DNA from: an uncultured Candidatus Saccharibacteria bacterium
Lineage (GTDB): Bacteria; Patescibacteriota; Minisyncoccia; Phycocordibacterales; DATDWN01
NCBI GenBank assembly: GCA_964469605.1
Contig: CAYXZA010000004.1
Location: 1 to 37,606 of the forward strand
DNA length: 37,606 nt
Direction: 5' to 3'
Part shown: piece after piece, positions 1 to 37,606 of the stretch
How the letters are laid out: every line of letters begins with the position of its first letter
How positions within the stretch are numbered: position 1 is the first letter of the stretch
Program-made: the position numbers and the translations under genes
Notes under the pieces: model-generated
Seen by the model: only the letters and a program-made list of their open reading frames with translations
The model's database searches: none
What the model was told of the DNA's origin: nothing

Positions 1-99
1 ATAAATTTTTGCTAAAATTTTCCTCGTGCTCGTGCCAGTCGCACTCGCAAGTCTCTAAAATCATATTTTAGTTTTATGCACAATTAAAACTTAAAAATA

Positions 100-235
100 C
101 AAAAAACCACTGACTAAAAGCCAGGGTGGCAGGGGGGTGTTTTAGGCACCCCCCAAGGCGGAGATAGGGTTAAAAAATTTTTTCGAGTATATTGGACCCT
201 TACACCCCCGCCTATTGCCTTTGTAATATATCTTA
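100..235. other. GC-rich structured non-coding segment; nested inverted repeats ggggggtg/cacccccc and aggcgg/ccgcct
   Basis: Perfect 8-bp inverted repeat ggggggtgttttaggcacccccc (about 139-161) nested inside an aggcgg...ccgcct pairing. GC is far above the surrounding AT-rich DNA. No ORF longer than 61 aa, and the only ORF (142..327, - strand) lies inside the hairpins. Confidence 0.35.
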
Positions 236-354
236 TCATATATATAATTTTTTGTCAAATTATGTTTTTTTGACAAACTTCTTGATTTGTTTTTTAAAGT
301 GTTGTATGGATAAATTTTAGTTGACAAAAGTATGATGTTGGGTATTATTTAAAT

Positions 355-528
355 GTGACCATGACCATCGTTTGCACCTGACCGGTGGTAGCTTGAAGCT
401 ACCACCGGTCAAAAGAACCATTGCAGGGGTTGTCCTGCGAAAAAGTTTTTAACCAGCACTTAGGTGCTGGTTTCACCAGTTGGTGTTAGATAAGCCGGCA
501 TCCCACAAAGGAGCCGGCTTCATTTTTT
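355..528 (+). ncRNA. candidate small structured RNA of about 170 nt upstream of frr, with four hairpins and a terminal intrinsic terminator
   Basis: Upstream TTGACA (321-326) with a weak -10 about 17 nt later. Perfect 13-bp hairpin gaccggtggtagc/gctaccaccggtc (380-410). Hairpins gcagg..cctgc and accagcac..gtgctggt. Terminal hairpin aagccggc..gccggctt followed by TTTTTTT (about 492-528). No ORF. Confidence 0.4.
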
Positions 529-628
529 TATACAAAAAAAATGTTTTGTGTTAGAATCTATTTATAATTTTTTAAATTTTGAAAAAAGTTTGAAAAATTG
601 ATTTAAATAATATTAAAAACTAAAAAAT

Positions 629-1174
629 ATGGATCTAAACACTTTTAAACAAGACATTTCAAAAGCTTCTTTATGGCTTTCATCCGAACTTTCTTTAGTC
701 AGAACAGGCAGGGCATCTGTTTCTGTCCTAGACCTTGTAAAAATAGATGCTTATGGTTCACAAATGTCTATAAAAGAACTAGCTACTATTTCCATTGAAG
801 ATCCTAAAACTATCAGGATATCTCCGTTTGACCACTCTATAACAAAAGACATTGAAAAAGCTCTTATATCATCTAACCTCGGCCTTTCTGTAAATGTAGA
901 TGACAAGGGACTTAGACTCATTTTCCCAGAATTAACATCTGAAAGGAGAGCTGGTCTCTTAAAACTGGCTAAGCAAAAACTGGAAGATGCAAAAGCTTCT
1001 GTCAGAGTTGAAAGAGAAAAATTTATAAAAGATGTAGAAAAGAAACAAAAAGAGGGAACAATAAGTGAAGATCAAAAATTTAGATACAAAAATGATATTC
1101 AAAAACTTGTAGATGAATCGACAAAAATTTTAGATGATATTTTTACTAAAAAAGAAAAAGAAATAGAAAGCTAA
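629..1174 (+). CDS. frr: ribosome recycling factor
   Basis: 181 aa. Length and sequence typical of Frr (LSLVRTGRAS...ISPFD...LRLIFPELTSERR). Confidence 0.93.
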   Translation: MDLNTFKQDISKASLWLSSELSLVRTGRASVSVLDLVKIDAYGSQMSIKELATISIEDPKTIRISPFDHSITKDIEKALISSNLGLSVNVDDKGLRLIFPELTSERRAGLLKLAKQKLEDAKASVRVEREKFIKDVEKKQKEGTISEDQKFRYKNDIQKLVDESTKILDDIFTKKEKEIES

Positions 1175-1175
1175 A

Positions 1176-2273
1176 ATGTTTATACTTTTATTTATACTAA
1201 TACTTGCTGTTTTGGTTTTTGTTCACGAACTAGGGCATTTTTGGTCTGCAAAAAAATCTGGTATCAAAGTTGAAGAGTTTGCTATTGGTTTTCCACCAAC
1301 CATTTTTGCAAAGAAGATAAGGGACACTGTTTATAAACTAAATATCATACCTTTTGGTGGTTATGTAAAGATCTTTGGAGAAGATCCAAGTGTAAACTTT
1401 GAAAACCTACCAGAGTCTGAAAAGTCTGAAAACTTTCAATATAAGTCAAAAATGACCCAAATTTTCGTTCTTGTAAGTGGTGTCCTGATGAATATTTTAT
1501 TTGCTTTTTTACTGATTTGGATTTCTTTTGTTATTGGAACTTCAACGCCTGTAAAATACAGTAGATTTTCTGAAGTTTCTAACCCAGCACTAACCATAAC
1601 CTCTGTTATGTCAGATTCACCGGCGGAAAAGTCAGGACTGAAACCACTAGACAAAGTTGTATTTGCTGAAAATAGCTCAAAGTCTTTACAAGAACCAATA
1701 GATCCTCAAAAACTAACAGAACTTATCCAAAAATCAGAAAAAATAACTTTACTTGTCAAAAGAGAGAAAACATCTGAACCTATAAAAATTGAAATAAAAA
1801 CTTCTGGAGATATTGTTTCCAATAAAAAAGCAATCGGAGTTTCTCTTGATAATATAGGTATCTTAAAATTACCTATACACAAGGCATTTGTTGAAGCTAT
1901 ATTTACAACAAAAGATATATTGGTATCTATAACTGTCGGAATATTTAAATTTCTATCTGGTGCTTTTTCTTCTTCTAGTATAAAAGATGTCTCTGGTCCT
2001 GTTGGTATAGCAAAAGTTGTTAGAGAAGCATCGGATTTAGGGATAATATATATAGTCAATCTAACGGCACTTATTTCTCTAAATTTAGCTGTTTTAAATT
2101 TATTACCATTTCCTGCACTAGATGGTGGTAGAATATTCTTTATTTTTTTAGAGGCTATAACTAGAAAAAAGATAAAGCCAAGTGTTTTGAATCTTGCAAA
2201 CGGTATTGGTTTTATAATACTAATCTCTCTTATGGTACTTGTAACTTTAAAAGACTTGAAAATATTGTTTTAG
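1176..2273 (+). CDS. rseP: site-2 protease, RseP-type M50 zinc metalloprotease
   Basis: N-terminal TM helix with HELGH motif (VFVHELGHFWSAK). Central PDZ-like region. C-terminal LDGG motif (LPFPALDGGRIFF). 2-nt gap after frr. Confidence 0.88.
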   Translation: MFILLFILILAVLVFVHELGHFWSAKKSGIKVEEFAIGFPPTIFAKKIRDTVYKLNIIPFGGYVKIFGEDPSVNFENLPESEKSENFQYKSKMTQIFVLVSGVLMNILFAFLLIWISFVIGTSTPVKYSRFSEVSNPALTITSVMSDSPAEKSGLKPLDKVVFAENSSKSLQEPIDPQKLTELIQKSEKITLLVKREKTSEPIKIEIKTSGDIVSNKKAIGVSLDNIGILKLPIHKAFVEAIFTTKDILVSITVGIFKFLSGAFSSSSIKDVSGPVGIAKVVREASDLGIIYIVNLTALISLNLAVLNLLPFPALDGGRIFFIFLEAITRKKIKPSVLNLANGIGFIILISLMVLVTLKDLKILF

Positions 2274-2311
2274 TTTAATATAATTAAAAAGAACGAGGAC
2301 ACAAACTACTT

Positions 2312-2355
2312 CTCGGGAGGACCAAGGGCACTAGACCCCCTCCCGAGCTTTTTTT
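2312..2355 (+). terminator. intrinsic terminator after rseP
   Basis: 9-bp GC stem ctcgggagg/cctcccgag followed by a run of 7 T. Confidence 0.7.
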
Positions 2356-2382
2356 GACAAAAATTTTTTTATATTATATACT

Positions 2383-2487
2383 TCAATTAACTAAGGTTGG
2401 AGGCTCACCCCCGAGCTCTCCAACCTTAAGTCCCAATCAGAGGGTGGTGTTTCTCCTCCGGATCCGTCCACCCTCGGGACTTTTTTG
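2383..2487 (+). ncRNA. candidate small RNA module S1: two GC-rich hairpins and a T-run
   Basis: TTGACA at 2354-2359 with an AT-rich -10-like tattat/tatata. Hairpin ggttggag/ctccaacc (2396-2425). Hairpin gagggtgg/ccaccctc (2440-2476), then gggacTTTTTT. No start codon in the segment. Confidence 0.4.
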
Positions 2488-2559
2488 TTTATAACAATTT
2501 TTACGGTATTGTAGACTTTTAAAATTTGACAAAAAAACTATTTGGTGATAGTGTTTATA

Positions 2560-2658
2560 TAAACAAGGAGCTGAATTGCCCCAGCTCCTCGGCGAAAAAT
2601 GTGGTGGGCCATCTCTCAAAAATCTTCTCTCGGCCCACCACATTTTAGCTGTTTTTTT
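2560..2658 (+). ncRNA. candidate small RNA module S2: two GC-rich hairpins and a T-run
   Basis: TTGACA at 2526-2531. Hairpin ggagctg/cagctcc (2567-2588). 13-bp hairpin aatgtggtgggcc/ggcccaccacatt (2598-2644), then a T-run (2651-2657). The overlapping - strand ORF 2437..2643 is probably an artefact of the GC-rich hairpins. Confidence 0.4.
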
Positions 2659-2769
2659 GTATAAATTTTTTAATTTCTAAACTAAATTATAGCTTTGACT
2701 GGCTGTTTTTTTTGTTATAAAAATTATCAGTATGTTTTCAGTATATATAGAAAAAAGTGGTATAAACAC

Positions 2770-2797
2770 TTGACATTTTTTTTAAATCATTTATAAT
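2770..2797 (+). promoter_or_regulatory. sigma70-like promoter TTGACA-16-TATAAT driving module S3
   Basis: Exact TTGACA (2770-2775), 16-nt spacer, exact TATAAT (2792-2797). Confidence 0.6.
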
Positions 2798-2804
2798 ATA
2801 CTTA

Positions 2805-2913
2805 TCTATCGATCGGCTCTTGGTTTAAACCCTCTTTGCCGGTCGTCAGGGCGAGATGTGTCCCTCCTTGAAGAAGAGTTCGCTCTTACTTCGGACCTCT
2901 TGCCCTGTTTTTT
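2805..2913 (+). ncRNA. candidate small RNA S3 (about 108 nt), or a structured leader upstream of proS
   Basis: Begins about 8 nt after the TATAAT box. Stem cgatcgg/ccggtcg. Inner hairpin agag-ttcg-ctct. Closing 10-bp stem cagggcgaga/tcttgccctg with one G-U pair, then TTTTTT (2908-2913). No ORF. About 95 bp upstream of proS. Confidence 0.45.
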
Positions 2914-3008
2914 ATTCTAGAAATATCCTATTTACTTATAAGTAGCCTAAGATTTTTACTTTTATCCAAAAATTGCTTTTAAGGTTTTTTTAATATAAGA
3001 TTATTTCT

Positions 3009-4250
3009 ATGAGACAAAGCAAACTTTTTACTAAAACAAGAAAAGAGGCACCAAAAGACGAGGTGTCAAAAAATGCAGAACTTCTTATTCGTGCAGGATT
3101 TGTTTACAAAGTAATGGCTGGTGTATATGCCTATACACCACTTGGATTTCGTGTTATTGAAAAAATAAAACATATAGTGCGTAAAGAGATGGATGCGGTT
3201 GGAGGGCAAGAACTTATTATGACAAATCTTCAAAGAAAGGATACATGGGAAAGTACTAATCGTTGGAGTGACTCTTCTGTTGATGTGTGGTTTAAGACAT
3301 CATTACAAGATGGAACCCCTATTGGACTTGCATGGAGTCACGAAGAAGCAATTATGGAAATGATGCAGCATTTTATAAGTAGCTATAAAGATTTGCCTAT
3401 AAGTGTTTATCAATTTCAAATTAAACTTCGTAATGAATTACGTACAAAAAGCGGTATTATGCGAGGAAGAGAGTTTTTAATGAAAGATATGTATTCACTT
3501 CATGCTACAAAAGAAGATATGGATCAATTTTATGATAAAGTAATTGAGGCATATAAAAAGATATATAACCAACTTGGTATAGGAGAAGATACATTTGTTA
3601 CATTTGCAAGTGGAGGTGCATTTACAAAATTTAGTCACGAATTTCAAACAATTTGTCCTGCAGGTGAAGATAAATTATATATAAATCAAAACAAGACAAT
3701 TGCTGTTAATGAAGAGGTTTTAGATGATGCAAGCAGAGAAATAGGCGTGGATAAAGAATCACTCACACCTGTTGTAAGTGCTGAAACTGGAAATATTTTT
3801 AAATTTGGTACTGATAAAAGTGAGAAGATGAAAATTTTTTATAAAGATATTGACGGCAATAATCAACCAGTATATTTGGCATCATATGGTATTGGTATTA
3901 CAAGAGTAATGGGTGTTATTGTGGAAAAGTATAGTGATGAAAAAGGTATCATTTGGCCAGAATCTGTTGCTCCGTTTAAAGTTCACCTGCTTTCTTTGGG
4001 AAATGATCCAAAAGTTTCTTTTGCCTGTGATGTTTTGTATGAAAAATTAAATAATCTGGGTATAGAAACTTTATACGATGACAGGGAAGTTAGAGCAGGA
4101 GAAAAATTTGCAGATAGTGACCTTTTAGGTATTCCTTGGAGGGTTATTGTCTCTGAAAAAAATCTTTCATCTGGCAAAATAGAAGTTAAAAAAAGAAACG
4201 AAGAAAATTCTACTATTATGGATGAGAGTGATTTTTTGAAGATTTTTTAA
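3009..4250 (+). CDS. proS: prolyl-tRNA synthetase, short form without the bacterial insertion/editing domain
   Basis: 413 aa. N-terminus KLFTKTRKE..ELLIRAGFV..GVYAYTPLGFRV is characteristic of ProRS. Class II core motifs present, and a C-terminal anticodon-binding-like domain. Confidence 0.85.
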   Translation: MRQSKLFTKTRKEAPKDEVSKNAELLIRAGFVYKVMAGVYAYTPLGFRVIEKIKHIVRKEMDAVGGQELIMTNLQRKDTWESTNRWSDSSVDVWFKTSLQDGTPIGLAWSHEEAIMEMMQHFISSYKDLPISVYQFQIKLRNELRTKSGIMRGREFLMKDMYSLHATKEDMDQFYDKVIEAYKKIYNQLGIGEDTFVTFASGGAFTKFSHEFQTICPAGEDKLYINQNKTIAVNEEVLDDASREIGVDKESLTPVVSAETGNIFKFGTDKSEKMKIFYKDIDGNNQPVYLASYGIGITRVMGVIVEKYSDEKGIIWPESVAPFKVHLLSLGNDPKVSFACDVLYEKLNNLGIETLYDDREVRAGEKFADSDLLGIPWRVIVSEKNLSSGKIEVKKRNEENSTIMDESDFLKIF

Positions 4251-4263
4251 TAAATAAATTTAT

Positions 4264-5325
4264 ATGTTGAAAATTTTAGAAAGATGGAGACATCTTATTT
4301 CAAATGATATTGGTATAGATTTAGGAACAGCCAATACACTTGTTTATATATCTGGCAAAGGTATTGTTATAAATGAGCCATCTGTTGTTGCCATAAATCA
4401 AAAGACAGGCCGAGTTGTTGCTGTTGGAGTTGAGGCTAAAAATATGTTAGGTAGAACTCCTCAACACATAGTAGCTGTTAGGCCTCTTGTTGATGGAGTT
4501 ATCTCGGATTTTGAAGTTACAGAAGAAATGATTTCCTATTTTCTTAAAAAAGCTCAAAAAAATAATAAAAAAATATTTAATCCGAGGGTTGTTATAGGTG
4601 TTCCTTGTAGTATTACAAATGTTGAGATAAGGGCTGTTAGAGATGCTACTTTAAATGCTGGTGCTGATGAGGTCTATATAGTAGAAGAGCCTATGGCGGC
4701 TGCCATAGGGGTTAGAATGCCTGTTTTAGAGCCAGTTGGAAATATGATAGTTGATATAGGTGGTGGAACAACTGATATAGCAGTCATATCGCTTGGTGGC
4801 ATAGTTAGGTCAAAAAGTTTAAAAATAGCCGGAGATAAATTTAATCAGAGTATTATTTCTTATATAAGGAGCGAGTTTAAAATACTGATTGGTGAAAAAA
4901 CAGCAGAAGAAATAAAAATAAAAATTGGAACTATACTTCCAGAAAGTCAAAGTTACGAATCTTCTATAAAAGGAAGGGATCTTATAACTGGTCTTCCAAA
5001 AGAGGTTATAATAACAGATTCAGACATAAGAGATGCTATATCAAATCAAATAGACACTTTACTTGAATCTATAAAAGAGATACTGGAAACAACACCACCA
5101 GAAATCCTATCAGATGTTATGCATAGGGGAATTTACCTTGCAGGAGGTGGTGCTTTGATAAAAAATCTATCAGCGGTTATAGAAGAATATACAAAGATAA
5201 AAGTCCATATAGTTTCAGACCCTTTGACTGCTGTGTGTAGAGGAACAGGTGTAATATTGGAAAATCTAGAAAATTATAAAGATGTTTTAATAGAAAATGA
5301 AGATGAACTACCTCCAAAGAAATAA
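4264..5325 (+). CDS. mreB: rod shape-determining actin homologue MreB
   Basis: DIGIDLGTANTLVY phosphate-1 motif and DIGGGTTD phosphate-2 motif. About 350 aa. Confidence 0.93.
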   Translation: MLKILERWRHLISNDIGIDLGTANTLVYISGKGIVINEPSVVAINQKTGRVVAVGVEAKNMLGRTPQHIVAVRPLVDGVISDFEVTEEMISYFLKKAQKNNKKIFNPRVVIGVPCSITNVEIRAVRDATLNAGADEVYIVEEPMAAAIGVRMPVLEPVGNMIVDIGGGTTDIAVISLGGIVRSKSLKIAGDKFNQSIISYIRSEFKILIGEKTAEEIKIKIGTILPESQSYESSIKGRDLITGLPKEVIITDSDIRDAISNQIDTLLESIKEILETTPPEILSDVMHRGIYLAGGGALIKNLSAVIEEYTKIKVHIVSDPLTAVCRGTGVILENLENYKDVLIENEDELPPKK

Positions 5326-6076
5326 CGACAAAAGGTTTACTAAAAAAAATATCAAAAAAATTTTGATTTTGACTTTTGTTTTAATTTTTTTCAACTATTT
5401 GCTAGGTTCAAATTTTAAAAATTTATTATATAGTTTTAAAAATCCCCAGACAGATATATATCAGAAAATTGATGGTGTATATAAAAACATTTCAAATATT
5501 TTTACAAATAAAAATTATTTGATTTCAGAAAATGAAAATCTGAGAATGCAGATAGAAGAGCTTGAAGATAATATAAAAAGTTTAAAAGAAACAGAATACA
5601 GATACAAAGAAATAATGGATATCTCATCTAGTTCAGATAAGTATATATATAAAGAGATTGTTACAAAACCGCCATTTTCTCCTTTTGATATTCTGATCAT
5701 TAAAACAGCAGATCAGATCCATTTAAAAAGTTTAGTTTTTTATAAGGATACTTTGATTGGTCAAGTCTCAAAGATGGATTCTGGTTTGGCTCAAATAGAT
5801 ATGTTTTCTTCATCTAAAACAGAGCATAATTTTTATATAGAGAGAACTTCAAATCCAGTGTCTGTTTTTGGGATGGGTGCTGGAAATTTTTATGCAAAAG
5901 TTCCAAAGGATTTTGATATAAAAAATGGTGATATTTTAGTAAATGATCTGAGTTTAAGGTATAAGATAGCAAAGGTTTTAAATGTTGATTCTGATCCAAA
6001 TATGTCTTTTAAAGATGTCTATTTTAAAATACCTGTTTCGCTTTATAGTATTTCTTTTGTTAATATACTTAAATGA
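5297..6076 (+). CDS. mreC: rod shape-determining protein MreC
   Basis: N-terminal TM helix, coiled coil (ENENLRMQIEELEDNIKSLKE), beta-rich C-terminus. Sits immediately after mreB with a 29-nt overlap; the true start may be internal. Confidence 0.72.
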   Translation: MKMNYLQRNNDKRFTKKNIKKILILTFVLIFFNYLLGSNFKNLLYSFKNPQTDIYQKIDGVYKNISNIFTNKNYLISENENLRMQIEELEDNIKSLKETEYRYKEIMDISSSSDKYIYKEIVTKPPFSPFDILIIKTADQIHLKSLVFYKDTLIGQVSKMDSGLAQIDMFSSSKTEHNFYIERTSNPVSVFGMGAGNFYAKVPKDFDIKNGDILVNDLSLRYKIAKVLNVDSDPNMSFKDVYFKIPVSLYSISFVNILK

Positions 6077-6330
6077 AAAAAATAATTTATCTTATTTTAA
6101 ATATAGTCTCAATCTTTATCTTGCCTTGGTATATACCTGTCATCTTGTCTATTTTCGGTATTTTTATTTTTGAAAATTTTTACCACATCTTATTTATTGG
6201 TTTTTTGTTAGATGTTTTTTATGGTGGTTTGGGTAAATTAAATATTTTTTTCACACTAATATTTTCAATATTATACATATCATCACTTTTTATAAAAGAT
6301 TATATAAGGATAAGTTTTTATGCTAAATAA
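6073..6330 (+). CDS. small polytopic membrane protein in the mreD position (MreD-like)
   Basis: 85 aa, 2-3 hydrophobic helices. Overlaps the mreC stop and the PBP2 start, so the call rests on position in the mreBCD-mrdA arrangement. Shorter than a canonical MreD. Confidence 0.4.
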   Translation: MKKIIYLILNIVSIFILPWYIPVILSIFGIFIFENFYHILFIGFLLDVFYGGLGKLNIFFTLIFSILYISSLFIKDYIRISFYAK

Positions 6331-8002
6331 TTTTTTTCAAAAAAGAAATTATAAAGATATTGATCCTGATGAGATTTTTTTGGATTCAAAAAACTTGCCA
6401 AAATTTGATAGAAATCAGTTTGAAGGTGTTATAGAAAAACCAATAAAGAGGTCTCAGATAATATTTTTTTCTAGTTTGTTTATAGTTGTCTTGCTCTTGT
6501 TTGTATTTCAAGTTTTCAAGATGCAAGTACTAGAAGGTGATGTTTATAAAAAGAAAAGTGACAACAATAAACTAGACTCTATTATAATATTTGCAAACAG
6601 AGGTCTTATATCTGATAGAAATGATAAACTCTTGGTTTGGAATGATAACAATGATGGTTTTAATTTTTCAAAAAGAATATATGCAACATCGACTGGTTTA
6701 GCTTCTACACTAGGTTATGTAAAATACCCGGCAAAAGACAGTAAGGGTTTTTATTATGAGAAAGATTATATACCAGTCTCTGGAATAGAAAAAAAATATC
6801 AAAATATTTTAGGTGGACAAAACGGTATGGCCATACTAGAAACAGATGCTTTTTCAAAGATTTTATCTTCAAATACACTTGAAAAACCAAAAGATGGAAA
6901 GACACTAAAACTTTCTGTTGATAAAGATCTACAAGAGTTTTGGTATAAAACTATGTCTAATTTTTCAAGTAAGGCTGGTTACAGGGGTGGTGCTGGTGGA
7001 ATGATGGATATAAAGACAGGAGAAATATTGGTGATGGTTAATTTTCCAGAATTTGATGCAAACGAAATGGTTTCCGGAGAAAACAAGGAGCTAATTGGGG
7101 ATTATTTTAAAGACAGTAGAAATCTGTTTTTAAACAAATTTACAAATGGACTTTATACACCAGGATCTATTATAAAACCTTTTGTAGCAATAGGTGCTTT
7201 GGAAAAAAATATTATAGATCCAAATAAACACATATATTCATCTGGTGAACTTATTGTTCCAAATCCTTATGACAAGAATAAACCTTCTGTATTTAAGGAT
7301 TGGAAAGCACACGGATATGTAGACCTTAGGAGGGCAATAGCTGTGTCTTCAAATGTTTATTTTTATCAGATAGGTGGTGGTTTTGAAAACCAACCCGGTT
7401 TAGGTATATCAAATATAGAAAAATATTTAAAATTATTTGGTTTTGGAAAAAAGACAGGGATAGATTTTTCACAAGAACAAGATGGTGTTATACCAAACCC
7501 AGATTGGAAAAAAATTGTTTTTGATGGTGAAGATTGGAGGGTTGGTGATACTTATAACACCGCAATAGGACAATACGGTGTTCAAATAACACCAATTCAA
7601 GCACTTAAAGCTGTCGGAGCTTTGGCGAACGACGGAATATCTACTATCCCAACTATTGTATTGAATAATCAAAATATGGCAAAAGAAAAAATAGATGTAA
7701 AAGCAGAAAACATAAAAATAGTTAAAGAAGGAATGAGAAAGACTGTAACAGAAGGGACAGCAAGAGCACTTTATGTTTCTTATGTTGATATATCTGCCAA
7801 AACAGGAACTGCTGAGCTAGGGGTTTCAAAATCATCAGTTAACTCTTGGATTATTGGTTTTTTCCCATCAAAAGAACCTAAATATGCTTTTGTTTTGGTT
7901 ATGGAAAAAGGTAAAGCAAATAACCAGATAGGTGCAGCACTTGTAATGAAAGATATTTTTGATTATATAAGCACAAATAAACCAGAATATTTAAAATATT
8001 AA
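6320..8002 (+). CDS. mrdA: penicillin-binding protein 2 (class B transpeptidase)
   Basis: N-terminal TM helix. SxxK motif (GSIIKP), SxN motif (VSSNVYFYQ), KTG motif (AKTGTAE). Downstream of mreBCD. Confidence 0.87.
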   Translation: MLNNFFQKRNYKDIDPDEIFLDSKNLPKFDRNQFEGVIEKPIKRSQIIFFSSLFIVVLLLFVFQVFKMQVLEGDVYKKKSDNNKLDSIIIFANRGLISDRNDKLLVWNDNNDGFNFSKRIYATSTGLASTLGYVKYPAKDSKGFYYEKDYIPVSGIEKKYQNILGGQNGMAILETDAFSKILSSNTLEKPKDGKTLKLSVDKDLQEFWYKTMSNFSSKAGYRGGAGGMMDIKTGEILVMVNFPEFDANEMVSGENKELIGDYFKDSRNLFLNKFTNGLYTPGSIIKPFVAIGALEKNIIDPNKHIYSSGELIVPNPYDKNKPSVFKDWKAHGYVDLRRAIAVSSNVYFYQIGGGFENQPGLGISNIEKYLKLFGFGKKTGIDFSQEQDGVIPNPDWKKIVFDGEDWRVGDTYNTAIGQYGVQITPIQALKAVGALANDGISTIPTIVLNNQNMAKEKIDVKAENIKIVKEGMRKTVTEGTARALYVSYVDISAKTGTAELGVSKSSVNSWIIGFFPSKEPKYAFVLVMEKGKANNQIGAALVMKDIFDYISTNKPEYLKY

Positions 8003-8032
8003 AAATTTCTTCTATAAAAAATAACCCTTTAT

Positions 8033-8047
8033 TGGGTCACTTGGCTT
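8033..8047. repeat. short repeated motif ggtcacttggctt, copy 1
   Basis: 13-mer identical to 33594-33606. Both copies lie in intergenic DNA about 10-15 nt downstream of a tataaaa-type box. Confidence 0.5.
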
Positions 8048-8456
8048 ATTTTTTAATTAATCCTAATTTATTATAATAGTTTCTTTTTTTGTATAAAAAA
8101 ACTAAAATATCTAAAAATGTGAACCAAAACCCTTTTATTTTTTTATTTTTATTTTTACAAACTGTAATAATTTTCATAATAGCTCTTACATCTCCTTGAC
8201 TTATAACAAATATTAGATCTCTTTTTAATCTTCTTATTATATATTTACTGCAAAATATAGCATTTTCTTCTCTAGCCATTATAGATGATTCTTTAATATA
8301 TTCAGCTAATTTTTTATCTGACCAAAAAAATATAAAATTCCTATAAAGAATAATTAGTAGGTATAATGGGGAAAAAAATACCTTAAGAGTGGTTGAAACT
8401 ATATTAGTTAAATATTTATCACGGTGTTTTAGTTTACTCATCTCAATTCCTTCCAA
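8046..8456 (-). CDS. hypothetical protein
   Basis: 136-aa ORF, AT-rich, hydrophobic segment. No recognisable motif. Confidence 0.3.
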   Translation of the reverse strand: MEGIEMSKLKHRDKYLTNIVSTTLKVFFSPLYLLIILYRNFIFFWSDKKLAEYIKESSIMAREENAIFCSKYIIRRLKRDLIFVISQGDVRAIMKIITVCKNKNKKIKGFWFTFLDILVFLYKKRNYYNKLGLIKK

Positions 8457-8503
8457 ACAATAACATAAATATTTTATATAGACAAGTGTTATATAAGTAG
8501 TTG

Positions 8504-9364
8504 TTAGTAGTATTTATCTATATTTCTCTTGTGCTCTTCATAGGTTTTAGAGCAGTGTATTTTTCCTCTTTTGTCGTGCAAATAAAACATACAAGATGTT
8601 TTGACTGGATTGTAGGCTGCCTCTATGGCTGATAGTCCAGGGTTTGATATGGGTGTCGGAGGTAAATCTTTGTAAATATAAGTGTTATAAGGAGAATCTA
8701 TATATTTATCTTCTGGTTTGACAGATGGCCACCACCTATCTTCACTTCCTTTGGCATATTGTAAAGTAGCATCAACTTGTAATTTCATTCCTGAAAATAT
8801 ACGATTCCAGATTATGCCGGATATCAGTCTCATATCTTGTTTTCCCCCTGATTCTCTTTGTATTAAAGAAGCTATTTTTAATACAGTTTCTTCATTTACA
8901 ATATTTGTATTTTTTGCTTTTTTAACATTTTTTATTTTGTCTTCCAGTGTTTCTTTCATAACTTCCGCCACTTTTGTTGGCTCTGTGTCTTTGTGTAAAA
9001 AGTAACTTTTTGGAAACAGAAAACCTTCCAAACTTTCTTTTCCTAGTGCAATATGAGCATTTAAAAATTCTTGCCTTTGATCTTCATCCCAATTTAATTT
9101 TTGACTTAAAACATCAGCAACTTCCTCTTGTCTTAAACCTTCTTTTATATTTACTATTCTAACTGATGGGTTTGCTAAACTTTGATAAAAAGAGGCACTA
9201 GCCAAATCAGATATGGAAAAACCGCTGTATATCGAGAAACTAACAAGAGAGAAAACGGAAAAGATGGCAATAATAGCTGTATTTACTATTGTCAATTTAA
9301 AAATCCATTTACCTTTGATATTTTTTATTTTAATCTTTTTCGGCTTTTCTTTTTTTGGATTCAT
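8504..9364 (-). CDS. mltG: endolytic murein transglycosylase MltG (YceG family)
   Basis: N-terminal TM helix. EGFLFPKSY motif, RESGG, LQVDATLQYA, SPYNTY..LPPTPISNPG; the YceG-like signature pattern. Confidence 0.85.
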   Translation of the reverse strand: MNPKKEKPKKIKIKNIKGKWIFKLTIVNTAIIAIFSVFSLVSFSIYSGFSISDLASASFYQSLANPSVRIVNIKEGLRQEEVADVLSQKLNWDEDQRQEFLNAHIALGKESLEGFLFPKSYFLHKDTEPTKVAEVMKETLEDKIKNVKKAKNTNIVNEETVLKIASLIQRESGGKQDMRLISGIIWNRIFSGMKLQVDATLQYAKGSEDRWWPSVKPEDKYIDSPYNTYIYKDLPPTPISNPGLSAIEAAYNPVKTSCMFYLHDKRGKIHCSKTYEEHKRNIDKYY

Positions 9365-9418
9365 TTGTTTATAATAATATCATATAGTAGAATGTATAAA
9401 AATTAAATAATAAACAAT

Positions 9419-9646
9419 ATGTCAATAAAAAGTTTTTTAATGAAGCAAATGATCAAGAGACAATTTAAGGATGTTCCAGAATCCCAAGTTGATATGATAT
9501 TGGATGTGGTAAATAAAAACCCTGATTTATTTGAGAAAATAGGTAAAGAGATAAAAGCAATGACAGATAAAGGTAGAGATCAGATGGCAGCTTCTATGGA
9601 AGTTATGCGAAAATATCAATCAGAACTTTCTAAAATAAAAAGATAA
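9419..9646 (+). CDS. small hypothetical helical protein
   Basis: 75-aa charged ORF. A second uncalled ORF of about 39 aa (9654-9773) follows. Confidence 0.35.
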   Translation: MSIKSFLMKQMIKRQFKDVPESQVDMILDVVNKNPDLFEKIGKEIKAMTDKGRDQMAASMEVMRKYQSELSKIKR

Positions 9647-9765
9647 AACCATTATGAAGGAAGAAATTATAAAAAAAGAACAGGAGATTTTAAAAAAAAT
9701 ATTCAAAAAATTAGAACTGATTGAAGAATTGTTTGCAGATGAAATTTTAAACAGAACAAAGAAAA

Positions 9766-11085
9766 ATGTCTAAAAATGAAATGATCGAATTTGGTGTAAA
9801 TGAAAATCCTGAAGGTGAAGTGGCGGATGGTAATTTTTTATCTAAATTTTTAGAAAAAACAAGAAAAATAAAGACGAGAGTTGTAAATTTATTGAGAAAT
9901 ACTGATATTTCAGATCGACAAAGAGAAGAATCTCAATTTTTTCTGGATTTAGTAGAATTGTCTGGAAGATTTTTTTATCTAACAACAAAAAAAATTTCTA
10001 GAACATTAATTTTGGCATCAATTTTTTATAATCCTGTAGTTTCAGGACAAGAGATGAGTAGGGATAATCCTCAAAGGGTAGCTTATAAAAGTTTTGAGGA
10101 TTTTCAAAGATACATAAATGAAAATAATGATCCTTACATATCAGAAAAAGAGAAAAAAGAAATTGAAAAATTGATAAAATCAATAGATACTCTTAAAAAG
10201 ACACTAGATAGATATAAAAATGAAAATACAGAGAAAAGTTTAGAAGAATACAAATTTCTTCTTGGTGTTTGTGAAGATTTAGATAATTCATTAAAAGATT
10301 TATCTAAAAAAACAATAGAAAAAATGGTTGAAGATGCAAAAACCGTCACTTTTGATGATTTTAAAAAAGATATTGAAAATGTGTTTACAGATAAATGGAA
10401 AATAATTGATGATATAAGATCTATTATTATAAAAAGATTAGGATCAGATCAATATAGAGAAATGGCAATAAAAGAAGGGTTGAGTTTGGAAGAAATAGAG
10501 AGAAGGATAGAGGTTGTTAGTTCTGATAATATACGATTTGAAGATTATTTTCATCCAGTTGATAATCCTCGTAAACTCGGGTTTTATCTTGCAGGAGATG
10601 CAGAAAGAAAATTTGGCTCACATCCTGGAAAAGTTATACTTTCAATAAGAACAGAAAATCCTCAATTAAAAGGTGTTGTTGTTCACGAACTAACTCATTC
10701 TTTTGTTGATGATAATGGTCAGTTAAAATTATCTAAATTAGCAATGGATATATATAGTGATGCAACAATGCCATATAATTATTTTGTTGTTGGAAATAAA
10801 AGATTTGATATAAGCCCTGAACATTTAAAATATTTATCTGAACCAAATGAGCTAAATGCAAGAAGAGTAGCTTTTCAATTTGAAATAGAAAAAATGGGTA
10901 TATGGAAATACGGAGAAACTTTTACAGAAGAACATTATAAAAAAATAATGGATTTTTCTAATCAAGAAAAATTTTCAGATTCTACTGTTGAATTTATTAC
11001 TATTGTAAAAAAAGAGAAGTTATTTCAAATGATGAATCTGTTAGCTTCAAATATAAAAACTGGTGATGGAGTTTTAGATGTATAA
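9766..11085 (+). CDS. hypothetical protein with a coiled-coil N-terminal half and an HExxH zinc-metallopeptidase-like motif
   Basis: VVVHELTHSF motif at about residue 300. K/E-rich N-terminal region predicted coiled coil. No family recognised. Confidence 0.55.
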   Translation: MSKNEMIEFGVNENPEGEVADGNFLSKFLEKTRKIKTRVVNLLRNTDISDRQREESQFFLDLVELSGRFFYLTTKKISRTLILASIFYNPVVSGQEMSRDNPQRVAYKSFEDFQRYINENNDPYISEKEKKEIEKLIKSIDTLKKTLDRYKNENTEKSLEEYKFLLGVCEDLDNSLKDLSKKTIEKMVEDAKTVTFDDFKKDIENVFTDKWKIIDDIRSIIIKRLGSDQYREMAIKEGLSLEEIERRIEVVSSDNIRFEDYFHPVDNPRKLGFYLAGDAERKFGSHPGKVILSIRTENPQLKGVVVHELTHSFVDDNGQLKLSKLAMDIYSDATMPYNYFVVGNKRFDISPEHLKYLSEPNELNARRVAFQFEIEKMGIWKYGETFTEEHYKKIMDFSNQEKFSDSTVEFITIVKKEKLFQMMNLLASNIKTGDGVLDV

Positions 11086-11108
11086 AAAAGGCGCCGAAAC
11101 GCCTTTTT
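11086..11108. terminator. intrinsic terminator between convergent genes
   Basis: aaaaaggcgccgaaacgccttttt: a GC stem with A-run and T-run on either side, so it can act in both orientations. Confidence 0.6.
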
Positions 11109-11240
11109 CCTGCTTAGACGATTTTCGTCAATAGACTACTAGTCACCCCAGCAGATGTTTCCGGCTTGGATGCCGGTTTTGGTCTTGATCTTCATGAGAT
11201 CTCCTTTCTTTTTGTAAATTAGCATATATTAAAAATCTTG

Positions 11241-11912
11241 TCAAATGTGATGTTGTGGTGGTCTGAAAAATAATCTTTCTAGTATATCGTTTTCCTTTCC
11301 GCTTTCTACTTGTTTAGCAAATTTAAAACCTCTTTTTTTACAAGTATTTAATATGTTTTGATCCTTGCAAGCATTTACATTTCCTGTATAAATAGCTCCC
11401 AGACAATGACTTCCAAAATACAAAAATACACCCCTTAACCAAAACGGAGGGAAAGCAAAAAATAGAAGTTTTTGAACCCAAGTTGGTGTTCCTCCGGAGA
11501 CTATAAAATAAACTCTGAGGTGTCCTAACATTCCAGAAGGTTGTCCTATACGACTTTTACTTTTGAAATCTAGTGCAAAAAATCTTATTCTATCTATAAA
11601 ATTTTTTAATTTGGCTGGAACTCCAAAGTTGTATGTCGGAGTGGCAATAACCAAAGCTTTAGCATTTTTAATTTTATGACACAAAAGATCAAAATCTTTT
11701 TCTTCTGGTGTTGGACCTAGTCTGTTGTTGTAGTTGTAATCTTCTATTTTAATGTCGTTTATATAAAATTTTTCAAAGGTAACTTTTTCAGATTCTTTCA
11801 TTCCTGATATAAAATTATCAAGCATTGTGTCAGAATTGAAACCTTTTGATGGTGAACAAGATAGGGCTATAACATCAACATTTTCACTTTTTTTATCAAT
11901 AATATTTTCCAT
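11241..11912 (-). CDS. NAD(P)H-dependent FMN reductase-like flavodoxin-fold protein
   Basis: N-terminal DVIALSCSPSKGFNSDTM..; ALVIATPTYNFGVPAKLKNFIDR is typical of the NADPH-dependent FMN reductase fold. Confidence 0.6.
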   Translation of the reverse strand: MENIIDKKSENVDVIALSCSPSKGFNSDTMLDNFISGMKESEKVTFEKFYINDIKIEDYNYNNRLGPTPEEKDFDLLCHKIKNAKALVIATPTYNFGVPAKLKNFIDRIRFFALDFKSKSRIGQPSGMLGHLRVYFIVSGGTPTWVQKLLFFAFPPFWLRGVFLYFGSHCLGAIYTGNVNACKDQNILNTCKKRGFKFAKQVESGKENDILERLFFRPPQHHI

Positions 11913-11987
11913 ATAAAAATACTAACATTTAATTTGATAAACAAGAAATTGATATTTTTGAAAATTTATTATAATATGTTTAGTATT

Positions 11988-12911
11988 ATGATAAAAGTTT
12001 TTGGACATATTTCACCTGACACAGATGCAACTTGTAGTGCTATAATCTGGGCTTGGTATATAAAAAATCACAGTGCACTTGATGCAAAACCTTTTGTATT
12101 GGGTGGTTTAAACAAAGAAACAGAATTCGTTCTCAGAAAATGGGGTGTTGAAACACCTGATTTGCTCCCACCTTTACAAGAAAGTGATGAGGTTATGATA
12201 GTTGATACAAACAATATTCAAGAGCTTCCTGAAAATATACTCAAATGCAACATACTTGAAATAGTTGACCATCATAGAATTGTCTCTGGGATTGAAACAA
12301 AAGGGCCTATAAATATGACTGTTAGAACATTTGCTTCAACAGCTTCTGTTATAAACTATGTCATGAGAGAAAATATAGAAATACCAGAAGACATAGCTGG
12401 TCTTATGCTCTCTTGCATACTTTCTGATACTCTTGAATTTAGATCTCCAACTACTACAAACTACGACAGAGCTATTGCTGAAAAATTAGCTAAAAAACTA
12501 AATATTGATATAAAATCATATGCAAATGAAATGTTTGATGCAAAATCTGATGTTTCCGATTTTACAGATAAAGGCCTTGTGCATTTAGATAGCAAAAAAA
12601 GTACAGTAGGAAACAAAAACATCAAAGTTTCAGTTATAGAGACTACAAATACAAAATCAATTTTAGAAAGAAAAGATGGTATTGTGTCTGCAATAAAAGA
12701 AATACTTTCAGAAGAAAAAGATGTAGACGATGTGTTATTTTTTGTTGTAGATATCTTAAAAGAAGAATCTATTGTCTTTACATACAATCAATTTTTGAAA
12801 GATATTGTTGCAACATCGTTTTCAACCACAAATGACAAAGAATTTCAAGTTTTACCTAAAATCATATCTAGGAAAAAACAAATATTACCAATGTTAAAAT
12901 TACCAAATTAA
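11988..12911 (+). CDS. ppaC: DHH/DHHA2 phosphoesterase, likely Mn-dependent family II inorganic pyrophosphatase
   Basis: MIKVFGHISPDTDATCSAI and IVDHHR motifs (DHH). Length about 308 aa matches family II PPase. The ORF track starts at 11934, but the ATG at 11988 follows a TTGAAA..TATAAT promoter-like element. Confidence 0.6.
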   Translation: MIKVFGHISPDTDATCSAIIWAWYIKNHSALDAKPFVLGGLNKETEFVLRKWGVETPDLLPPLQESDEVMIVDTNNIQELPENILKCNILEIVDHHRIVSGIETKGPINMTVRTFASTASVINYVMRENIEIPEDIAGLMLSCILSDTLEFRSPTTTNYDRAIAEKLAKKLNIDIKSYANEMFDAKSDVSDFTDKGLVHLDSKKSTVGNKNIKVSVIETTNTKSILERKDGIVSAIKEILSEEKDVDDVLFFVVDILKEESIVFTYNQFLKDIVATSFSTTNDKEFQVLPKIISRKKQILPMLKLPN

Positions 12912-12915
12912 ATCT

Positions 12916-14013
12916 ATGAAATTATCTATTGGTATCGTCGGTCTGCCAAATGTTGGTAAATCTACTCTTTTTAATGCTCTTACAAAAAAATCTGTTCCGG
13001 CAGAAAATTATCCATTTTGCACAATAGATCCCTCTGTCGGTATAGTAGCTGTTCCAGATAAAAGACTTTGGGAGTTATCTAATTTTTCTAAATCAAAAAA
13101 AACCGTTCCGGCTGTTATAGAATTTGTAGACATTGCAGGTCTTGTAAAAGGAGCTTCAGAAGGTGAGGGTCTTGGAAATCAATTTCTCTCTCATATAAGA
13201 GAAACGGATGCAATACTTCAAATAGTTAGAATATTTGAAGATACAAAAGTAATACACATAAACAACAAAATAAGTCCAAAATTTGATATAGAAATAATAA
13301 ATCTGGAGCTTGTATTATCTGACAAATCAACTGTAAATAAAAGACTGGGGAGTTTAGTCAAAGATATTAAAAAGGGAATGAAAGAAGCTGTATTTGAAGA
13401 AATTGTTTTAAAAAAAGCACTTTCTGTTTTAGAAAAAGAAATGTTGCTAAGTCAAGAAAGTTTTGATGAAAAAGAATTTAAAGTATTAAAAAATCTAAAT
13501 TTACTTACAATAAAGCCGATAATATTTGGACTGAACAAAAAAGCTGGAGGGATAAATTTAGATCAAACAAAAGATGATAGATGGATTGAACTGTTAGAAT
13601 ATTTAAATAAAAATAATTTTAAATACATAATAATAGATGCAAAAATTGAAAATGATCTTAAAGATCTTGAAGGAGAAGAAAAAGATGTTTTCAGAAAAGA
13701 GCTTGGTGGAGATGATGATGGTATAGATAACCTTATAAAAGAATGTTATAGGACACTCGGACTTGAAACATTTTTTACAACAGGTGAAGACGAAAGCAGG
13801 GCTTGGACAATACAGAAAGGATCAACAGCTCCTGTTGCCGGAAAGGCAATACACAATGACTTTGAAGATAAGTTCATAAAAGCAGAGGTTATAGAATACG
13901 ACAAATTGCTTTCTTGTGGTTCTTTTATCTCTGCAAAAGAAAAAGGGTTACTAAGAACAGAAGGTAGGGAATACATAGTAAAAGACGGTGATGTAATTGA
14001 GTTTAAAATTTAG
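12916..14013 (+). CDS. ychF: ribosome-binding ATPase YchF (Obg-family GTPase)
   Basis: GIVGLPNVGKSTLFNALT P-loop, NYPFCTIDP, DIAGLVKGAS, C-terminal TGS domain. Confidence 0.92.
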   Translation: MKLSIGIVGLPNVGKSTLFNALTKKSVPAENYPFCTIDPSVGIVAVPDKRLWELSNFSKSKKTVPAVIEFVDIAGLVKGASEGEGLGNQFLSHIRETDAILQIVRIFEDTKVIHINNKISPKFDIEIINLELVLSDKSTVNKRLGSLVKDIKKGMKEAVFEEIVLKKALSVLEKEMLLSQESFDEKEFKVLKNLNLLTIKPIIFGLNKKAGGINLDQTKDDRWIELLEYLNKNNFKYIIIDAKIENDLKDLEGEEKDVFRKELGGDDDGIDNLIKECYRTLGLETFFTTGEDESRAWTIQKGSTAPVAGKAIHNDFEDKFIKAEVIEYDKLLSCGSFISAKEKGLLRTEGREYIVKDGDVIEFKI

Positions 14014-14130
14014 AAAAAACAAAAATCCCCGAAATTCCTAGGAAATTTCAAATGGGATCTTTGATAAAAGAATACCAATTTTTTATATTTTTGTCAAATA
14101 AATTGTAAATATATTTTAGGAATTTAAGTA

Positions 14131-14151
14131 TATAAAAAACCACTTTTGTGG
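14131..14151 (-). terminator. weak intrinsic terminator abutting the stop of the 14152..14706 gene
   Basis: On the minus strand: agccacaaaagtggtt stem followed by TTTTTTATA. Confidence 0.35.
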
Positions 14152-14706
14152 CTATTTTGCATATACAAATCTTATACCAAAAATATTTGAAAAACCTTTA
14201 TTTGGTTTATAAGAAACAACTTCATAAAGTTTTACTTTTCCTCCAAAAAAATTTATTTCCACTCTTGGACCAAATCCATAAGGTGAATATAGTAAAGATC
14301 CAACTCCAACTTTATTATTTATTTTGAAGTTTGTTTGGTTCATTACAAATCTACCACCTTTATGTTCTAATGTGAAAAAATTAGAAAAATTATTCCTTTC
14401 AAAATAAGTGAAATGTGCAAATCTTAATCTTGATGATTCTGACCAATTATTTATTCCGAGACCAGATCCAAATTGTAAACCTCTGACTTGAAAAAATGGT
14501 CCAGAATATGCCTGAAAATCCTTACCTTTAAATTCTTGCACCCATCCAAATACACCTGTATTTTTTGCTGTATTTTGTTGAATCCATAAGGCATTATAAT
14601 AATCATACTTACCATTGCGATTAAAATGTTCAGTAAATAAATAGCTTTGACAATAAATATCCAATGAAAAAAATAAAAAAAGTAGCTGTTTCATTCCGGA
14701 AGACAA
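14152..14706 (-). CDS. hypothetical secreted beta-rich protein
   Basis: N-terminal signal-peptide-like segment (LLFLFFSLDIYCQS). Aromatic/Gly-rich beta-type composition. C-terminal aromatic residues. Confidence 0.45.
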   Translation of the reverse strand: MSSGMKQLLFLFFSLDIYCQSYLFTEHFNRNGKYDYYNALWIQQNTAKNTGVFGWVQEFKGKDFQAYSGPFFQVRGLQFGSGLGINNWSESSRLRFAHFTYFERNNFSNFFTLEHKGGRFVMNQTNFKINNKVGVGSLLYSPYGFGPRVEINFFGGKVKLYEVVSYKPNKGFSNIFGIRFVYAK

Positions 14707-14774
14707 TTTAACATATTATATAGTAAAGAACAAATGTTGACCTGCTGGTTTTAAATGCATATAATTTAACAATT

Positions 14775-15737
14775 ATGGAAAATACAAAAACAAAAGTTAA
14801 AGAGTTTTTCTTGGAATTATCATCTCAAGTGGCTTTTTATACTGTTATTATTAGCTTGGGAAATATGCTTTTTAAAATAATCAATAAAGCATATGGTATT
14901 TATGGTAATTATTATTATGGAGTAGAAAATTTCAATTTAGCATTACCACTTTCTATTTTAATAGTTTCTTTTCCTATATTTGCAATACTAACTATTTTAC
15001 TTGAAAAAAACTATATATTAAACCCGGAAAATAAAGATATCTTGATAAAAAGACTTTTAACCTATCTAACACTTTTTGTCTCTTCTGTTGTATTTTCTAT
15101 TTCAATAATCATAATCCTTTATAAGTTTTTAGATGGACAGGAGATTTTGACAGGTTTTGCCTTTAAAATAATAACCGTGATAATCCTTTCCGCTTTGAGT
15201 TTCTCTTATTACTTGGCAGAAAGTAGAAATAGATTAAATCTAAATTATAAAAAAATATCTATTTATGTTTTACTTGCAATTGTAGTTGGTTCAACCATAT
15301 TAGGATTTGTTATTATTGGTTCACCTTCAAAACAAAGGCAATTGAAAGAAGATTCTGCAATGATAAACGATATGAGACTTGCAAACTCACAAATAGAATC
15401 TTTTTACTATAACAAAAGCAGATTGCCTGATAATCTAAAAGAACTAACCAGTGATTCATATTATTATATAAACAACAATAGTAAAATAACATATCAAAAA
15501 GTTACAGAAAATAGTTATAAAATCTGTGGTGATTTTAATTTTGATTATGTTTTAAGTCCTGATGCTGTTATAAAACAAGTATATCCAGCAATGCCAGAAG
15601 ATACTGATTGGATGTATAAAAAAGGTAAAACTTGCTTTGATAAAAATACAGAAAGATTAAACAAAAAAGAAACTGGCTATCCCACAATACCTAGATTTAA
15701 AGTTGATGAGACATATCCAATACCAGAGCCACTATAA
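14775..15737 (+). CDS. polytopic membrane protein with a C-terminal pseudopilin-like (type IV pilin fold-like) domain
   Basis: About 5 N-terminal TM helices. Then KQRQLKEDSAMINDMRLANSQIESFYYNKSRLPDNLKEL, which resembles the conserved helix/loop of GspG or type IV pilin globular domains, including conserved Cys. Confidence 0.45.
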   Translation: MENTKTKVKEFFLELSSQVAFYTVIISLGNMLFKIINKAYGIYGNYYYGVENFNLALPLSILIVSFPIFAILTILLEKNYILNPENKDILIKRLLTYLTLFVSSVVFSISIIIILYKFLDGQEILTGFAFKIITVIILSALSFSYYLAESRNRLNLNYKKISIYVLLAIVVGSTILGFVIIGSPSKQRQLKEDSAMINDMRLANSQIESFYYNKSRLPDNLKELTSDSYYYINNNSKITYQKVTENSYKICGDFNFDYVLSPDAVIKQVYPAMPEDTDWMYKKGKTCFDKNTERLNKKETGYPTIPRFKVDETYPIPEPL

Positions 15738-15792
15738 CACAGGTTTGTTTTCTCGGTCTTTCAGAAAGCCCTAATTTTGTAAGTAAATTAGT

Positions 15793-16719
15793 CTATTTGA
15801 AGTTATTGTGCAGATATATGTAAATATCTTCTAGTGCTTTTATACCATCTCCAGATGCTATGTTATTTTGGTGATACAAACCATCTGTGCAATCCCCAGC
15901 AGCCCAAACTCCTAACTGTGATGTTCTTTGGTTTTTAGGATCTGTTATTATGTAACCATAATCATTTAATTTTAAGATATCTTTTGCAAACTCTGTTGTT
16001 GGTATAGCACCTATCTCCACGAAAATACCTGTTGTTTTTATATTTTGCAAATTACCTTCTTTGTCTTTATAAGAAAGTCCTGATACAAATCTATCTCCAT
16101 ATATTTCAGAAAGGGAAGTGTTTGTCATTATCTTTGCTTTTGGATTAGATCTTATTTTCTCAATAGTTATCTCATCGGCTTTAAACTTATCTGTTCTGTT
16201 TAAAATAGTTACAGAGTTGCAGTATGCTAAAAGTTGAGCTGCACTTTCAAAAGCAGCATTTCCACCACCAATAACCACAACATCTTGACCAGAAAAAAGA
16301 GGTCCATCACAAGAGGCACAATATGTAATACCTTTGTTTTCAAAAATATCAGCACCTTTTACATCAAGTTTTCTTCTATGAGAACCTGTTGCGATCAAAA
16401 TTGTTTTAGATATAAAAACAGAAGAATTTGTTTCTATTTTAAATAGGTCATTTTCTTTGGAAATTTTTGAAACATACTGATCTTCAAAAATAGAGACAAA
16501 CTCTCCACTATAAGCTTTTAAATGATTTTCAAGAGATTTTGATAGCTCCATACCAGATATCTTTATTGTTCCTATCCAGTTTTGAACTTCATCAGAAACA
16601 GAGCTTTGACCCTGGAAGTCTTTTGTTATAAAAGCTGTTTTTAGTTGTTTTCTGGCAGCATAAACACCAGCAGATACTCCTGCTGGCCCTCCTCCTAAGA
16701 TTGTAAGATCATATATCAT
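15793..16719 (-). CDS. trxB: thioredoxin reductase
   Basis: LGGGPAG FAD motif, redox-active CASCDG, VIGGGNAAFE NADPH motif, GVWAAGDC. Confidence 0.92.
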   Translation of the reverse strand: MIYDLTILGGGPAGVSAGVYAARKQLKTAFITKDFQGQSSVSDEVQNWIGTIKISGMELSKSLENHLKAYSGEFVSIFEDQYVSKISKENDLFKIETNSSVFISKTILIATGSHRRKLDVKGADIFENKGITYCASCDGPLFSGQDVVVIGGGNAAFESAAQLLAYCNSVTILNRTDKFKADEITIEKIRSNPKAKIMTNTSLSEIYGDRFVSGLSYKDKEGNLQNIKTTGIFVEIGAIPTTEFAKDILKLNDYGYIITDPKNQRTSQLGVWAAGDCTDGLYHQNNIASGDGIKALEDIYIYLHNNFK

Positions 16720-16723
16720 ATAT

Positions 16724-16752
16724 TTGACAAATTTTTTAGTTTGGATTATAAT
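16724..16752 (+). promoter_or_regulatory. exact consensus TTGACA-17-TATAAT element in the trxB-ftsZ spacer
   Basis: TTGACA 16724-16729, 17-nt spacer, TATAAT 16747-16752 on the + strand. The attataat core also reads as a -10 on the - strand for trxB. Confidence 0.4.
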
Positions 16753-16780
16753 AGTAATTGAAGTGCTCTTTGTTCATCGC

Positions 16781-16823
16781 AGCCGGTCTCCTACCTTTTG
16801 GTGGACTTTGAGACCGGCTCTTT
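16781..16823 (+). terminator. GC-rich hairpin with a T-run between ftsZ and trxB (+ strand terminator geometry)
   Basis: agccggtctc...gagaccggct, a 10-bp stem, followed by cTTTTTaTTTT on the + strand. Confidence 0.45.
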
Positions 16824-18002
16824 TTATTTTCCTCTATTTCTTCTAAGAAAAGCTGGAACAGCACCCCACTCATCGTCCTCTTCAACAGCGACATTTTTCT
16901 TTTCTTCTTCCGGTTTTGCTGTATTTACATTTACAGGAATAGAATTGTAAATTCTAGTATCCTCTTCTTTTTCTCTTTCTCTTGTAACAAATGTTTCTTT
17001 TTTAACCTCTTTTACTTCATCTGGGAAAATAGACTTTTTCTGGTTTTGATCTGCAAAATTTGAAGCAATAACAGTTATCTTAACCTCTCCTTTTTTAAGT
17101 GACTCGTCTCTAAATGCTCCAAATATAATCTTTGCATTTGGATCCGCAGACTCTGTTATTATTTTAGCAGCATCTTGTATTTCAAACATTGTAAGATCAT
17201 CTCCACCTGCAATAGAGAACAGAACACCTTTTGCTCCATTCATTGAAACTTCCAAAAGAGGGGAGTTAATAGCCATTCTAGCTGCTTCTTCTGCTCTTTT
17301 TTCACCTGTTGAATATCCTATACCCATAAGAGCAGGCCCAGCATTGTGCATAACAGCTCTGATGTCAGCGAAGTCTATATTTATAATACCAGGAGTTGTT
17401 ATGAGATCTGATATACCAACAACAGCTTGTTTTAAAATATCATCACACATACCAAAAGCATTTTTAGCTGTGGTTTCTTTGCTTATTGTTGAAAGTAGTC
17501 TGTCGTTTGGAATAACTATGATAGCATCAACAGCTTGACGAAGTTCATCTAGTCCACCTTCTGCAAGTCTCATCCTTTGTTGACCTTCAAAAAAGAAAGG
17601 TTTTGTAACAACGGCCACAGTTAAGGCATTCATTTCTTTTGCTATACGGGCGATTATAGGAGAAGCACCAGTTCCTGTCCCACCACCAAGTCCTCCTGCT
17701 ATAAAAACCATATCAGCACCCTTTATAGCTTCTTGTATTTCTTCTTTTGTCTCTTCAACAGCTCTTTTTCCAAGCTCTGGGTTCATACCAGTTCCAAGAC
17801 CTCTTGTTAGATTCTTACCTATGTGTATTTTTTTCTTTGCAAGAGAATGATGAAGATCTTGAGAATCAGTATTTACAGCAATAAAGTCAACTCCTTTGAC
17901 TTTGCTGTTTATCATATGGTTCAAAGCATTTTTTCCAGAACCACCAACTCCGACAACTTTGATTCTTGCAAATGCTTCTACTTCTGGTTTTATTTGTGGC
18001 AT
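16824..18002 (-). CDS. ftsZ: cell division GTPase FtsZ
   Basis: GGGTGTG tubulin signature, NTD..IGVGGGG, T7 loop region. Charged, repetitive C-terminal tail. Confidence 0.95.
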   Translation of the reverse strand: MPQIKPEVEAFARIKVVGVGGSGKNALNHMINSKVKGVDFIAVNTDSQDLHHSLAKKKIHIGKNLTRGLGTGMNPELGKRAVEETKEEIQEAIKGADMVFIAGGLGGGTGTGASPIIARIAKEMNALTVAVVTKPFFFEGQQRMRLAEGGLDELRQAVDAIIVIPNDRLLSTISKETTAKNAFGMCDDILKQAVVGISDLITTPGIINIDFADIRAVMHNAGPALMGIGYSTGEKRAEEAARMAINSPLLEVSMNGAKGVLFSIAGGDDLTMFEIQDAAKIITESADPNAKIIFGAFRDESLKKGEVKITVIASNFADQNQKKSIFPDEVKEVKKETFVTREREKEEDTRIYNSIPVNVNTAKPEEEKKNVAVEEDDEWGAVPAFLRRNRGK

Positions 18003-18098
18003 AATCTAAAATCTTAAAAACTAATTGTATAAATAATAACACAAAATATATTTTCAATATATTGACAATATATTTTTATAGTGGGCAATATTGAGATT

Positions 18099-19274
18099 TT
18101 ATGGTAGAAATTGTTTAAACCAAGATATTATAGGTTTAATTTTAGAAAATATATTTTTTGATGAATTGTTTTTATTTTCAAAGCCGTTTAGACCAATAAC
18201 AGTTAGTCCATAAGCAACAGACCAAGTTGAATCTATGACTTTACCTTTTTCATTTATATTTATATTTGCGATCCTAGATGGTAAACGGAGAGTTGCTCTG
18301 GCTAGATCCTCTATTGTTGCAATATTTGAACCTCCTCCTGTTATAAATATTCCTGCTGGTAAAATAGCATTTTTACCTATCTTTTTTAGATGATTTTCTA
18401 TAACTTCAAACATATCATACACTCTGGCTTGTATAATCTCGTCTAGTTTTTTCTTTGAAACATTTGTTTGAGTCAAGACACCTTTTTTAATATTTTCAGC
18501 CTCTTCTATTGAAACTTTTAGACCCAAAGCAATATCATTTGTAACATCCGATGCACCTATTGGAAAAACTTCTAGTGAAATCGGATTATTATCCTCAAAG
18601 ACAACCACTGAAACTGTTTCAGCACCAATATTTACAAGAACACAACCTGCTATTTTTTGACTTTTTGTCAATACAACAGTTGATGCAACGATAGGTGAAG
18701 CTAAGACATCAATAACTGAAATACCACAACTTTCAACAGCTTCAACTATGTCTATAAAATGCTGTTCAATACAGGTAACATAAAGACATTTGACTTCCAA
18801 TTTTGTTCCTTTCATAGAAAGAGGAGTATTTCCTAAAACAGTCTTGCCATCGATTTTATAATGAAGGGGAACTGTGTGCAGTATTTTTCTATTTTGGATA
18901 TAAACTTTATCAATATTTTCTTCAGCTGACTCAAAAGCTCTGTTTATATCTAAATCTGTTATTTCAAGATCAGCTCTGGATATAATACTGTTCCCAGAAG
19001 AAAAGAAAGATTGCAAACCCTCACCTCCAATAGAAACAAGAGCTTCATTTATTTTGAAACCTATCATTTTCTCAGCCTTAGAAACGGCTGTCATAACACT
19101 GTCTCTGACATCTTCTGTGTTTATAATATAGCCATGACGAAGACCTTTTGATTCTGCTAGGGTATTTGCCAATATTTTAAAATTCTTTTTAGAATTTTCA
19201 TATACGAGTTCAGAGACAACCACTTTAACTTGGTATGTTCCGATATCTATGCCAACTTTAATATCTCTGGACAT
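18099..19274 (-). CDS. ftsA: cell division protein FtsA
   Basis: Actin-like ATPase motifs (GIDIGT, ITGGGS) and gene order ftsA then ftsZ. Confidence 0.9.
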   Translation of the reverse strand: MSRDIKVGIDIGTYQVKVVVSELVYENSKKNFKILANTLAESKGLRHGYIINTEDVRDSVMTAVSKAEKMIGFKINEALVSIGGEGLQSFFSSGNSIISRADLEITDLDINRAFESAEENIDKVYIQNRKILHTVPLHYKIDGKTVLGNTPLSMKGTKLEVKCLYVTCIEQHFIDIVEAVESCGISVIDVLASPIVASTVVLTKSQKIAGCVLVNIGAETVSVVVFEDNNPISLEVFPIGASDVTNDIALGLKVSIEEAENIKKGVLTQTNVSKKKLDEIIQARVYDMFEVIENHLKKIGKNAILPAGIFITGGGSNIATIEDLARATLRLPSRIANININEKGKVIDSTWSVAYGLTVIGLNGFENKNNSSKNIFSKIKPIISWFKQFLP

Positions 19275-19305
19275 TTATAAAATATGGCAGAAAAATAGAT
19301 TAAAA

Positions 19306-19698
19306 TTATTTCCTTCTTTCAAAAAATTTTGAAAAAAATTTATCTTCTAATTCTTCCATTGTACTACTATGTTCCATTCCTTTCAAATGAAGCAAACCGT
19401 GGATAAATAAAAAACCAACAAATTCTTTAAAATTTTTATTAAATAAATGAGCTTGTCTTTTGGCTTTTTGTGAAGTTATAAATATTTCTCCTTCGTTTTT
19501 AGATATAGGAAAAGATAATATATTTGCAACTTTATTTTTATCTCTGTATTTTTTATTTAAATTTTTTGACCTTCTTTCACCAATAAAAACCAAAGATAGA
19601 TTGTATTTTGACCCCAAAATCTCATTTTTAATAACTTCAAAAGGTAGATCAAAAACCTTTGTTTTTGTAAAATTAGATATATTGAAAAAATCAGACAT
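19306..19698 (-). CDS. ybeY: endoribonuclease YbeY
   Basis: HGLLHLKGMEH matches the H3xH5xH metal-binding motif. 130 aa. Confidence 0.85.
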   Translation of the reverse strand: MSDFFNISNFTKTKVFDLPFEVIKNEILGSKYNLSLVFIGERRSKNLNKKYRDKNKVANILSFPISKNEGEIFITSQKAKRQAHLFNKNFKEFVGFLFIHGLLHLKGMEHSSTMEELEDKFFSKFFERRK

Positions 19699-19935
19699 TT
19701 ATCTCTTTGAAACTTCTTTTAATTTTCCTTCTTTTATAAGAGATTCTCTCTCAGTTCTTTTTGATAGGACTTTTAAAGCTTTTTTCTTTCTAACATATTT
19801 TGAAAGCTGTCTTGAAGCATATCTTATACTTCTTAGACGAGGCAAAACACCAGAACTTTGAACTTTCTTAGTAAATCGTCTCAATATTGAAAGGTTGTTT
19901 TCGGCACCGTTTTTTGTTATTTCAAGATTTATCAT
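19699..19935 (-). CDS. rpsU: 30S ribosomal protein S21
   Basis: RFTKKVQSSGVL..RYASRQLSKYVRKKKALK: basic, S21-like. The likely start is the Met of MINLEI at 19935; the ORF track extends to 19953. Confidence 0.75.
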   Translation of the reverse strand: MINLEITKNGAENNLSILRRFTKKVQSSGVLPRLRSIRYASRQLSKYVRKKKALKVLSKRTERESLIKEGKLKEVSKR

Positions 19936-19979
19936 AGGTTTACATATTATCACAAATAGAAATTTATATCAAGGAAGAT

Positions 19980-21206
19980 TTAAAGGTTTTTAAGATGTTT
20001 TGCCAGATGCTCTATCGAGACATTTTGTTGTTCTCTGATATCAACAGATCTAACTATTACAGAATTATCAACTGCTTCTTTTTGACCGATTATTAAAATA
20101 TGAGAAACTTTCAGATTTTCAGCATAATTTACCTGACTTGTTATCTTGTCTTTTGTTAAAGAGTGCAATACTGGTATTTTTTCTTTTCTCAATTTTTCTA
20201 TAACATTTAAAACTTTTAGTTTGGCCAGATTTCCTATTTGCATTATGTAAAACTTTGGTTTAGAAATTTTTGATAAAACAATTTTTTTATCTTTAACTTT
20301 TTTGTTGTAATAGACAGTAGCACCAAAACAAGGAACATCTTTTTTGTAACCAATTTTTTTCGCTAAGTAGTTATATCGTCCACCTTCGGCAAGTAAAAAT
20401 CTTTCATCTCCCTTTTTACCACTAACAGTCTCATATATTTTGAATACAAAATGAGAACCATAATTTTTATTTGGTATAAGAGAATTGTTTATAAAATAAG
20501 GAACAGAAAATACATCTAGAAACTCCAAAACTTCTGTTAGGTAGATTCTGCTTTGTTCTGTTAAACAACTGATAGGTGTTGGAACAGTTAGATCATCTGG
20601 AATATCTTGCTGGTTTTCAAGTAAAGAAAAAGGATTGTTTTTTATCTTTTGTTTTAAAGTTTTACTGAAACTCCCACTGTTTTTCTTTATAAAAGAAGAG
20701 ATATCTTTTTCAAATTTAGAAAAAGACTCTTTGTCACCGACACAATTTACCTCTATTGATAAGTTAGAATGTCCGTAGTCTTCTAGTATGGCCAAAGCTG
20801 TTTTTATAACCAAAGCTTCAGCTAGTGTCTTATTTGTTCCAAAAACCTCCAATCCGCATACACCAAAATTTTTAGAAGAAGATGGTTTTTTGAAATAAAA
20901 CATAGAAGGGTTTGATGATTTGGAAAGCCCTGACTCTTCATAAAATCTCAAAAGGGAAATTCTTTCCATAGCCTGATCTTTGTTTATATTCTGATCTTTT
21001 ATTGCTTTAAATTTTAATTCATCTTCTTTTGTTGGTTTTATATTGAAAACAGGATTAAAACCAAAATGAAAAGCAACTGAACCAGATAAATCAACTTCGT
21101 CTAATTTTACAGACTTTAAATCAAAAAATTTATTTTGACTACTATCTGTTTTCTTTTCCATCTCTTTTTCCGTATCTATTTTTTTTTCTTTTTTATTTTT
21201 TTTCAT
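19980..21206 (-). CDS. histidyl-tRNA synthetase-like class II aaRS paralog with degenerate catalytic motifs
   Basis: Aligns by eye to HisRS from motif 2 onward (EVNCVG~ELNSIG; GGRYNYL~GGRYDGL; PCFGATV~PAVGFAM) and has a C-terminal anticodon-binding domain. The motif-1 region is absent or replaced by a K/E-rich N-terminus. Motif-2 arginines are lost (FYFKKPSSSKNF). The RGLDYY histidine-binding motif is absent. Confidence 0.6.
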   Translation of the reverse strand: MKKNKKEKKIDTEKEMEKKTDSSQNKFFDLKSVKLDEVDLSGSVAFHFGFNPVFNIKPTKEDELKFKAIKDQNINKDQAMERISLLRFYEESGLSKSSNPSMFYFKKPSSSKNFGVCGLEVFGTNKTLAEALVIKTALAILEDYGHSNLSIEVNCVGDKESFSKFEKDISSFIKKNSGSFSKTLKQKIKNNPFSLLENQQDIPDDLTVPTPISCLTEQSRIYLTEVLEFLDVFSVPYFINNSLIPNKNYGSHFVFKIYETVSGKKGDERFLLAEGGRYNYLAKKIGYKKDVPCFGATVYYNKKVKDKKIVLSKISKPKFYIMQIGNLAKLKVLNVIEKLRKEKIPVLHSLTKDKITSQVNYAENLKVSHILIIGQKEAVDNSVIVRSVDIREQQNVSIEHLAKHLKNL

Positions 21207-21798
21207 CTTCTGTAAATAAGCCAGGATTTATGTCTATTTGTCCAACAGGAAGTAGTCTCGCAATAGGTTTACCTAAAACATCAAATCTCGGCACTGTTCC
21301 AAAATATCTAGAATCAAAACTATCTCTTCTGTTATCTCCCATAACAAAATATTCATCATTTTTTAAAGAAAAACTCATATTGTCTATCTTTGGCAACTTA
21401 ACATAATCTTCTGAAAGTTTAATCCCTTCAGGATTTTTATCGTTGTATATAGTTACAATACCGTCATTTATGACAATCTTTTCATTTGGCAAACCTATAA
21501 TTCTTTTTAGAAAATCCCTAGAAGTGTCGTTTGGATAAGCTAAGACAATAACATCAAATCTTTTTGGATCATTGAATTTGTATGATATTTTATCAACAAT
21601 AAGATAGTTTCCAGTTTGAAATGTTGGATACATAGAAGATCCTGAAACTATATAAGGTTCGGCTATAAATTTCCTAAAAGGCATAACAATACCCACAGCA
21701 ATAATGGCGAAAATTACAATCTCTTTTAAAATTTTCTTTAAGTTAGATTCTCTTTTTAAGTTACTATCTGTGTCGTTTGAGACAGGTATATTTTGCAT
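21193..21798 (-). CDS. lepB: signal peptidase I
   Basis: VSGSSMYPTF (catalytic Ser box), KRIIGLPNE (Lys box), MGDNRRDSFDSRYFG. Confidence 0.88.
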   Translation of the reverse strand: MQNIPVSNDTDSNLKRESNLKKILKEIVIFAIIAVGIVMPFRKFIAEPYIVSGSSMYPTFQTGNYLIVDKISYKFNDPKRFDVIVLAYPNDTSRDFLKRIIGLPNEKIVINDGIVTIYNDKNPEGIKLSEDYVKLPKIDNMSFSLKNDEYFVMGDNRRDSFDSRYFGTVPRFDVLGKPIARLLPVGQIDINPGLFTEDEKK

Positions 21799-21860
21799 AT
21801 AAATATAATATTATAAAATCAAATTTGACACAAGTTTATTTATTATTTTATAATATTTTT

Positions 21861-22454
21861 ATGAAATTTATTATTTTTGGATTAGGAAACCCAGGATCAG
21901 AATACGAGAACAATAGGCACAACACTGGAAGGATAATAATTAAAAATATTGCAAGCTTGTTTGACTGTGAAGATTTTGAAGTTGATAAAAATATAAATGC
22001 AGATAAAACTTCTGTAAAAATGCCTAAAAATTCTATATCTTTTATTCTGCCAAATACTTTTATGAACAAAAGTGGTGATGTTTTAAAGAAAATGAAGTTA
22101 GAGAAAAAAGACTCTAAAAATATTATCGTGGTATATGATGATCTTGACCTTCCTTTTGGTAAGATGAAATTTTCTTTCAATAAATCATCTGGTGGACACA
22201 AAGGCTTAGAATCAATAATCAAATCAATAAAAACAGAAGAGTTTTATAGAATAAGAGTAGGTATATCAAAAACCACACAAGCTGGAAAAATTAAAAAACC
22301 GAAAGGACCAGAAGATGTCATTTCTTATGTGATGAAAAATTTTAATGAAGATGAGCTAAAAGAGTTAAAAAAAATATCAAAAAAGATTAAAGAGGGAATT
22401 GAGGTTTTTACAAAAGAAGGTTACGAAAAAACAGCAACTTTTTTAAACAGTTAA
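21861..22454 (+). CDS. pth: peptidyl-tRNA hydrolase
   Basis: MKFIIFGLGNPGSEYENNRHNTG, the canonical Pth N-terminus. The ORF track begins at 21777 and would overlap the divergent lepB start, so the ATG at 21861 is the more plausible start. Confidence 0.88.
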   Translation: MKFIIFGLGNPGSEYENNRHNTGRIIIKNIASLFDCEDFEVDKNINADKTSVKMPKNSISFILPNTFMNKSGDVLKKMKLEKKDSKNIIVVYDDLDLPFGKMKFSFNKSSGGHKGLESIIKSIKTEEFYRIRVGISKTTQAGKIKKPKGPEDVISYVMKNFNEDELKELKKISKKIKEGIEVFTKEGYEKTATFLNS

Positions 22455-22501
22455 TCAAAAAACCACCTTGCTGGGTGGTTTTTTGATATTTCCTTTGTAA
22501 A

Positions 22502-23674
22502 TTACTTCTTCTCTACAAAAGAAAGAGTCATTTTTTGTTCTTTTGGATCAAATAATGTGATTTTGAAATCATATCTTTTACCCAATTCTAGTTTTTCTCT
22601 TAGTTTTTCTTCGCTACCAAATTCTGATATATGAACAAGACCAGCAACCCCTTCCTCTATAGATGCCAAAGCTCCGTGTTTATTAAACTTGATAACAACA
22701 GCTGGAACAATATCATCTTTTTTGTATTTAGCAGAAGCACTTTGCCAAGGATTTTCTTTCAAAGCTTTAACAGAAAGAGATATTTTTCCGTCTTTTATTT
22801 CTATTATTTTCGCTTTTATTTTTTCTCCAACATTAAATAACATTTTCAAGTTATCTACAAGTGCCCAATCTACCTCTGAAATATGCACCAAGCCTTCCAA
22901 ACCTTCCTCTATTTTGACAAAAAGACCAAAATCAACAATACCTGTAACTTCTCCTGAGATAACATCTCCAACTTGATACTTGTCTGTCATATTTTCTTTG
23001 ACCTTCTCATTTGAACTCTTTTCAGAGAAAATAAGTTTACCTTCTTTTGGTGATGCACCTATTATAGATACAGCAATTTTTTGACCAACAAACTTTTTTA
23101 ACTCTTCTAAAATTCTATCTTTATCTCCATCTGAAACTCTAGGATAGTGTTCTGTTTTTAACTGTGATGCTGGCAAAAATCCAAGTATACCTTGCCAAGA
23201 AAGCATAAGACCCCCTTTGTTTGCATCAGAAACATTTAGCTCAAAGATTTTACCATCTCTTATGGCATCTTCTGCTTCTGTCCAGATAAGTGCTTGTCTA
23301 GCTTCTTTTAGAGATATCTCATAGTATCCATCTTCATTTGATATTGAAATAACCTTACCAGCAATAGAATCACCGATGTTTATCTTTTTTATAATATCTC
23401 TGGCACTTATATACTCTTTACCAAAAATAATACCTGTTCCGAAAGGTTTTACATCAACATAAACAGCATTTTTATCTAAACCAATAACAGTTCCTTCAAC
23501 AATATCATCAACATTTGGTGGAGTTTTTGAATCCGCCAATATTTTGTTCATAATACTAGAAGTCACTACTGGCTTTTTATCATCAACTTCTTCGTTAATA
23601 TTTGTTTTTTTAATTTCGTCTGACATTTTTTTATAATGAAAAAACGATCCGAGGCTTTTTGAAAAAAATTTCAT
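22502..23674 (-). CDS. rpsA: 30S ribosomal protein S1 (short, four S1 domains)
   Basis: Repeated S1-domain signatures (G..V.G.V..I..FG.FV.I..G..GL.HISE) four times. An alternative start exists at 23626 (MSDEIKK). Confidence 0.78.
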   Translation of the reverse strand: MKFFSKSLGSFFHYKKMSDEIKKTNINEEVDDKKPVVTSSIMNKILADSKTPPNVDDIVEGTVIGLDKNAVYVDVKPFGTGIIFGKEYISARDIIKKINIGDSIAGKVISISNEDGYYEISLKEARQALIWTEAEDAIRDGKIFELNVSDANKGGLMLSWQGILGFLPASQLKTEHYPRVSDGDKDRILEELKKFVGQKIAVSIIGASPKEGKLIFSEKSSNEKVKENMTDKYQVGDVISGEVTGIVDFGLFVKIEEGLEGLVHISEVDWALVDNLKMLFNVGEKIKAKIIEIKDGKISLSVKALKENPWQSASAKYKKDDIVPAVVIKFNKHGALASIEEGVAGLVHISEFGSEEKLREKLELGKRYDFKITLFDPKEQKMTLSFVEKK

Positions 23675-23754
23675 AAAAGTTTAGCTCAAATCTACAAACT
23701 TATAATAGGACTATTGTATAATAAAAAGCCCCTAAAAGCAACTAACCCTATGTG

Positions 23755-25839
23755 TTAAAATATGTCTGCCAAAACATCTCCTATAAGGCTGTCCACGTCA
23801 ACACCTTTGCCATTTTGAAGATCTGTAATCTTATTAGCCAATTCTTTATGTAATTTTATTAAAACTTCGTCTTCAGTTGTTAAACTATCGCCAATAAATT
23901 CTTGACATAATTTATGCATTTTTATCTTTGCTCTAGATGTATTCCATAATTCTACATAAACAACAAGCCAATTTTTATTTGAAATTCCATCTCTTAAAGA
24001 TTTATACTGTGATTCAATATAACTTCTTAACCCTGTTATTATCCCCAATAATCTACTCGGATTATCTTTAGAATCAAGTGGCTCTACTCTTAACACTTCT
24101 TCTATTTCTCTAACTTTTTCCATTTGGACTGAAGCAATTTGTATGTGCATGCTTTTCAAGTTTAAAATTAAACTTTTTATTAAAGCCAAATCTTCTGTTA
24201 ATGCTCTGTGAGCCTCCGCTGTCATAATTCTTTGATTCTCAGCAGGATGTAAAGGTTTATTTGGTTTATCTATAGGCCTTGCTTCTCTTGGTTTTTCTGG
24301 CACTTTCGGTGGCTCAATATTTTCAACTGGACTCGCCATCCTTGCAAAAGCAGCCGCCATACTGCCAGATTGAACACTAAAACCAACTCTTGGAACATGC
24401 ACATCCCTCTCATTTTCTCTATCTATTTTTTCCAACTCATCTTTTATTTCTAAAAGATTTTTTTCTGCCCTGCTAAAATTCGGAGTTTGATTTGGCATAC
24501 AATACCCCCCTTTACCTTCTAAAATATCTTTAGCCTCAAGCCATTTTGTACTCAATTCTAAAAACCTTCCCTCAGTAATTATGCCTCGAGAATCAAAAAG
24601 ATTTGCTTTCAATTTTAGTGCCACAAGTTCACCAACTTCTGTTTTCAAAAGTAAAATCGCATCTCCTTCTAATGGCACACTATTAGGATTTCCATGCTCC
24701 ATAAAATACCAAAAATCGTCTTCTCTTTGTTTTAAAAATTGCTTTTTCTCTGAATCAACCTCTTCAGAAATTTTTCCTGTATTATCAAACTCTGGCTCTC
24801 CTCTAAATGCTTTATATAATTCAGCAATATGCATACTTGGACAATCAGCTCGTTCATATGAAATCCCCCACTTTTGGTTAGAGCTATAACCACATCTATC
24901 TTTTAAAAACTGTAAAGCTTGAGGGGATAAATTTCCAGACCAAGATTTCCAAGTTTTCCAATCACCAGTCAATAACCAAACAGCTTCTTGCTCTATATGT
25001 TCTTTATATTTTCTTTGACCTCCATAAAATTTAACTTTTTCTTCGTCGTGTATGAATGCAGTTAATTCTTTTTTATTTCTATTTGATAACTCTTCCGCAT
25101 GATACTCCCTTACAGTTTTACCTTTAGGATCACCTTGTCCCGGAAGTCTATTCCATTCATTGTCACCACCTAACACAGTATTTACTTTTTGTCTTTCTTC
25201 AACATATTTTGATAACTCATCCAAAAGTCCACCTTTAATATCTTTTAATAATTGAGCAGCGGAGCGAATATCAGGCTTGTTTTCAGTAACCGCTACCGTC
25301 CTTGCTGGACGCATGCCATCAGGCGATTCTCCAAAACTTTCCATAGAATTCCTTGTTATGTTTCCGCTTAATTGAATGTCCGGCATTCTACCTCTTTCCA
25401 TCTCTTTGCCTATTAAAAATAATTCACAGGTATCAGAAATTGGCTCAAATTTATTGGTTTTTATATTGTATCTTTCCCTTGGCTTATAAGCATAGCCTTT
25501 GGGAAGATCGTGGGCATTTTTTACCCCAACCCCATTAAGCCAAGTGCTTATAATACCTGCAAATTCATGAGCAAAAATCTGCACCTCTAAAGTATAACGT
25601 TCTGGTTCTTTTTCATATCTTCCAACCAAACTTTCAATACCCGCTTGCGGATTTTCTTGTTCTTTCATAAACCTCTTTACTACTGGATAATATATTTTAG
25701 AAATACTTGCATCTGATTGAAAAAATTCTCCTAAAGGCTGGTAATCTGGCTTACGAAAAAGTGTTTTTTCCGGTGAAGTAGGATTTTTTATATCTCCAGC
25801 ATTAAAAAAAGTATTTGATTCATTAAAAGGTCTGGACAT
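23755..25839 (-). CDS. large hypothetical protein (694 aa), Trp- and charge-rich, no recognisable family
   Basis: Long uninterrupted ORF. Noticeably higher GC than neighbouring genes. No motif known to me. Divergently arranged to the MBL-fold gene. Confidence 0.6.
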   Translation of the reverse strand: MSRPFNESNTFFNAGDIKNPTSPEKTLFRKPDYQPLGEFFQSDASISKIYYPVVKRFMKEQENPQAGIESLVGRYEKEPERYTLEVQIFAHEFAGIISTWLNGVGVKNAHDLPKGYAYKPRERYNIKTNKFEPISDTCELFLIGKEMERGRMPDIQLSGNITRNSMESFGESPDGMRPARTVAVTENKPDIRSAAQLLKDIKGGLLDELSKYVEERQKVNTVLGGDNEWNRLPGQGDPKGKTVREYHAEELSNRNKKELTAFIHDEEKVKFYGGQRKYKEHIEQEAVWLLTGDWKTWKSWSGNLSPQALQFLKDRCGYSSNQKWGISYERADCPSMHIAELYKAFRGEPEFDNTGKISEEVDSEKKQFLKQREDDFWYFMEHGNPNSVPLEGDAILLLKTEVGELVALKLKANLFDSRGIITEGRFLELSTKWLEAKDILEGKGGYCMPNQTPNFSRAEKNLLEIKDELEKIDRENERDVHVPRVGFSVQSGSMAAAFARMASPVENIEPPKVPEKPREARPIDKPNKPLHPAENQRIMTAEAHRALTEDLALIKSLILNLKSMHIQIASVQMEKVREIEEVLRVEPLDSKDNPSRLLGIITGLRSYIESQYKSLRDGISNKNWLVVYVELWNTSRAKIKMHKLCQEFIGDSLTTEDEVLIKLHKELANKITDLQNGKGVDVDSLIGDVLADIF

Positions 25840-25924
25840 ATATAATATATATATTAAAATTTTCTATATATAAATTATAAATATTCTTTATTTAAAAATC
25901 AAATTTAAAAAAGATAATAAAAAT

Positions 25925-25953
25925 TTGACAAAAATATTGCAATATGCAATAAT
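25925..25953 (+). promoter_or_regulatory. promoter-like element TTGACA-17-AATAAT
   Basis: TTGACA 25925-25930, 17-nt spacer, AATAAT 25948-25953. A GC-rich hairpin begins about 5 nt downstream. Confidence 0.4.
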
Positions 25954-25957
25954 GACT

Positions 25958-26052
25958 GTGTCACCTTAACTCTGGGGGAGGAGAGGTGACACACAGCCCG
26001 GATAGCTCAGAGGTTACCACGCACGGCCTCTTTGCTTCCGGGCTTGAACTTT
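25958..26052 (+). ncRNA. candidate small RNA or leader: a GC hairpin plus a tRNA-5'-half-like hairpin
   Basis: Hairpin gtgtcacc/ggtgacac (25958-25992). Then GCCCGGA-TAGCTCAGAGGTTA...TCCGGGC (25996-26043): its first about 22 nt look like a tRNA acceptor plus D-arm, but the element is only 48 nt. Followed by T-rich sequence. Confidence 0.35.
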
Positions 26053-26095
26053 TTAAAAAATTTAACTTTTTTTATTTCTTTGTTATAATAGATGT

Positions 26096-26734
26096 ATGAT
26101 AATTACACATCACGGAGTAGATTCATTTAAAGTTTCTTTTGGGGAAACTGTTATATCCATAAATCCAGTCTCAAAAGATTCTGATTTTAAAAGTAGTCGT
26201 TTTGGAGCAGATATTGTTTTGATATCTAGCAATGACACAGAACACAATGGAGCCGAAAATAATTTAAGACAAGACAAAGAAACATTTATAATATCCGGCC
26301 CAGGAGAATATGAAGTTTCTGGTATTTTTATAAAAGGATTTTTATCTAAAACAAATTACAAAAAAGAAGATGGGGTAAATACAGTTTACACTATCTCTAT
26401 GGAAGGTATGAACCTTGTATTTTTAGGTTCGCTTAGTGAAAACACTTTAAATTCAGAAGTTAAAAAAGCTACTGAAAACTGCGATATTTTGTTTTTACCA
26501 ATAGGTGCGGATGGGGTTTTAGATCCTTCTACTGCACAAAAAATAGCAGTTCAGTTTGAACCTAGAATCATCATACCTAGTCATTTTGGTCAAATAGGCG
26601 AAAAAGGTTGTCTTGAAAAATTTCTGAAAGAATCAGGAGGTGAAAAAGCTCAAAGACTTGAAAAACTGACCATAAAGAAAAAAGATATAGAAACAATGGA
26701 AGGTGAAGTTATAGTTTTAGAACCACAAATTTAA
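26096..26734 (+). CDS. metal-dependent hydrolase, metallo-beta-lactamase fold (UPF0173-like)
   Basis: MIITHHGVDSFKV start and overall pattern typical of small MBL-fold hydrolases. TGnTATAAT extended -10 at about 26073-26081. Confidence 0.65.
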   Translation: MIITHHGVDSFKVSFGETVISINPVSKDSDFKSSRFGADIVLISSNDTEHNGAENNLRQDKETFIISGPGEYEVSGIFIKGFLSKTNYKKEDGVNTVYTISMEGMNLVFLGSLSENTLNSEVKKATENCDILFLPIGADGVLDPSTAQKIAVQFEPRIIIPSHFGQIGEKGCLEKFLKESGGEKAQRLEKLTIKKKDIETMEGEVIVLEPQI

Positions 26735-27016
26735 ATGTTTTTTAAATATTTAGAAAAAATAAGAAATCTGGGTGAAAAAAATAAAAAAATTATAGCTTTC
26801 TTTTTGTCTTTATTTTTAACTGGGGTTATTTTTGTATTTTGGCTTGTATTTTGGCTTCCAAATGATTTAAATAGGGTAAAACATCAAAACAAGAGTTTCT
26901 CAAAAGAAGAAAGTCCACTTGACACTATTAAAAAACAATTTTCTACAATATCCGAACAGTTTAAAGATATAAGAAAAAATTTATCTGGAACAGTTGAGTA
27001 TTCTCAATCTAAATGA
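26735..27016 (+). CDS. small single-pass membrane protein, hypothetical
   Basis: 93-aa ORF with one hydrophobic helix. Start abuts the previous stop. Confidence 0.4.
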   Translation: MFFKYLEKIRNLGEKNKKIIAFFLSLFLTGVIFVFWLVFWLPNDLNRVKHQNKSFSKEESPLDTIKKQFSTISEQFKDIRKNLSGTVEYSQSK

Positions 27017-27059
27017 AAATAGACTAAAATTATACTTTTTGATAAAATAATCAAACATT

Positions 27060-29516
27060 ATGGCAAAAAAAGAAGAAAATGTAGATAAAATAGAGAAAGT
27101 TTCTGTTATACAACAAGAAATAACATCTGAAATGAGAGCTTCATTTATAGATTATGCTATGTCTGTAATAACAGACAGAGCACTTCCTGATATACGAGAC
27201 GGTTTAAAACCTGTTCACAGAAGGATACTCTATGCTATGCACGAACTCAGTCTTACTTTTGGAGCAAAATCAAGAAAATCAGCAGCCGTTGTTGGAGAGG
27301 TTTTGGGTAACTACCACCCACACGGAGATGTTGCTGTTTATGATTCTATGGTAAAAATGGCTCAAGATTTTACAATGAGATATCCTCTTATATTGGGCCA
27401 AGGAAACTTTGGTTCTATAGATGGTGACAATGCCGCAGCTATGAGGTATACAGAGGCAAAAATGTCAAAACTTTCATCTGAACTTCTTCGTGATATTGAA
27501 AAAGAAACAGTTGATTTTGTTCCAAACTATGACGGAACAAAGAAAGAGCCGAAAGTTTTACCAACATCTGTTCCAAACCTACTCTTAAATGGAACTTTGG
27601 GAATTGCTGTTGGAATGGCAACAAATATTCCACCACACAATCTAACAGAAGTTTGTAGTGCAATAGAACATCTTGTAGAGGATAAAGATGCAACAACAGA
27701 AGACTTATTGAAATTTATAAAAGGACCGGATTTTCCAACAGGTGGTCTTGCTTTCAATCAAAAAGATATATCTCATGCCTATACAACAGGAAGAGGAGGT
27801 GTAGTTGTTCGTGGTGAAGCGGAAATAGTTGAGACAAAAGCTCGTCAATTTCAAATCATTATAACTTCTATACCTTACAGAGTAAACAAATCAGACCTTT
27901 TGATAAAAATAGCTGATCTGATAAGAGAAAAAAAGATAGAAGGGATAAAAGGAGTTGTTGACCTTTCAACAAAAGACATAAAAATAGTTATAGACTTAAA
28001 AAATGGAAGTCATCCACAAAATATACTAAACCAGTTATACAAACACACACAACTAGAAGATAAATTTCACTTTAACCTAGTGGCACTAGTAGATGGTGTT
28101 CCTCAAACACTTTCACTTAAAAATATTCTTGAGGAGTTTATATCTCACAGAAAGATAGTTATAAAAAGAAGAACAGAGTTTGATCTAAAAAAGGCACTTG
28201 AAAGAGAGCATATTCTTTTAGGTTTGAAAAAGGCGATAGATCATATAGATAGGATAATAAAACTAATTAGAGCATCAAAAGATGTTGTTGAAGCACACAA
28301 AGAACTCAAAGCGGAGTTTGGATTTTCTGATATTCAAGCAACAGCTATACTTGAAATGAAATTGCAAAGACTTGCTGGATTAGAAAGAAAGAAAATAGAA
28401 GATGAATTGAAAACAGTTCAAGAACTTATTGCTAAATTAAAAGAAATTTTAGCTAATCCAAAAAAAATATTGTCTATAATAAAAGATGAAATAAAAGAAA
28501 TAAAAGAAAAATACGGTGATGAAAGAAAAACAAAGATAATAAAAGGTGGTGCTCAAATATTAAATCAAGAAGATCTCATACCAAACGAAGAAAATGCTTT
28601 GGTTTTGACTTCTGGTGGATATATAAAAAGAACAGATCCGTCAGAATTTAGAACACAGAAAAGAGGAGGTGTTGGTGTTGTAGATTTGGACACAAAAGAT
28701 GAAGATTTTGTAACTCATCTTTTGATTTCAACAACACATAGCGATCTGTTGTTTTTCAGTAACAAAGGTAAAGTTTATCAAATCAAAATGTATGATATTC
28801 CAGAAGGAAAGAGAGCCACAAAAGGAAAATCTATAATGAACTTTTTGCCACTAGTAGATAATGAAAAAATAACTTCTATACTACCTATGAACAAAGAAGT
28901 TAAAGCATCAGAAGTCTCCTTGATGATGGTTACAAAAAATGGAGTGGCTAAAAAAGTAAAAGCTGAAAGTTTTCACGATGTTAGAAGCTCTGGTATCATA
29001 GCCATAACCCTAGAAGGTAACGACGAGCTAGTCAGTGCATCTTTTGTTAAAAAAAGTGACACAACTATTATAGTTTCAAGTAAGGGTCAAGCTATACATT
29101 TCAAAGAATCAGATATAAGAGAGATGGGTAGAACTGCTATGGGTGTCAGAGCAATAAAACTTTCAAAAGGAGATTTTGTTGTCTGTGCTGAAACTGTATT
29201 GAAAGATTCAAATTCACCAACACTTATGATTATGTCATCGAACGGATTTGGAAAAAGAACTGATATAGATGAATACAAGATTCAAAAAAGAGGTGGAAGC
29301 GGTATCAAAACAGCCAAAGTTACATCAAAAACAGGTGTCCTTATAGGAGCAAAAGTTTTTGAAGGAAATGAAGGGGAAGTTGTAACTATGTCTCAAAAAA
29401 GTCAGGTTATTAAAGTCAATATAAATGAGATACCAACTCTCGGCAGACAAACACAAGGAGTTAGAATAATGAAACTAAGAGAAGGGGATTTGATCGCATC
29501 TATGGTTTGTCTATAA
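27060..29516 (+). CDS. gyrA: DNA gyrase subunit A (type IIA topoisomerase A subunit)
   Basis: [21 protein letters not shown] (catalytic Tyr region), and a C-terminal beta-pinwheel with QKRGGVG (GyrA-box-like) repeats. ParC cannot be fully excluded. Confidence 0.85.
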
Positions 29517-29529
29517 AAAAAGAGGGTGG

Positions 29530-29994
29530 TTAGCCCTGCTCTTTCATCTCCTCTGCATCTTTTTTCTCTTCATTTATCATTTCTTCATAACATCCACCTA
29601 AATTACCACAAAATATTCTGACAGCATCATTAGGATCATCATATACTAAATCTTCTGGCAAATTAACATAACAAATATTTTTATTAGGAAAATTTAAAGC
29701 AAAAAAATCTGAAAAAAGTTGCAATTCACAATCTTTCTTGTGTTCAAAAAAGACAATAATCATCCTATGCCAATTACAACTTCTCGTAATTTCAACAATT
29801 TCTCTTCTACAAAACTCCAATCTGTTATTTATAGCCACCACAAATAATGTATCAGGATCATTTATCTCATTCGAAAATCTAAAAACTTCCTCAAGAAAAT
29901 GAAATTTAATATAGTTTGGAACAGAAGAAATAATCTGTTCATAAAATTCAGTAGAGATTATTTGGACTTTCATATCTAAAAACAATAATTGCAT
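29530..29994 (-). CDS. hypothetical protein
   Basis: 154-aa ORF with several Cys/His. No recognised motif. Convergent with gyrA. Confidence 0.4.
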   Translation of the reverse strand: MQLLFLDMKVQIISTEFYEQIISSVPNYIKFHFLEEVFRFSNEINDPDTLFVVAINNRLEFCRREIVEITRSCNWHRMIIVFFEHKKDCELQLFSDFFALNFPNKNICYVNLPEDLVYDDPNDAVRIFCGNLGGCYEEMINEEKKDAEEMKEQG

Positions 29995-30074
29995 AATCTG
30001 ACATAATATTCAAGTTTTTGTTTATAACTCTAAAATATTTCAAAAAACAATGTAGTATAATATTTTATATAAAT

Positions 30075-30602
30075 ATGTTTTCAGATCCCAAAAAAAATGT
30101 TTCCTTGATGCAAATACCACCAGGTAGCAAAGTCTGTGATATTGGTGCTGGTTCAGGTTTTTATACTATAGAAGTTGCAAAACATCTAGCAAACACAGGC
30201 AAAGTCTTTTCTGTTGATATTCAGAAAGATATTTTGTCAAAAATACAAAATGATGCAAAAAGTTTAAACCTATCAAACACCGAAGTTTTATGGGGTGATG
30301 TAGAAAGTGATGATGGTTTAAATTTAGCTGAAAATACTATGGATTACTGTATTTTATCAAATACACTTTTCCAAATAAAAAACAAGAAAAAAGCCTTATC
30401 TGAAATAAAAAGAATTCTTGTTCCAAATGGTAAACTGATTTTGATAGATTGGGCTGATTCTTTTTCTGGTATAGGTCCGCAAAAAGAATATGTTGTAAAA
30501 AAAGAAGATGCTCTTTTGCTTTTTGAAAAAGAAGGTTTTGTAAAAGAGAGAGATTTTGATGCCGGTTCTCATCATTATGGTATAATATTTCATAAGTTAT
30601 AA
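30075..30602 (+). CDS. class I SAM-dependent methyltransferase
   Basis: Motif I VCDIGAGSGFYT and motif post-I VFSVDIQ. The ORF track begins at 30018, but the ATG at 30075 (MFSDPKK) is more likely. The stop is 3 nt before the next gene. Confidence 0.72.
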   Translation: MFSDPKKNVSLMQIPPGSKVCDIGAGSGFYTIEVAKHLANTGKVFSVDIQKDILSKIQNDAKSLNLSNTEVLWGDVESDDGLNLAENTMDYCILSNTLFQIKNKKKALSEIKRILVPNGKLILIDWADSFSGIGPQKEYVVKKEDALLLFEKEGFVKERDFDAGSHHYGIIFHKL

Positions 30603-30605
30603 AAT

Positions 30606-31898
30606 ATGAGTAAATTTAAATTAGGAATCTTAATAGTCTTTGGTTTGTTTATAGTCATAGGTGTTATTGTTTTTGCATCAAGTAAAAATACCAACAACAC
30701 TTTTTCAGCAAATCTTGTAATGTGGGGGACAATAAACCAGTCAACAGCAAATGACTTTCTTTCAAGATTTGATTTTGATTCAAAAAAAGAACTGACTGTT
30801 ACATATATACAGAAAAAACCAGAAAATTTTGGAACTGAACTTGCAGAAGCTATTGCAGACGGCAATGGCCCTGACATACTTTTATTACCATCTGATATTA
30901 TTTTCAAACAAAAAAATAGAATATTAGAAATCCCTTACAAAAGTTATCCAGAGAGGACATACAAAGATACATTTATAGAGACATCTGAAATATTTTTAAA
31001 TAAAAACGGAATATTGGCTCTACCAGTCTTGATAGATCCACTTGTTATGTATTGGAACAGAGATATTTTTAGAGAAAAGTTAAAAACATCTCCTCCTTTG
31101 CATTGGGAAGAATTTCAAAATATAGCACCAGAATTTGTAGAGAAAGACAATTTAGGTAACATTAGAAAAACTTTTGTATCTTTTGGAGAATGGAGAAATG
31201 TATCAAACTCAAAGGAGATATTATCAAACTTGTTTTTACAAGTTGGAAACAATATAGTATCAAAAAACGAACTTGGTCTACAAAGTGACTTACTTGAAAA
31301 CAAAGGTCAAAATACAACACCAGCTATTTCTGCTGTAACATTTTATACCCAGTTTGCAAATCCAACTCAAAAAACATATTCTTGGAATAGATCTATGCCA
31401 AAATCACAAGAATTTTTCCTATCTGGTGATATGGCAATATATTTTGGTTTAGCATCTGAACTTTCTAGTATCAGATCTAAAAATCCAAATTTAAATTTTG
31501 ATCTAGCCCTTGTTCCACAAACAAAAACAGGTCAAAGTAAAGTTTTTGCAAGATTGTATGGACTATCTATATTAAAAAGTTCCAAATTTATCCCACACTC
31601 TTTTCAAGCTATAAATATAATGACATCTGGACAGCAGATTACTGCACTTGAAGAGATAACAGGTTTACCACCAGTTAGAAAAGATTTGCTTTCAAAAATA
31701 CCAACAGACTCATATAAATCTGTATTTTACAAGAGTGCAATATGGTCAAAAAATTTCATAGACACAGACGGACAAACCACAAATAGTATATTTCAAAATA
31801 TGATAGAATCTATAACATCAGGAAGGTCAAGTATTTATGAAGCAGTTAGTGGTGCAAATGATTCATTAAACGATCTTTTAAGTAAATATGGAAAATAA
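30606..31898 (+). CDS. membrane-anchored extracellular solute-binding protein (MalE/UgpB-like, SBP family 1)
   Basis: N-terminal TM anchor. LVMWGT..GPDILLLPSD..LVMYWNRDIF and overall 430-aa architecture typical of family-1 ABC substrate-binding proteins. No permease or ATPase genes are adjacent. Confidence 0.68.
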   Translation: MSKFKLGILIVFGLFIVIGVIVFASSKNTNNTFSANLVMWGTINQSTANDFLSRFDFDSKKELTVTYIQKKPENFGTELAEAIADGNGPDILLLPSDIIFKQKNRILEIPYKSYPERTYKDTFIETSEIFLNKNGILALPVLIDPLVMYWNRDIFREKLKTSPPLHWEEFQNIAPEFVEKDNLGNIRKTFVSFGEWRNVSNSKEILSNLFLQVGNNIVSKNELGLQSDLLENKGQNTTPAISAVTFYTQFANPTQKTYSWNRSMPKSQEFFLSGDMAIYFGLASELSSIRSKNPNLNFDLALVPQTKTGQSKVFARLYGLSILKSSKFIPHSFQAINIMTSGQQITALEEITGLPPVRKDLLSKIPTDSYKSVFYKSAIWSKNFIDTDGQTTNSIFQNMIESITSGRSSIYEAVSGANDSLNDLLSKYGK

Positions 31899-32271
31899 AA
31901 AATATAAAATATTCATACTCTTTTCTCTTTTGTTACCGACTACATTTCTACTAGCAGGAAGTGATCTTTATCCTTGCGATGGTCCAAATTGTGAATTTGG
32001 AGATATGGTAAAACTAGTTATTGCAATAGTAAACAGACTAACTACATATATTTTTATATTAAGTCCAATAATCATCGCTTGGGCTGGTTTTCACTATATA
32101 TGGAACATACAAAGTTCTGGAAAAAAAGAGGAGGCCAAAAAAATACTTCAAAACTTAGTTACAGGACTTGCCATAATACTGTTATCTTGGACAATAATAA
32201 CAGTTTTTTTAAGAGTCTTTGCAAACAACGAAGTATTGAAGATGTCGCCTATTAACCCTAACAAACCATAA
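31888..32271 (+). CDS. small secreted two-helix membrane protein, paralog 1 (VirB2/TrbC-pilin-like architecture)
   Basis: Sec-type signal peptide, CDGPNC pair, hydrophobic helix, charged loop (SSGKKEEAKK), second hydrophobic helix. Overlaps the SBP stop by 11 nt. Confidence 0.55.
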   Translation: MENKKYKIFILFSLLLPTTFLLAGSDLYPCDGPNCEFGDMVKLVIAIVNRLTTYIFILSPIIIAWAGFHYIWNIQSSGKKEEAKKILQNLVTGLAIILLSWTIITVFLRVFANNEVLKMSPINPNKP

Positions 32272-32678
32272 TGAAAAACAAACAATACATCAAAATATTT
32301 TTAATATTTACTATACTATTTTTAAGTAACTTTTCTTTAGTTTTGAGTGGTCAACAAAGTGTTGATTCAGGAGGTGGATCTATAGCAAATCTAGATATAA
32401 ACATTCCAAATCCACTGAAAGGTGGTGCAAAGAGTATACCGGAAATAGTAACCTTAGTATTAGATTCTATTGTTATACCACTAGGCTCTGTTGTTATTGT
32501 TTTGGCTATTATATATTCTGGATGGAAGTTTATAATGGCACAAGGTAACAGTGCAGACATACAAAAACAAAAAGAAAACTTAAAATGGGTTGTTGTAGGT
32601 TCAGCTATTATACTTGGAGCAAAAGCTATATCACTAGCAATCAATTCAACAATATCACAAATCAGCATATTCAAATGA
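32271..32678 (+). CDS. small secreted two-helix membrane protein, paralog 2
   Basis: Signal peptide, Gly-rich linker, helix 1 ending AQG, charged loop NSADIQKQKENLKW, helix 2. Start overlaps the previous stop. Confidence 0.55.
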   Translation: MKNKQYIKIFLIFTILFLSNFSLVLSGQQSVDSGGGSIANLDINIPNPLKGGAKSIPEIVTLVLDSIVIPLGSVVIVLAIIYSGWKFIMAQGNSADIQKQKENLKWVVVGSAIILGAKAISLAINSTISQISIFK

Positions 32679-33010
32679 AAAAAATTATCTTAACATCTTT
32701 ATTTTTTCTGATTCCAACACTTGTTTTTGCATTTCCTGCAAACTTGGGTGATTTTATAAAACTACTTTTGAGTTTGATAGACATAATAATACCCATAATG
32801 TCCGGTTTTATAATGATTATCTTTTTTTACGGAACAGCTCTTTTTATCCTAGCACAAGGTGACATAGTAAAAACACAAACAGGAAAAAGTTTTATGTTAT
32901 GGTCAGTTCTAGGCATATTTCTATTGGTATCTCTTTGGGGTATAATACAAGTCATGTCAAACGAACTTGATTTTGGACAAATTAGAAGACCAACATTACC
33001 AACAAATTAA
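32675..33010 (+). CDS. small secreted two-helix membrane protein, paralog 3
   Basis: MKKIILTSLFFLIPTLVFA signal peptide. FYGTALFILAQGD-loop-KSFMLWSVLGIF...LWGIIQVMSNELDFG. ATGA start/stop overlap with paralog 2. Confidence 0.6.
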   Translation: MKKIILTSLFFLIPTLVFAFPANLGDFIKLLLSLIDIIIPIMSGFIMIIFFYGTALFILAQGDIVKTQTGKSFMLWSVLGIFLLVSLWGIIQVMSNELDFGQIRRPTLPTN

Positions 33011-33011
33011 A

Positions 33012-33488
33012 ATGAAAAAAATATATTATTTTACAACAATATTTACAATACTTTTTTTACCACAAGTTTCAAATGCCGCTCTTTCTGGCATAAAAGGACT
33101 TTTACTAGATGTTAAAAGTATAGTCGGAAATCTGATACCAATAGCATTTGGACTAGCTATTGTTGCATTTTTCTTTGGTATTGCAAAATTCATATATGAA
33201 GCAGGAAATCCAGAAAGTAAAAATAAAAACAAAGCTATTATATACTGGGGAGTTATTGCAATAGCTGTAATGGCATCTATTTGGGGTATAGTAGGATTAC
33301 TCCAAAATATTTTTGGTGTAGATAAAATGGTTGGAAATCGTCAGGGTCCACCAACTACAGATGTATCATCTAATGTCTCTTTTCCATCAAATGACACTGG
33401 TGGAGGAGGTGGTACAAGAGATCAAGATTTAAGTTCAGATGGTGGAGATGGAGGTGATACATATAATGATATTTTTAATACTTTTTAG
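33012..33488 (+). CDS. small secreted two-helix membrane protein, paralog 4, with Gly/Asp-rich C-terminal tail
   Basis: Signal peptide ...VSNA. FFGIAKFIYEAGNPESKNKNKAIIYWGVIAIAVMASIWGIVGLLQNIFGV. Tail GGGGGTRDQDLSSDGGDGGD. Confidence 0.6.
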   Translation: MKKIYYFTTIFTILFLPQVSNAALSGIKGLLLDVKSIVGNLIPIAFGLAIVAFFFGIAKFIYEAGNPESKNKNKAIIYWGVIAIAVMASIWGIVGLLQNIFGVDKMVGNRQGPPTTDVSSNVSFPSNDTGGGGGTRDQDLSSDGGDGGDTYNDIFNTF

Positions 33489-33592
33489 TTATAACTATAA
33501 AAAATTTTTTCAAATTATAGACTTTAAATTATCCACTTATTTATAAATAAAAAATTGCTGTTATCTTATTTTTGTTATAAAATATATACATT

Positions 33593-33607
33593 GGTCACTT
33601 GGCTTTT
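33593..33607. repeat. short repeated motif ggtcacttggctt, copy 2 (upstream of pilin-like paralog 5)
   Basis: 13-mer identical to 8034-8046. Lies in the 160-bp gap between paralogs 4 and 5. Confidence 0.5.
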
Positions 33608-33648
33608 CAAATGACAAATAAAATAAATTATTAATAAATTATTAAATT

Positions 33649-34014
33649 ATGAAAAAAATTGTATATACAATCCTTTCCCTAAGCCCAGCACTTACACTGG
33701 CAGCAGAAGGTACTTTTAATGTTGGTTATTTTGATAATATACTAGATCTGATAAAAAGAATAACAAAAGCTGGAGTTCCAATACTTTTTGCAGCAGCTGT
33801 TATTATATTTTTCTATACAATATTGAGATATATATTGGCAGCCGGAGAAAAACCAGAAGATGCTTCTAAAAGAAGAGGTGCTATTGTTTGGAGTCTTATA
33901 GCCATAGCTGTAATGGCATCTGTTTGGGGTCTTGTGGCTTTCTTGCAAAACATTTTTGGTGTGTCTTCTACCGGTGGCACAAATATCAACCCACCAACAA
34001 TTAATGGTCTATAA
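33649..34014 (+). CDS. small secreted two-helix membrane protein, paralog 5
   Basis: Signal peptide ...TLA. FYTILRYILAAGEKPEDASKRRGAIVWSLIAIAVMASVWGLVAFLQNIFGV, near-identical to paralog 4 over the second helix. Confidence 0.6.
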   Translation: MKKIVYTILSLSPALTLAAEGTFNVGYFDNILDLIKRITKAGVPILFAAAVIIFFYTILRYILAAGEKPEDASKRRGAIVWSLIAIAVMASVWGLVAFLQNIFGVSSTGGTNINPPTINGL

Positions 34015-34016
34015 AA

Positions 34017-34295
34017 ATGATCCCTTTTATAAATAAGGTAAATCAGGTCATAATAAATCCAATAATTGTTTTGGCTTTAGCTGTAGCTGTATGTTACTTT
34101 ATATATTCCATAATAAATCTAATACTTGAATCTAAAGAAGGAGGCAAGGAATTACAAAAAAGAAAAGATGCTGTTATATATTCAATAGTAGGAATATTTA
34201 TAATGGTATCTGTCTATGGAATAATAAACTTTATACTATCAAGTATAGATGTATCCGCTCCTCCTTATTTAAAAAATAAATTAGAGGGTCAATAA
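34017..34295 (+). CDS. small two-helix membrane protein, paralog 6 (shortest)
   Basis: Helix, ESKEGGKELQKRKD loop, AVIYSIVGIFIMVSVYGIINFIL. Same architecture but lacks a clear cleavable signal peptide. Confidence 0.5.
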   Translation: MIPFINKVNQVIINPIIVLALAVAVCYFIYSIINLILESKEGGKELQKRKDAVIYSIVGIFIMVSVYGIINFILSSIDVSAPPYLKNKLEGQ

Positions 34296-34349
34296 GATCA
34301 AAAGACGGGTTTATCCCGTTTTTTGATATAAGAAAAGGGCCTTAGCCCT

Positions 34350-35123
34350 TTATTTACAATCTTTTTCTTTATAAGTTATAGATAACTTACAATCACCACT
34401 AATACAAGGTTTTTCCGTAGAAAAACTAATTCTTTCTTTGTTATAATCATAAGAAAGTGTTGCATTTTTGTTATCTATTCTAAGTAGAGACTTATAAACT
34501 CCACTTAGATCATACCTTTTCATAATAATTGTATGTTTATCATAATTTGAAAAATCAAGATCAATACCATTTGGATATTTACATTTTGCAGTTTCTCCAT
34601 CTGCCAAGTCTACAACATCCGTATACAATGTATTTACATTTTTTTTGCCTTCTCCAATGGATTGGAAAAACTCAATAGAGGATTCACCTGTAAAATAAGA
34701 TTCTATTGTATTATCGGAGTATAGACTCCAAATGAATACAAAAATCAATATAGTGATGAAACTAGAACCCCATTTTTCTAAGAAACTTTTTTCTCCTTTT
34801 TTGATCTCTTTATTTAAAGAGAAAATTGTTATGAGAATAATTATTACAAATAATATTCCTATTTTTTTATAGACACTTTCCTGCAAGATAATCGGAAATT
34901 GATTATACAATACAAAAAGTGTTGCGGTAAAGGGTAGAAAAAATGTTAAACCAGCATTAGCAAATTTATCATCTTTTTCTATATATTTGTAATATGCAAA
35001 AAGTATTGTTGCGATAAAGGATATTGTTATCAATACAACAGTGACAGGAGTAAAATATATCAATGTTAAGATACCTACAATAAGAATCAGGGAAATGATT
35101 ATCAGAATCAAAGATTTAAACAT
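34350..35123 (-). CDS. polytopic membrane protein with Cys-containing C-terminal extracytoplasmic domain; possible NfeD-like partner of the SPFH protein
   Basis: 4-5 N-terminal TM helices, then an approximately 110-aa soluble domain with several Cys. Start abuts the stop of the upstream SPFH gene, suggesting an operon. Confidence 0.45.
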   Translation of the reverse strand: MFKSLILIIISLILIVGILTLIYFTPVTVVLITISFIATILFAYYKYIEKDDKFANAGLTFFLPFTATLFVLYNQFPIILQESVYKKIGILFVIIILITIFSLNKEIKKGEKSFLEKWGSSFITILIFVFIWSLYSDNTIESYFTGESSIEFFQSIGEGKKNVNTLYTDVVDLADGETAKCKYPNGIDLDFSNYDKHTIIMKRYDLSGVYKSLLRIDNKNATLSYDYNKERISFSTEKPCISGDCKLSITYKEKDCK

Positions 35124-36179
35124 TTAGTTTCCACCTCTTTTTTTACGATTTCCACCACTCTTATTACCCTGACCTCCACTCATTCCAATAAATCCACCTT
35201 TAAATTCACTTAGACCTTGTGCTTTAATGGCTGTAAGTAGAATTTCTTTAAATACATCTGGATCAGTCTTTCTCAAATCTTTATATTTTTCAAAAAATGT
35301 ATCCATAAGCAATAGAAGGTCTTTGGTGCTTGCTTCTTGAGCAAGTGCAGAGGCTTTTGCATCTCTTTCTGCAACTTCTAGTCTAGTTTGGGCATCTCTT
35401 AGTTCTTTATCCCGTTTAACAAGTGCCAGCTCTGCCTCTTCAACAGTTTGTTGAAAAATTGGATCAGAGAAACCAACACCATGAGTAAAAATATTATAAA
35501 CATCAACACCAACATCTTTTATTCGTTTAGATATCTCTTTTGATATCTCAACTGACAAAATTGTTCTGTCCATAGAAATTATTTCTCCAGCATTATGTCT
35601 CACTGCAACATTTTCAAAAGCAGCATTAACACATTCAACTATTTTTTGATAATATTTTCCTTTATACTCATCAACAAGCTGTCTTGGTCTTAAGACCTTA
35701 ACATCCATTGCTATAGAAATGAAAACTTTTACACCATTTCTACATTCAATGTCTCTAATGCTAATAGCAGTAGGAAAAACTCTTTTTAGAAATTTAATCT
35801 TTTTGGTTCCAGGTATAAATTCACCTTGTTCATTAAATTTTCCATAATTTATTTCAAAACCATATACTTTACCTAAAATGCCTATGTAGTAAAGAGTTCC
35901 ATTTTTAATTTTACCCAAACTCTCTTTTACTTCTTCTTCATCATCTATATAATGTCCTTTACTATTCATTTTGATTTTTGAGATTGAAGCTACAGTAGAA
36001 CCTTTTGCAATAAACACAAAAGATTCATTTGGAATAAAGGTAAAAATCATGTCTTTTTCAGCTAGTTTATATGCAATTTTTACACCAACAAAAAATATCA
36101 AAGAACCAGATGCAATAACAAATACTATTAAAAGTATTGTGTTCAACATTCCACACAAAAAACTATCATAAAAATACAA
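35124..36179 (-). CDS. SPFH/band-7 domain protein (stomatin/flotillin/HflKC-like)
   Basis: N-terminal TM helix, SPFH-like core, then Ala/Glu-rich coiled coil (EEAELALVKRDKELRDAQTRLEVAERDAKASALAQEA) and a Gly/Lys-rich tail. Confidence 0.8.
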   Translation of the reverse strand: MYFYDSFLCGMLNTILLIVFVIASGSLIFFVGVKIAYKLAEKDMIFTFIPNESFVFIAKGSTVASISKIKMNSKGHYIDDEEEVKESLGKIKNGTLYYIGILGKVYGFEINYGKFNEQGEFIPGTKKIKFLKRVFPTAISIRDIECRNGVKVFISIAMDVKVLRPRQLVDEYKGKYYQKIVECVNAAFENVAVRHNAGEIISMDRTILSVEISKEISKRIKDVGVDVYNIFTHGVGFSDPIFQQTVEEAELALVKRDKELRDAQTRLEVAERDAKASALAQEASTKDLLLLMDTFFEKYKDLRKTDPDVFKEILLTAIKAQGLSEFKGGFIGMSGGQGNKSGGNRKKRGGN

Positions 36180-36379
36180 AAAGTCAATATTTACATAATA
36201 TAAATAACAGTGTCTTTTTTGTCCTAAAATTTAAAGAAAAGGTAAATATTCTTTATACTTATACTATTGTTTTATATATATTTTTTATTTTTTAACAGTT
36301 TCTTGACTATTTTGCAATATAATGATACAAATTAAGGAAACAATTAATTTCAAAGGCTAAATTATAAACAAAATAAATT

Positions 36380-37420
36380 ATGAAATCACAAAAAACAAAC
36401 ATTTCTTTTAAACCAAAACAGGTAACAAAATCACTTCTTTCAGTTCTATCAAAAAGAGCATCTGATGTTATATCTGGTAGATACGGTCTTGGTTCTGATA
36501 CAAAGAAAATGACTTTGGAATCTATTGGAAAAAAATACAAGATAACAAGAGAAAGAGTCAGACAGATAGAAAATAATTCTATTTCAAATATAAGAAAATC
36601 TAAAGAATATGAAAAATCCAAAGAAGTTTTTACTGAACTAAAAAACATAGTCAAATCATTAGGTTCTGTTATATCTGAGGAAGAACTTTTGGAAAATATA
36701 TCAAAAGATAAATCCACTATAAACCACATACATTTTCTTTTTGTGATAGGGGAAGATTTTGTCAAAGAAAAAGAAGATGAACATTTTAGACATAGATGGC
36801 ACATAGACAAAGAACTGTCTAAAAAAATACACGAAGCAATAAAAAATCTATACACATCTATTGGAGATGATGAGATTTTGACTGAATCTGAAATGATAAA
36901 AAACTTTCTTGGTCAAATAGAAAATTTGTCAGAAGAATACAAAAATGAAGAAATTGCAAAAAGATGGCTTAGAATATCTAAAAAAATCGGACAAAATAAG
37001 CTTGGTGAATGGGGAAAAACAGACTCTCCAAATATAAACACAAAAGGAATGAGAGATTATGCATTTTTAGTTATAAGAAAACACGGTTCTCCTATACATT
37101 TTAGAGAAGTTGCTAAACTGATATACCAATGGTTTAACAAAAAAGCCCACACAGCAACTACACACAATGAACTAATAAAAGATCCTAGATTTGTTTTGGT
37201 TGGAAGGGGACTTTATGCTCTATCTGAATGGGGATATATGTCAGGAGTAGTAAAAGATGTCATAAAAAATATGCTTCAAAAACATGGACCAATGACAAAA
37301 GATCAGATAGTGGACAAGGTTATGAAAGAAAGATATGTAAAAGAAAATACTATAATGGTCAATCTGCAAAACAGCAAAGTCTTTAAAAAGACAAAGGATG
37401 GTAAATACTCCGTTGCATAA
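36380..37420 (+). CDS. DNA-binding protein with an N-terminal sigma-70 region-4-type HTH and a C-terminal HARE-HTH-like winged helix
   Basis: MTLESIGKKYKITRERVRQIE matches the sigma70 region 4.2 HTH signature. C-terminal PRFVLVGRGLYALSEWGY resembles the HARE-HTH (RNAP delta/RpoE-type) motif. Sigma regions 2 and 3 are absent. Confidence 0.6.
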   Translation: MKSQKTNISFKPKQVTKSLLSVLSKRASDVISGRYGLGSDTKKMTLESIGKKYKITRERVRQIENNSISNIRKSKEYEKSKEVFTELKNIVKSLGSVISEEELLENISKDKSTINHIHFLFVIGEDFVKEKEDEHFRHRWHIDKELSKKIHEAIKNLYTSIGDDEILTESEMIKNFLGQIENLSEEYKNEEIAKRWLRISKKIGQNKLGEWGKTDSPNINTKGMRDYAFLVIRKHGSPIHFREVAKLIYQWFNKKAHTATTHNELIKDPRFVLVGRGLYALSEWGYMSGVVKDVIKNMLQKHGPMTKDQIVDKVMKERYVKENTIMVNLQNSKVFKKTKDGKYSVA

Positions 37421-37456
37421 AACCTTATTTTCTTGTTTGTATAAAAATAAAAAAAC

Positions 37457-37485
37457 TTGACAGAAAAAATATTCTGATATATACT
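37457..37485 (+). promoter_or_regulatory. sigma70-like promoter TTGACA-17-TATACT
   Basis: TTGACA 37457-37462, 17-nt spacer, TATACT 37480-37485. Confidence 0.5.
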
Positions 37486-37492
37486 TTATTTA

Positions 37493-37606
37493 GGTGGGAG
37501 TTGAGCACTAAAGTGCCGTGCAAGTTGATGGACTCGTCCATTCAGAGACTTGCAGATCCAAAACAACTCCCGCCTAAAATTATAAGAAGGTGCCCACAAG
37601 GCACCT
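37493..37606 (+). ncRNA. candidate structured small RNA or riboswitch-like leader; the terminator hairpin runs to the window edge
   Basis: Closing stem ggtgggagttg/caactcccgcc (one G-U). Encloses hairpin gcactaaagtgc and stem gcaagt..acttgc around ggactcgtcc. Followed by aaggtgcccacaaggcacc hairpin at the window end. No ORF. Confidence 0.45.

Follow-up and report, generated by a model that had tools for sequence, protein, structure and literature searches.

The 735-bp spacer between rseP and proS (positions 2274 to 3008) carries the rseP terminator hairpin followed by three successive units, M1, M2 and M3, each composed of promoter boxes, two to three GC-rich hairpins and a run of six or seven T residues. 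We regard these units as plausible, yet unproven, orphan small RNAs, and consider the chance that they are independently transcribed and functional to be about even. The window referred to throughout is the whole stretch of DNA analysed (37,606 nucleotides), within which the relevant features are the following:

1176 to 2273, plus strand: rseP-type M50 membrane protease gene, upstream flank (Pfam Peptidase_M50, E = 7e-60).
2312 to 2355, plus strand: H1, intrinsic terminator of rseP (fold −19.9 kcal/mol, z −3.5).
2354 to 2382, plus strand: putative promoter P1, TTGACA-17-TATACT (promoter scan 11/12).
2389 to 2487, plus strand: M1, predicted RNA of ~98 nt (MFE −51 kcal/mol, z −7.0, for 2392 to 2481).
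2526 to 2554, plus strand: putative promoter P2, TTGACA-17-TAGTGT, with TG two bases before the −10 box (−10 box read from the sequence).
2561 to 2658, plus strand: M2, predicted RNA of ~98 nt (MFE −44.7 kcal/mol, z −7.0, for 2566 to 2651).
2770 to 2797, plus strand: putative promoter P3, exact TTGACA-16-TATAAT (promoter scan 12/12).
2804 to 2913, plus strand: M3, predicted RNA of ~109 nt, named S3 in the sequence-only reading (MFE −44.9 kcal/mol, z −5.7, for 2810 to 2907).
2973 to 3001, plus strand: possible promoter of proS itself, TTGCTT-17-TAAGAT (read from the sequence), ending 7 nt before the ATG.
3009 to 4250, plus strand: proS, short prolyl-tRNA synthetase of 413 aa, downstream flank (class-II aaRS core, Pfam tRNA-synt_2b, and HGTP_anticodon; homologues named prolyl-tRNA synthetase).

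The order of one terminator and three units, proposed earlier from the letters of the sequence, is confirmed by the sequence, the promoter scan and folding. The gap between the two genes had been put at 730 bp and measures 735 bp, and the description of the modules as filling it was overstated, with hairpins taking up 310 of the 735 nt. GC content is 57% in the hairpin segments versus 18.6% in the remaining spacer and 30.4% in the genome, and hairpins of such composition are hard to keep under drift without selection in an AT-biased genome.

With respect to the promoters, exact copies of TTGACA open all three units, as had been claimed of a −35-like box, and lie on the plus strand at 2354, 2526 and 2770 with −10 boxes 16 to 17 nt later. 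Three copies on one strand in 735 nt compare with ~0.27 expected (P ~0.003), and 13 of the 28 copies in the window are intergenic although intergenic DNA makes up 11% of it (P = 2.5e-6), so that the hexamer behaves as a real −35 element. P3, for which the exact consensus had also been read correctly, is the best-scoring promoter of the spacer, and P2, whose −10 box is poor and went unreported by the promoter scan, is the weakest of the three. The raw count of the scan (5 versus 2.6 ± 1.8 expected) is not significant by itself, and the sigma-70-type promoter directly upstream of each unit is recognized by consensus only.

The H1 stem consists of 9 bp, with CTCGGGAGG (2312 to 2320) pairing with CCTCCCGAG (2339 to 2347), and its T7 run (2349 to 2355) overlaps the −35 box of P1. 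M1 folds into a hairpin of 11 + 4 bp with the apical loop ACCCCC (2392 to 2428) and a second one of 6 + 8 bp with CUCCUCC within the loop (2429 to 2481). In M2, an 8-bp hairpin with the loop AAUUGCCC (2566 to 2589) precedes a hairpin (2590 to 2651) with a perfect 15-bp stem (2596 to 2610 with 2632 to 2646) and a 21-nt C/U-rich loop. M3 combines an 8-bp hairpin including one U.G pair (2810 to 2845) with a multi-stem structure (2847 to 2907), in which a closing 10-bp helix with a G.U pair encloses an internal loop within GUCCCUCCUU and an inner hairpin capped by UUCG. The earlier picture of M3 as a compact multi-stem RNA closed by a 10-bp stem and T6 stands, and that of GC-rich hairpins plus a T-run in every unit holds throughout (z −5.7 to −7.0). 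Long perfect stems, as a general matter, may also reflect recently formed palindromes and not helices under selection as RNA.

A run of T6 to T7 lies directly 3′ of all four hairpin groups, on the plus strand only. The 3′ ends of the modules have the form of intrinsic terminators, with stems of 6 to 15 bp followed by T-runs at 2481 to 2486 (T6, M1), 2652 to 2658 (T7, M2) and 2908 to 2913 (T6, M3), which a simple terminator scan missed because their loops exceed its 8-nt limit. Ordinary terminators elsewhere in the window have 5- to 8-bp stems and 3- to 6-nt loops, and the module hairpins are clearly unlike them. None of 1,261 100-nt coding windows folds below −29.5 kcal/mol, compared to −42 to −44 kcal/mol for the modules, and every 100-nt window that reaches −30 kcal/mol or lower is partly or wholly intergenic.

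We find no sign of a known RNA family or of a coding function. Rfam 15 at gathering thresholds gave zero matches in the whole window (families including SRP, 6S, tmRNA, RNase P, T-box, riboswitches, LhrC and RsaE), and E-value mode over four sub-regions (including 2200 to 3050, 2383 to 2495 and 2798 to 3012) gave nothing beyond hairpin noise of a microRNA-like kind and sRNA shapes below threshold. The best bacterial scores, both on M1, were those of Pxr (21.4 versus a threshold of 80 bits) and sX13 (18.2 versus 50 bits), with E-values of 0.03 to 0.08 for a 113-nt query that indicate a resemblance of shape only and not membership. These covariance-model scans uphold the earlier failure to match the spacer to SRP, 6S, tmRNA, RNase P or T-box RNAs, and ARAGORN detected no tRNA or tmRNA in the window. 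Twelve ORFs of 20 to 68 aa had no Pfam match at E ≤ 1 and cross terminators, in agreement with the view that the spacer contains no credible ORF.

Several other kinds of element were considered and rejected. A phage or plasmid origin was discarded after blastn of the spacer against phage and plasmid records gave no match, and a long-stem pattern scan yielded one metagenome match and 12 viral-contig matches, all of them chance palindromes in DNA of 46 to 72% GC. A replication origin was likewise set aside, with one DnaA-box-like string (8/9) recognized by eye (TTATCCAAA, 2962 to 2970) and no dnaA or dnaN among the annotated genes of the window, as were integron attC sites, retrons and guide RNAs, with no integrase, reverse transcriptase, Cas or transposase gene among them. 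Repeated palindromic elements (REP/BIME, MITE, Correia, GC clusters) were rejected in the absence of consensus-sharing copies within the 37.6 kb.

The modules have no paralogy to each other or to other sites in the window beyond AT-rich low-complexity matches, and no word of 6 nt or longer is common to four or more structured sites in the window. The plan of promoter, hairpin and terminator nevertheless recurs, in unrelated sequences, at at least five other intergenic sites, and a similar module at 16724 to 16830 lies antisense between two minus-strand genes. At least eight units in the 37.6 kb share one build: the 5′ part is a near-perfect hairpin whose large loop is rich in C and U, and a terminator hairpin comes after it. 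Across nine predicted structures (H1, M1 to M3 and five other intergenic sites), G makes up 7% and C 24% of unpaired positions, and the loops exposed in predicted structures are rich in C and U (ACCCCC, CCUCC, AAUUGCCC, the 21-nt loop of M2, CUCUUU and CUCCUU). Whether the longer intergenic regions of this AT-rich, Moranbacteria-like lineage are packed genome-wide with lineage-specific, strongly promoted, GC-rich structured RNAs of ~60 to 180 nt is a wider proposition, which we find doubtful.

We compared the spacer with twelve related loci fetched around ProS homologues (65 to 76% identical in ProS where measured). Two other NCBI contigs encode a ProS identical to that of the window. The rseP-proS order is kept in three relatives, with gaps of only 45 to 181 bp. 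Conservation of the hairpins, on which the sequence-only reading had staked its proposal, was not found in blastn of the modules against nine related loci or in searches of the twelve loci with three single-sequence covariance models; this comparison has little power, with the nearest available relative only ~75% identical in ProS, and the absence of the modules therefore shows lineage specificity rather than a lack of function. As judged from the sequences compared, the insert between rseP and proS is lineage-specific. Since none of the searches returned a homologue, the stems have no covariation support.

Among the alternatives, we take most seriously that the hairpins have no RNA function and are young GC-rich palindromes embedded in AT-rich DNA, a background that commonly yields T-rich and promoter-like strings; template switching, relics of foreign or selfish DNA and DNA-level elements are conceivable origins. 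We consider this unlikely, while recognizing that pairing in the stems is unusually complete (15/15 and 11/11 bp), that the insert is missing from all relatives examined, that the promoter-scan count by itself is not significant, and that M1 and M2 have equal folding energies on both strands. Furthermore, an unrelated long hairpin of ~114 nt occupies this spacer in one relative (L025), and the spacer may thus be a tolerated insertion site. Against such an origin, the modules form no repeat family, being dissimilar to each other and to other structured sites, unlike REP, MITEs, Correia elements or GC clusters; exact TTGACA stands at the correct spacing from a −10 box three times; every terminal stem is abutted by a T-run on one strand only; and segments of 57% GC should decay in a genome of 30% GC. 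M3 is, in addition, strand-specific: owing to its G.U pairs it folds at −44.9 kcal/mol on the plus strand versus −37.9 kcal/mol on the minus strand, and this advantage of 7 kcal/mol, together with the restriction of T-runs to the plus strand, points to selection on RNA, not DNA.

A second alternative is cis control of proS, in which M3, perhaps joined by M1 and M2 as checkpoints in a stack, would be a 5′ leader with a conditionally read-through terminator, acting as a riboswitch or as a protein- or tRNA-dependent attenuator that sets the transcription reaching proS. Aminoacyl-tRNA synthetase genes are often controlled by leaders, as in T-box systems, and M3, which has the strongest promoter of the spacer, lies on the proS strand, 95 nt upstream, in the classic attenuator layout of promoter, structured RNA, terminator and gene. 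A T-box leader contains a Stem I with the specifier codon, a conserved T-box sequence from which the antiterminator is built and, immediately before the synthetase gene, a competing terminator. The spacer shares with this arrangement a structured RNA and terminator upstream of such a gene, and the T-box-core-like GGGUGGU of M1, accompanied by CCC in a hairpin loop, prompted the idea of a T-box leader. We rejected it, and hold cis control in general to be quite improbable. T-box and riboswitch models did not match the region even at E ≤ 10 with lax filters, and the modules are too short and have no Stem I, specifier or antiterminator architecture; M3 comprises only ~109 nt with no evident alternative antiterminator pairing. 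The GGGUGG of M1 is the 5′ arm of its terminator stem, and M1 does not adjoin proS but is separated from it by two further promoters and terminators. The relatives, moreover, serve proS from spacers of 45 to 181 bp without such a leader.

The possible promoter at 2973 to 3001 also bears on this question. If it is real, the proS mRNA would, we infer from the sequence, be leaderless or near-leaderless; a Shine-Dalgarno sequence is absent from proS, as it is from nearly all genes in the window. The sequence-only reading had left open whether the units are independent sRNAs, one processed multi-RNA transcript or a cis-acting leader of proS, and the first of these fits the anatomy. The other two are less likely: each unit has its own promoter and strong terminator, and a possible proS promoter lies immediately ahead of the ATG.

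It is less probable still that the spacer is a terminator stack insulating proS from the frr-rseP operon, with interleaved promoters giving only short, functionless transcripts. Four consecutive plus-strand terminators do lie between the two co-oriented operons and H1 is clearly the terminator of rseP, but a single terminator is enough elsewhere in the genome, relatives manage with 45 to 60 bp, and insulation would leave the 5′ hairpins, the near-consensus promoters and the antisense module at 16724 to 16830 unexplained. That the units encode small proteins is very improbable. In favor of coding are a 34-aa ORF (2576 to 2680), whose TTG start follows an SD-like AAGGAG (2567 to 2572) by 5 nt, and an 18-aa ORF at another place in the window (11195 to 11139, minus strand), which looks real and comes with promoter, SD and terminator. 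The ORFs of the spacer, however, cross terminator hairpins and T-runs and have no Pfam match, an 8-bp stem sequesters the AAGGAG, neither M1 nor M3 shows an SD followed by a start codon, and a GC content of 57% departs widely from that of coding DNA in this genome.

Under the favored explanation of independent small RNAs, the spacer would contain three separate lineage-specific small-RNA genes 3′ of the rseP terminator, each transcribed on the plus strand from its own sigma-70-type promoter. We infer the transcript ends from the promoter and terminator positions: each RNA would begin 2 to 6 nt before a stable 5′ hairpin and stop at a strong intrinsic terminator, giving discrete folded RNAs protected from nucleases. 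Their most likely mode of action would be trans-acting base pairing to purine-rich mRNA stretches through the G-poor, C/U-rich loops (ACCCCC, CUCCUCC, AAUUGCCC, AUCUCUCAAAAAUCUUCUCUC, CCCUCUUU and GUCCCUCCUU), an antisense mechanism that we suggest tentatively and by analogy. In a loop-mRNA duplex screen of 38 window genes, the best pairing, at −21 kcal/mol, was between the M1 loop and the gene starting at 35123; allowing for 304 comparisons, it falls short of significance. Given that nearly all window genes have no SD, blocking of SD sequences by C-rich loops would have few targets.

The closest known systems are LhrC1-5 of Listeria monocytogenes and the UCCC/C-rich-loop sRNAs of low-GC Gram-positives (RsaE, RNAIII, FsrA), which resemble the modules in their plan of ~100 nt with a 5′ stem-loop and a terminator stem-loop. 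The LhrC1-4 genes are neighbors, with a separate promoter and terminator for every gene, and the modules are arranged alike, with UCCC in M1 and M3 and C/U-rich predicted loops as in the LhrC/RsaE group. Whereas the LhrC copies are homologues, M1 to M3 are not paralogues of each other; they resemble no Rfam family in sequence or by covariance model, and their host has a Patescibacteria-type genome with almost no gene carrying an SD to block. M1 aligns weakly over its full length to sX13 (Xanthomonas) and Pxr (Myxococcus), with which it shares consecutive stem-loops leading to a terminator; sX13 works through C-rich loops, and the apical loops of M1 are C-rich as well. In the C-rich-loop sRNAs, G-poor, CU-rich motifs in loops or linkers base-pair with target sites that are rich in G and close to start codons (PMC4132741). 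The spacer also matches the signal used in GC-IGR/DIMPL searches, where long GC-rich intergenic regions in AT-rich bacteria flag structured ncRNAs (PMC8723152, PMC6429828, PMC11109978): it is a long intergenic region with GC well above background. Candidates from those pipelines are validated by covariation across homologues, whereas the modules have no homologue in the data searched.

The evidence for M1 to M3 is anatomical only, and its practical value lies in a short list of precise transcript predictions. Literature searches for sRNAs in Candidate Phyla Radiation (CPR) bacteria (Patescibacteria) returned nothing specific, and, as far as the literature searched extends, almost nothing is known of RNA-based regulation in these bacteria, whose genomes are tiny and whose classical regulators are few. 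If such units do occur genome-wide, they might form a novel class of RNAs, either regulatory or structural, and would represent an unexpectedly large orphan RNA repertoire in an ultra-small symbiont-type genome largely without SD-led translation. If expressed, the three modules would be concrete sRNA candidates for the CPR, and their density would suggest a quick gain of RNA regulators in streamlined genomes.

The gap between the genes for an M50/RseP-type protease (rseP) and a short prolyl-tRNA synthetase (proS) spans 2274-3008 (735 bp), and sequence reading and folding reveal four structured blocks in it, all on the plus strand: a hairpin after rseP (H1) and three modules (M1 to M3), each consisting of a promoter, hairpins and a T-run. 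The sequence-only reading had the coordinates and description of the modules right; its one overstatement is that they "fill" the gap, as hairpins account for 310 of its 735 nt. The layout is as follows (z, folding z-score; fractions, promoter consensus positions matched in the promoter scan).

629-1174: ribosome recycling factor (frr), flanking ORF
1176-2273: M50/RseP-type protease, flanking ORF directly before the spacer
2312-2347, plus strand: H1, 9-bp GC-rich stem, then T7, 39 nt past the rseP stop codon
2354-2382, plus strand: M1 promoter, TTGACA-17-TATACT (11/12)
2392-2428 and 2429-2481, plus strand: M1, two hairpins, then T6; MFE -51 kcal/mol, z -7.0
2526, plus strand: M2 promoter, TTGACA and, 17 nt on, TAGTGT with an upstream TG; by sequence reading the weakest of the three
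2566-2589 and 2596-2610/2632-2646, plus strand: M2, 8-bp hairpin and perfect 15-bp stem with a 21-nt loop, then T7; MFE -44.7 kcal/mol, z -7.0
2770-2797, plus strand: M3 promoter, exact TTGACA-16-TATAAT (12/12)
2810-2845 and 2847-2907, plus strand: M3, 8-bp hairpin and multi-stem domain closed by 10 bp, then T6; MFE -44.9 kcal/mol, z -5.7
3009-4250: proS (413 aa), flanking ORF directly after the spacer
Downstream of proS: MreB, MreC and a PBP2-type transpeptidase, flanking ORFs

H1 is the rseP terminator. A T-run abuts every terminal stem, on the plus strand only. The plus-strand RNA of M3 folds 7 kcal/mol better than its complement because of G.U pairs in its stems, which argues for structure at the RNA level; the folding energies of M1 and M2 are strand-symmetric.

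GC content is 57% in the hairpin segments, 18.6% in the other 425 nt of the spacer and 30.4% in the window. In an MFE scan of the window, none of the 1261 fully coding 100-nt segments is more stable than -29.5 kcal/mol, against -42 to -44 kcal/mol for the modules, and all segments at or below -30 kcal/mol lie at least partly in intergenic DNA. The two strands carry 28 exact TTGACA copies, 13 of them in the intergenic 11% of the window (P = 2.5e-6), and three lie on one strand of the 735-nt spacer, where about 0.27 are expected (P about 0.003). The raw count of the promoter scan (5 versus 2.6 +/- 1.8 expected) is not significant alone.

Nothing in the window matches an Rfam family at gathering score, consistent with the earlier claim that the modules fit none of SRP, 6S, tmRNA, RNase P or T-box. 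Scans of the spacer at permissive E-values return nothing beyond microRNA hairpin noise and sRNA shapes that score below threshold (M1 against Pxr, 21.4 bits, threshold 80; against sX13, 18.2 bits, threshold 50), and ARAGORN detects no tRNA or tmRNA in the window. The modules resemble nothing in phage and plasmid collections. They are copies neither of one another nor of other window sequence and are therefore not a repeat family of the REP, MITE, Correia or GC-cluster type. The remaining annotated genes of the window are ordinary housekeeping genes (ftsZ, ftsA, hisS, gyrA, ybeY and pth among them), with no reverse transcriptase, Cas protein, integrase or transposase.

With respect to relatives, comparative evidence is the weak point of the case for the modules. 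The nearest ProS homologues, annotated as Candidatus Moranbacteria / Moraniibacteriota, are 74-76% identical, which places the window in an AT-rich member of the Candidate Phyla Radiation (Patescibacteria); the collections searched hold no close relative. Across 12 loci around ProS homologues (L001-L004, L018-L022 and L023-L025; 65-76% identical where measured), rseP lies directly upstream of proS in three, with spacers of 45 bp (L004), 60 bp (L019) and 181 bp (L025); in the others another gene precedes proS, at a distance of 4 to about 130 bp. Neither blastn of the modules against nine of these loci nor three single-sequence covariance models against all 12 gave a match, and long-stem pattern scans of metagenome and viral collections returned only chance palindromes in 46-72% GC DNA. 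The insert is thus lineage-specific. The sequence-only reading had proposed that missing conservation in related genomes would refute it, and none was found in the 12 loci, a result that carries little weight because the nearest relative is so distant. The 181-bp spacer of L025 holds a long imperfect hairpin of its own (2822-2935, ~114 nt), unrelated to the modules, that folds to -54.3 kcal/mol on the strand opposite to the genes versus -40.4 (z -8.7). It might represent a MITE-like element or else an antisense RNA, and the rseP-proS spacer may tolerate structured insertions.

A neutral or DNA-level origin, with the hairpins as young palindromes or insertion relics, would fit in part, namely the perfect stems and the lineage specificity of the insert, but does not account for consensus promoters with correct spacing, for T-runs on one side only, for G.U pairing in M3 or for islands of 57% GC that persist in a genome of 30% GC. 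A cis-acting leader of proS, also raised in the sequence-only reading, fits the layout of M3 and is disfavoured by its strong terminator, with no evident antiterminator and no T-box or riboswitch near threshold in the spacer (best PreQ1, 11.8 versus 39 bits, on the opposite strand). Moreover, proS has a plausible promoter of its own by sequence reading, TTGCTT-17-TAAGAT (start region 2973-3011), which ends 7 nt before the ATG. The window's ordinary gene terminators have 5-8-bp stems and 3-6-nt loops. The modules are built differently: their hairpins have stems of 8-15 bp and loops of up to 21 nt, and a terminator scan with an 8-nt loop limit missed the module terminators because their loops are larger. 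A pure terminator stack between rseP and proS is unlikely. Small-protein genes are likewise unlikely, as the sequence-only reading held in finding no credible ORF; the 12 spacer ORFs of 20-68 aa lack Pfam matches and extend across the terminator hairpins.

Almost none of the 38 window ORFs has a Shine-Dalgarno sequence, and several genes carry a -10-like box a few nt before the ATG (TATAAT 6 nt before it in the gene at 26096), a pattern that suggests leaderless or Shine-Dalgarno-independent initiation.

Five further sites in the window share the build of the modules (TTGACA promoter, then GC-rich hairpins, then a T-run) in unrelated sequence.

321-533, plus strand: upstream of frr, TTGACA-16-TATTAT, four to five consecutive GC-rich hairpins, nearly perfect, over ~175 nt, among them a perfect 16-bp palindrome (379-411), T-run 527-533; MFE -82.5 kcal/mol, z -7.3
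258 to ~100, minus strand: divergent from the preceding unit, TTGACA-17-TAAGAT, ~125-nt GC-rich structure (z -3.7), T-run at the end
16724-16830, plus strand: exact TTGACA-17-TATAAT, 10-bp hairpin with a 19-nt loop, T-run; z -4.7
25925-26050, plus strand: promoter, two strong hairpins; z -7.2
37457-37606, plus strand: TTGACA-17-TATACT, 15-bp helix (37489-37578) enclosing a multi-stem RNA, further hairpin, cut off by the window end; z -8.3

The unit at 321-533 has no Rfam match; L004 and L019 lack it, with 64-71 bp separating frr from the gene before it. The unit at 16724-16830, between the start of a trxB-like gene (16719) and the ftsZ stop (16824), both on the minus strand, is sRNA-like and antisense in orientation to both genes. 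At 25925-26050 the second hairpin begins GCCCGGATAGCTCAGAGGTTA, a sequence resembling a tRNA 5' end closed by a 7-8-bp acceptor-like stem; neither ARAGORN nor Rfam calls a tRNA there. The closed architecture at 37457 is riboswitch-like, with no Rfam match at gathering level. Two other elements lie on the minus strand. That at 14030-14102, between ychF and the next gene (TTGACA at 14097, perfect palindrome GAAATTTCCTAGGAATTTC, T-run), has no significant fold (z -1.1) and is probably just a bidirectional terminator. An 18-aa ORF at 11139-11195 (MKIKTKTGIQAGNICWGD), just downstream of a flavodoxin-like FMN-reductase gene, has a TTGACA promoter at 11244, an AAAGGAG Shine-Dalgarno sequence and an intrinsic terminator (11090-11105), and may encode a small peptide.

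Small-RNA genes, the other proposal of the sequence-only reading, are the best available reading of M1-M3, judged by their anatomy. Each module would be transcribed independently, giving an RNA of about 98 nt (M1 and M2) or 109 nt (M3) that starts a few nt before a protective 5' hairpin and ends at a strong intrinsic terminator. Their predicted unpaired segments are G-poor and C/U-rich (ACCCCC, CUCCUCC, AAUUGCCC, AUCUCUCAAAAAUCUUCUCUC, CCCUCUUU, GUCCCUCCUU; 7% G and 24% C at unpaired positions over the nine predicted structures, H1 and the five other sites included), a signature in common with the C-rich-loop antisense sRNAs of low-GC Gram-positive bacteria, and would pair antisense with target mRNAs. 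In LhrC, for example, a loop, a linker and the terminator loop carry UCCC/CU-rich motifs that recognise a G-rich stretch close to the start codon (PMC4132741). The module loops show no significant pairing with the 38 start regions in the window, and a difficulty for this mechanism is that window genes almost all lack a Shine-Dalgarno sequence, so that targets would need to be other purine-rich sites or the few genes that have one. Given the same plan at five other sites, the finding is not peculiar to the rseP-proS spacer but reflects a lineage-wide habit, with M1-M3 as orphan sRNA candidates in a poorly studied phylum.

Follow-up and report, generated by a model that had tools for sequence, protein, structure and literature searches.

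A gene on the minus strand of the window (the whole stretch of 37,606 nucleotides analysed here) encodes a homolog of histidyl-tRNA synthetase (HisRS) with a degenerate active site, and so raises the question of what such a protein does in the genome that carries it. The sequence-only reading had placed its 408-aa reading frame at 19980..21206, bounds that proved exact, within a lepB-rpsU-ybeY-ftsA-ftsZ cluster. The gene and its neighbors are:

21193..21798, minus strand: lepB (signal peptidase I; TIGR02227, 2.1e-37)
19980..21206, minus strand: hisS positional ortholog, a degenerate HisRS-fold protein of 408 aa (stop codon 19980..19982)
19699..19953, minus strand: small ORF directly downstream of the hisS-like gene, bS21/rpsU-like by eye only
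19306..19698, minus strand: ybeY, downstream (TIGR00043, 1.5e-22)
18099..19274, minus strand: ftsA, downstream (from the ORF and its translation, with Pfam labels in relatives)
16824..18002, minus strand: ftsZ, downstream (from the ORF and its translation, with Pfam labels in relatives)

The lepB, ybeY, ftsA and ftsZ assignments thus stand, but the name rpsU lacks profile support: the small ORF has no Pfam or NCBIfam match at E<=1e-3, although its position is conserved in relatives. The 3' end of lepB overlaps the start of the hisS-like gene by 14 nt, and joint expression of the latter with lepB, the bS21-like ORF, ybeY, ftsA and ftsZ is probable. An Rfam scan of the window gave no matches (no T-box or other leader RNA), and promoter-like and terminator-like sites occur in it at the chance rate. 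Scans for tRNA genes showed none for tRNA-His, either in the window or in the other loci covered. A class II gene at 3009..4250 (413 aa) was considered as a second HisRS and is proS, not hisS; no other HisRS-like protein is found among the scanned ORFs of at least 100 aa in the 37.6-kb window, nor a second HisRS in about 90 fetched loci.

The homology to HisRS through the anticodon-binding domain (ABD), originally proposed by eye, is clear. The protein matches Pfam tRNA-synt_His (8.9e-7) and HGTP_anticodon (PF03129, 1e-11), and the HisRS structure 1qe0 is matched at 1.7e-18 with the single sequence and 6.7e-45 with a family profile. The TIGR00442 hisS equivalog model scores 113.8 bits, below its cutoff of 286.75, and only profile positions 120-405 are matched. 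The motif pairs GGRYNYL/GGRYxGL, EVNCVG/xxNSxG and PCFGATV/GFAxxx picked out by eye are the ones that the HMMER alignment pairs. The AF2 model is confident overall, and Pfam finds no further domain in this stand-alone protein, which has a HisRS fold with a C-terminal HGTP anticodon-binding domain. From N- to C-terminus its parts are:

21123..21206, minus strand: residues 1-28, a Lys/Glu-rich variable tail, predicted to be disordered (pLDDT <50 at residues 1-4 and 8-25)
21027..21089, minus strand: residues ~40-60, a helix and motif-1-like strand (SVAFHFGFNPVFNIKP, aligning to canonical EIALYYGFKPIETP), presumed dimer interface
20838..20906, minus strand: residues 101-123, degenerate motif-2 hairpin (SMFYFKKPSSSKNFGVCGLEVFG), with the fRxE strand and Arg-rich loop deleted or replaced
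20502..20759, minus strand: residues ~150-235, HisRS insertion domain, moderately conserved with canonical CPR HisRS
20439..20480, minus strand: residues 243-256, degenerate HisA loop, LIPNKNYGSHFVFK replacing LVRGLDYYTRTVFE (R259 to Pro, Y264 to Gly)
20358..20390, minus strand: residues 273-283, HisB motif AEGGRYNYLAK, retained (R277 invariant, Y278 and N279 nearly so)
20298..20330, minus strand: residues 293-303, degenerate motif 3, CFGATVYYNKK (Gly kept, catalytic Arg replaced by Lys302)
19983..20258, minus strand: residues 317-408, class IIa (HGTP) anticodon-binding domain, the best-conserved part of the protein

The whole HisRS architecture is therefore retained, namely the motif-1 dimer strand, class II core, insertion domain and anticodon-binding domain. 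The motif-1 region had been thought missing and replaced by a low-complexity N-terminus, but only residues 1-28 are disordered and the motif-1-like strand aligns with its canonical counterpart; G49 and F50 of this strand are invariant across the family and the motif-1 Pro is kept in 115 of 125 close family members. The disordered tail cannot be aligned family-wide, and a Lys-rich N-terminal tail also starts canonical CPR HisRS. What the N-terminal part has lost relative to the canonical proteins is the KGMRD motif and a segment of about 25 residues, 'TDIVxKEMYxL...LRPEGT'.

Thirteen catalytic positions were scored, and their occupancy is sharply bimodal: 118 canonical CPR HisRS have all 13, and about 270 degenerate proteins have 0-7. 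The window protein has three, namely E131, Y263 and the Arg of HisB. In motif 2, the Arg (E. coli R113), Glu115, the Arg-rich loop (R121/R123) and Gln127 are absent from it and from all 125 close family members and are invariant in 119 canonical CPR HisRS. Its motif-2 hairpin is about 10 residues shorter than the canonical one, and the sole survivor there is E120 (E. coli E131), kept in 116 of the 125. The HisA loop reads PNKNYG for RGLDYY and the TXE segment AMERIS for LRPEGT; across the family R259 becomes S, P or G, and T85 becomes K or R. The HisB motif is retained as GGRYN, with R277 invariant. Thus the absence of the motif-2 arginines and of the RGLDYY loop, both claimed from the window sequence, is borne out in this protein and family-wide. 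The motif-3 change to Lys302 was not part of that claim; R311 is Lys in 118 of 125 family members and Arg in 119 of 119 canonical proteins. Nor are the catalytic and histidine-binding residues simply shifted, as no Arg lies at R113, R259 or R311 in either of two independent alignments (one by hmmalign, one by MAFFT with 388 sequences) or when the register of the motif-2 hairpin is checked by hand. The clade as a whole has lost the residues for ATP binding and histidine activation: the motif-2 and motif-3 Arg, Arg259/Tyr264, the TXE segment and Gln127. No active class II synthetase is known to lack the motif-2 Arg, and R259 is the catalytic residue specific to HisRS. AT bias was considered as a source of the Arg to Lys changes and rejected: among 26 Arg-rich degenerate members, R113 is found in none and R259 in one.

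The former active site is not without conserved features in the close family, where the T85 position is K or R in 121 of 125 proteins, the R311 position Lys in 118, and a 'YKKP' motif and a Lys two residues past the R259 position are also kept. With this conserved basic set the pocket could still bind an anionic ligand, and residual or altered chemistry is conceivable.

The genomic position of the gene indicates where it came from. In a GTDB sample of 80 species with one locus each (the best 80 of 519 matches to a single ABD pattern), lepB lies directly upstream of the hisS-slot gene in 79 loci, as it does in other contigs. Whether canonical or degenerate, the gene is found in one and the same pth-lepB-[hisS] slot in all 79 informative GTDB loci (the 80th is too short) and in other contigs, and a fully canonical hisS fills it in 71 GTDB species and three other contigs. 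None of the sampled genomes has both forms. As the two share one slot and never occur together, the gene is the positional ortholog of hisS. It had been described as a paralog embedded in the cluster, but the slot is the ancestral position of hisS in Parcubacteria, and in other lineages a canonical hisS sits there. Since no sampled genome has both forms, and among these best 80 of 519 matches none of the 71 canonical loci is a CPR-type copy outside the slot, the hisS ortholog appears to have degenerated in place. The degenerate-bearing genomes form one clade in a neighbor-joining tree of GyrA and RpsA (a tree without support values), and this is a clade of tiny-genome Parcubacteria that comprises Zambryskibacteria and relatives.

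The gene is not decaying, because its dN/dS of 0.12 (0.16 for the catalytic-like part and 0.04 for the ABD; one genome pair, with dS near saturation) is like that of its neighbors; rpsA, ftsA, lepB, pth and ybeY give 0.05-0.20 in the same pair. Purifying selection on it is as strong as on these housekeeping genes. At least 300 clusters, formed at 50% identity, have an intact ORF of about 380-430 aa, and the family alignment has 30 invariant columns. The distribution of the constraint differs from that in HisRS. Identity over the TXE-motif 2 segment is 75% among canonical proteins and 31% among degenerate ones, and canonical-to-degenerate identity is 25-27% in the catalytic motif regions and 37% in the insertion domain; ABD identity is 50% both within the degenerate group and between it and canonical CPR HisRS. 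The insertion-domain consensus INSxGD...HFKEVLExLE...PY and ABD invariant residues that include GQKEA, VR and R..Q are common to both groups. By these comparisons constraint is inverted, having moved from the catalytic motifs, now the least conserved, to the ABD and insertion domain.

The most probable explanation, and one in which we have reasonable though far from complete confidence, is that the hisS positional ortholog has become a non-catalytic, tRNA-His-binding pseudo-synthetase and that another enzyme, encoded elsewhere, charges tRNA-His. Conservation of the ABD and insertion domain suggests that the window protein may bind tRNA-His, in which case the anticodon would dock on the ABD, and the acceptor end would be gripped by the insertion domain together with the motif-2 loop, which is still basic and rich in Lys. 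Histidyl-adenylate formation would have been lost, and a protein that binds tRNA-His but makes no histidyl-adenylate would thus be a non-catalytic tRNA-His-binding factor; it might act as a sensor, a chaperone, a sequestering protein or a non-catalytic partner of another enzyme. Orthologs from degenerate lineages contain as much histidine as those from canonical ones, and YbeY of the window has its His motif intact. Histidine is thus used normally in the degenerate-bearing genomes, so another enzyme must presumably charge tRNA-His. The likeliest charger would be a non-orthologous HisRS gained by horizontal transfer and encoded at another locus, and the arrival of such a xenolog would have freed the resident hisS from catalytic constraint. 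Against this reading, neither the window nor any of the roughly 90 fetched loci contains a second HisRS.

It is rather unlikely, but deserves consideration, that the clade has no canonical HisRS of any kind, in which case either the hisS-like protein charges tRNA-His without any of the canonical class II and HisRS catalytic arginines, or charging takes a non-homologous or host-supplied route and the old synthetase binds tRNA-His. We regard as improbable the more specific proposal that the window protein is the sole, still active HisRS, its site rebuilt around lysines, perhaps with different chemistry, without the canonical class II arginines. The gene occupies the hisS slot with no other HisRS in the window or the roughly 90 loci, it is under housekeeping-level selection, histidine usage is normal, and the close family has basic residues at T85, at R311 and flanking the R259 and motif-2 positions and keeps E131 and the HisB Arg-Tyr of the histidine pocket, all of which would fit such an enzyme. 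However, the motif-2 Arg and R259 are both lost, the window protein has a deletion of the entire fRxE strand and loop, and nowhere in the protein is conservation lower than in the former catalytic segment. Moreover, the wider degenerate group shares no fixed set of substitutes: E131 is E, D or H, and at R311 K, R, S, D and a gap all occur. A re-engineered catalytic site would not be expected to vary in this way.

A duplication origin, with a canonical CPR-type copy surviving elsewhere in the genome, corresponds to the second option of the sequence-only reading and has a precedent in HisZ, which arose by duplication followed by loss of catalysis, but here it is very unlikely. Each of the 80 GTDB species (the best 80 of 519 matches) gave one locus, all 79 informative ones in the lepB slot, and the absence of out-of-slot copies among the 71 canonical loci compares with about 1 in 9 expected if every degenerate-bearing genome had one. 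The contigs of 120 canonical and 120 degenerate proteins also do not overlap among the matches listed, although this is uninformative on co-occurrence because the two forms are alternatives at one locus. Decay of a hisS gene that has lost its function, leaving a non-functional relic, could account for the lost catalytic residues and for catalytic segments that evolve faster than those of canonical HisRS, and yet is hardly tenable given the intact ORF and invariant columns noted above, the confident AF2 model, a low dN/dS even in the catalytic-like part, and retention of the gene in otherwise strongly reduced genomes. Finally, a HisZ-like regulatory subunit of ATP phosphoribosyltransferase in histidine biosynthesis, in line with the HisZ-like paralog suggested by the sequence-only reading, would likewise be a HisRS-derived protein without catalytic residues and gives weak NCBIfam HisZ matches, but it is scarcely credible, as those matches are far below their cutoffs (TIGR00443, 26.7 against 271.65; NF008942, 38.2 against 643), true HisRS is nearer in sequence and structure, the gene is orthologous to hisS by position, its strongly conserved ABD has no obvious role in HisG regulation, hisG and other his genes are absent from the flanking 10 kb on each side in about 90 loci, and CPR bacteria generally lack amino-acid biosynthesis.

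The pseudo-synthetase that we favor can be set beside several known systems. The closest is bacterial HisRS itself (hisS; TIGR00442; PDB 1qe0, 4e51, 1kmm, 4rdx) of the CPR/Parcubacteria type (P0310, P0395), with which it shares the slot, a 50% identical ABD, the insertion-domain consensus, HisB, E131 and the motif-3 Gly; unlike that enzyme it is some 30-50 residues shorter, has Lys for the motif-3 Arg, and lacks the motif-2 Arg, Glu and Arg-rich loop, Gln127, Arg259/Tyr264, the TXE segment and the N-terminal GxRD. HisZ (PDB 1z7m, 1usy, 3od1, 5m8h) has the same kind of HisRS-like core without adenylation residues, but is a true paralog beside hisS, linked to hisG and other his genes and independent of an ABD, whereas the window protein sits in the hisS slot itself with a highly conserved ABD and no his genes nearby. 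The HisRS-like domain of GCN2 (PDB 8t7t, 9bf3, 9cbs) is among the structural matches and also combines a degenerate HisRS core with an ABD-like domain; it is eukaryotic, an ancient fusion within a large eIF2-alpha kinase that gives the output, in contrast to the window protein, which is bacterial, stand-alone, without an effector domain and the ortholog of a working enzyme. The same ABD and insertion-domain conservation makes GCN2-style binding of uncharged tRNA a plausible property of the window protein. POLG2 (Pol gamma B; PDB 5c53, 8d33) is likewise a dimeric pseudo-enzyme derived from a class IIa aminoacyl-tRNA synthetase, and its ABD-like domain serves nucleic-acid-related work. Our literature search found no description of a degenerate HisRS family or of missing HisRS in CPR, and a 2022 review lists HisZ as the only HisRS-derived protein.

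Pseudo-enzymes of synthetase origin, HisZ, the GCN2 HisRS-like domain and POLG2 among them, usually exist as additional copies or as parts of a fusion. Across this clade it is the resident ortholog of an essential synthetase that has been catalytically stripped, and yet it is kept under housekeeping-level selection in genomes that discard nearly all dispensable genes, which raises the question of what purpose a stand-alone tRNA-His-binding pseudo-synthetase would serve. JGI and the original MAG submissions annotate the degenerate proteins as 'histidyl-tRNA synthetase' or 'Histidine-tRNA ligase', and automated surveys of CPR completeness and metabolism may therefore count a dead enzyme as HisRS. 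If no other enzyme is present, either the rules of class II catalysis or the autonomy of these symbionts would need to be revisited; if a xenolog charges tRNA-His, the clade would be a clear natural example of an enzyme displaced in function whose original gene then took on a new role.

The gene and the small ORF that follows it lie as follows:

19980..21206, minus strand, hisS-like gene, a 408-aa ORF (ORF call)
19699..19953, minus strand, small ORF, bS21-like by eye only, its position beside the hisS slot conserved in relatives

Pfam, TIGR00442, and phmmer matches agree on the HisRS homology proposed in the sequence-only reading. In the window protein tRNA-synt_His matches residues 109–300 (8.9e-7) and HGTP_anticodon residues 321–407 (1e-11), so that the anticodon-binding domain (ABD) is indeed present; the hisS equivalog TIGR00442 gives 113.8 bits (cutoff 286.75) and covers profile positions 120–405 only. 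Phmmer finds Staphylococcus aureus HisRS 1qe0 (1.7e-18) and Escherichia coli HisRS (∼3e-12), and its alignments pair the same segments (GGRYNYL, EVNCVG, and PCFGATV) that had been matched by eye. The gene and lepB share a 14-nt overlap; the bS21-like ORF, ybeY, ftsA, and ftsZ come next on the same strand, as they do after canonical hisS. The name rpsU given earlier to the small ORF fits its resemblance to bS21 by eye, but no Pfam or NCBIfam match appears at E ≤ 1e-3.

The window protein has at least 207 relatives of about 380–430 aa in a word-indexed search, and at least 300 clusters at 50% identity (E < 1e-30) when HMMER was run exhaustively on 1.84 billion cluster representatives. PGAP labels the relatives [quoted passage not shown] and JGI and the original MAG submitters call these degenerate proteins histidyl-tRNA synthetase. 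An alignment of 44 members has 30 invariant columns; searched as a profile, it gives 1qe0 at 6.7e-45, with the match now beginning at HisRS residue 63. The AlphaFold2 model built on this alignment is confident (pLDDT 90.6, pTM 0.88), with pLDDT <50 only at residues 1–4 and 8–25. The motif-1 region, earlier reported missing, is partly there: residues ∼40–60 can be aligned to the helix and motif-1 strand of canonical proteins (EIALYYGFKPIETP), neither G49 nor F50 varies within the family, and the motif-1 Pro is retained in 115/125, but two elements are gone, the KGMRD motif at the N-terminus and a “TDIVxKEMYxL...LRPEGT” segment of ∼25 residues. The Lys/Glu-rich tail is a variable extension; a Lys-rich tail also opens canonical CPR HisRS.

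Thirteen catalytic or substrate-binding positions (E. coli numbering: the Arg, Glu, and Thr of the LRPEGT-type segment [TXE], R113, R121, R123, Q127, E131, R259, Y263, Y264, the HisB Arg, and R311) were mapped onto 388 aligned sequences. Canonical CPR HisRS, collected with P0240 as bait (n = 119), keep all 13 in 118 sequences, whereas the ∼270 degenerate sequences keep 0–7 (mode 3), and the gap between the groups is almost empty. The window protein retains E131 (E120), Y263 (Y249), and the HisB Arg (R277); R311 is replaced by Lys302. The reported loss of the motif-2 arginines and of the RGLDYY-loop Arg is borne out, since the fRxE strand and Arg-rich loop are deleted (“SMFYFKKP----------SSSKNFGVCGLEVFG” versus a longer canonical segment) and R259 is Pro245. 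AT-bias is ruled out as the cause, because the 26 Arg-rich degenerate members still lack R113 (0/26) and nearly always R259 (1/26). The mapping, the deletion, and this control together therefore indicate that the residues are not simply present at shifted positions. The former pocket of the close family is conserved as basic, with K/R at the T85 position in 121/125, Lys at R311 in 118/125, “YKKP,” a motif-2 loop rich in Lys, and Lys two residues past the R259 position.

The insertion domain of canonical CPR HisRS carries six cysteines (CxxC...C....C + LCxxC; for example, loci L003, 8001–9389, and L007, 8001–9311), which may form a metal site. None of the six remains in Zambryskibacteria-type degenerate proteins (window 20502..20759), and L014 and L089, basal members of the degenerate group, retain them in part. 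CPR HisRS that are otherwise canonical include a large group with Asp for Glu at E131 (signature RETRRRQDRYYRR, 56/80 loci; GTDB loci L012–L088, mostly named Nomurabacteria, Paceibacterota, or “uncultured Candidatus Saccharibacteria”); downstream of these hisS genes lie genes other than small ORF-ybeY-ftsA-ftsZ, def-fmt in the one neighborhood examined (P0368).

The homolog P0127 shares 39% identity with the window protein and lies in the same neighborhood (gyrA, Lactamase_B, rpsA, pth, lepB, the gene, small ORF, ybeY, ftsA, ftsZ, trxB), and canonical hisS of other Parcubacteria occupies the identical slot (P0310, 412-kb contig, GCA_016180525.1; P0395, GCA_041657405.1; P0368). Scanning the species genomes of GTDB for an ABD pattern common to the two forms yielded 519 confirmed loci, of which the best 80 come from 80 different assemblies (71 canonical, 9 degenerate); among them the gene directly follows pth(-)/lepB(+) at 79/79 informative loci, none has two HisRS-like regions, and 0/71 canonical copies lie outside the slot. 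The intermediates P0260 and P0196 likewise sit immediately after lepB; they still have GxRD at the N-terminus, a segment resembling LRPE, and the Arg of motif 3, whereas motif 2 and R259 are gone. On a GyrA+RpsA neighbor-joining tree (28 taxa and 1187 columns, without support values), the eight genomes with a degenerate gene group as a single clade. Slot identity, the absence of double loci, the intermediates, and the single clade thus make the degenerate gene hisS itself, altered in place, probably once in the ancestor of the clade, and the earlier term “HisRS paralog” does not hold.

Against L093, the closest relative with DNA (74% amino-acid identity), the gene has dN/dS 0.12, compared with 0.05 for rpsA, 0.07 for ftsA and the bS21-like ORF, 0.08 for Lactamase_B, 0.14 for lepB, 0.16 for pth, and 0.20 for ybeY; within it the catalytic-like part has 0.16 and the ABD 0.04 (dS 0.8–1.8, near saturation). 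Conservation in canonical CPR HisRS peaks in the TXE-motif 2 segment (75% identity), which in the degenerate group has the lowest identity of all parts (31%). ABD identity is 50% both within that group and between the two forms, which share invariants such as GQKEA, VR, and R..Q; the insertion domain is 37–41% identical. The gene is under purifying selection, and conservation is concentrated in the tRNA-binding modules.

Four other places in the window were noted:

3009..4250, plus strand, proS of only 413 aa, matched by bacterial ProRS models in two stretches
9766..11085, plus strand, 439-aa ORF, no Pfam, NCBIfam, or PADLOC match
23755..25839, minus strand, 694-aa ORF between rpsA and Lactamase_B_3, no Pfam, NCBIfam, PADLOC, or PHROGs match
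31888..34014, plus strand, four tandem small ORFs (121–173 aa), weak T4SS-pilin / TrbC-VirB2 matches

The two proS stretches (1–241 and the C-terminus) indicate that it lacks the INS editing domain. The sole match of the 439-aa ORF, a marginal PHROG tape-measure (E 1.2e-4, residues 132–220), is probably a compositional or coiled-coil effect. The 694-aa ORF has no counterpart at that place in relatives L001 and L093 and looks like a lineage-specific insertion; the four small ORFs lie downstream of a solute-binding protein gene. The window (GC ∼30%, a Patescibacteria/Parcubacteria fragment) contains no tRNA genes in 1..37606, and an Rfam scan found no T-box or other family there at the gathering threshold.

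The window protein thus has the HisRS fold and the orthologous position, and its adenylation residues are lost clade-wide; its sequence suggests that tRNA-His binding is retained and histidine activation lost. Degenerate and canonical genomes do not differ in the His content of GyrA, RpsA, Pth, and FtsA, and the YbeY encoded in the window has an intact His motif; with histidine use normal, something must charge tRNA-His. The GTDB loci argue against a second CPR-type HisRS copy and bear on that type only, not on xenolog types. That the degenerate gene is the organism's only HisRS-like gene we regard as rather unlikely. The most economical model is that tRNA-His is charged by a nonorthologous HisRS that was acquired and lies elsewhere in the genome; with this enzyme in place, the resident hisS would have been freed from catalytic constraint and then kept for a noncatalytic tRNA-His-related role.

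The protein falls outside the HisRS equivalog family on score, motif 2, motif 3, HisA, and TXE. The suggestion that it is HisZ-like fails as well: HisZ models score far below their cutoffs, the ABD is kept, the gene sits in the hisS slot, and no his genes lie within ±10 kb in ∼90 loci. The GCN2 HisRS-like domain is the nearest analogy in the proposed mode of working, although the window protein is a stand-alone bacterial ortholog. Literature searches gave no description of a degenerate hisS family, and a 2022 review of aaRS duplications has HisZ as its only entry under HisRS. We classify the window protein as a synthetase-derived pseudo-enzyme, unusual among these in that the essential ortholog itself has been converted.

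What the first reader, a model, noticed from the sequence alone, without database searches (positions are those of the whole stretch)
23755..26095. 694-aa Trp-rich protein of unknown family with locally raised GC, next to a promoter-driven hairpin and tRNA-like fragment
ORF 23755..25839 is the largest non-housekeeping gene in the window. Its GC content is visibly higher than that of the flanking rpsA and pilin-like genes. The protein is rich in Trp, Pro and charged residues (for example DWKTWKSWSG and EDDFWYFMEHGNP). It contains no motif I can assign: no Walker, HExxH, DxD or nuclease signature. Immediately upstream on the opposite strand lies a promoter-like TTGACA-17-AATAAT, then a GC hairpin, then a 48-nt element whose first 22 nt (GCCCGGATAGCTCAGAGGTTA) mimic a tRNA acceptor stem plus D-arm and close with the complementary TCCGGGC. 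Partial tRNA copies are typical scars of integrative elements, and compositional deviation points the same way. This may be a laterally acquired gene of novel function.
Basis: partly seen in the sequence, partly recalled or inferred. Interest (0 to 1): 0.7.

Follow-up and report, generated by a model that had tools for sequence, protein, structure and literature searches.

The report
Acquired orphan gene beside small hairpin RNA
A real 694-residue protein gene of an almost unique, undescribed family has been dropped into a fast-changing gap between core genes of a tiny-genome (CPR/Parcubacteria) bacterium, and the "tRNA-like scar" beside it is one of several promoter-plus-hairpin small-RNA units in this genome, not an integration scar.

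Summary
The ORF (23755-25839, minus strand, 694 aa) is real, intact, soluble and has its own promoter. It matches nothing in Pfam, NCBIfam, PHROGs, PADLOC, PDB sequences, phage or plasmid records. Only three relatives exist among about 15 billion proteins.

All 11 related Parcubacteria loci keep rpsA | MBL-hydrolase-DUF7299-gyrA synteny but lack the gene. Against the closest relative, a 2,322-bp segment (23729-26050) replaces 145 bp. That spacer holds different cargo in almost every lineage.

Total GC is only mildly raised (34.5% against 30.0 +/- 3.3%) and Trp content is ordinary. Synonymous codon usage, however, is the strongest outlier of 35 genes (z = 10.9). Lateral gain is therefore well supported.

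The tRNA-scar idea is not supported. There is no cloverleaf, no Rfam or ARAGORN hit, no flanking repeat, no integrase and no copy elsewhere.

The promoter, two GC-rich hairpins and T-run form a stand-alone unit of about 95 nt. At least five similar ORF-less units occur in the same window, plus one cut by the window end. Its second hairpin sits where relatives carry a terminator, just before the conserved, probably leaderless MBL promoter.

The protein's function remains unknown. The model shows a conserved, charged N-domain and a helical-bundle C-domain with no informative fold match.

The parts
23729..26050 (.). Window-specific segment of 2,322 bp. It replaces 145 bp of the closest relative's rpsA|MBL spacer.
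   Evidence: Local alignment to L002: homology ends at window 23728 (L002 5807) and resumes at window 26051 (L002 5953). No relative has ORF694 by tblastn.
23755..25839 (-). ORF694: intact gene for a soluble 694-aa protein of an undescribed four-member family.
   Evidence: ORF listed. Relatives are P0002 (39% identity, E 2.8e-112), P0003 and P0004. No Pfam, NCBIfam, PHROG, PADLOC or PDB match. No transmembrane segment: maximum Kyte-Doolittle 19-residue score 1.2. Codon-usage z = 10.9.
24430..25752 (-). N-terminal conserved domain, about aa 30-470. It is alpha/beta and carries many invariant charged residues and motifs: DLPxGYAY, DGMR, YVExRQ, PGxGxP, DWxT, AFRxxP, DFW.
   Evidence: Invariant columns in the alignment of P0001, P0002 and P0003. 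P0003 consists of this domain alone. The AF2 model has pLDDT 70-86 for residues 60-220 and lower values elsewhere.
24253..24408 (-). Pro/Lys-rich linker, aa 478-529. It is predicted disordered and is expanded by about 150 residues in P0002.
   Evidence: pLDDT below 50 for residues 478-529. Sequence. The insertion in P0002 is visible in alignment A1.
23758..24252 (-). C-terminal helical-bundle domain, aa 530-694.
25874..25902 (-). Promoter-like site for ORF694, TTGATT-17-TATAAT, about 35 nt upstream of the ATG.
   Evidence: Consensus scan, 10 of 12 positions.
25925..25953 (+). Near-consensus extended -10 promoter, TTGACA-17-TGcAATAAT, driving the hairpin unit. It lies back to back with the ORF694 promoter.
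   Evidence: 11 of 12 positions with TG. It is one of nine sites in the window with at least 11 of 12 matches, against about 2 expected by chance.
25957..25993 (+). Hairpin 1, with 11 + 4 base pairs. Its 3' arm is a strong Shine-Dalgarno-like GGAGGAGAGGUGA, paired to UCACCUUAACUCU.
   Evidence: MFE structure. The sequence is unique in the window.
25995..26044 (+). Hairpin 2, with 8 + 3 + 7 base pairs. Its outer stem GCCCGGA/UCCGGGC and following UAGCUCAG copy a tRNA acceptor stem and D-arm 5' side. It has no T-arm and no anticodon arm. It sits where relatives have a terminator.
   Evidence: Fold. ARAGORN and Rfam are negative. Relatives have GCCCG...CGGGC-T-run terminators at the same place. 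The same 15-mer starts tRNA-like sequences in L016, L018, L020 and L024.
26045..26055 (+). Interrupted U-run (UGAACUUUUU) after hairpin 2. This is the probable 3' end of an RNA of about 95 nt.
   Evidence: Sequence. The strict terminator scan does not call it, because the loop is longer than 8 nt and the T-run is interrupted.
26062..26089 (+). Conserved promoter of the MBL-fold hydrolase gene, TTAACT-16-TGtTATAAT. It ends 6 nt before the ATG at 26096, so the mRNA is probably leaderless. It belongs to the conserved flank, not to the inserted segment.
   Evidence: Consensus scan. A -10 box in the form TGnTAtAAT or TGnTAtACT is conserved 6-12 nt before the ATG in 10 of the 11 relatives; L012 has only TGATAAT.

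Best explanation
**Shown: the gene and its setting**
- ORF694 is a genuine accessory gene that this Parcubacteria/Paceibacterota lineage has and its relatives lack.
- It lies in the rpsA | MBL-hydrolase spacer, which is a cargo hot spot. Relatives carry there unrelated small membrane-protein ORFs, a zinc-ribbon ORF, a GNAT acetyltransferase gene or nothing.
- The gene has its own promoter and the most deviant synonymous codon usage in the window.
- Its family has four members in about 15 billion proteins, on contigs of different GC content with unrelated neighbours.

**Inferred: how it got there**
- It arrived by horizontal transfer, probably from a higher-GC CPR relative.
- The route was probably homologous recombination in the conserved flanks (cassette replacement). 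An integrase acting on a tRNA is unlikely.

**Inferred, low confidence (about 0.25): what the protein does**
- It is cytoplasmic.
- Its N-domain, with a dozen invariant Asp/Glu/Arg residues, is a catalytic module.
- Its three-helix-bundle C-domain mediates oligomerisation or partner binding.
- A sporadic, stand-alone gene in a hot spot most resembles conflict (defence or counter-defence) or host-interaction cargo.

**Anatomy shown, transcription inferred: the neighbouring element**
- The 'hairpin + tRNA-like' element is a separate unit of about 95 nt: a near-consensus extended -10 promoter, two GC-rich hairpins and a U-run.
- Hairpin 2 occupies the position where relatives have the terminator of their cargo gene. 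There it shields the conserved, probably leaderless MBL promoter from read-through.
- The unit is one of at least six ORF-less promoter-hairpin(s)-T-run units in the window, so it reflects a genome-wide style of small structured RNA gene.
- Its 15-nt identity to a tRNA 5' end is real. It reflects a tRNA-derived or tRNA-mimicking stem, not an attachment-site remnant.
For: **Synteny**
- All 11 relatives keep MBL-DUF7299-gyrA-MTase-SBP-pilins, 10 of them with rpsA on the other side of the spacer (L012 is cut there), and none has an ORF694 homolog.
- The segment boundaries are 23728/26051.
- Cargo in the spacer varies between lineages.

**Composition**
- Codon-usage z = 10.9, against 5.6 or less for the other 34 genes.

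**Rarity and patchiness**
-.
- Homolog loci L014 and L015 share no neighbours with the window or each other. Their GC contents are 38% and 49%.

**Real protein**
- 39% identity over the full length to P0002, with many invariant motifs.
- No transmembrane segment.
- Two-domain model.

**RNA unit**
- Promoter matches 11 of 12 positions with TG.
- Fold z = -6.5.
- Relatives' terminators and the conserved -10 box sit just before the MBL ATG.
- L002 has a different two-hairpin element with a terminator at the same spot.
- Other units in the window are at 321, 2354, 2528, 2770, 16724 and 37457. They are 44-51% GC in a 30% GC genome, with fold z of -4 to -8.5.
Against: - Total GC and GC3 of ORF694 lie within about 1.4 sd of the window's genes. 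Acquisition is therefore not very recent, or the donor was similar in composition.
- No mobility gene, repeat or other mechanistic trace of transfer is present.
- All three homologs may also sit in CPR genomes. Ancient presence with repeated loss is not strictly excluded.
- There are no expression data for the RNA unit and no homolog for covariation. The U-run is interrupted and the strict terminator scan does not call it.
Confidence: 0.6

Rival explanations
1. Integrative-element scar. A mobile element carrying ORF694 integrated at a tRNA gene, and the 48-nt element is the leftover partial tRNA copy.
For: - 15 nt (GCCCGGATAGCTCAG) are identical to the start of tRNA-like sequences seen in L016, L018, L020 and L024.
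- TAGCTCAG is rare in the window.
- The element lies inside the window-specific segment.
- ORF694 has deviant codon usage.
Against: - No cloverleaf or T-arm; ARAGORN and the Rfam tRNA model are negative.
- No direct repeat lies at the other end of the segment.
- There is no integrase or other mobility gene.
- No relative has a tRNA in this spacer.
- The 21-mer is absent from metagenome contigs, and a gapped pattern built on its first 15 nt found nothing related on viral contigs.
- Integration scars are 3' tRNA fragments, and this is a 5' fragment (established knowledge).
- The outer-stem position matches ordinary terminators in relatives.
Confidence: 0.06
2. Vertical inheritance with loss. ORF694 is an old CPR gene that most lineages have lost and that this lineage kept in the rpsA|MBL spacer.
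For: - The homolog hosts may also be CPR. L014 comes from the same sample as L027, a ProRS locus 74% identical to the window's, and has similar GC.
- The GC of each homolog is close to that of its contig.
Against: - The gene is absent from all 11 syntenic relatives, including the closest.
- The homologs sit in unrelated contexts.
- Codon usage is the strongest outlier in the window.
- The spacer holds unrelated cargo in nearly every lineage.
Confidence: 0.1
3. The hairpin unit is a decayed cassette shell, not a functional small RNA. It would be the promoter, ribosome-binding site and terminator left after the former cargo ORF was deleted.
For: - In seven relatives a promoter, a Shine-Dalgarno-bearing ORF and a GCCCG...CGGGC terminator occupy exactly this place.
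- Hairpin 1 contains a strong Shine-Dalgarno-like GGAGGAGAGG followed by GUG.
- No homolog of the RNA was found anywhere.
Against: - The promoter is still near-consensus with TG. The hairpins are perfect and much more stable than shuffles. Decay would erode both.
- Several more ORF-less units of the same build occur in the window, four of them in tandem at 2256-2915. Serial deletions are an unlikely explanation for that.
Confidence: 0.2
4. The hairpin unit is a cis-acting leader or attenuator of the MBL-DUF7299-gyrA operon. Transcripts from 25925 would either stop at hairpin 2 or read through. It might also encode a 37-codon GUG ORF (25986-26099) whose TGA overlaps the MBL ATG.
For: - It has the same orientation as the MBL gene and lies 50 nt upstream of it.
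- Hairpin 1 sequesters a Shine-Dalgarno-like sequence, and hairpin 2 is a weak terminator.
- The GUG frame is open up to an ATGA overlap with the MBL start (reading).
Against: - The MBL gene has its own conserved -10 box 6-12 nt before the ATG in the window and in 10 of the 11 relatives (L012 has only TGATAAT). No leader is therefore needed.
- The unit is absent from every relative.
- The matching frame in L002 is closed by a TAA (reading).
Confidence: 0.1
5. ORF694 and the divergently transcribed hairpin RNA form a functional protein-RNA pair, for example a tRNA-mimic-binding or RNA-guided accessory system.
For: - Their promoters lie back to back, 23 bp apart, inside the same acquired segment.
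- The RNA carries a tRNA-like stem.
Against: - The two other family loci with flanks have no similar RNA and share no neighbours.
- The protein has no recognisable RNA-binding or nuclease domain.
- Similar RNA units occur elsewhere in the window without such a protein.
Confidence: 0.04

Closest known systems
ORFan / accessory cargo genes in chromosomal hot spots between conserved core genes (the logic of integration hot spots and defence islands)
   Same: - The gene is stand-alone with its own promoter.
- It sits in a spacer whose content differs in almost every related genome.
- Its distribution is patchy and its codon usage deviates.
   Different: - No integrase, recombinase, repeats or neighbouring known defence genes are present.
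- There is no PADLOC or PHROG match.
- The flanks are essential genes (rpsA, gyrA).
Partial tRNA copies at borders of tRNA-targeting genomic islands and prophages
   Same: A stretch identical to a tRNA acceptor stem plus D-arm 5' side lies next to an acquired gene.
   Different: - It is a 5' fragment closed by its own 3' acceptor strand.
- There is no second copy, no intact tRNA at the other border and no integrase.
- It does not fold as a cloverleaf.
GC-rich small structured RNA genes in AT-rich genomes, and intrinsic terminators
   Same: - A 54% GC island lies in a 30% GC genome.
- It has a strong promoter, perfect hairpins and a trailing U-run.
- It sits where relatives have a plain terminator.
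   Different: - It matches no Rfam family.
- Hairpin 2 has an 18-bp interrupted stem and an interrupted U-run, unlike a textbook terminator.
- No target or partner is known.
HgcG (Pab40) archaeal H/ACA RNA, Rfam RF00064: the only Rfam hit below E = 0.01
   Same: Both have an AT-rich lead-in followed by two GC-rich hairpins, and an ACA follows hairpin 1.
   Different: - The score is 21.3 bits against a gathering score of 77.
- Bacteria lack the H/ACA protein set (established knowledge).
- I treat the hit as an architecture-level chance match.

Membership tests
tRNA gene or pseudogene | Cloverleaf detectable by a tRNA finder | tested here: not met
   ARAGORN finds 0 genes in the whole window.
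tRNA gene or pseudogene | Match to the Rfam tRNA covariance model | tested here: not met
   No tRNA hit at gathering score, nor at E <= 10 on 25800-26150.
tRNA gene or pseudogene | Acceptor stem plus U8-A9 and the D-stem 5' strand (GCCCGGA-UA-GCUC-AG) | tested here: met
   Exact at 25996-26010, with closing TCCGGGC at 26037-26043. The same 15-mer starts tRNA-like sequences in L016, L018, L020 and L024.
tRNA-targeting integrative element / genomic island | Integrase or recombinase gene inside the segment | tested here: not met
   The segment holds only ORF694, which has no Pfam or NCBIfam domain. Its neighbours are core genes.
tRNA-targeting integrative element / genomic island | Direct repeat of the tRNA fragment at the other border | tested here: not met
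   No relevant direct repeat in 22400-27100. The 21-mer is unique in the window even with 3 mismatches allowed.
tRNA-targeting integrative element / genomic island | Intact target tRNA at the site in this genome or in relatives | tested here: not met
   No tRNA was found in the four relatives scanned (L002, L003, L010, L011), and none is evident in the 200 nt upstream of the MBL gene in any of the 11 relatives. The rest of this genome was not available.
tRNA-targeting integrative element / genomic island | Compositional deviation of the cargo | tested here: met
   Codon-usage z = 10.9. Bulk GC is only +1.4 sd.
Rho-independent terminator (for hairpin 2) | GC-rich stem with a short loop, followed directly by a U-tract | tested here: inconclusive
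   The stem is GC-rich and positionally equivalent to relatives' terminators. The stem is long and interrupted with a 9-nt loop, the tail is UUGAACUUUUU, and the scan does not call it.
Known anti-phage defence systems (PADLOC-DB 2.0) | Match to a model of a known or candidate defence protein | tested here: not met
   0 families for P0001. Only E of about 0.02 noise for P0002 and P0003.
Any Rfam 15 RNA family (for the hairpin unit) | Score at or above the family gathering threshold | tested here: not met
   No hit in the window. The best sub-threshold hit is HgcG, 21.3 against 77 bits.
Any described protein family or solved fold (for ORF694) | Significant sequence-profile or structural match | tested here: not met

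The most novel reading that the evidence does not exclude
ORF694 founds a new enzyme family confined to CPR bacteria and acts as a mobile single-gene conflict or host-interaction module. In addition, the six-plus promoter-driven GC-rich hairpin RNAs in this 37-kb window, one of them carrying a tRNA acceptor/D-arm mimic, represent an unrecognised, fast-evolving class of small regulatory RNAs that is unusually dense in these tiny genomes.
Probability: 0.15. Interest if true: 0.7.

Novelty: new member of a known kind. Interest (0 to 1): 0.38.

Why it matters
- CPR/Patescibacteria genomes are small, and roughly half of their genes have no assigned function.
- This case shows how such a genome gains novelty: a single hot spot between essential genes swaps cargo from lineage to lineage without any visible mobility machinery.
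- The protein family is essentially unsampled, with four sequences in about 15 billion. It has a well-conserved charged core that could be tested as an enzyme.
- The density of ORF-less promoter-hairpin-terminator units may be more broadly useful. It suggests that small RNAs are a substantial and unannotated part of the regulatory repertoire of these organisms.
- As it stands, the finding is an ordinary kind of thing, an acquired ORFan next to a small-RNA or terminator unit. It is not a new mechanism.

Tried and rejected
**ORF694: searches that gave nothing useful**
- Word-index homology search with the single protein and with the family profile returned only the query itself.
- A viral-contig scan with the two-sequence alignment found no relative.
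- tblastn against phage and plasmid records found no match.
- The single-sequence AF2 model was unusable (pLDDT 36).
- The four-sequence model (pLDDT 61) gave no informative fold match.
- The afdb50 library was not available.
- I looked for a PD-(D/E)xK-type reading of D111...E139. I dropped it because no Lys is conserved.

**Hairpin unit: candidates rejected**
- Rfam at gathering score and at E <= 10 gave nothing usable.
- SRP RNA, 6S RNA, Y-RNA, T-box and H/ACA RNA were rejected for lack of any score or of the partner proteins.
- TIGR-Tas arrays came up in a literature search (PMC12045711). I did not pursue them: the hairpins are not repeats, and Pfam reported no domain of any kind in ORF694.
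- blastn and nhmmer of the unit against all related loci, L014 and L015 gave only chance hits.

**Collection scans**
- Scans for the 21-mer, for hairpin 1 and for a gapped 'mini tRNA' pattern were run.
- The nine hits are coding-sequence coincidences, a masked real tRNA, or an unrelated phage tRNA-like element.

**Other**
- tblastn of the relatives' spacer ORFs against the window found no remnant of them.
- A literature search for the assembly accession found nothing.
Full report
**What the window is**

The window has 30.4% GC. It carries a run of core genes: frr, rseP, proS, mreB, mreC, a PBP2-type transpeptidase, mltG, trxB, ftsZ, ftsA, ybeY, lepB, pth, rpsA, gyrA and a cluster of T4SS-pilin-like genes.

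The nearest loci in a species-level genome collection are MAGs labelled Parcubacteria, Paceibacterota, Zambryskiibacteriota or Patescibacteria. The same protein is encoded on an NCBI contig, GCA_013558375.1 JACCDG010131965. That contig differs from the window at 5 of 16,341 positions, none of them in the region of interest.

**Checking the observation**

It lies on the minus strand, encodes 694 aa and contains the quoted peptides.
- The + strand promoter TTGACA-17-AATAAT is at 25925-25953. It matches 11 of 12 positions and has a TG extended -10.
- Two stable hairpins follow it, at 25957-25993 and 25995-26044. Their MFE is -51.6 kcal/mol, against -29.4 +/- 3.4 for shuffles (z = -6.5).
- The tRNA-like 21-mer is at 25996-26016 and is unique in the window.
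- The composition claims are weaker than stated.
  - GC is 34.5% against 30.0 +/- 3.3%. GC3 is 21.9% against 18.5 +/- 2.9%. ftsZ has higher GC.
  - Trp is 1.58%, which is ordinary for this window.
- A resampling test of synonymous codon choice makes ORF694 by far the most deviant of 35 genes.
  - Its z is 10.9. The next gene has 5.6 and most have 2.4 or less.
  - GCG, GGC, GGG, CCG, GTG, AGC and TTA are over-used.
  - CTA, ATC, AAC and GTC are under-used.

**The protein**

- It has no match in Pfam, NCBIfam, PHROGs, PADLOC, PDB sequences, phage records or plasmid records.
- An exhaustive HMMER pass over 1.84 billion cluster representatives found three relatives.
  - P0002 has 851 aa, is 39% identical and aligns over the full length, with a roughly 150-residue insertion in the linker.
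  - P0003 has 442 aa and covers the N-domain only.
  - P0004 has 121 aa and is a C-domain fragment on a 562-bp contig.
- Each relative is a singleton cluster.
- The alignments show many invariant motifs: DLPxGYAY, DGMR, YVExRQ, PGxGxP, DWxT, AFRxxP, DFW, AKDILEGKGGY and IESQYK. The gene is therefore real and under constraint.
- It has no hydrophobic segment, so it is most likely cytoplasmic.
- AlphaFold2 with the four-sequence alignment gives mean pLDDT 61.
  - The C-terminal helical domain (530-694) is confidently modelled.
  - The N-terminal alpha/beta region is moderately modelled.
  - The Pro/Lys-rich linker (478-529) is predicted disordered.
- The function is therefore unassigned. My working guess is a catalytic N-domain with an oligomerisation or partner-binding C-domain, serving an accessory conflict or host-interaction role. 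This is inference from the distribution and the conserved charged residues only.

**Synteny**

I used the adjacent MBL-fold hydrolase as an anchor and obtained 11 related loci.

- All keep MBL-DUF7299-gyrA-methyltransferase-SBP-pilins, and 10 of them keep rpsA on the other side of the spacer; L012 is cut just upstream of the MBL gene. None has a homolog of ORF694 by tblastn.
- In the closest relative, L002 (GyrA 85% and RpsA 87% identical), rpsA and the MBL gene are 303 bp apart.
- Local alignment places the homology breakpoints at window 23728 and 26051. A 2,322-bp segment therefore replaces 145 bp of L002. It holds ORF694, its promoter and the hairpin unit.
- The spacer is a hot spot.
  - L003, L005, L006, L007/L008 and L009 each carry an ORF for a small protein with an N-terminal hydrophobic segment; these are mutually unrelated except for the L007/L008 pair.
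  - L006 also has a GNAT acetyltransferase.
  - L010 has a zinc-ribbon ORF.
  - L004 and L011 have a minimal spacer.
- The two homolog loci with flanks share no neighbour with the window or with each other.
  - L014 has 38% GC and may be another CPR genome, since it comes from the same sample as the ProRS relative L027.
  - L015 has 49% GC.
- Lineage-specific lateral gain is the best reading of absence, patchiness and codon usage taken together. No integrase, repeat or other trace of the mechanism is visible. I therefore infer recombination in the conserved flanks.

**The hairpin and 'tRNA-like' unit**

- The resemblance to a tRNA 5' end is real at the sequence level.
  - GCCCGGATAGCTCAG is also the start of tRNA-like sequences recovered elsewhere.
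  - TAGCTCAG is expected only 0.66 times in the window.
- Nothing else about the element is tRNA-like or scar-like.
  - There is no cloverleaf and no ARAGORN or Rfam tRNA hit.
  - There is no flanking repeat.
  - No tRNA was found in the four relatives scanned (L002, L003, L010, L011), and none is evident in the 200 nt upstream of the MBL gene in any of the 11.
  - The 21-mer is absent from metagenome contigs, and hairpin 1 is absent from viral contigs.
  - A gapped 'mini-tRNA' pattern, run on both the viral and the metagenome contigs, gave nine unrelated hits.
- Two comparisons change the picture.
  - First, seven relatives have an ordinary GCCCG...CGGGC-T-run terminator exactly where hairpin 2 lies. 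That terminator ends their cargo gene and comes just before the MBL -10 box. The -10 box has the form TGnTAtAAT or TGnTAtACT in 10 of the 11 relatives (L012 has only TGATAAT) and lies 6-12 nt from the ATG, implying a leaderless mRNA. L002 has a different two-hairpin element with a textbook terminator at the same spot.
  - Second, the window holds nine promoter sites matching at least 11 of 12 positions, against about 2 expected, and all nine are on the + strand.
- Besides the unit of this finding, several of those promoters drive no ORF. Instead they drive GC-rich (44-51%) perfect hairpins ending in a T-run.
  - Their positions are 321-530, 2354-2490, 2528-2660, 2770-2915 and 16724-16830. One more, at 37457, is cut by the window end.
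  - Their fold z-scores range from -4 to -8.5.
  - None matches Rfam.
  - The four-unit tandem array in the rseP-proS gap is absent from a syntenic relative, where rseP and proS are 45 bp apart.
- The unit next to ORF694 is thus one example of a genome-wide style of small, fast-evolving, promoter-driven structured RNA unit. Here it doubles as the insulator in front of the MBL promoter.
- I cannot tell from sequence whether it is a working small RNA, a leader, or the shell of a lost cassette. I give rival probabilities for these readings. I favour a working small RNA or terminator unit, because promoter and stems are intact and the architecture recurs.

**Verdict**

- The tRNA-scar mechanism does not hold.
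- In kind the finding is ordinary, an ORFan in a hot spot beside a small-RNA or terminator unit. The extreme rarity of the family and the density of unannotated hairpin RNA units give it moderate interest.

Noticed in passing
window 2256-2915 (rseP|proS gap): Four promoter-like sites in tandem, each followed by one or two GC-rich hairpins and a T-run, with no ORF. Promoters are at 2256, 2354, 2528 and 2770; the last matches 12 of 12 positions. The first hairpin may simply be the rseP terminator. Loops of units B, C and D carry CU-rich anti-Shine-Dalgarno-like motifs (CCUCC, CUCCUU, CUUCUCUC). The last unit may be a proS leader or attenuator. The array is absent from syntenic relative L025, where the rseP-proS gap is 45 bp.
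   Followed up: partly
window 321-530 (+) and about 95-260 (-): Upstream of frr, a promoter at 321 drives an RNA of about 170 nt with four perfect hairpins and a terminator. On the opposite strand a TTGACA...TAAGAT promoter-like site precedes another GC-rich structured stretch (fold z = -3.9). Neither matches Rfam.
   Followed up: partly
window 16724-16830 (+): A perfect-consensus promoter (12 of 12) followed by a hairpin and T-run lies between trxB and ftsZ, both on the minus strand. The unit is therefore an ORF-less + strand unit lying between two minus-strand genes.
   Followed up: no
window 37457-37606 (+): Another promoter matching 11 of 12 positions drives a long GC-rich hairpin RNA (z = -7.3) that is cut by the end of the window.
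   Followed up: no
window, whole: All nine promoter sites matching at least 11 of 12 positions are on the + strand, and none is on the minus strand. I have no explanation.
   Followed up: no
window 26062-26098 and the same place in L002-L012: The -10 box of the MBL-fold hydrolase gene ends 6-12 nt before the ATG, with no Shine-Dalgarno sequence, in the window and in 10 of the 11 relatives (L012 has only TGATAAT). It has the form TGnTAtAAT or TGnTAtACT. The mRNA for the MBL-DUF7299-gyrA block is therefore probably leaderless.
   Followed up: partly
window 29530-29994 (-): A 154-aa ORF without Pfam domains lies between gyrA and the methyltransferase gene. It is absent from the closest relative L002. 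L004 has an unrelated 206-aa ORF there. This looks like a second variable spot.
   Followed up: no
window 3009-4250 (+): The prolyl-tRNA synthetase gene is the second codon-usage outlier (z = 5.6). Its best database relatives are only 74-76% identical, and those that carry a source name are labelled Moranbacteria. GyrA, by contrast, reaches 85% identity to L002. This may point to a different history for proS.
   Followed up: no
window 25986-26099 (+): A 37-codon GUG ORF, preceded by GGAGGAGAG, runs through hairpin 2 and the MBL promoter. It ends in a TGA that overlaps the MBL ATG. The matching frame is closed in L002, so the ORF is probably not real (reading).
   Followed up: partly
window 22502-23674 (-): The mechanical rpsA ORF has 390 aa, but the public record aa, starting at MSDEIKK. 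The 5' leader sequence (GAGCUAAAC...GCCUCGGAUC) is conserved with L002.
   Followed up: no
L016 3826-3885 (-), L018 2073-2132 (-), L020 9932-9991 (-): Viral and metagenome contigs carry a 60-nt tRNA-like element with acceptor stem, D-arm and T-arm but no anticodon arm. ARAGORN did not call it on L016, the only one of the three scanned. The flanking sequence is conserved among the three contigs.
   Followed up: no
L014 and L027: The N-domain-only homolog P0003 and a ProRS 74% identical to the window's come from the same sample (ERZ12298642), on contigs of 37-38% GC. They may belong to the same CPR genome. P0003 there follows a 379-aa protein with weak methyltransferase-like hits.
   Followed up: no
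NCBI GCA_013558375.1, contig JACCDG010131965: The contig serial number (about 132,000) suggests a very large mixed or host-associated assembly. Two near-identical contigs carry the region, with 5 differences in 16 kb. No paper mentioning the accession was found.
   Followed up: partly

Follow-up and report, generated by a model that had tools for sequence, protein, structure and literature searches.

Six tandem VirB2/TrbC-like pilin genes behind the gene of a membrane-anchored solute-binding protein in a Patescibacterium

Six consecutive small genes on the forward strand of a 37.6-kb stretch of DNA from an ultrasmall Patescibacterium (hereafter the window) encode paralogous members of the VirB2/TrbC-like pilin family, and stand in one operon behind the gene of a membrane-anchored solute-binding protein (SBP). 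Arrays of this kind are known, but we have found no report of the conserved arrangement seen here: neither the link with an SBP nor the fixed order of pilin types was found in the literature on Patescibacteria pilin arrays. An earlier, first-pass annotation of the window had considered an undescribed system, which does not hold, since comparable arrays were published between 2023 and 2025 (PMC10633639, PMC12102498, PMC12857230) and a dedicated Pfam family exists. We think it fairly probable that the six genes provide the VirB2-like pilins of a Patescibacteria-type type IV secretion system (T4SS), with the mechanism proposed below taken as a whole.

The operon begins with a class I SAM-dependent methyltransferase gene (MT; 30075..30602, 175 aa), followed after 3 nt by the SBP gene (30606..31898, 430 aa). 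The latter overlaps the first pilin gene by 11 nt, the P1 start preceding the SBP stop codon. The pilin paralogs are P1 (31888..32271, 127 aa), P2 (32271..32678, 135 aa), P3 (32675..33010, 111 aa counted from the ATG at 32675), P4 (33012..33488, 158 aa counted from the ATG at 33012), P5 (33649..34014, 121 aa) and P6 (34017..34295, 92 aa). Reading the open frames of the window bore out the positions and common strand first assigned to these six genes, and two identical public contigs, independently gene-called, carry the identical set. Coupling through ATGA overlaps, proposed for the array in general, stands for the P2/P3 junction but for no other: P1 and P2 meet in TAATG, gaps of 1 and 2 nt separate P3 from P4 and P5 from P6, and 160 nt of AT-rich sequence (33489..33648) split the array between P4 and P5. 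This gap may hold an internal promoter for P5 and P6; a promoter scan gave 29 hits against 28.6 expected in AT-rich DNA. The later junctions are loose in relatives too, their median gaps being 15-41 nt and many gaps exceeding 60 nt. At the operon end lies an intrinsic-terminator-like hairpin (34305..34324, forward strand; ACGGG-TTTAT-CCCGT, then TTTTT); the scan called the identical stem on the opposite strand.

The first reading of these proteins as VirB2/TrbC-like T4SS pilins is upheld by curated profiles and by a profile-profile match. All six match PF18895 (T4SS_pilin), and the pilin family comprises 45,379 representative proteins. P5 gives the best family match of the six (36.2 bits, E 6.5e-9) and exceeds the curated cut-off together with P4 (28.2 bits, cut-off 26.6); the other four lie below it, namely P1 (25.0 bits, and 20.1 bits for PF04956, likewise under cut-off), P2 (25.5 bits), P3 (16.3 bits, E 0.011; also matched by a clade-specific HMM) and P6 (19.9 bits, E 8e-4). 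P2 also passes the cut-off of PF04956 (TrbC/VirB2; 28.1 bits, cut-off 27.9). Five of the six match the NCBIfam model of a Mycoplasma ICE 'pilin-like conjugal transfer protein', all sub-threshold. When a pooled alignment of the clade was compared by hhalign with seven annotated VirB2/TrbC proteins, genuine Agrobacterium-type VirB2, the two aligned over 78 columns across both helices (probability 66.8%, P 5.3e-5), whereas the reversed-sequence and ATP synthase subunit c controls reached 0.2% and 0.4%.

Short hydrophobic hairpins draw spurious matches, and with four of six paralogs under the Pfam cut-off the hits could be compositional artefacts of two-helix membrane proteins that have no kinship with pilins, for example holins, bacteriocin immunity proteins or subunits of transporters. 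This reading is already largely refuted and seems to us very improbable: both hhalign controls fail where genuine VirB2 aligns, orthologs from other species pass PF18895 and PF04956 alike, and the holin and immunity families, named in the first-pass annotation as the contrary outcome, matched neither in Pfam (E<=1) nor in PHROGs (E<=0.01).

Paralogy of the six genes, also proposed at first, is confirmed by their common Pfam family and by pairwise identities of 20-42%. P4 and P5 are 42% identical and form the only pair that keeps similarity at the DNA level (117 nt, 71% identity), while P3 shares 26-33% identity with P2, P4, P5 and P6 and 24% with P1. By hydropathy, each paralog has two strongly hydrophobic segments with a Lys/Arg-rich loop between them. 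A Sec signal peptide, ascribed to every copy, is present in P1-P5 but not in P6, a two-helix hairpin that begins at helix 1 and has the basic loop ESKEGGKELQKRKD. The supposedly shared LQNIFGV-type end is confined to P4 and P5, the others displaying just a general W/YG-hydrophobic pattern, and the suggestion that this QN.FG ending recalls the TrbC C-terminus is not supported, as neither P4 nor P5 matches TrbC. The Gly/Asp-rich C-terminal tail described for P4 is present. In P1, the signal peptide is followed by a Cys-x4-Cys pair in the mature N-terminus, both Cys being kept in at least 90% of orthologs, and then by the two-helix hairpin; P2, the most TrbC/VirB2-like paralog, carries a conserved NPLK motif ahead of helix 1. 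The AlphaFold2 model of P5 (pLDDT 74.7) predicts a signal helix at residues 2-17 and a hairpin of helices 25-67 and 69-103.

Conservation extends to the arrangement itself. At least three pilin genes lie directly 3' of the SBP gene, a few bases away, in 63 of 64 SBP-orthologous Paceibacteria loci. The arrays count four to seven genes, most commonly six, and their order is fixed across about 60 species: P1, P2, a variable number (2 to 5) of copies of the P3/4/5 type, to which P4 belongs, and P6. P1 comes first in nearly all related loci, P2 is always second, and the P6 type, always short (79-131 aa), is the final gene in nearly all. The layout of the array is far beyond chance; it recurs in about 80 species.

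The copies could nevertheless be interchangeable variants that serve antigenic or host-range variation, comparable to the VirB2 paralogs of Bartonella and Anaplasma, as has been suggested for Patescibacteria (PMC12102498). Their high divergence and the changing number of middle copies would suit this proposal, as would the pace at which they outrun their neighbours: ortholog identity is 32-41% for the pilins (mean 32% for P1, the fastest-evolving type; 41% for the best conserved, in penultimate position), whereas the SBP stands at 46% and GyrA at 72%. However, the P1, P2 and P6 types hold their positions across those species, so that the duplications are ancient and the copies not exchangeable, and DNA similarity is limited to P4 and P5, hence a recombination substrate is absent. 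Furthermore, each of the six array pilins of Southlakia epibionticum is individually essential (PMC10633639). We consider interchangeable variation improbable; the fixed paralog order and the essentiality in Southlakia point to non-redundant pilin roles.

The gene at 30606..31898 indeed encodes a family-1 SBP (PF13416, 50.1 bits, cut-off 27), which has 1,192 homologues and a full-length profile match to PDB chain 4r9f, deposited as 'MBP1' (E 5e-14). Its N-terminus has a single transmembrane segment (residues 6-24) and no lipobox Cys, and conservation in this anchor equals that of the remaining protein, F4, G19 and F23 each reaching at least 95%. The class I methyltransferase was also correctly recognised (Pfam Methyltransf_31 at 6.5e-19, plus Methyltransf_11 and Methyltransf_25; no NCBIfam model at cut-off); it has no hydrophobic segment and is cytoplasmic. 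The MT, frequent at the locus yet dispensable, immediately precedes the SBP gene in 63 of 73 related loci (median gap 5 nt) and is absent or replaced in the other ten or so.

Both proteins might be functionally unrelated to the pilins and merely co-transcribed with them in a compact genome, the SBP serving a distant ordinary ABC sugar importer. Synteny within the clade covers the entire neighbourhood (Lactamase_B, a small gene, GyrA, MT, SBP, pilins and a convergent SPFH pair), and SBP-pilin adjacency alone is therefore weak evidence; in addition, the Southlakia array has no SBP, the MT is not constant, and the SBP resembles a normal oligosaccharide binder. On the other hand, the SBP-P1 gap is at most 10 nt in 56 of 72 loci, with stop and start codons overlapping in 18 (in relatives, the SBP-P1, P1-P2 and P2-P3 gaps have medians of 3, 6.5 and 5 nt), and no related locus has an ABC permease or ATPase gene close to the SBP. 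The linkage also persists at SBP identities from 41% to 62%, and searches with pilin queries and independent gene calls reach the identical SBP-pilin layout. A lack of functional connection is thus a serious possibility, which we hold to be somewhat less than probable, and we count it against our preferred explanation that the SBP link could reflect mere genome-wide synteny of small genomes.

The window ORFs scanned (those of at least 90 aa located before 28 kb, together with the annotated locus genes) include no VirB4, VirB6, VirD4, ABC permease or ABC ATPase, as the first-pass annotation had noted, and no recurrent T4SS candidate appeared within 10 kb on each side of 80 related loci, where the locus adjoins gyrA and is distant from virB4. 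We count the absence of T4SS machinery from the window against the pilin explanation as well. Pilin genes lie away from virB4 in 813 of 1,948 assemblies (PMC12102498), and three genomes with an orthologous locus are VirB4-positive according to the literature. The earlier idea of pilins for a distant T4SS fits these observations, but its 'reservoir' of interchangeable pilins is at odds with the fixed type order and the Southlakia essentiality. T4SS pilins rank among the top-expressed secreted proteins of cultured Paceibacteria (PMC10936435).

In the mechanism that we favour, P1-P5 would be synthesised with Sec signal peptides and P6 would insert without one, each pilin forming a helical hairpin in the cytoplasmic membrane with both ends outside and the basic loop inside. 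A chromosomal VirB4/VirB6/VirB3-type machine, presumably encoded elsewhere, could then draw on this pool of membrane-borne pilins to build a surface filament or conduit used for host-cell contact. The paralogs would act as differentiated subunits that do not stand in for one another. Fast evolution and an occasional N-terminal extension make P1 and P2 candidates for exposed or adhesive subunits; the P3/4/5 type, with its variable copy number, is a candidate bulk subunit, P5 a candidate major subunit, and P6 would represent the conserved terminal type. A 2,170-aa protein of Ig, cadherin and PKD repeats, whose C-terminus is a P2-type module, argues for surface exposure of the N-terminus. The SBP, which would be co-translated with P1, most probably has its role at that surface too, for instance in the recognition or capture of host-derived glycans, and the MT may be an accessory passenger.

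Alternatively, VirB2-family members without an extruded pilus could build a membrane-embedded ring or channel, either as part of a T4SS translocon or in a complex that includes the SBP anchor. Pili are normally missing from monoderm T4SSs (PMC12102498, PMC12857230), single chains with 2-8 covalently fused pilin hairpins exist, the anchor conserved like the globular part of the SBP suggests intramembrane contacts, P6 has no signal peptide, and the best structural neighbours are c-ring hairpins, a result that is not specific. Surface display, in contrast, fits the 2,000-aa adhesin-like ectodomain borne by the homologous P2-type module and the long exposed tail of P4; field reviewers prefer a pilus (PMC12857230), and direct evidence for a ring is absent. 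We rate a ring or channel as unlikely, and count the fused chains against the filament or conduit proposed above, since they could suit an assembly embedded in the membrane no less than a filament. Also on that side are the four paralogs under the Pfam cut-off, a sequence search against solved pilins that gave no match, and the fact that, to our knowledge, a pilus has been seen in no Patescibacterium to date.

With the known Patescibacteria arrays, that is the six PF18895 genes SEML1_0014-0019 of S. epibionticum beside VirB6, VirB4 and PrgI (PMC10633639), the 'Sec secreted array' of TM7x and the 441 VirB2 arrays of 2-11 genes each and 25% mean identity (PMC12102498, Quinonero-Coronel et al. 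2025), the present one shares the tandem same-strand layout of about six small PF18895 proteins, the signal peptide and two helices, an inter-copy identity near 25%, a chromosomal location with no relaxase close by, and a Patescibacterium host. It differs in not adjoining virB4, virB6 or prgI and in standing beside gyrA, headed by a family-1 SBP with a membrane anchor and, usually, an MT. It also belongs to the class Paceibacteria, whereas published arrays are reported commonest in Microgenomatia and Saccharimonadia. The diderm MPF_T pilins Agrobacterium VirB2 and RP4 TrbC have in common with it a leader peptide, two hydrophobic helices, a short basic loop and a length of about 100-130 aa; P2 passes their profile PF04956, and the pooled profile aligns with them across both helices. 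These canonical pilins are cyclised or otherwise processed, and differ in being usually single-copy, located between virB1 and virB3, and found in diderm hosts; the similarity of the present pilins to them is marginal, and solved pilins are unmatched.

Other systems are likened in organisation. The archaeal Ced/Ted DNA-import pili (CedA1-type) likewise combine VirB2-like pilins with a VirB4-like ATPase and no relaxase, are chromosomal, and represent a conjugation system put to a new use, possibly import (PMC9905601), a role also raised for the Patescibacteria T4SS (PMC11665869); they differ by their archaeal host and by having neither a multi-paralog array nor an SBP. PrgZ and TraC, the pheromone-binding proteins of enterococcal pCF10 and pAD1, are orphan SBPs that have no permease of their own; they are encoded alongside a T4SS element of the monoderm MPF_FATA type and control their system via a chromosomal ABC importer (PMC7117660). 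PrgZ is a regulatory family-5 peptide-binding lipoprotein and the present SBP a family-1 sugar-type protein with a transmembrane anchor; the likeness would be an analogy, not homology. Finally, the virB2 paralogs of Bartonella, Anaplasma and Rickettsia are divergent chromosomal tandem copies associated with a non-conjugative T4SS (PMC12102498; PMC2653234), and are read as antigenic or host-interaction variants, whereas the pilin types described here follow an order that is conserved between species and points to distinct roles.

The six tandem genes for VirB2-like pilins (P1-P6) lie on the forward strand at 31888-34295, with the coordinates that the first-pass annotation gave, and its core observation of six consecutive same-strand genes stands. 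They encode proteins of 127 (P1, 31888-32271, +), 135 (P2, 32271-32678, +), 111 (P3, 32675-33010, +), 158 (P4, 33012-33488, +), 121 (P5, 33649-34014, +) and 92 amino acids (P6, 34017-34295, +), and are preceded by genes for a class I methyltransferase (MT; 30075-30602, +) and a membrane-anchored family-1 solute-binding protein (SBP; 30606-31898, +). Translational coupling through ATGA overlaps, proposed for the whole block, is present at P2/P3 only, and the remaining junctions differ: 3 nt separate MT from SBP, SBP and P1 overlap by 11 nt, P1 and P2 meet in a TAATG, and gaps of 1 nt and 2 nt lie between P3 and P4 and between P5 and P6, respectively. P4 and P5 are separated by an AT-rich gap of 160 nt, and a hairpin with a T-run at 34305-34324 marks the end of the operon. 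The gap before P5 (33489-33648) contains several overlapping palindromes and may serve as a promoter within the operon or as a regulatory site; the later pilin junctions of related loci are likewise long.

Hydropathy analysis assigns two strong hydrophobic segments, connected by a Lys/Arg-rich loop, to all six proteins. A signal peptide had been ascribed to each of them; our heuristic call recovers an MKK-plus-hydrophobic leader in P1-P5 and none in P6, and LQNIFGV was not borne out as a motif common to all paralogs. Pairwise identities among the six range from 20 to 42%, with P4 and P5 as the closest pair and the only one to retain similarity at the DNA level.

Membership of P1-P6 in the T4SS_pilin family (PF18895) of type IV secretion system (T4SS) pilins is well supported by profile comparison. 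PF18895 matches all six; its gathering score (26.6 bits) is exceeded by P5 (36.2 bits) and P4 (28.2 bits) and missed by P2 (25.5 bits), P1 (25.0 bits; both E ~1e-5), P6 (19.9 bits) and P3 (16.3 bits), and the precomputed Pfam labels of an identical public contig concur with these assignments. The TrbC/VirB2 profile PF04956 (gathering score 27.9 bits) narrowly accepts P2 at 28.1 bits, reaches 20.1 bits with P1 and leaves the other four without a match, and P2-type orthologs score 28.3 and 22.8 bits. Sub-threshold NCBIfam matches link five of the six to a "pilin-like conjugal transfer protein" of a Mycoplasma ICE, and P1 to a conjugation membrane protein of pLS20.

Homology to canonical VirB2 has moderate support. 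A clade profile built from 405 ORFs of 83 sequences (82 fetched loci and the window) was aligned with hhalign to seven annotated VirB2/TrbC proteins from conjugative MPF_T plasmids, which yielded a specific but moderate probability of 66.8% (P 5.3e-5) over 78 columns spanning both helices. Separate profiles gave 57% for the P1 type and 35% for the P2 type, and all controls remained at or below 0.8%, among them the reversed VirB2 alignment (0.2%) and the E. coli ATP synthase subunit c, AtpE (0.4%). As a single query, P2 retrieved itself only and P5 18 proteins; the profile, run against 1.84 billion representative proteins, recovered 45,379 family members. HMMER searches of PDB sequences with the pilin profile and with P2 found no solved pilin. 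The AlphaFold2 model of P5 (pLDDT 74.7) shows a leader helix followed by a long helical hairpin, a fold too simple for fold searches to give informative matches. Holins and bacteriocin immunity proteins were the competing families named at first reading; neither matched in Pfam (E up to 1) or PHROGs (E up to 0.01), and the pilin interpretation proved right on the strength of PF18895 in all six, the PF04956 score of P2 and the hhalign comparison with VirB2.

In order to place the locus among its relatives, one genome per species was scanned with an alignment of SBP orthologues, which yielded 80 loci with an SBP identity of 41-62%. All of the closest relatives of the locus come from MAGs of Parcubacteria/Paceibacteria, Zambryskibacteria and Taylorbacteria among them. 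Nearly all 80 loci display the same order: a Lactamase_B-like gene, a small gene, GyrA, MT, SBP, same-strand pilin genes and two convergent genes, one of them for an SPFH protein. At least three pilin genes follow SBP in 63 of the 64 loci whose sequence extends 1.5 kb or more 3' of it, and the arrays hold four to seven pilins, most commonly six. For two further contexts, found through pilin rather than SBP queries, separately made gene calls and Pfam annotations show the same layout. The median distance between genes is 5 nt for MT-SBP, 3 nt for SBP-P1, 6.5 nt for P1-P2 and 5 nt for P2-P3, 15-41 nt at the later pilin junctions and 241 nt for GyrA-MT, which indicates that the operon begins after gyrA and that its front half is tightly coupled.

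MT lies directly 5' of SBP in 63 of 73 loci, and in the remaining loci (about 10) an IS200-like transposase ORF takes its place. One such ORF, directly upstream of SBP in the related locus L027 (9225-9911, -), encodes about 228 amino acids with an IS200-like Y1 transposase domain (PF01797, 2e-8); L041, L045, L024 and L053 are among the loci with the same arrangement. In L018 and L062 the GyrA ORF measures 1,213 and 1,216 amino acids vs about 820 elsewhere, possibly due to an intein or other insertion. The 3' flank of the window array consists of two convergent genes, one for a 257-residue multi-pass membrane protein that matches no family (34350-35123, -) and one for an SPFH/Band-7 protein (35124-36179, -) that relatives keep at this position. 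The array-adjacent gene of 33 relatives encodes a protein of about 367 residues without a Pfam match; the 257-residue protein was considered as its counterpart and rejected, as the two are not homologous. The locus is copied exactly in L001 (GCA_013558375.1, contig JACCDG010483606.1), a short NCBI contig of 8.2 kb from an assembly whose contig numbers exceed 480,000, and in L002, a Logan assembly of the sequencing run SRR10036056; the organism is thus represented in two or more public data sets besides the 111-kb contig.

When the pilins of relatives were typed by their best-matching window paralog, almost every locus showed the order P1, P2, two to five P3/P4/P5-type genes, and P6. Mean ortholog identity is 72% for GyrA, 51% for MT and 46% for SBP, and among the pilins 32% for P1, 37% for P2, 34% at the third position, 41% at the penultimate one and 39% for P6. 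P1 orthologs have two conserved cysteines before helix 1, and P2 orthologs have an NPLK motif in common. We infer that the paralog types are ancient, differentiated subunits. The array had been proposed as a pilin reservoir. The middle group (P3/P4/P5 type) behaves as an expandable set, the only part of the array to do so. Two observations argue against a reservoir of interchangeable variants: the fixed order of types, and the pilins of Southlakia epibionticum, where six tandem PF18895 genes (SEML1_0014-0019) are each essential (Wang et al., 2023; PMC10633639). A constant arrangement of distinct types speaks for a heteromeric structure and against switching between variants.

Natural fusions of the pilin module, to large adhesin-like ectodomains as well as to one another, constrain models of topology and assembly of these differentiated subunits. 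One related species (L080) has, within its pilin array, a gene (9747-16259, +) for a protein of 2,170 amino acids. This protein carries a signal peptide and repeats of the He_PIG, Big_9, Ig-like, cadherin-like, PKD and fn3 types, and its last ~80 residues form a clear P2-type pilin module (ENPLKG...IIYSGFLFVTAQG). Other P1- and P2-type genes have N-terminal extensions of 100-250 residues. Together, these architectures fit an N-terminus that faces outward and, for some subunits, a role in adhesion. The representative library also contains single chains with two to eight tandem pilin hairpins behind one signal peptide, which make up many of the top 150 profile matches; examples are P0149 (552 amino acids), P0188 (820), P0139 (353) and P0148 (248). 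An internal start-like sequence is absent from three of the four multi-hairpin chains inspected, the exception being P0188 (at residue 383), and for this reason they look like true fusions, or "polypilins", and not like merged gene calls. Such chains are topologically consistent, and they are compatible with a filament or with a membrane-embedded ring.

In the window, which covers 30 kb upstream and 3 kb downstream of the array, no genes for VirB4, VirB6, VirB3 or VirD4 were found among the ORFs scanned (those of at least 90 amino acids before position 28 kb, and the annotated genes of the locus), and no recurrent candidate for T4SS machinery appeared within 10 kb on either side in the 80 related loci. 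Table S1 of PMC12102498 assigns three genomes that carry the orthologous locus, GW2011_GWA2_40_14, C7867-006 and Zambryskibacteria RIFOXYC1_FULL_39_10 (loci L016, L040 and L045), to class Paceibacteria and enters them as VirB4 "Yes"; by analogy a T4SS is likely to be encoded elsewhere in the genome of this organism. The window itself is chromosomal DNA of 30% GC, a composition at which a promoter scan gave no informative signal. It is dense in housekeeping genes (RRF, an RseP-type protease, ProRS, MreB, MreC, PBP2, YceG, YchF, a thioredoxin-reductase-like protein, FtsZ, FtsA, YbeY, HisRS, LepB, Pth, S1 and GyrA), also encodes a DUF5671 protein, and contains neither a tRNA nor an Rfam family. 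A 346-residue protein combining a Sigma-70 region 4 (Sigma70_r4) domain with a HARE-HTH domain is encoded at 36380-37420 (+). Two proteins without a Pfam match, of 694 (23755-25839, -) and 439 residues (9766-11085, +), were considered as divergent VirB4/VirB6 and rejected, being hydrophilic, without a P-loop by eye and without a hydrophobic stretch; the 439-residue protein contains an HELTH (HExxH-type) motif.

With 50.1 bits against PF13416 (cut-off 27), the solute-binding protein falls within family 1 (PF13416/PF01547), and its nearest solved relative, aligned over the full length (residues 2-424, E 5e-14), is PDB chain 4r9f, which is deposited as "MBP1" and which we take to be a mannooligosaccharide-binding protein; maltodextrin binders match more weakly. 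An AlphaFold2 model from a 14-sequence alignment (pLDDT 51) was too poor for a fold search or cleft analysis. The protein has one N-terminal transmembrane segment and lacks a lipobox. This hydrophobic segment and the globular part have the same mean top-residue frequency, 0.57, and F4, G19 and F23 are kept in at least 95% of orthologues. Conservation of the segment to the level of the globular part is uncommon among cleaved leaders, which suggests an anchor that is retained under specific constraints. Genes for an ABC permease or ATPase partner were found neither among the scanned ORFs of the window nor among the recurrent neighbors in the 80 loci. The protein may work with the pilins or may only share a transcript with them. 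The preceding gene product, MT, is a predicted class I SAM-dependent methyltransferase with a Rossmann-type SAM-binding domain (Methyltransf_31 68.5 bits, Methyltransf_11 52.8, Methyltransf_25 52.7), for which no specific NCBIfam equivalog was reached.

We speculate that the SBP could be a dedicated part of a VirB2-like surface apparatus, translated together with the ordered pilins, and could serve as a receptor that couples host-glycan recognition or capture to the T4SS filament, either to its assembly or to its gating, a reading that we ourselves hold to be rather improbable. If it were true, the essential Patescibacteria T4SS would be tied to the sensing of nutrients or host surfaces and not to the export of DNA or effectors; if the SBP is irrelevant, the finding amounts to one more annotated pilin array. 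For ligand screens and pull-downs, a tightly coupled, orphan, sugar-type SBP also provides a starting point that is soluble and can be expressed. The accounts of the Patescibacteria T4SS that were consulted mention no SBP ("solute-binding" has no occurrence in PMC12102498), and the Southlakia array lacks one (PMC10633639). The enterococcal PrgZ is likewise an orphan SBP, and its gene belongs with a monoderm T4SS element (PMC7117660); the analogy is functional, between proteins that are not homologues.

Altogether, the locus does not change the picture of the Patescibacteria T4SS; for Paceibacteria, the largest class, it supplies three features that can be put to the test (the fixed order of pilin types, the coupled SBP and the fusions of pilin modules), and its interest rests on the unexplained coupling to an SBP and on the evidence that the subunits are differentiated. 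No other monoderm T4SS is described as potentially able to build a conjugative-type VirB2 pilus (2025 review of the Patescibacteria T4SS, PMC12857230). The Patescibacteria T4SS is essential to epibiotic growth in the one species tested, its role has been called completely unknown (PMC11665869), and T4SS pilins are among the five top-expressed signal-peptide genes in cultured Paceibacteria (PMC10936435). The alternative reading of the block as an undescribed system gives way before the tandem pilin arrays already described in Patescibacteria (PMC12102498; PMC10633639). With PF04956, PF18895 and the pilin profiles of CONJScan, VirB2-like pilins were detected in 1,948 VirB4-containing Patescibacteria assemblies, and 441 tandem arrays of 2-11 pilin genes with a mean identity of ~25% and a maximum of 54% were recorded as well (Quinonero-Coronel et al., 2025; PMC12102498). 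The window array resembles these in its six genes of low mutual identity. Proximity of pilins to virB4 (within 20 CDS), seen in 1,135 of the 1,948 assemblies, is typical and not defining (PMC12102498), and VirB6, VirB4 and PrgI adjoin SEML1_0014-0019 in Southlakia (PMC10633639); unlike in that majority, no VirB4-like ORF was found near the window array, over 30 kb on its 5' side and 3 kb on its 3' side. The locus is a conserved, SBP-led and virB4-detached form of the known Patescibacteria pilin array.
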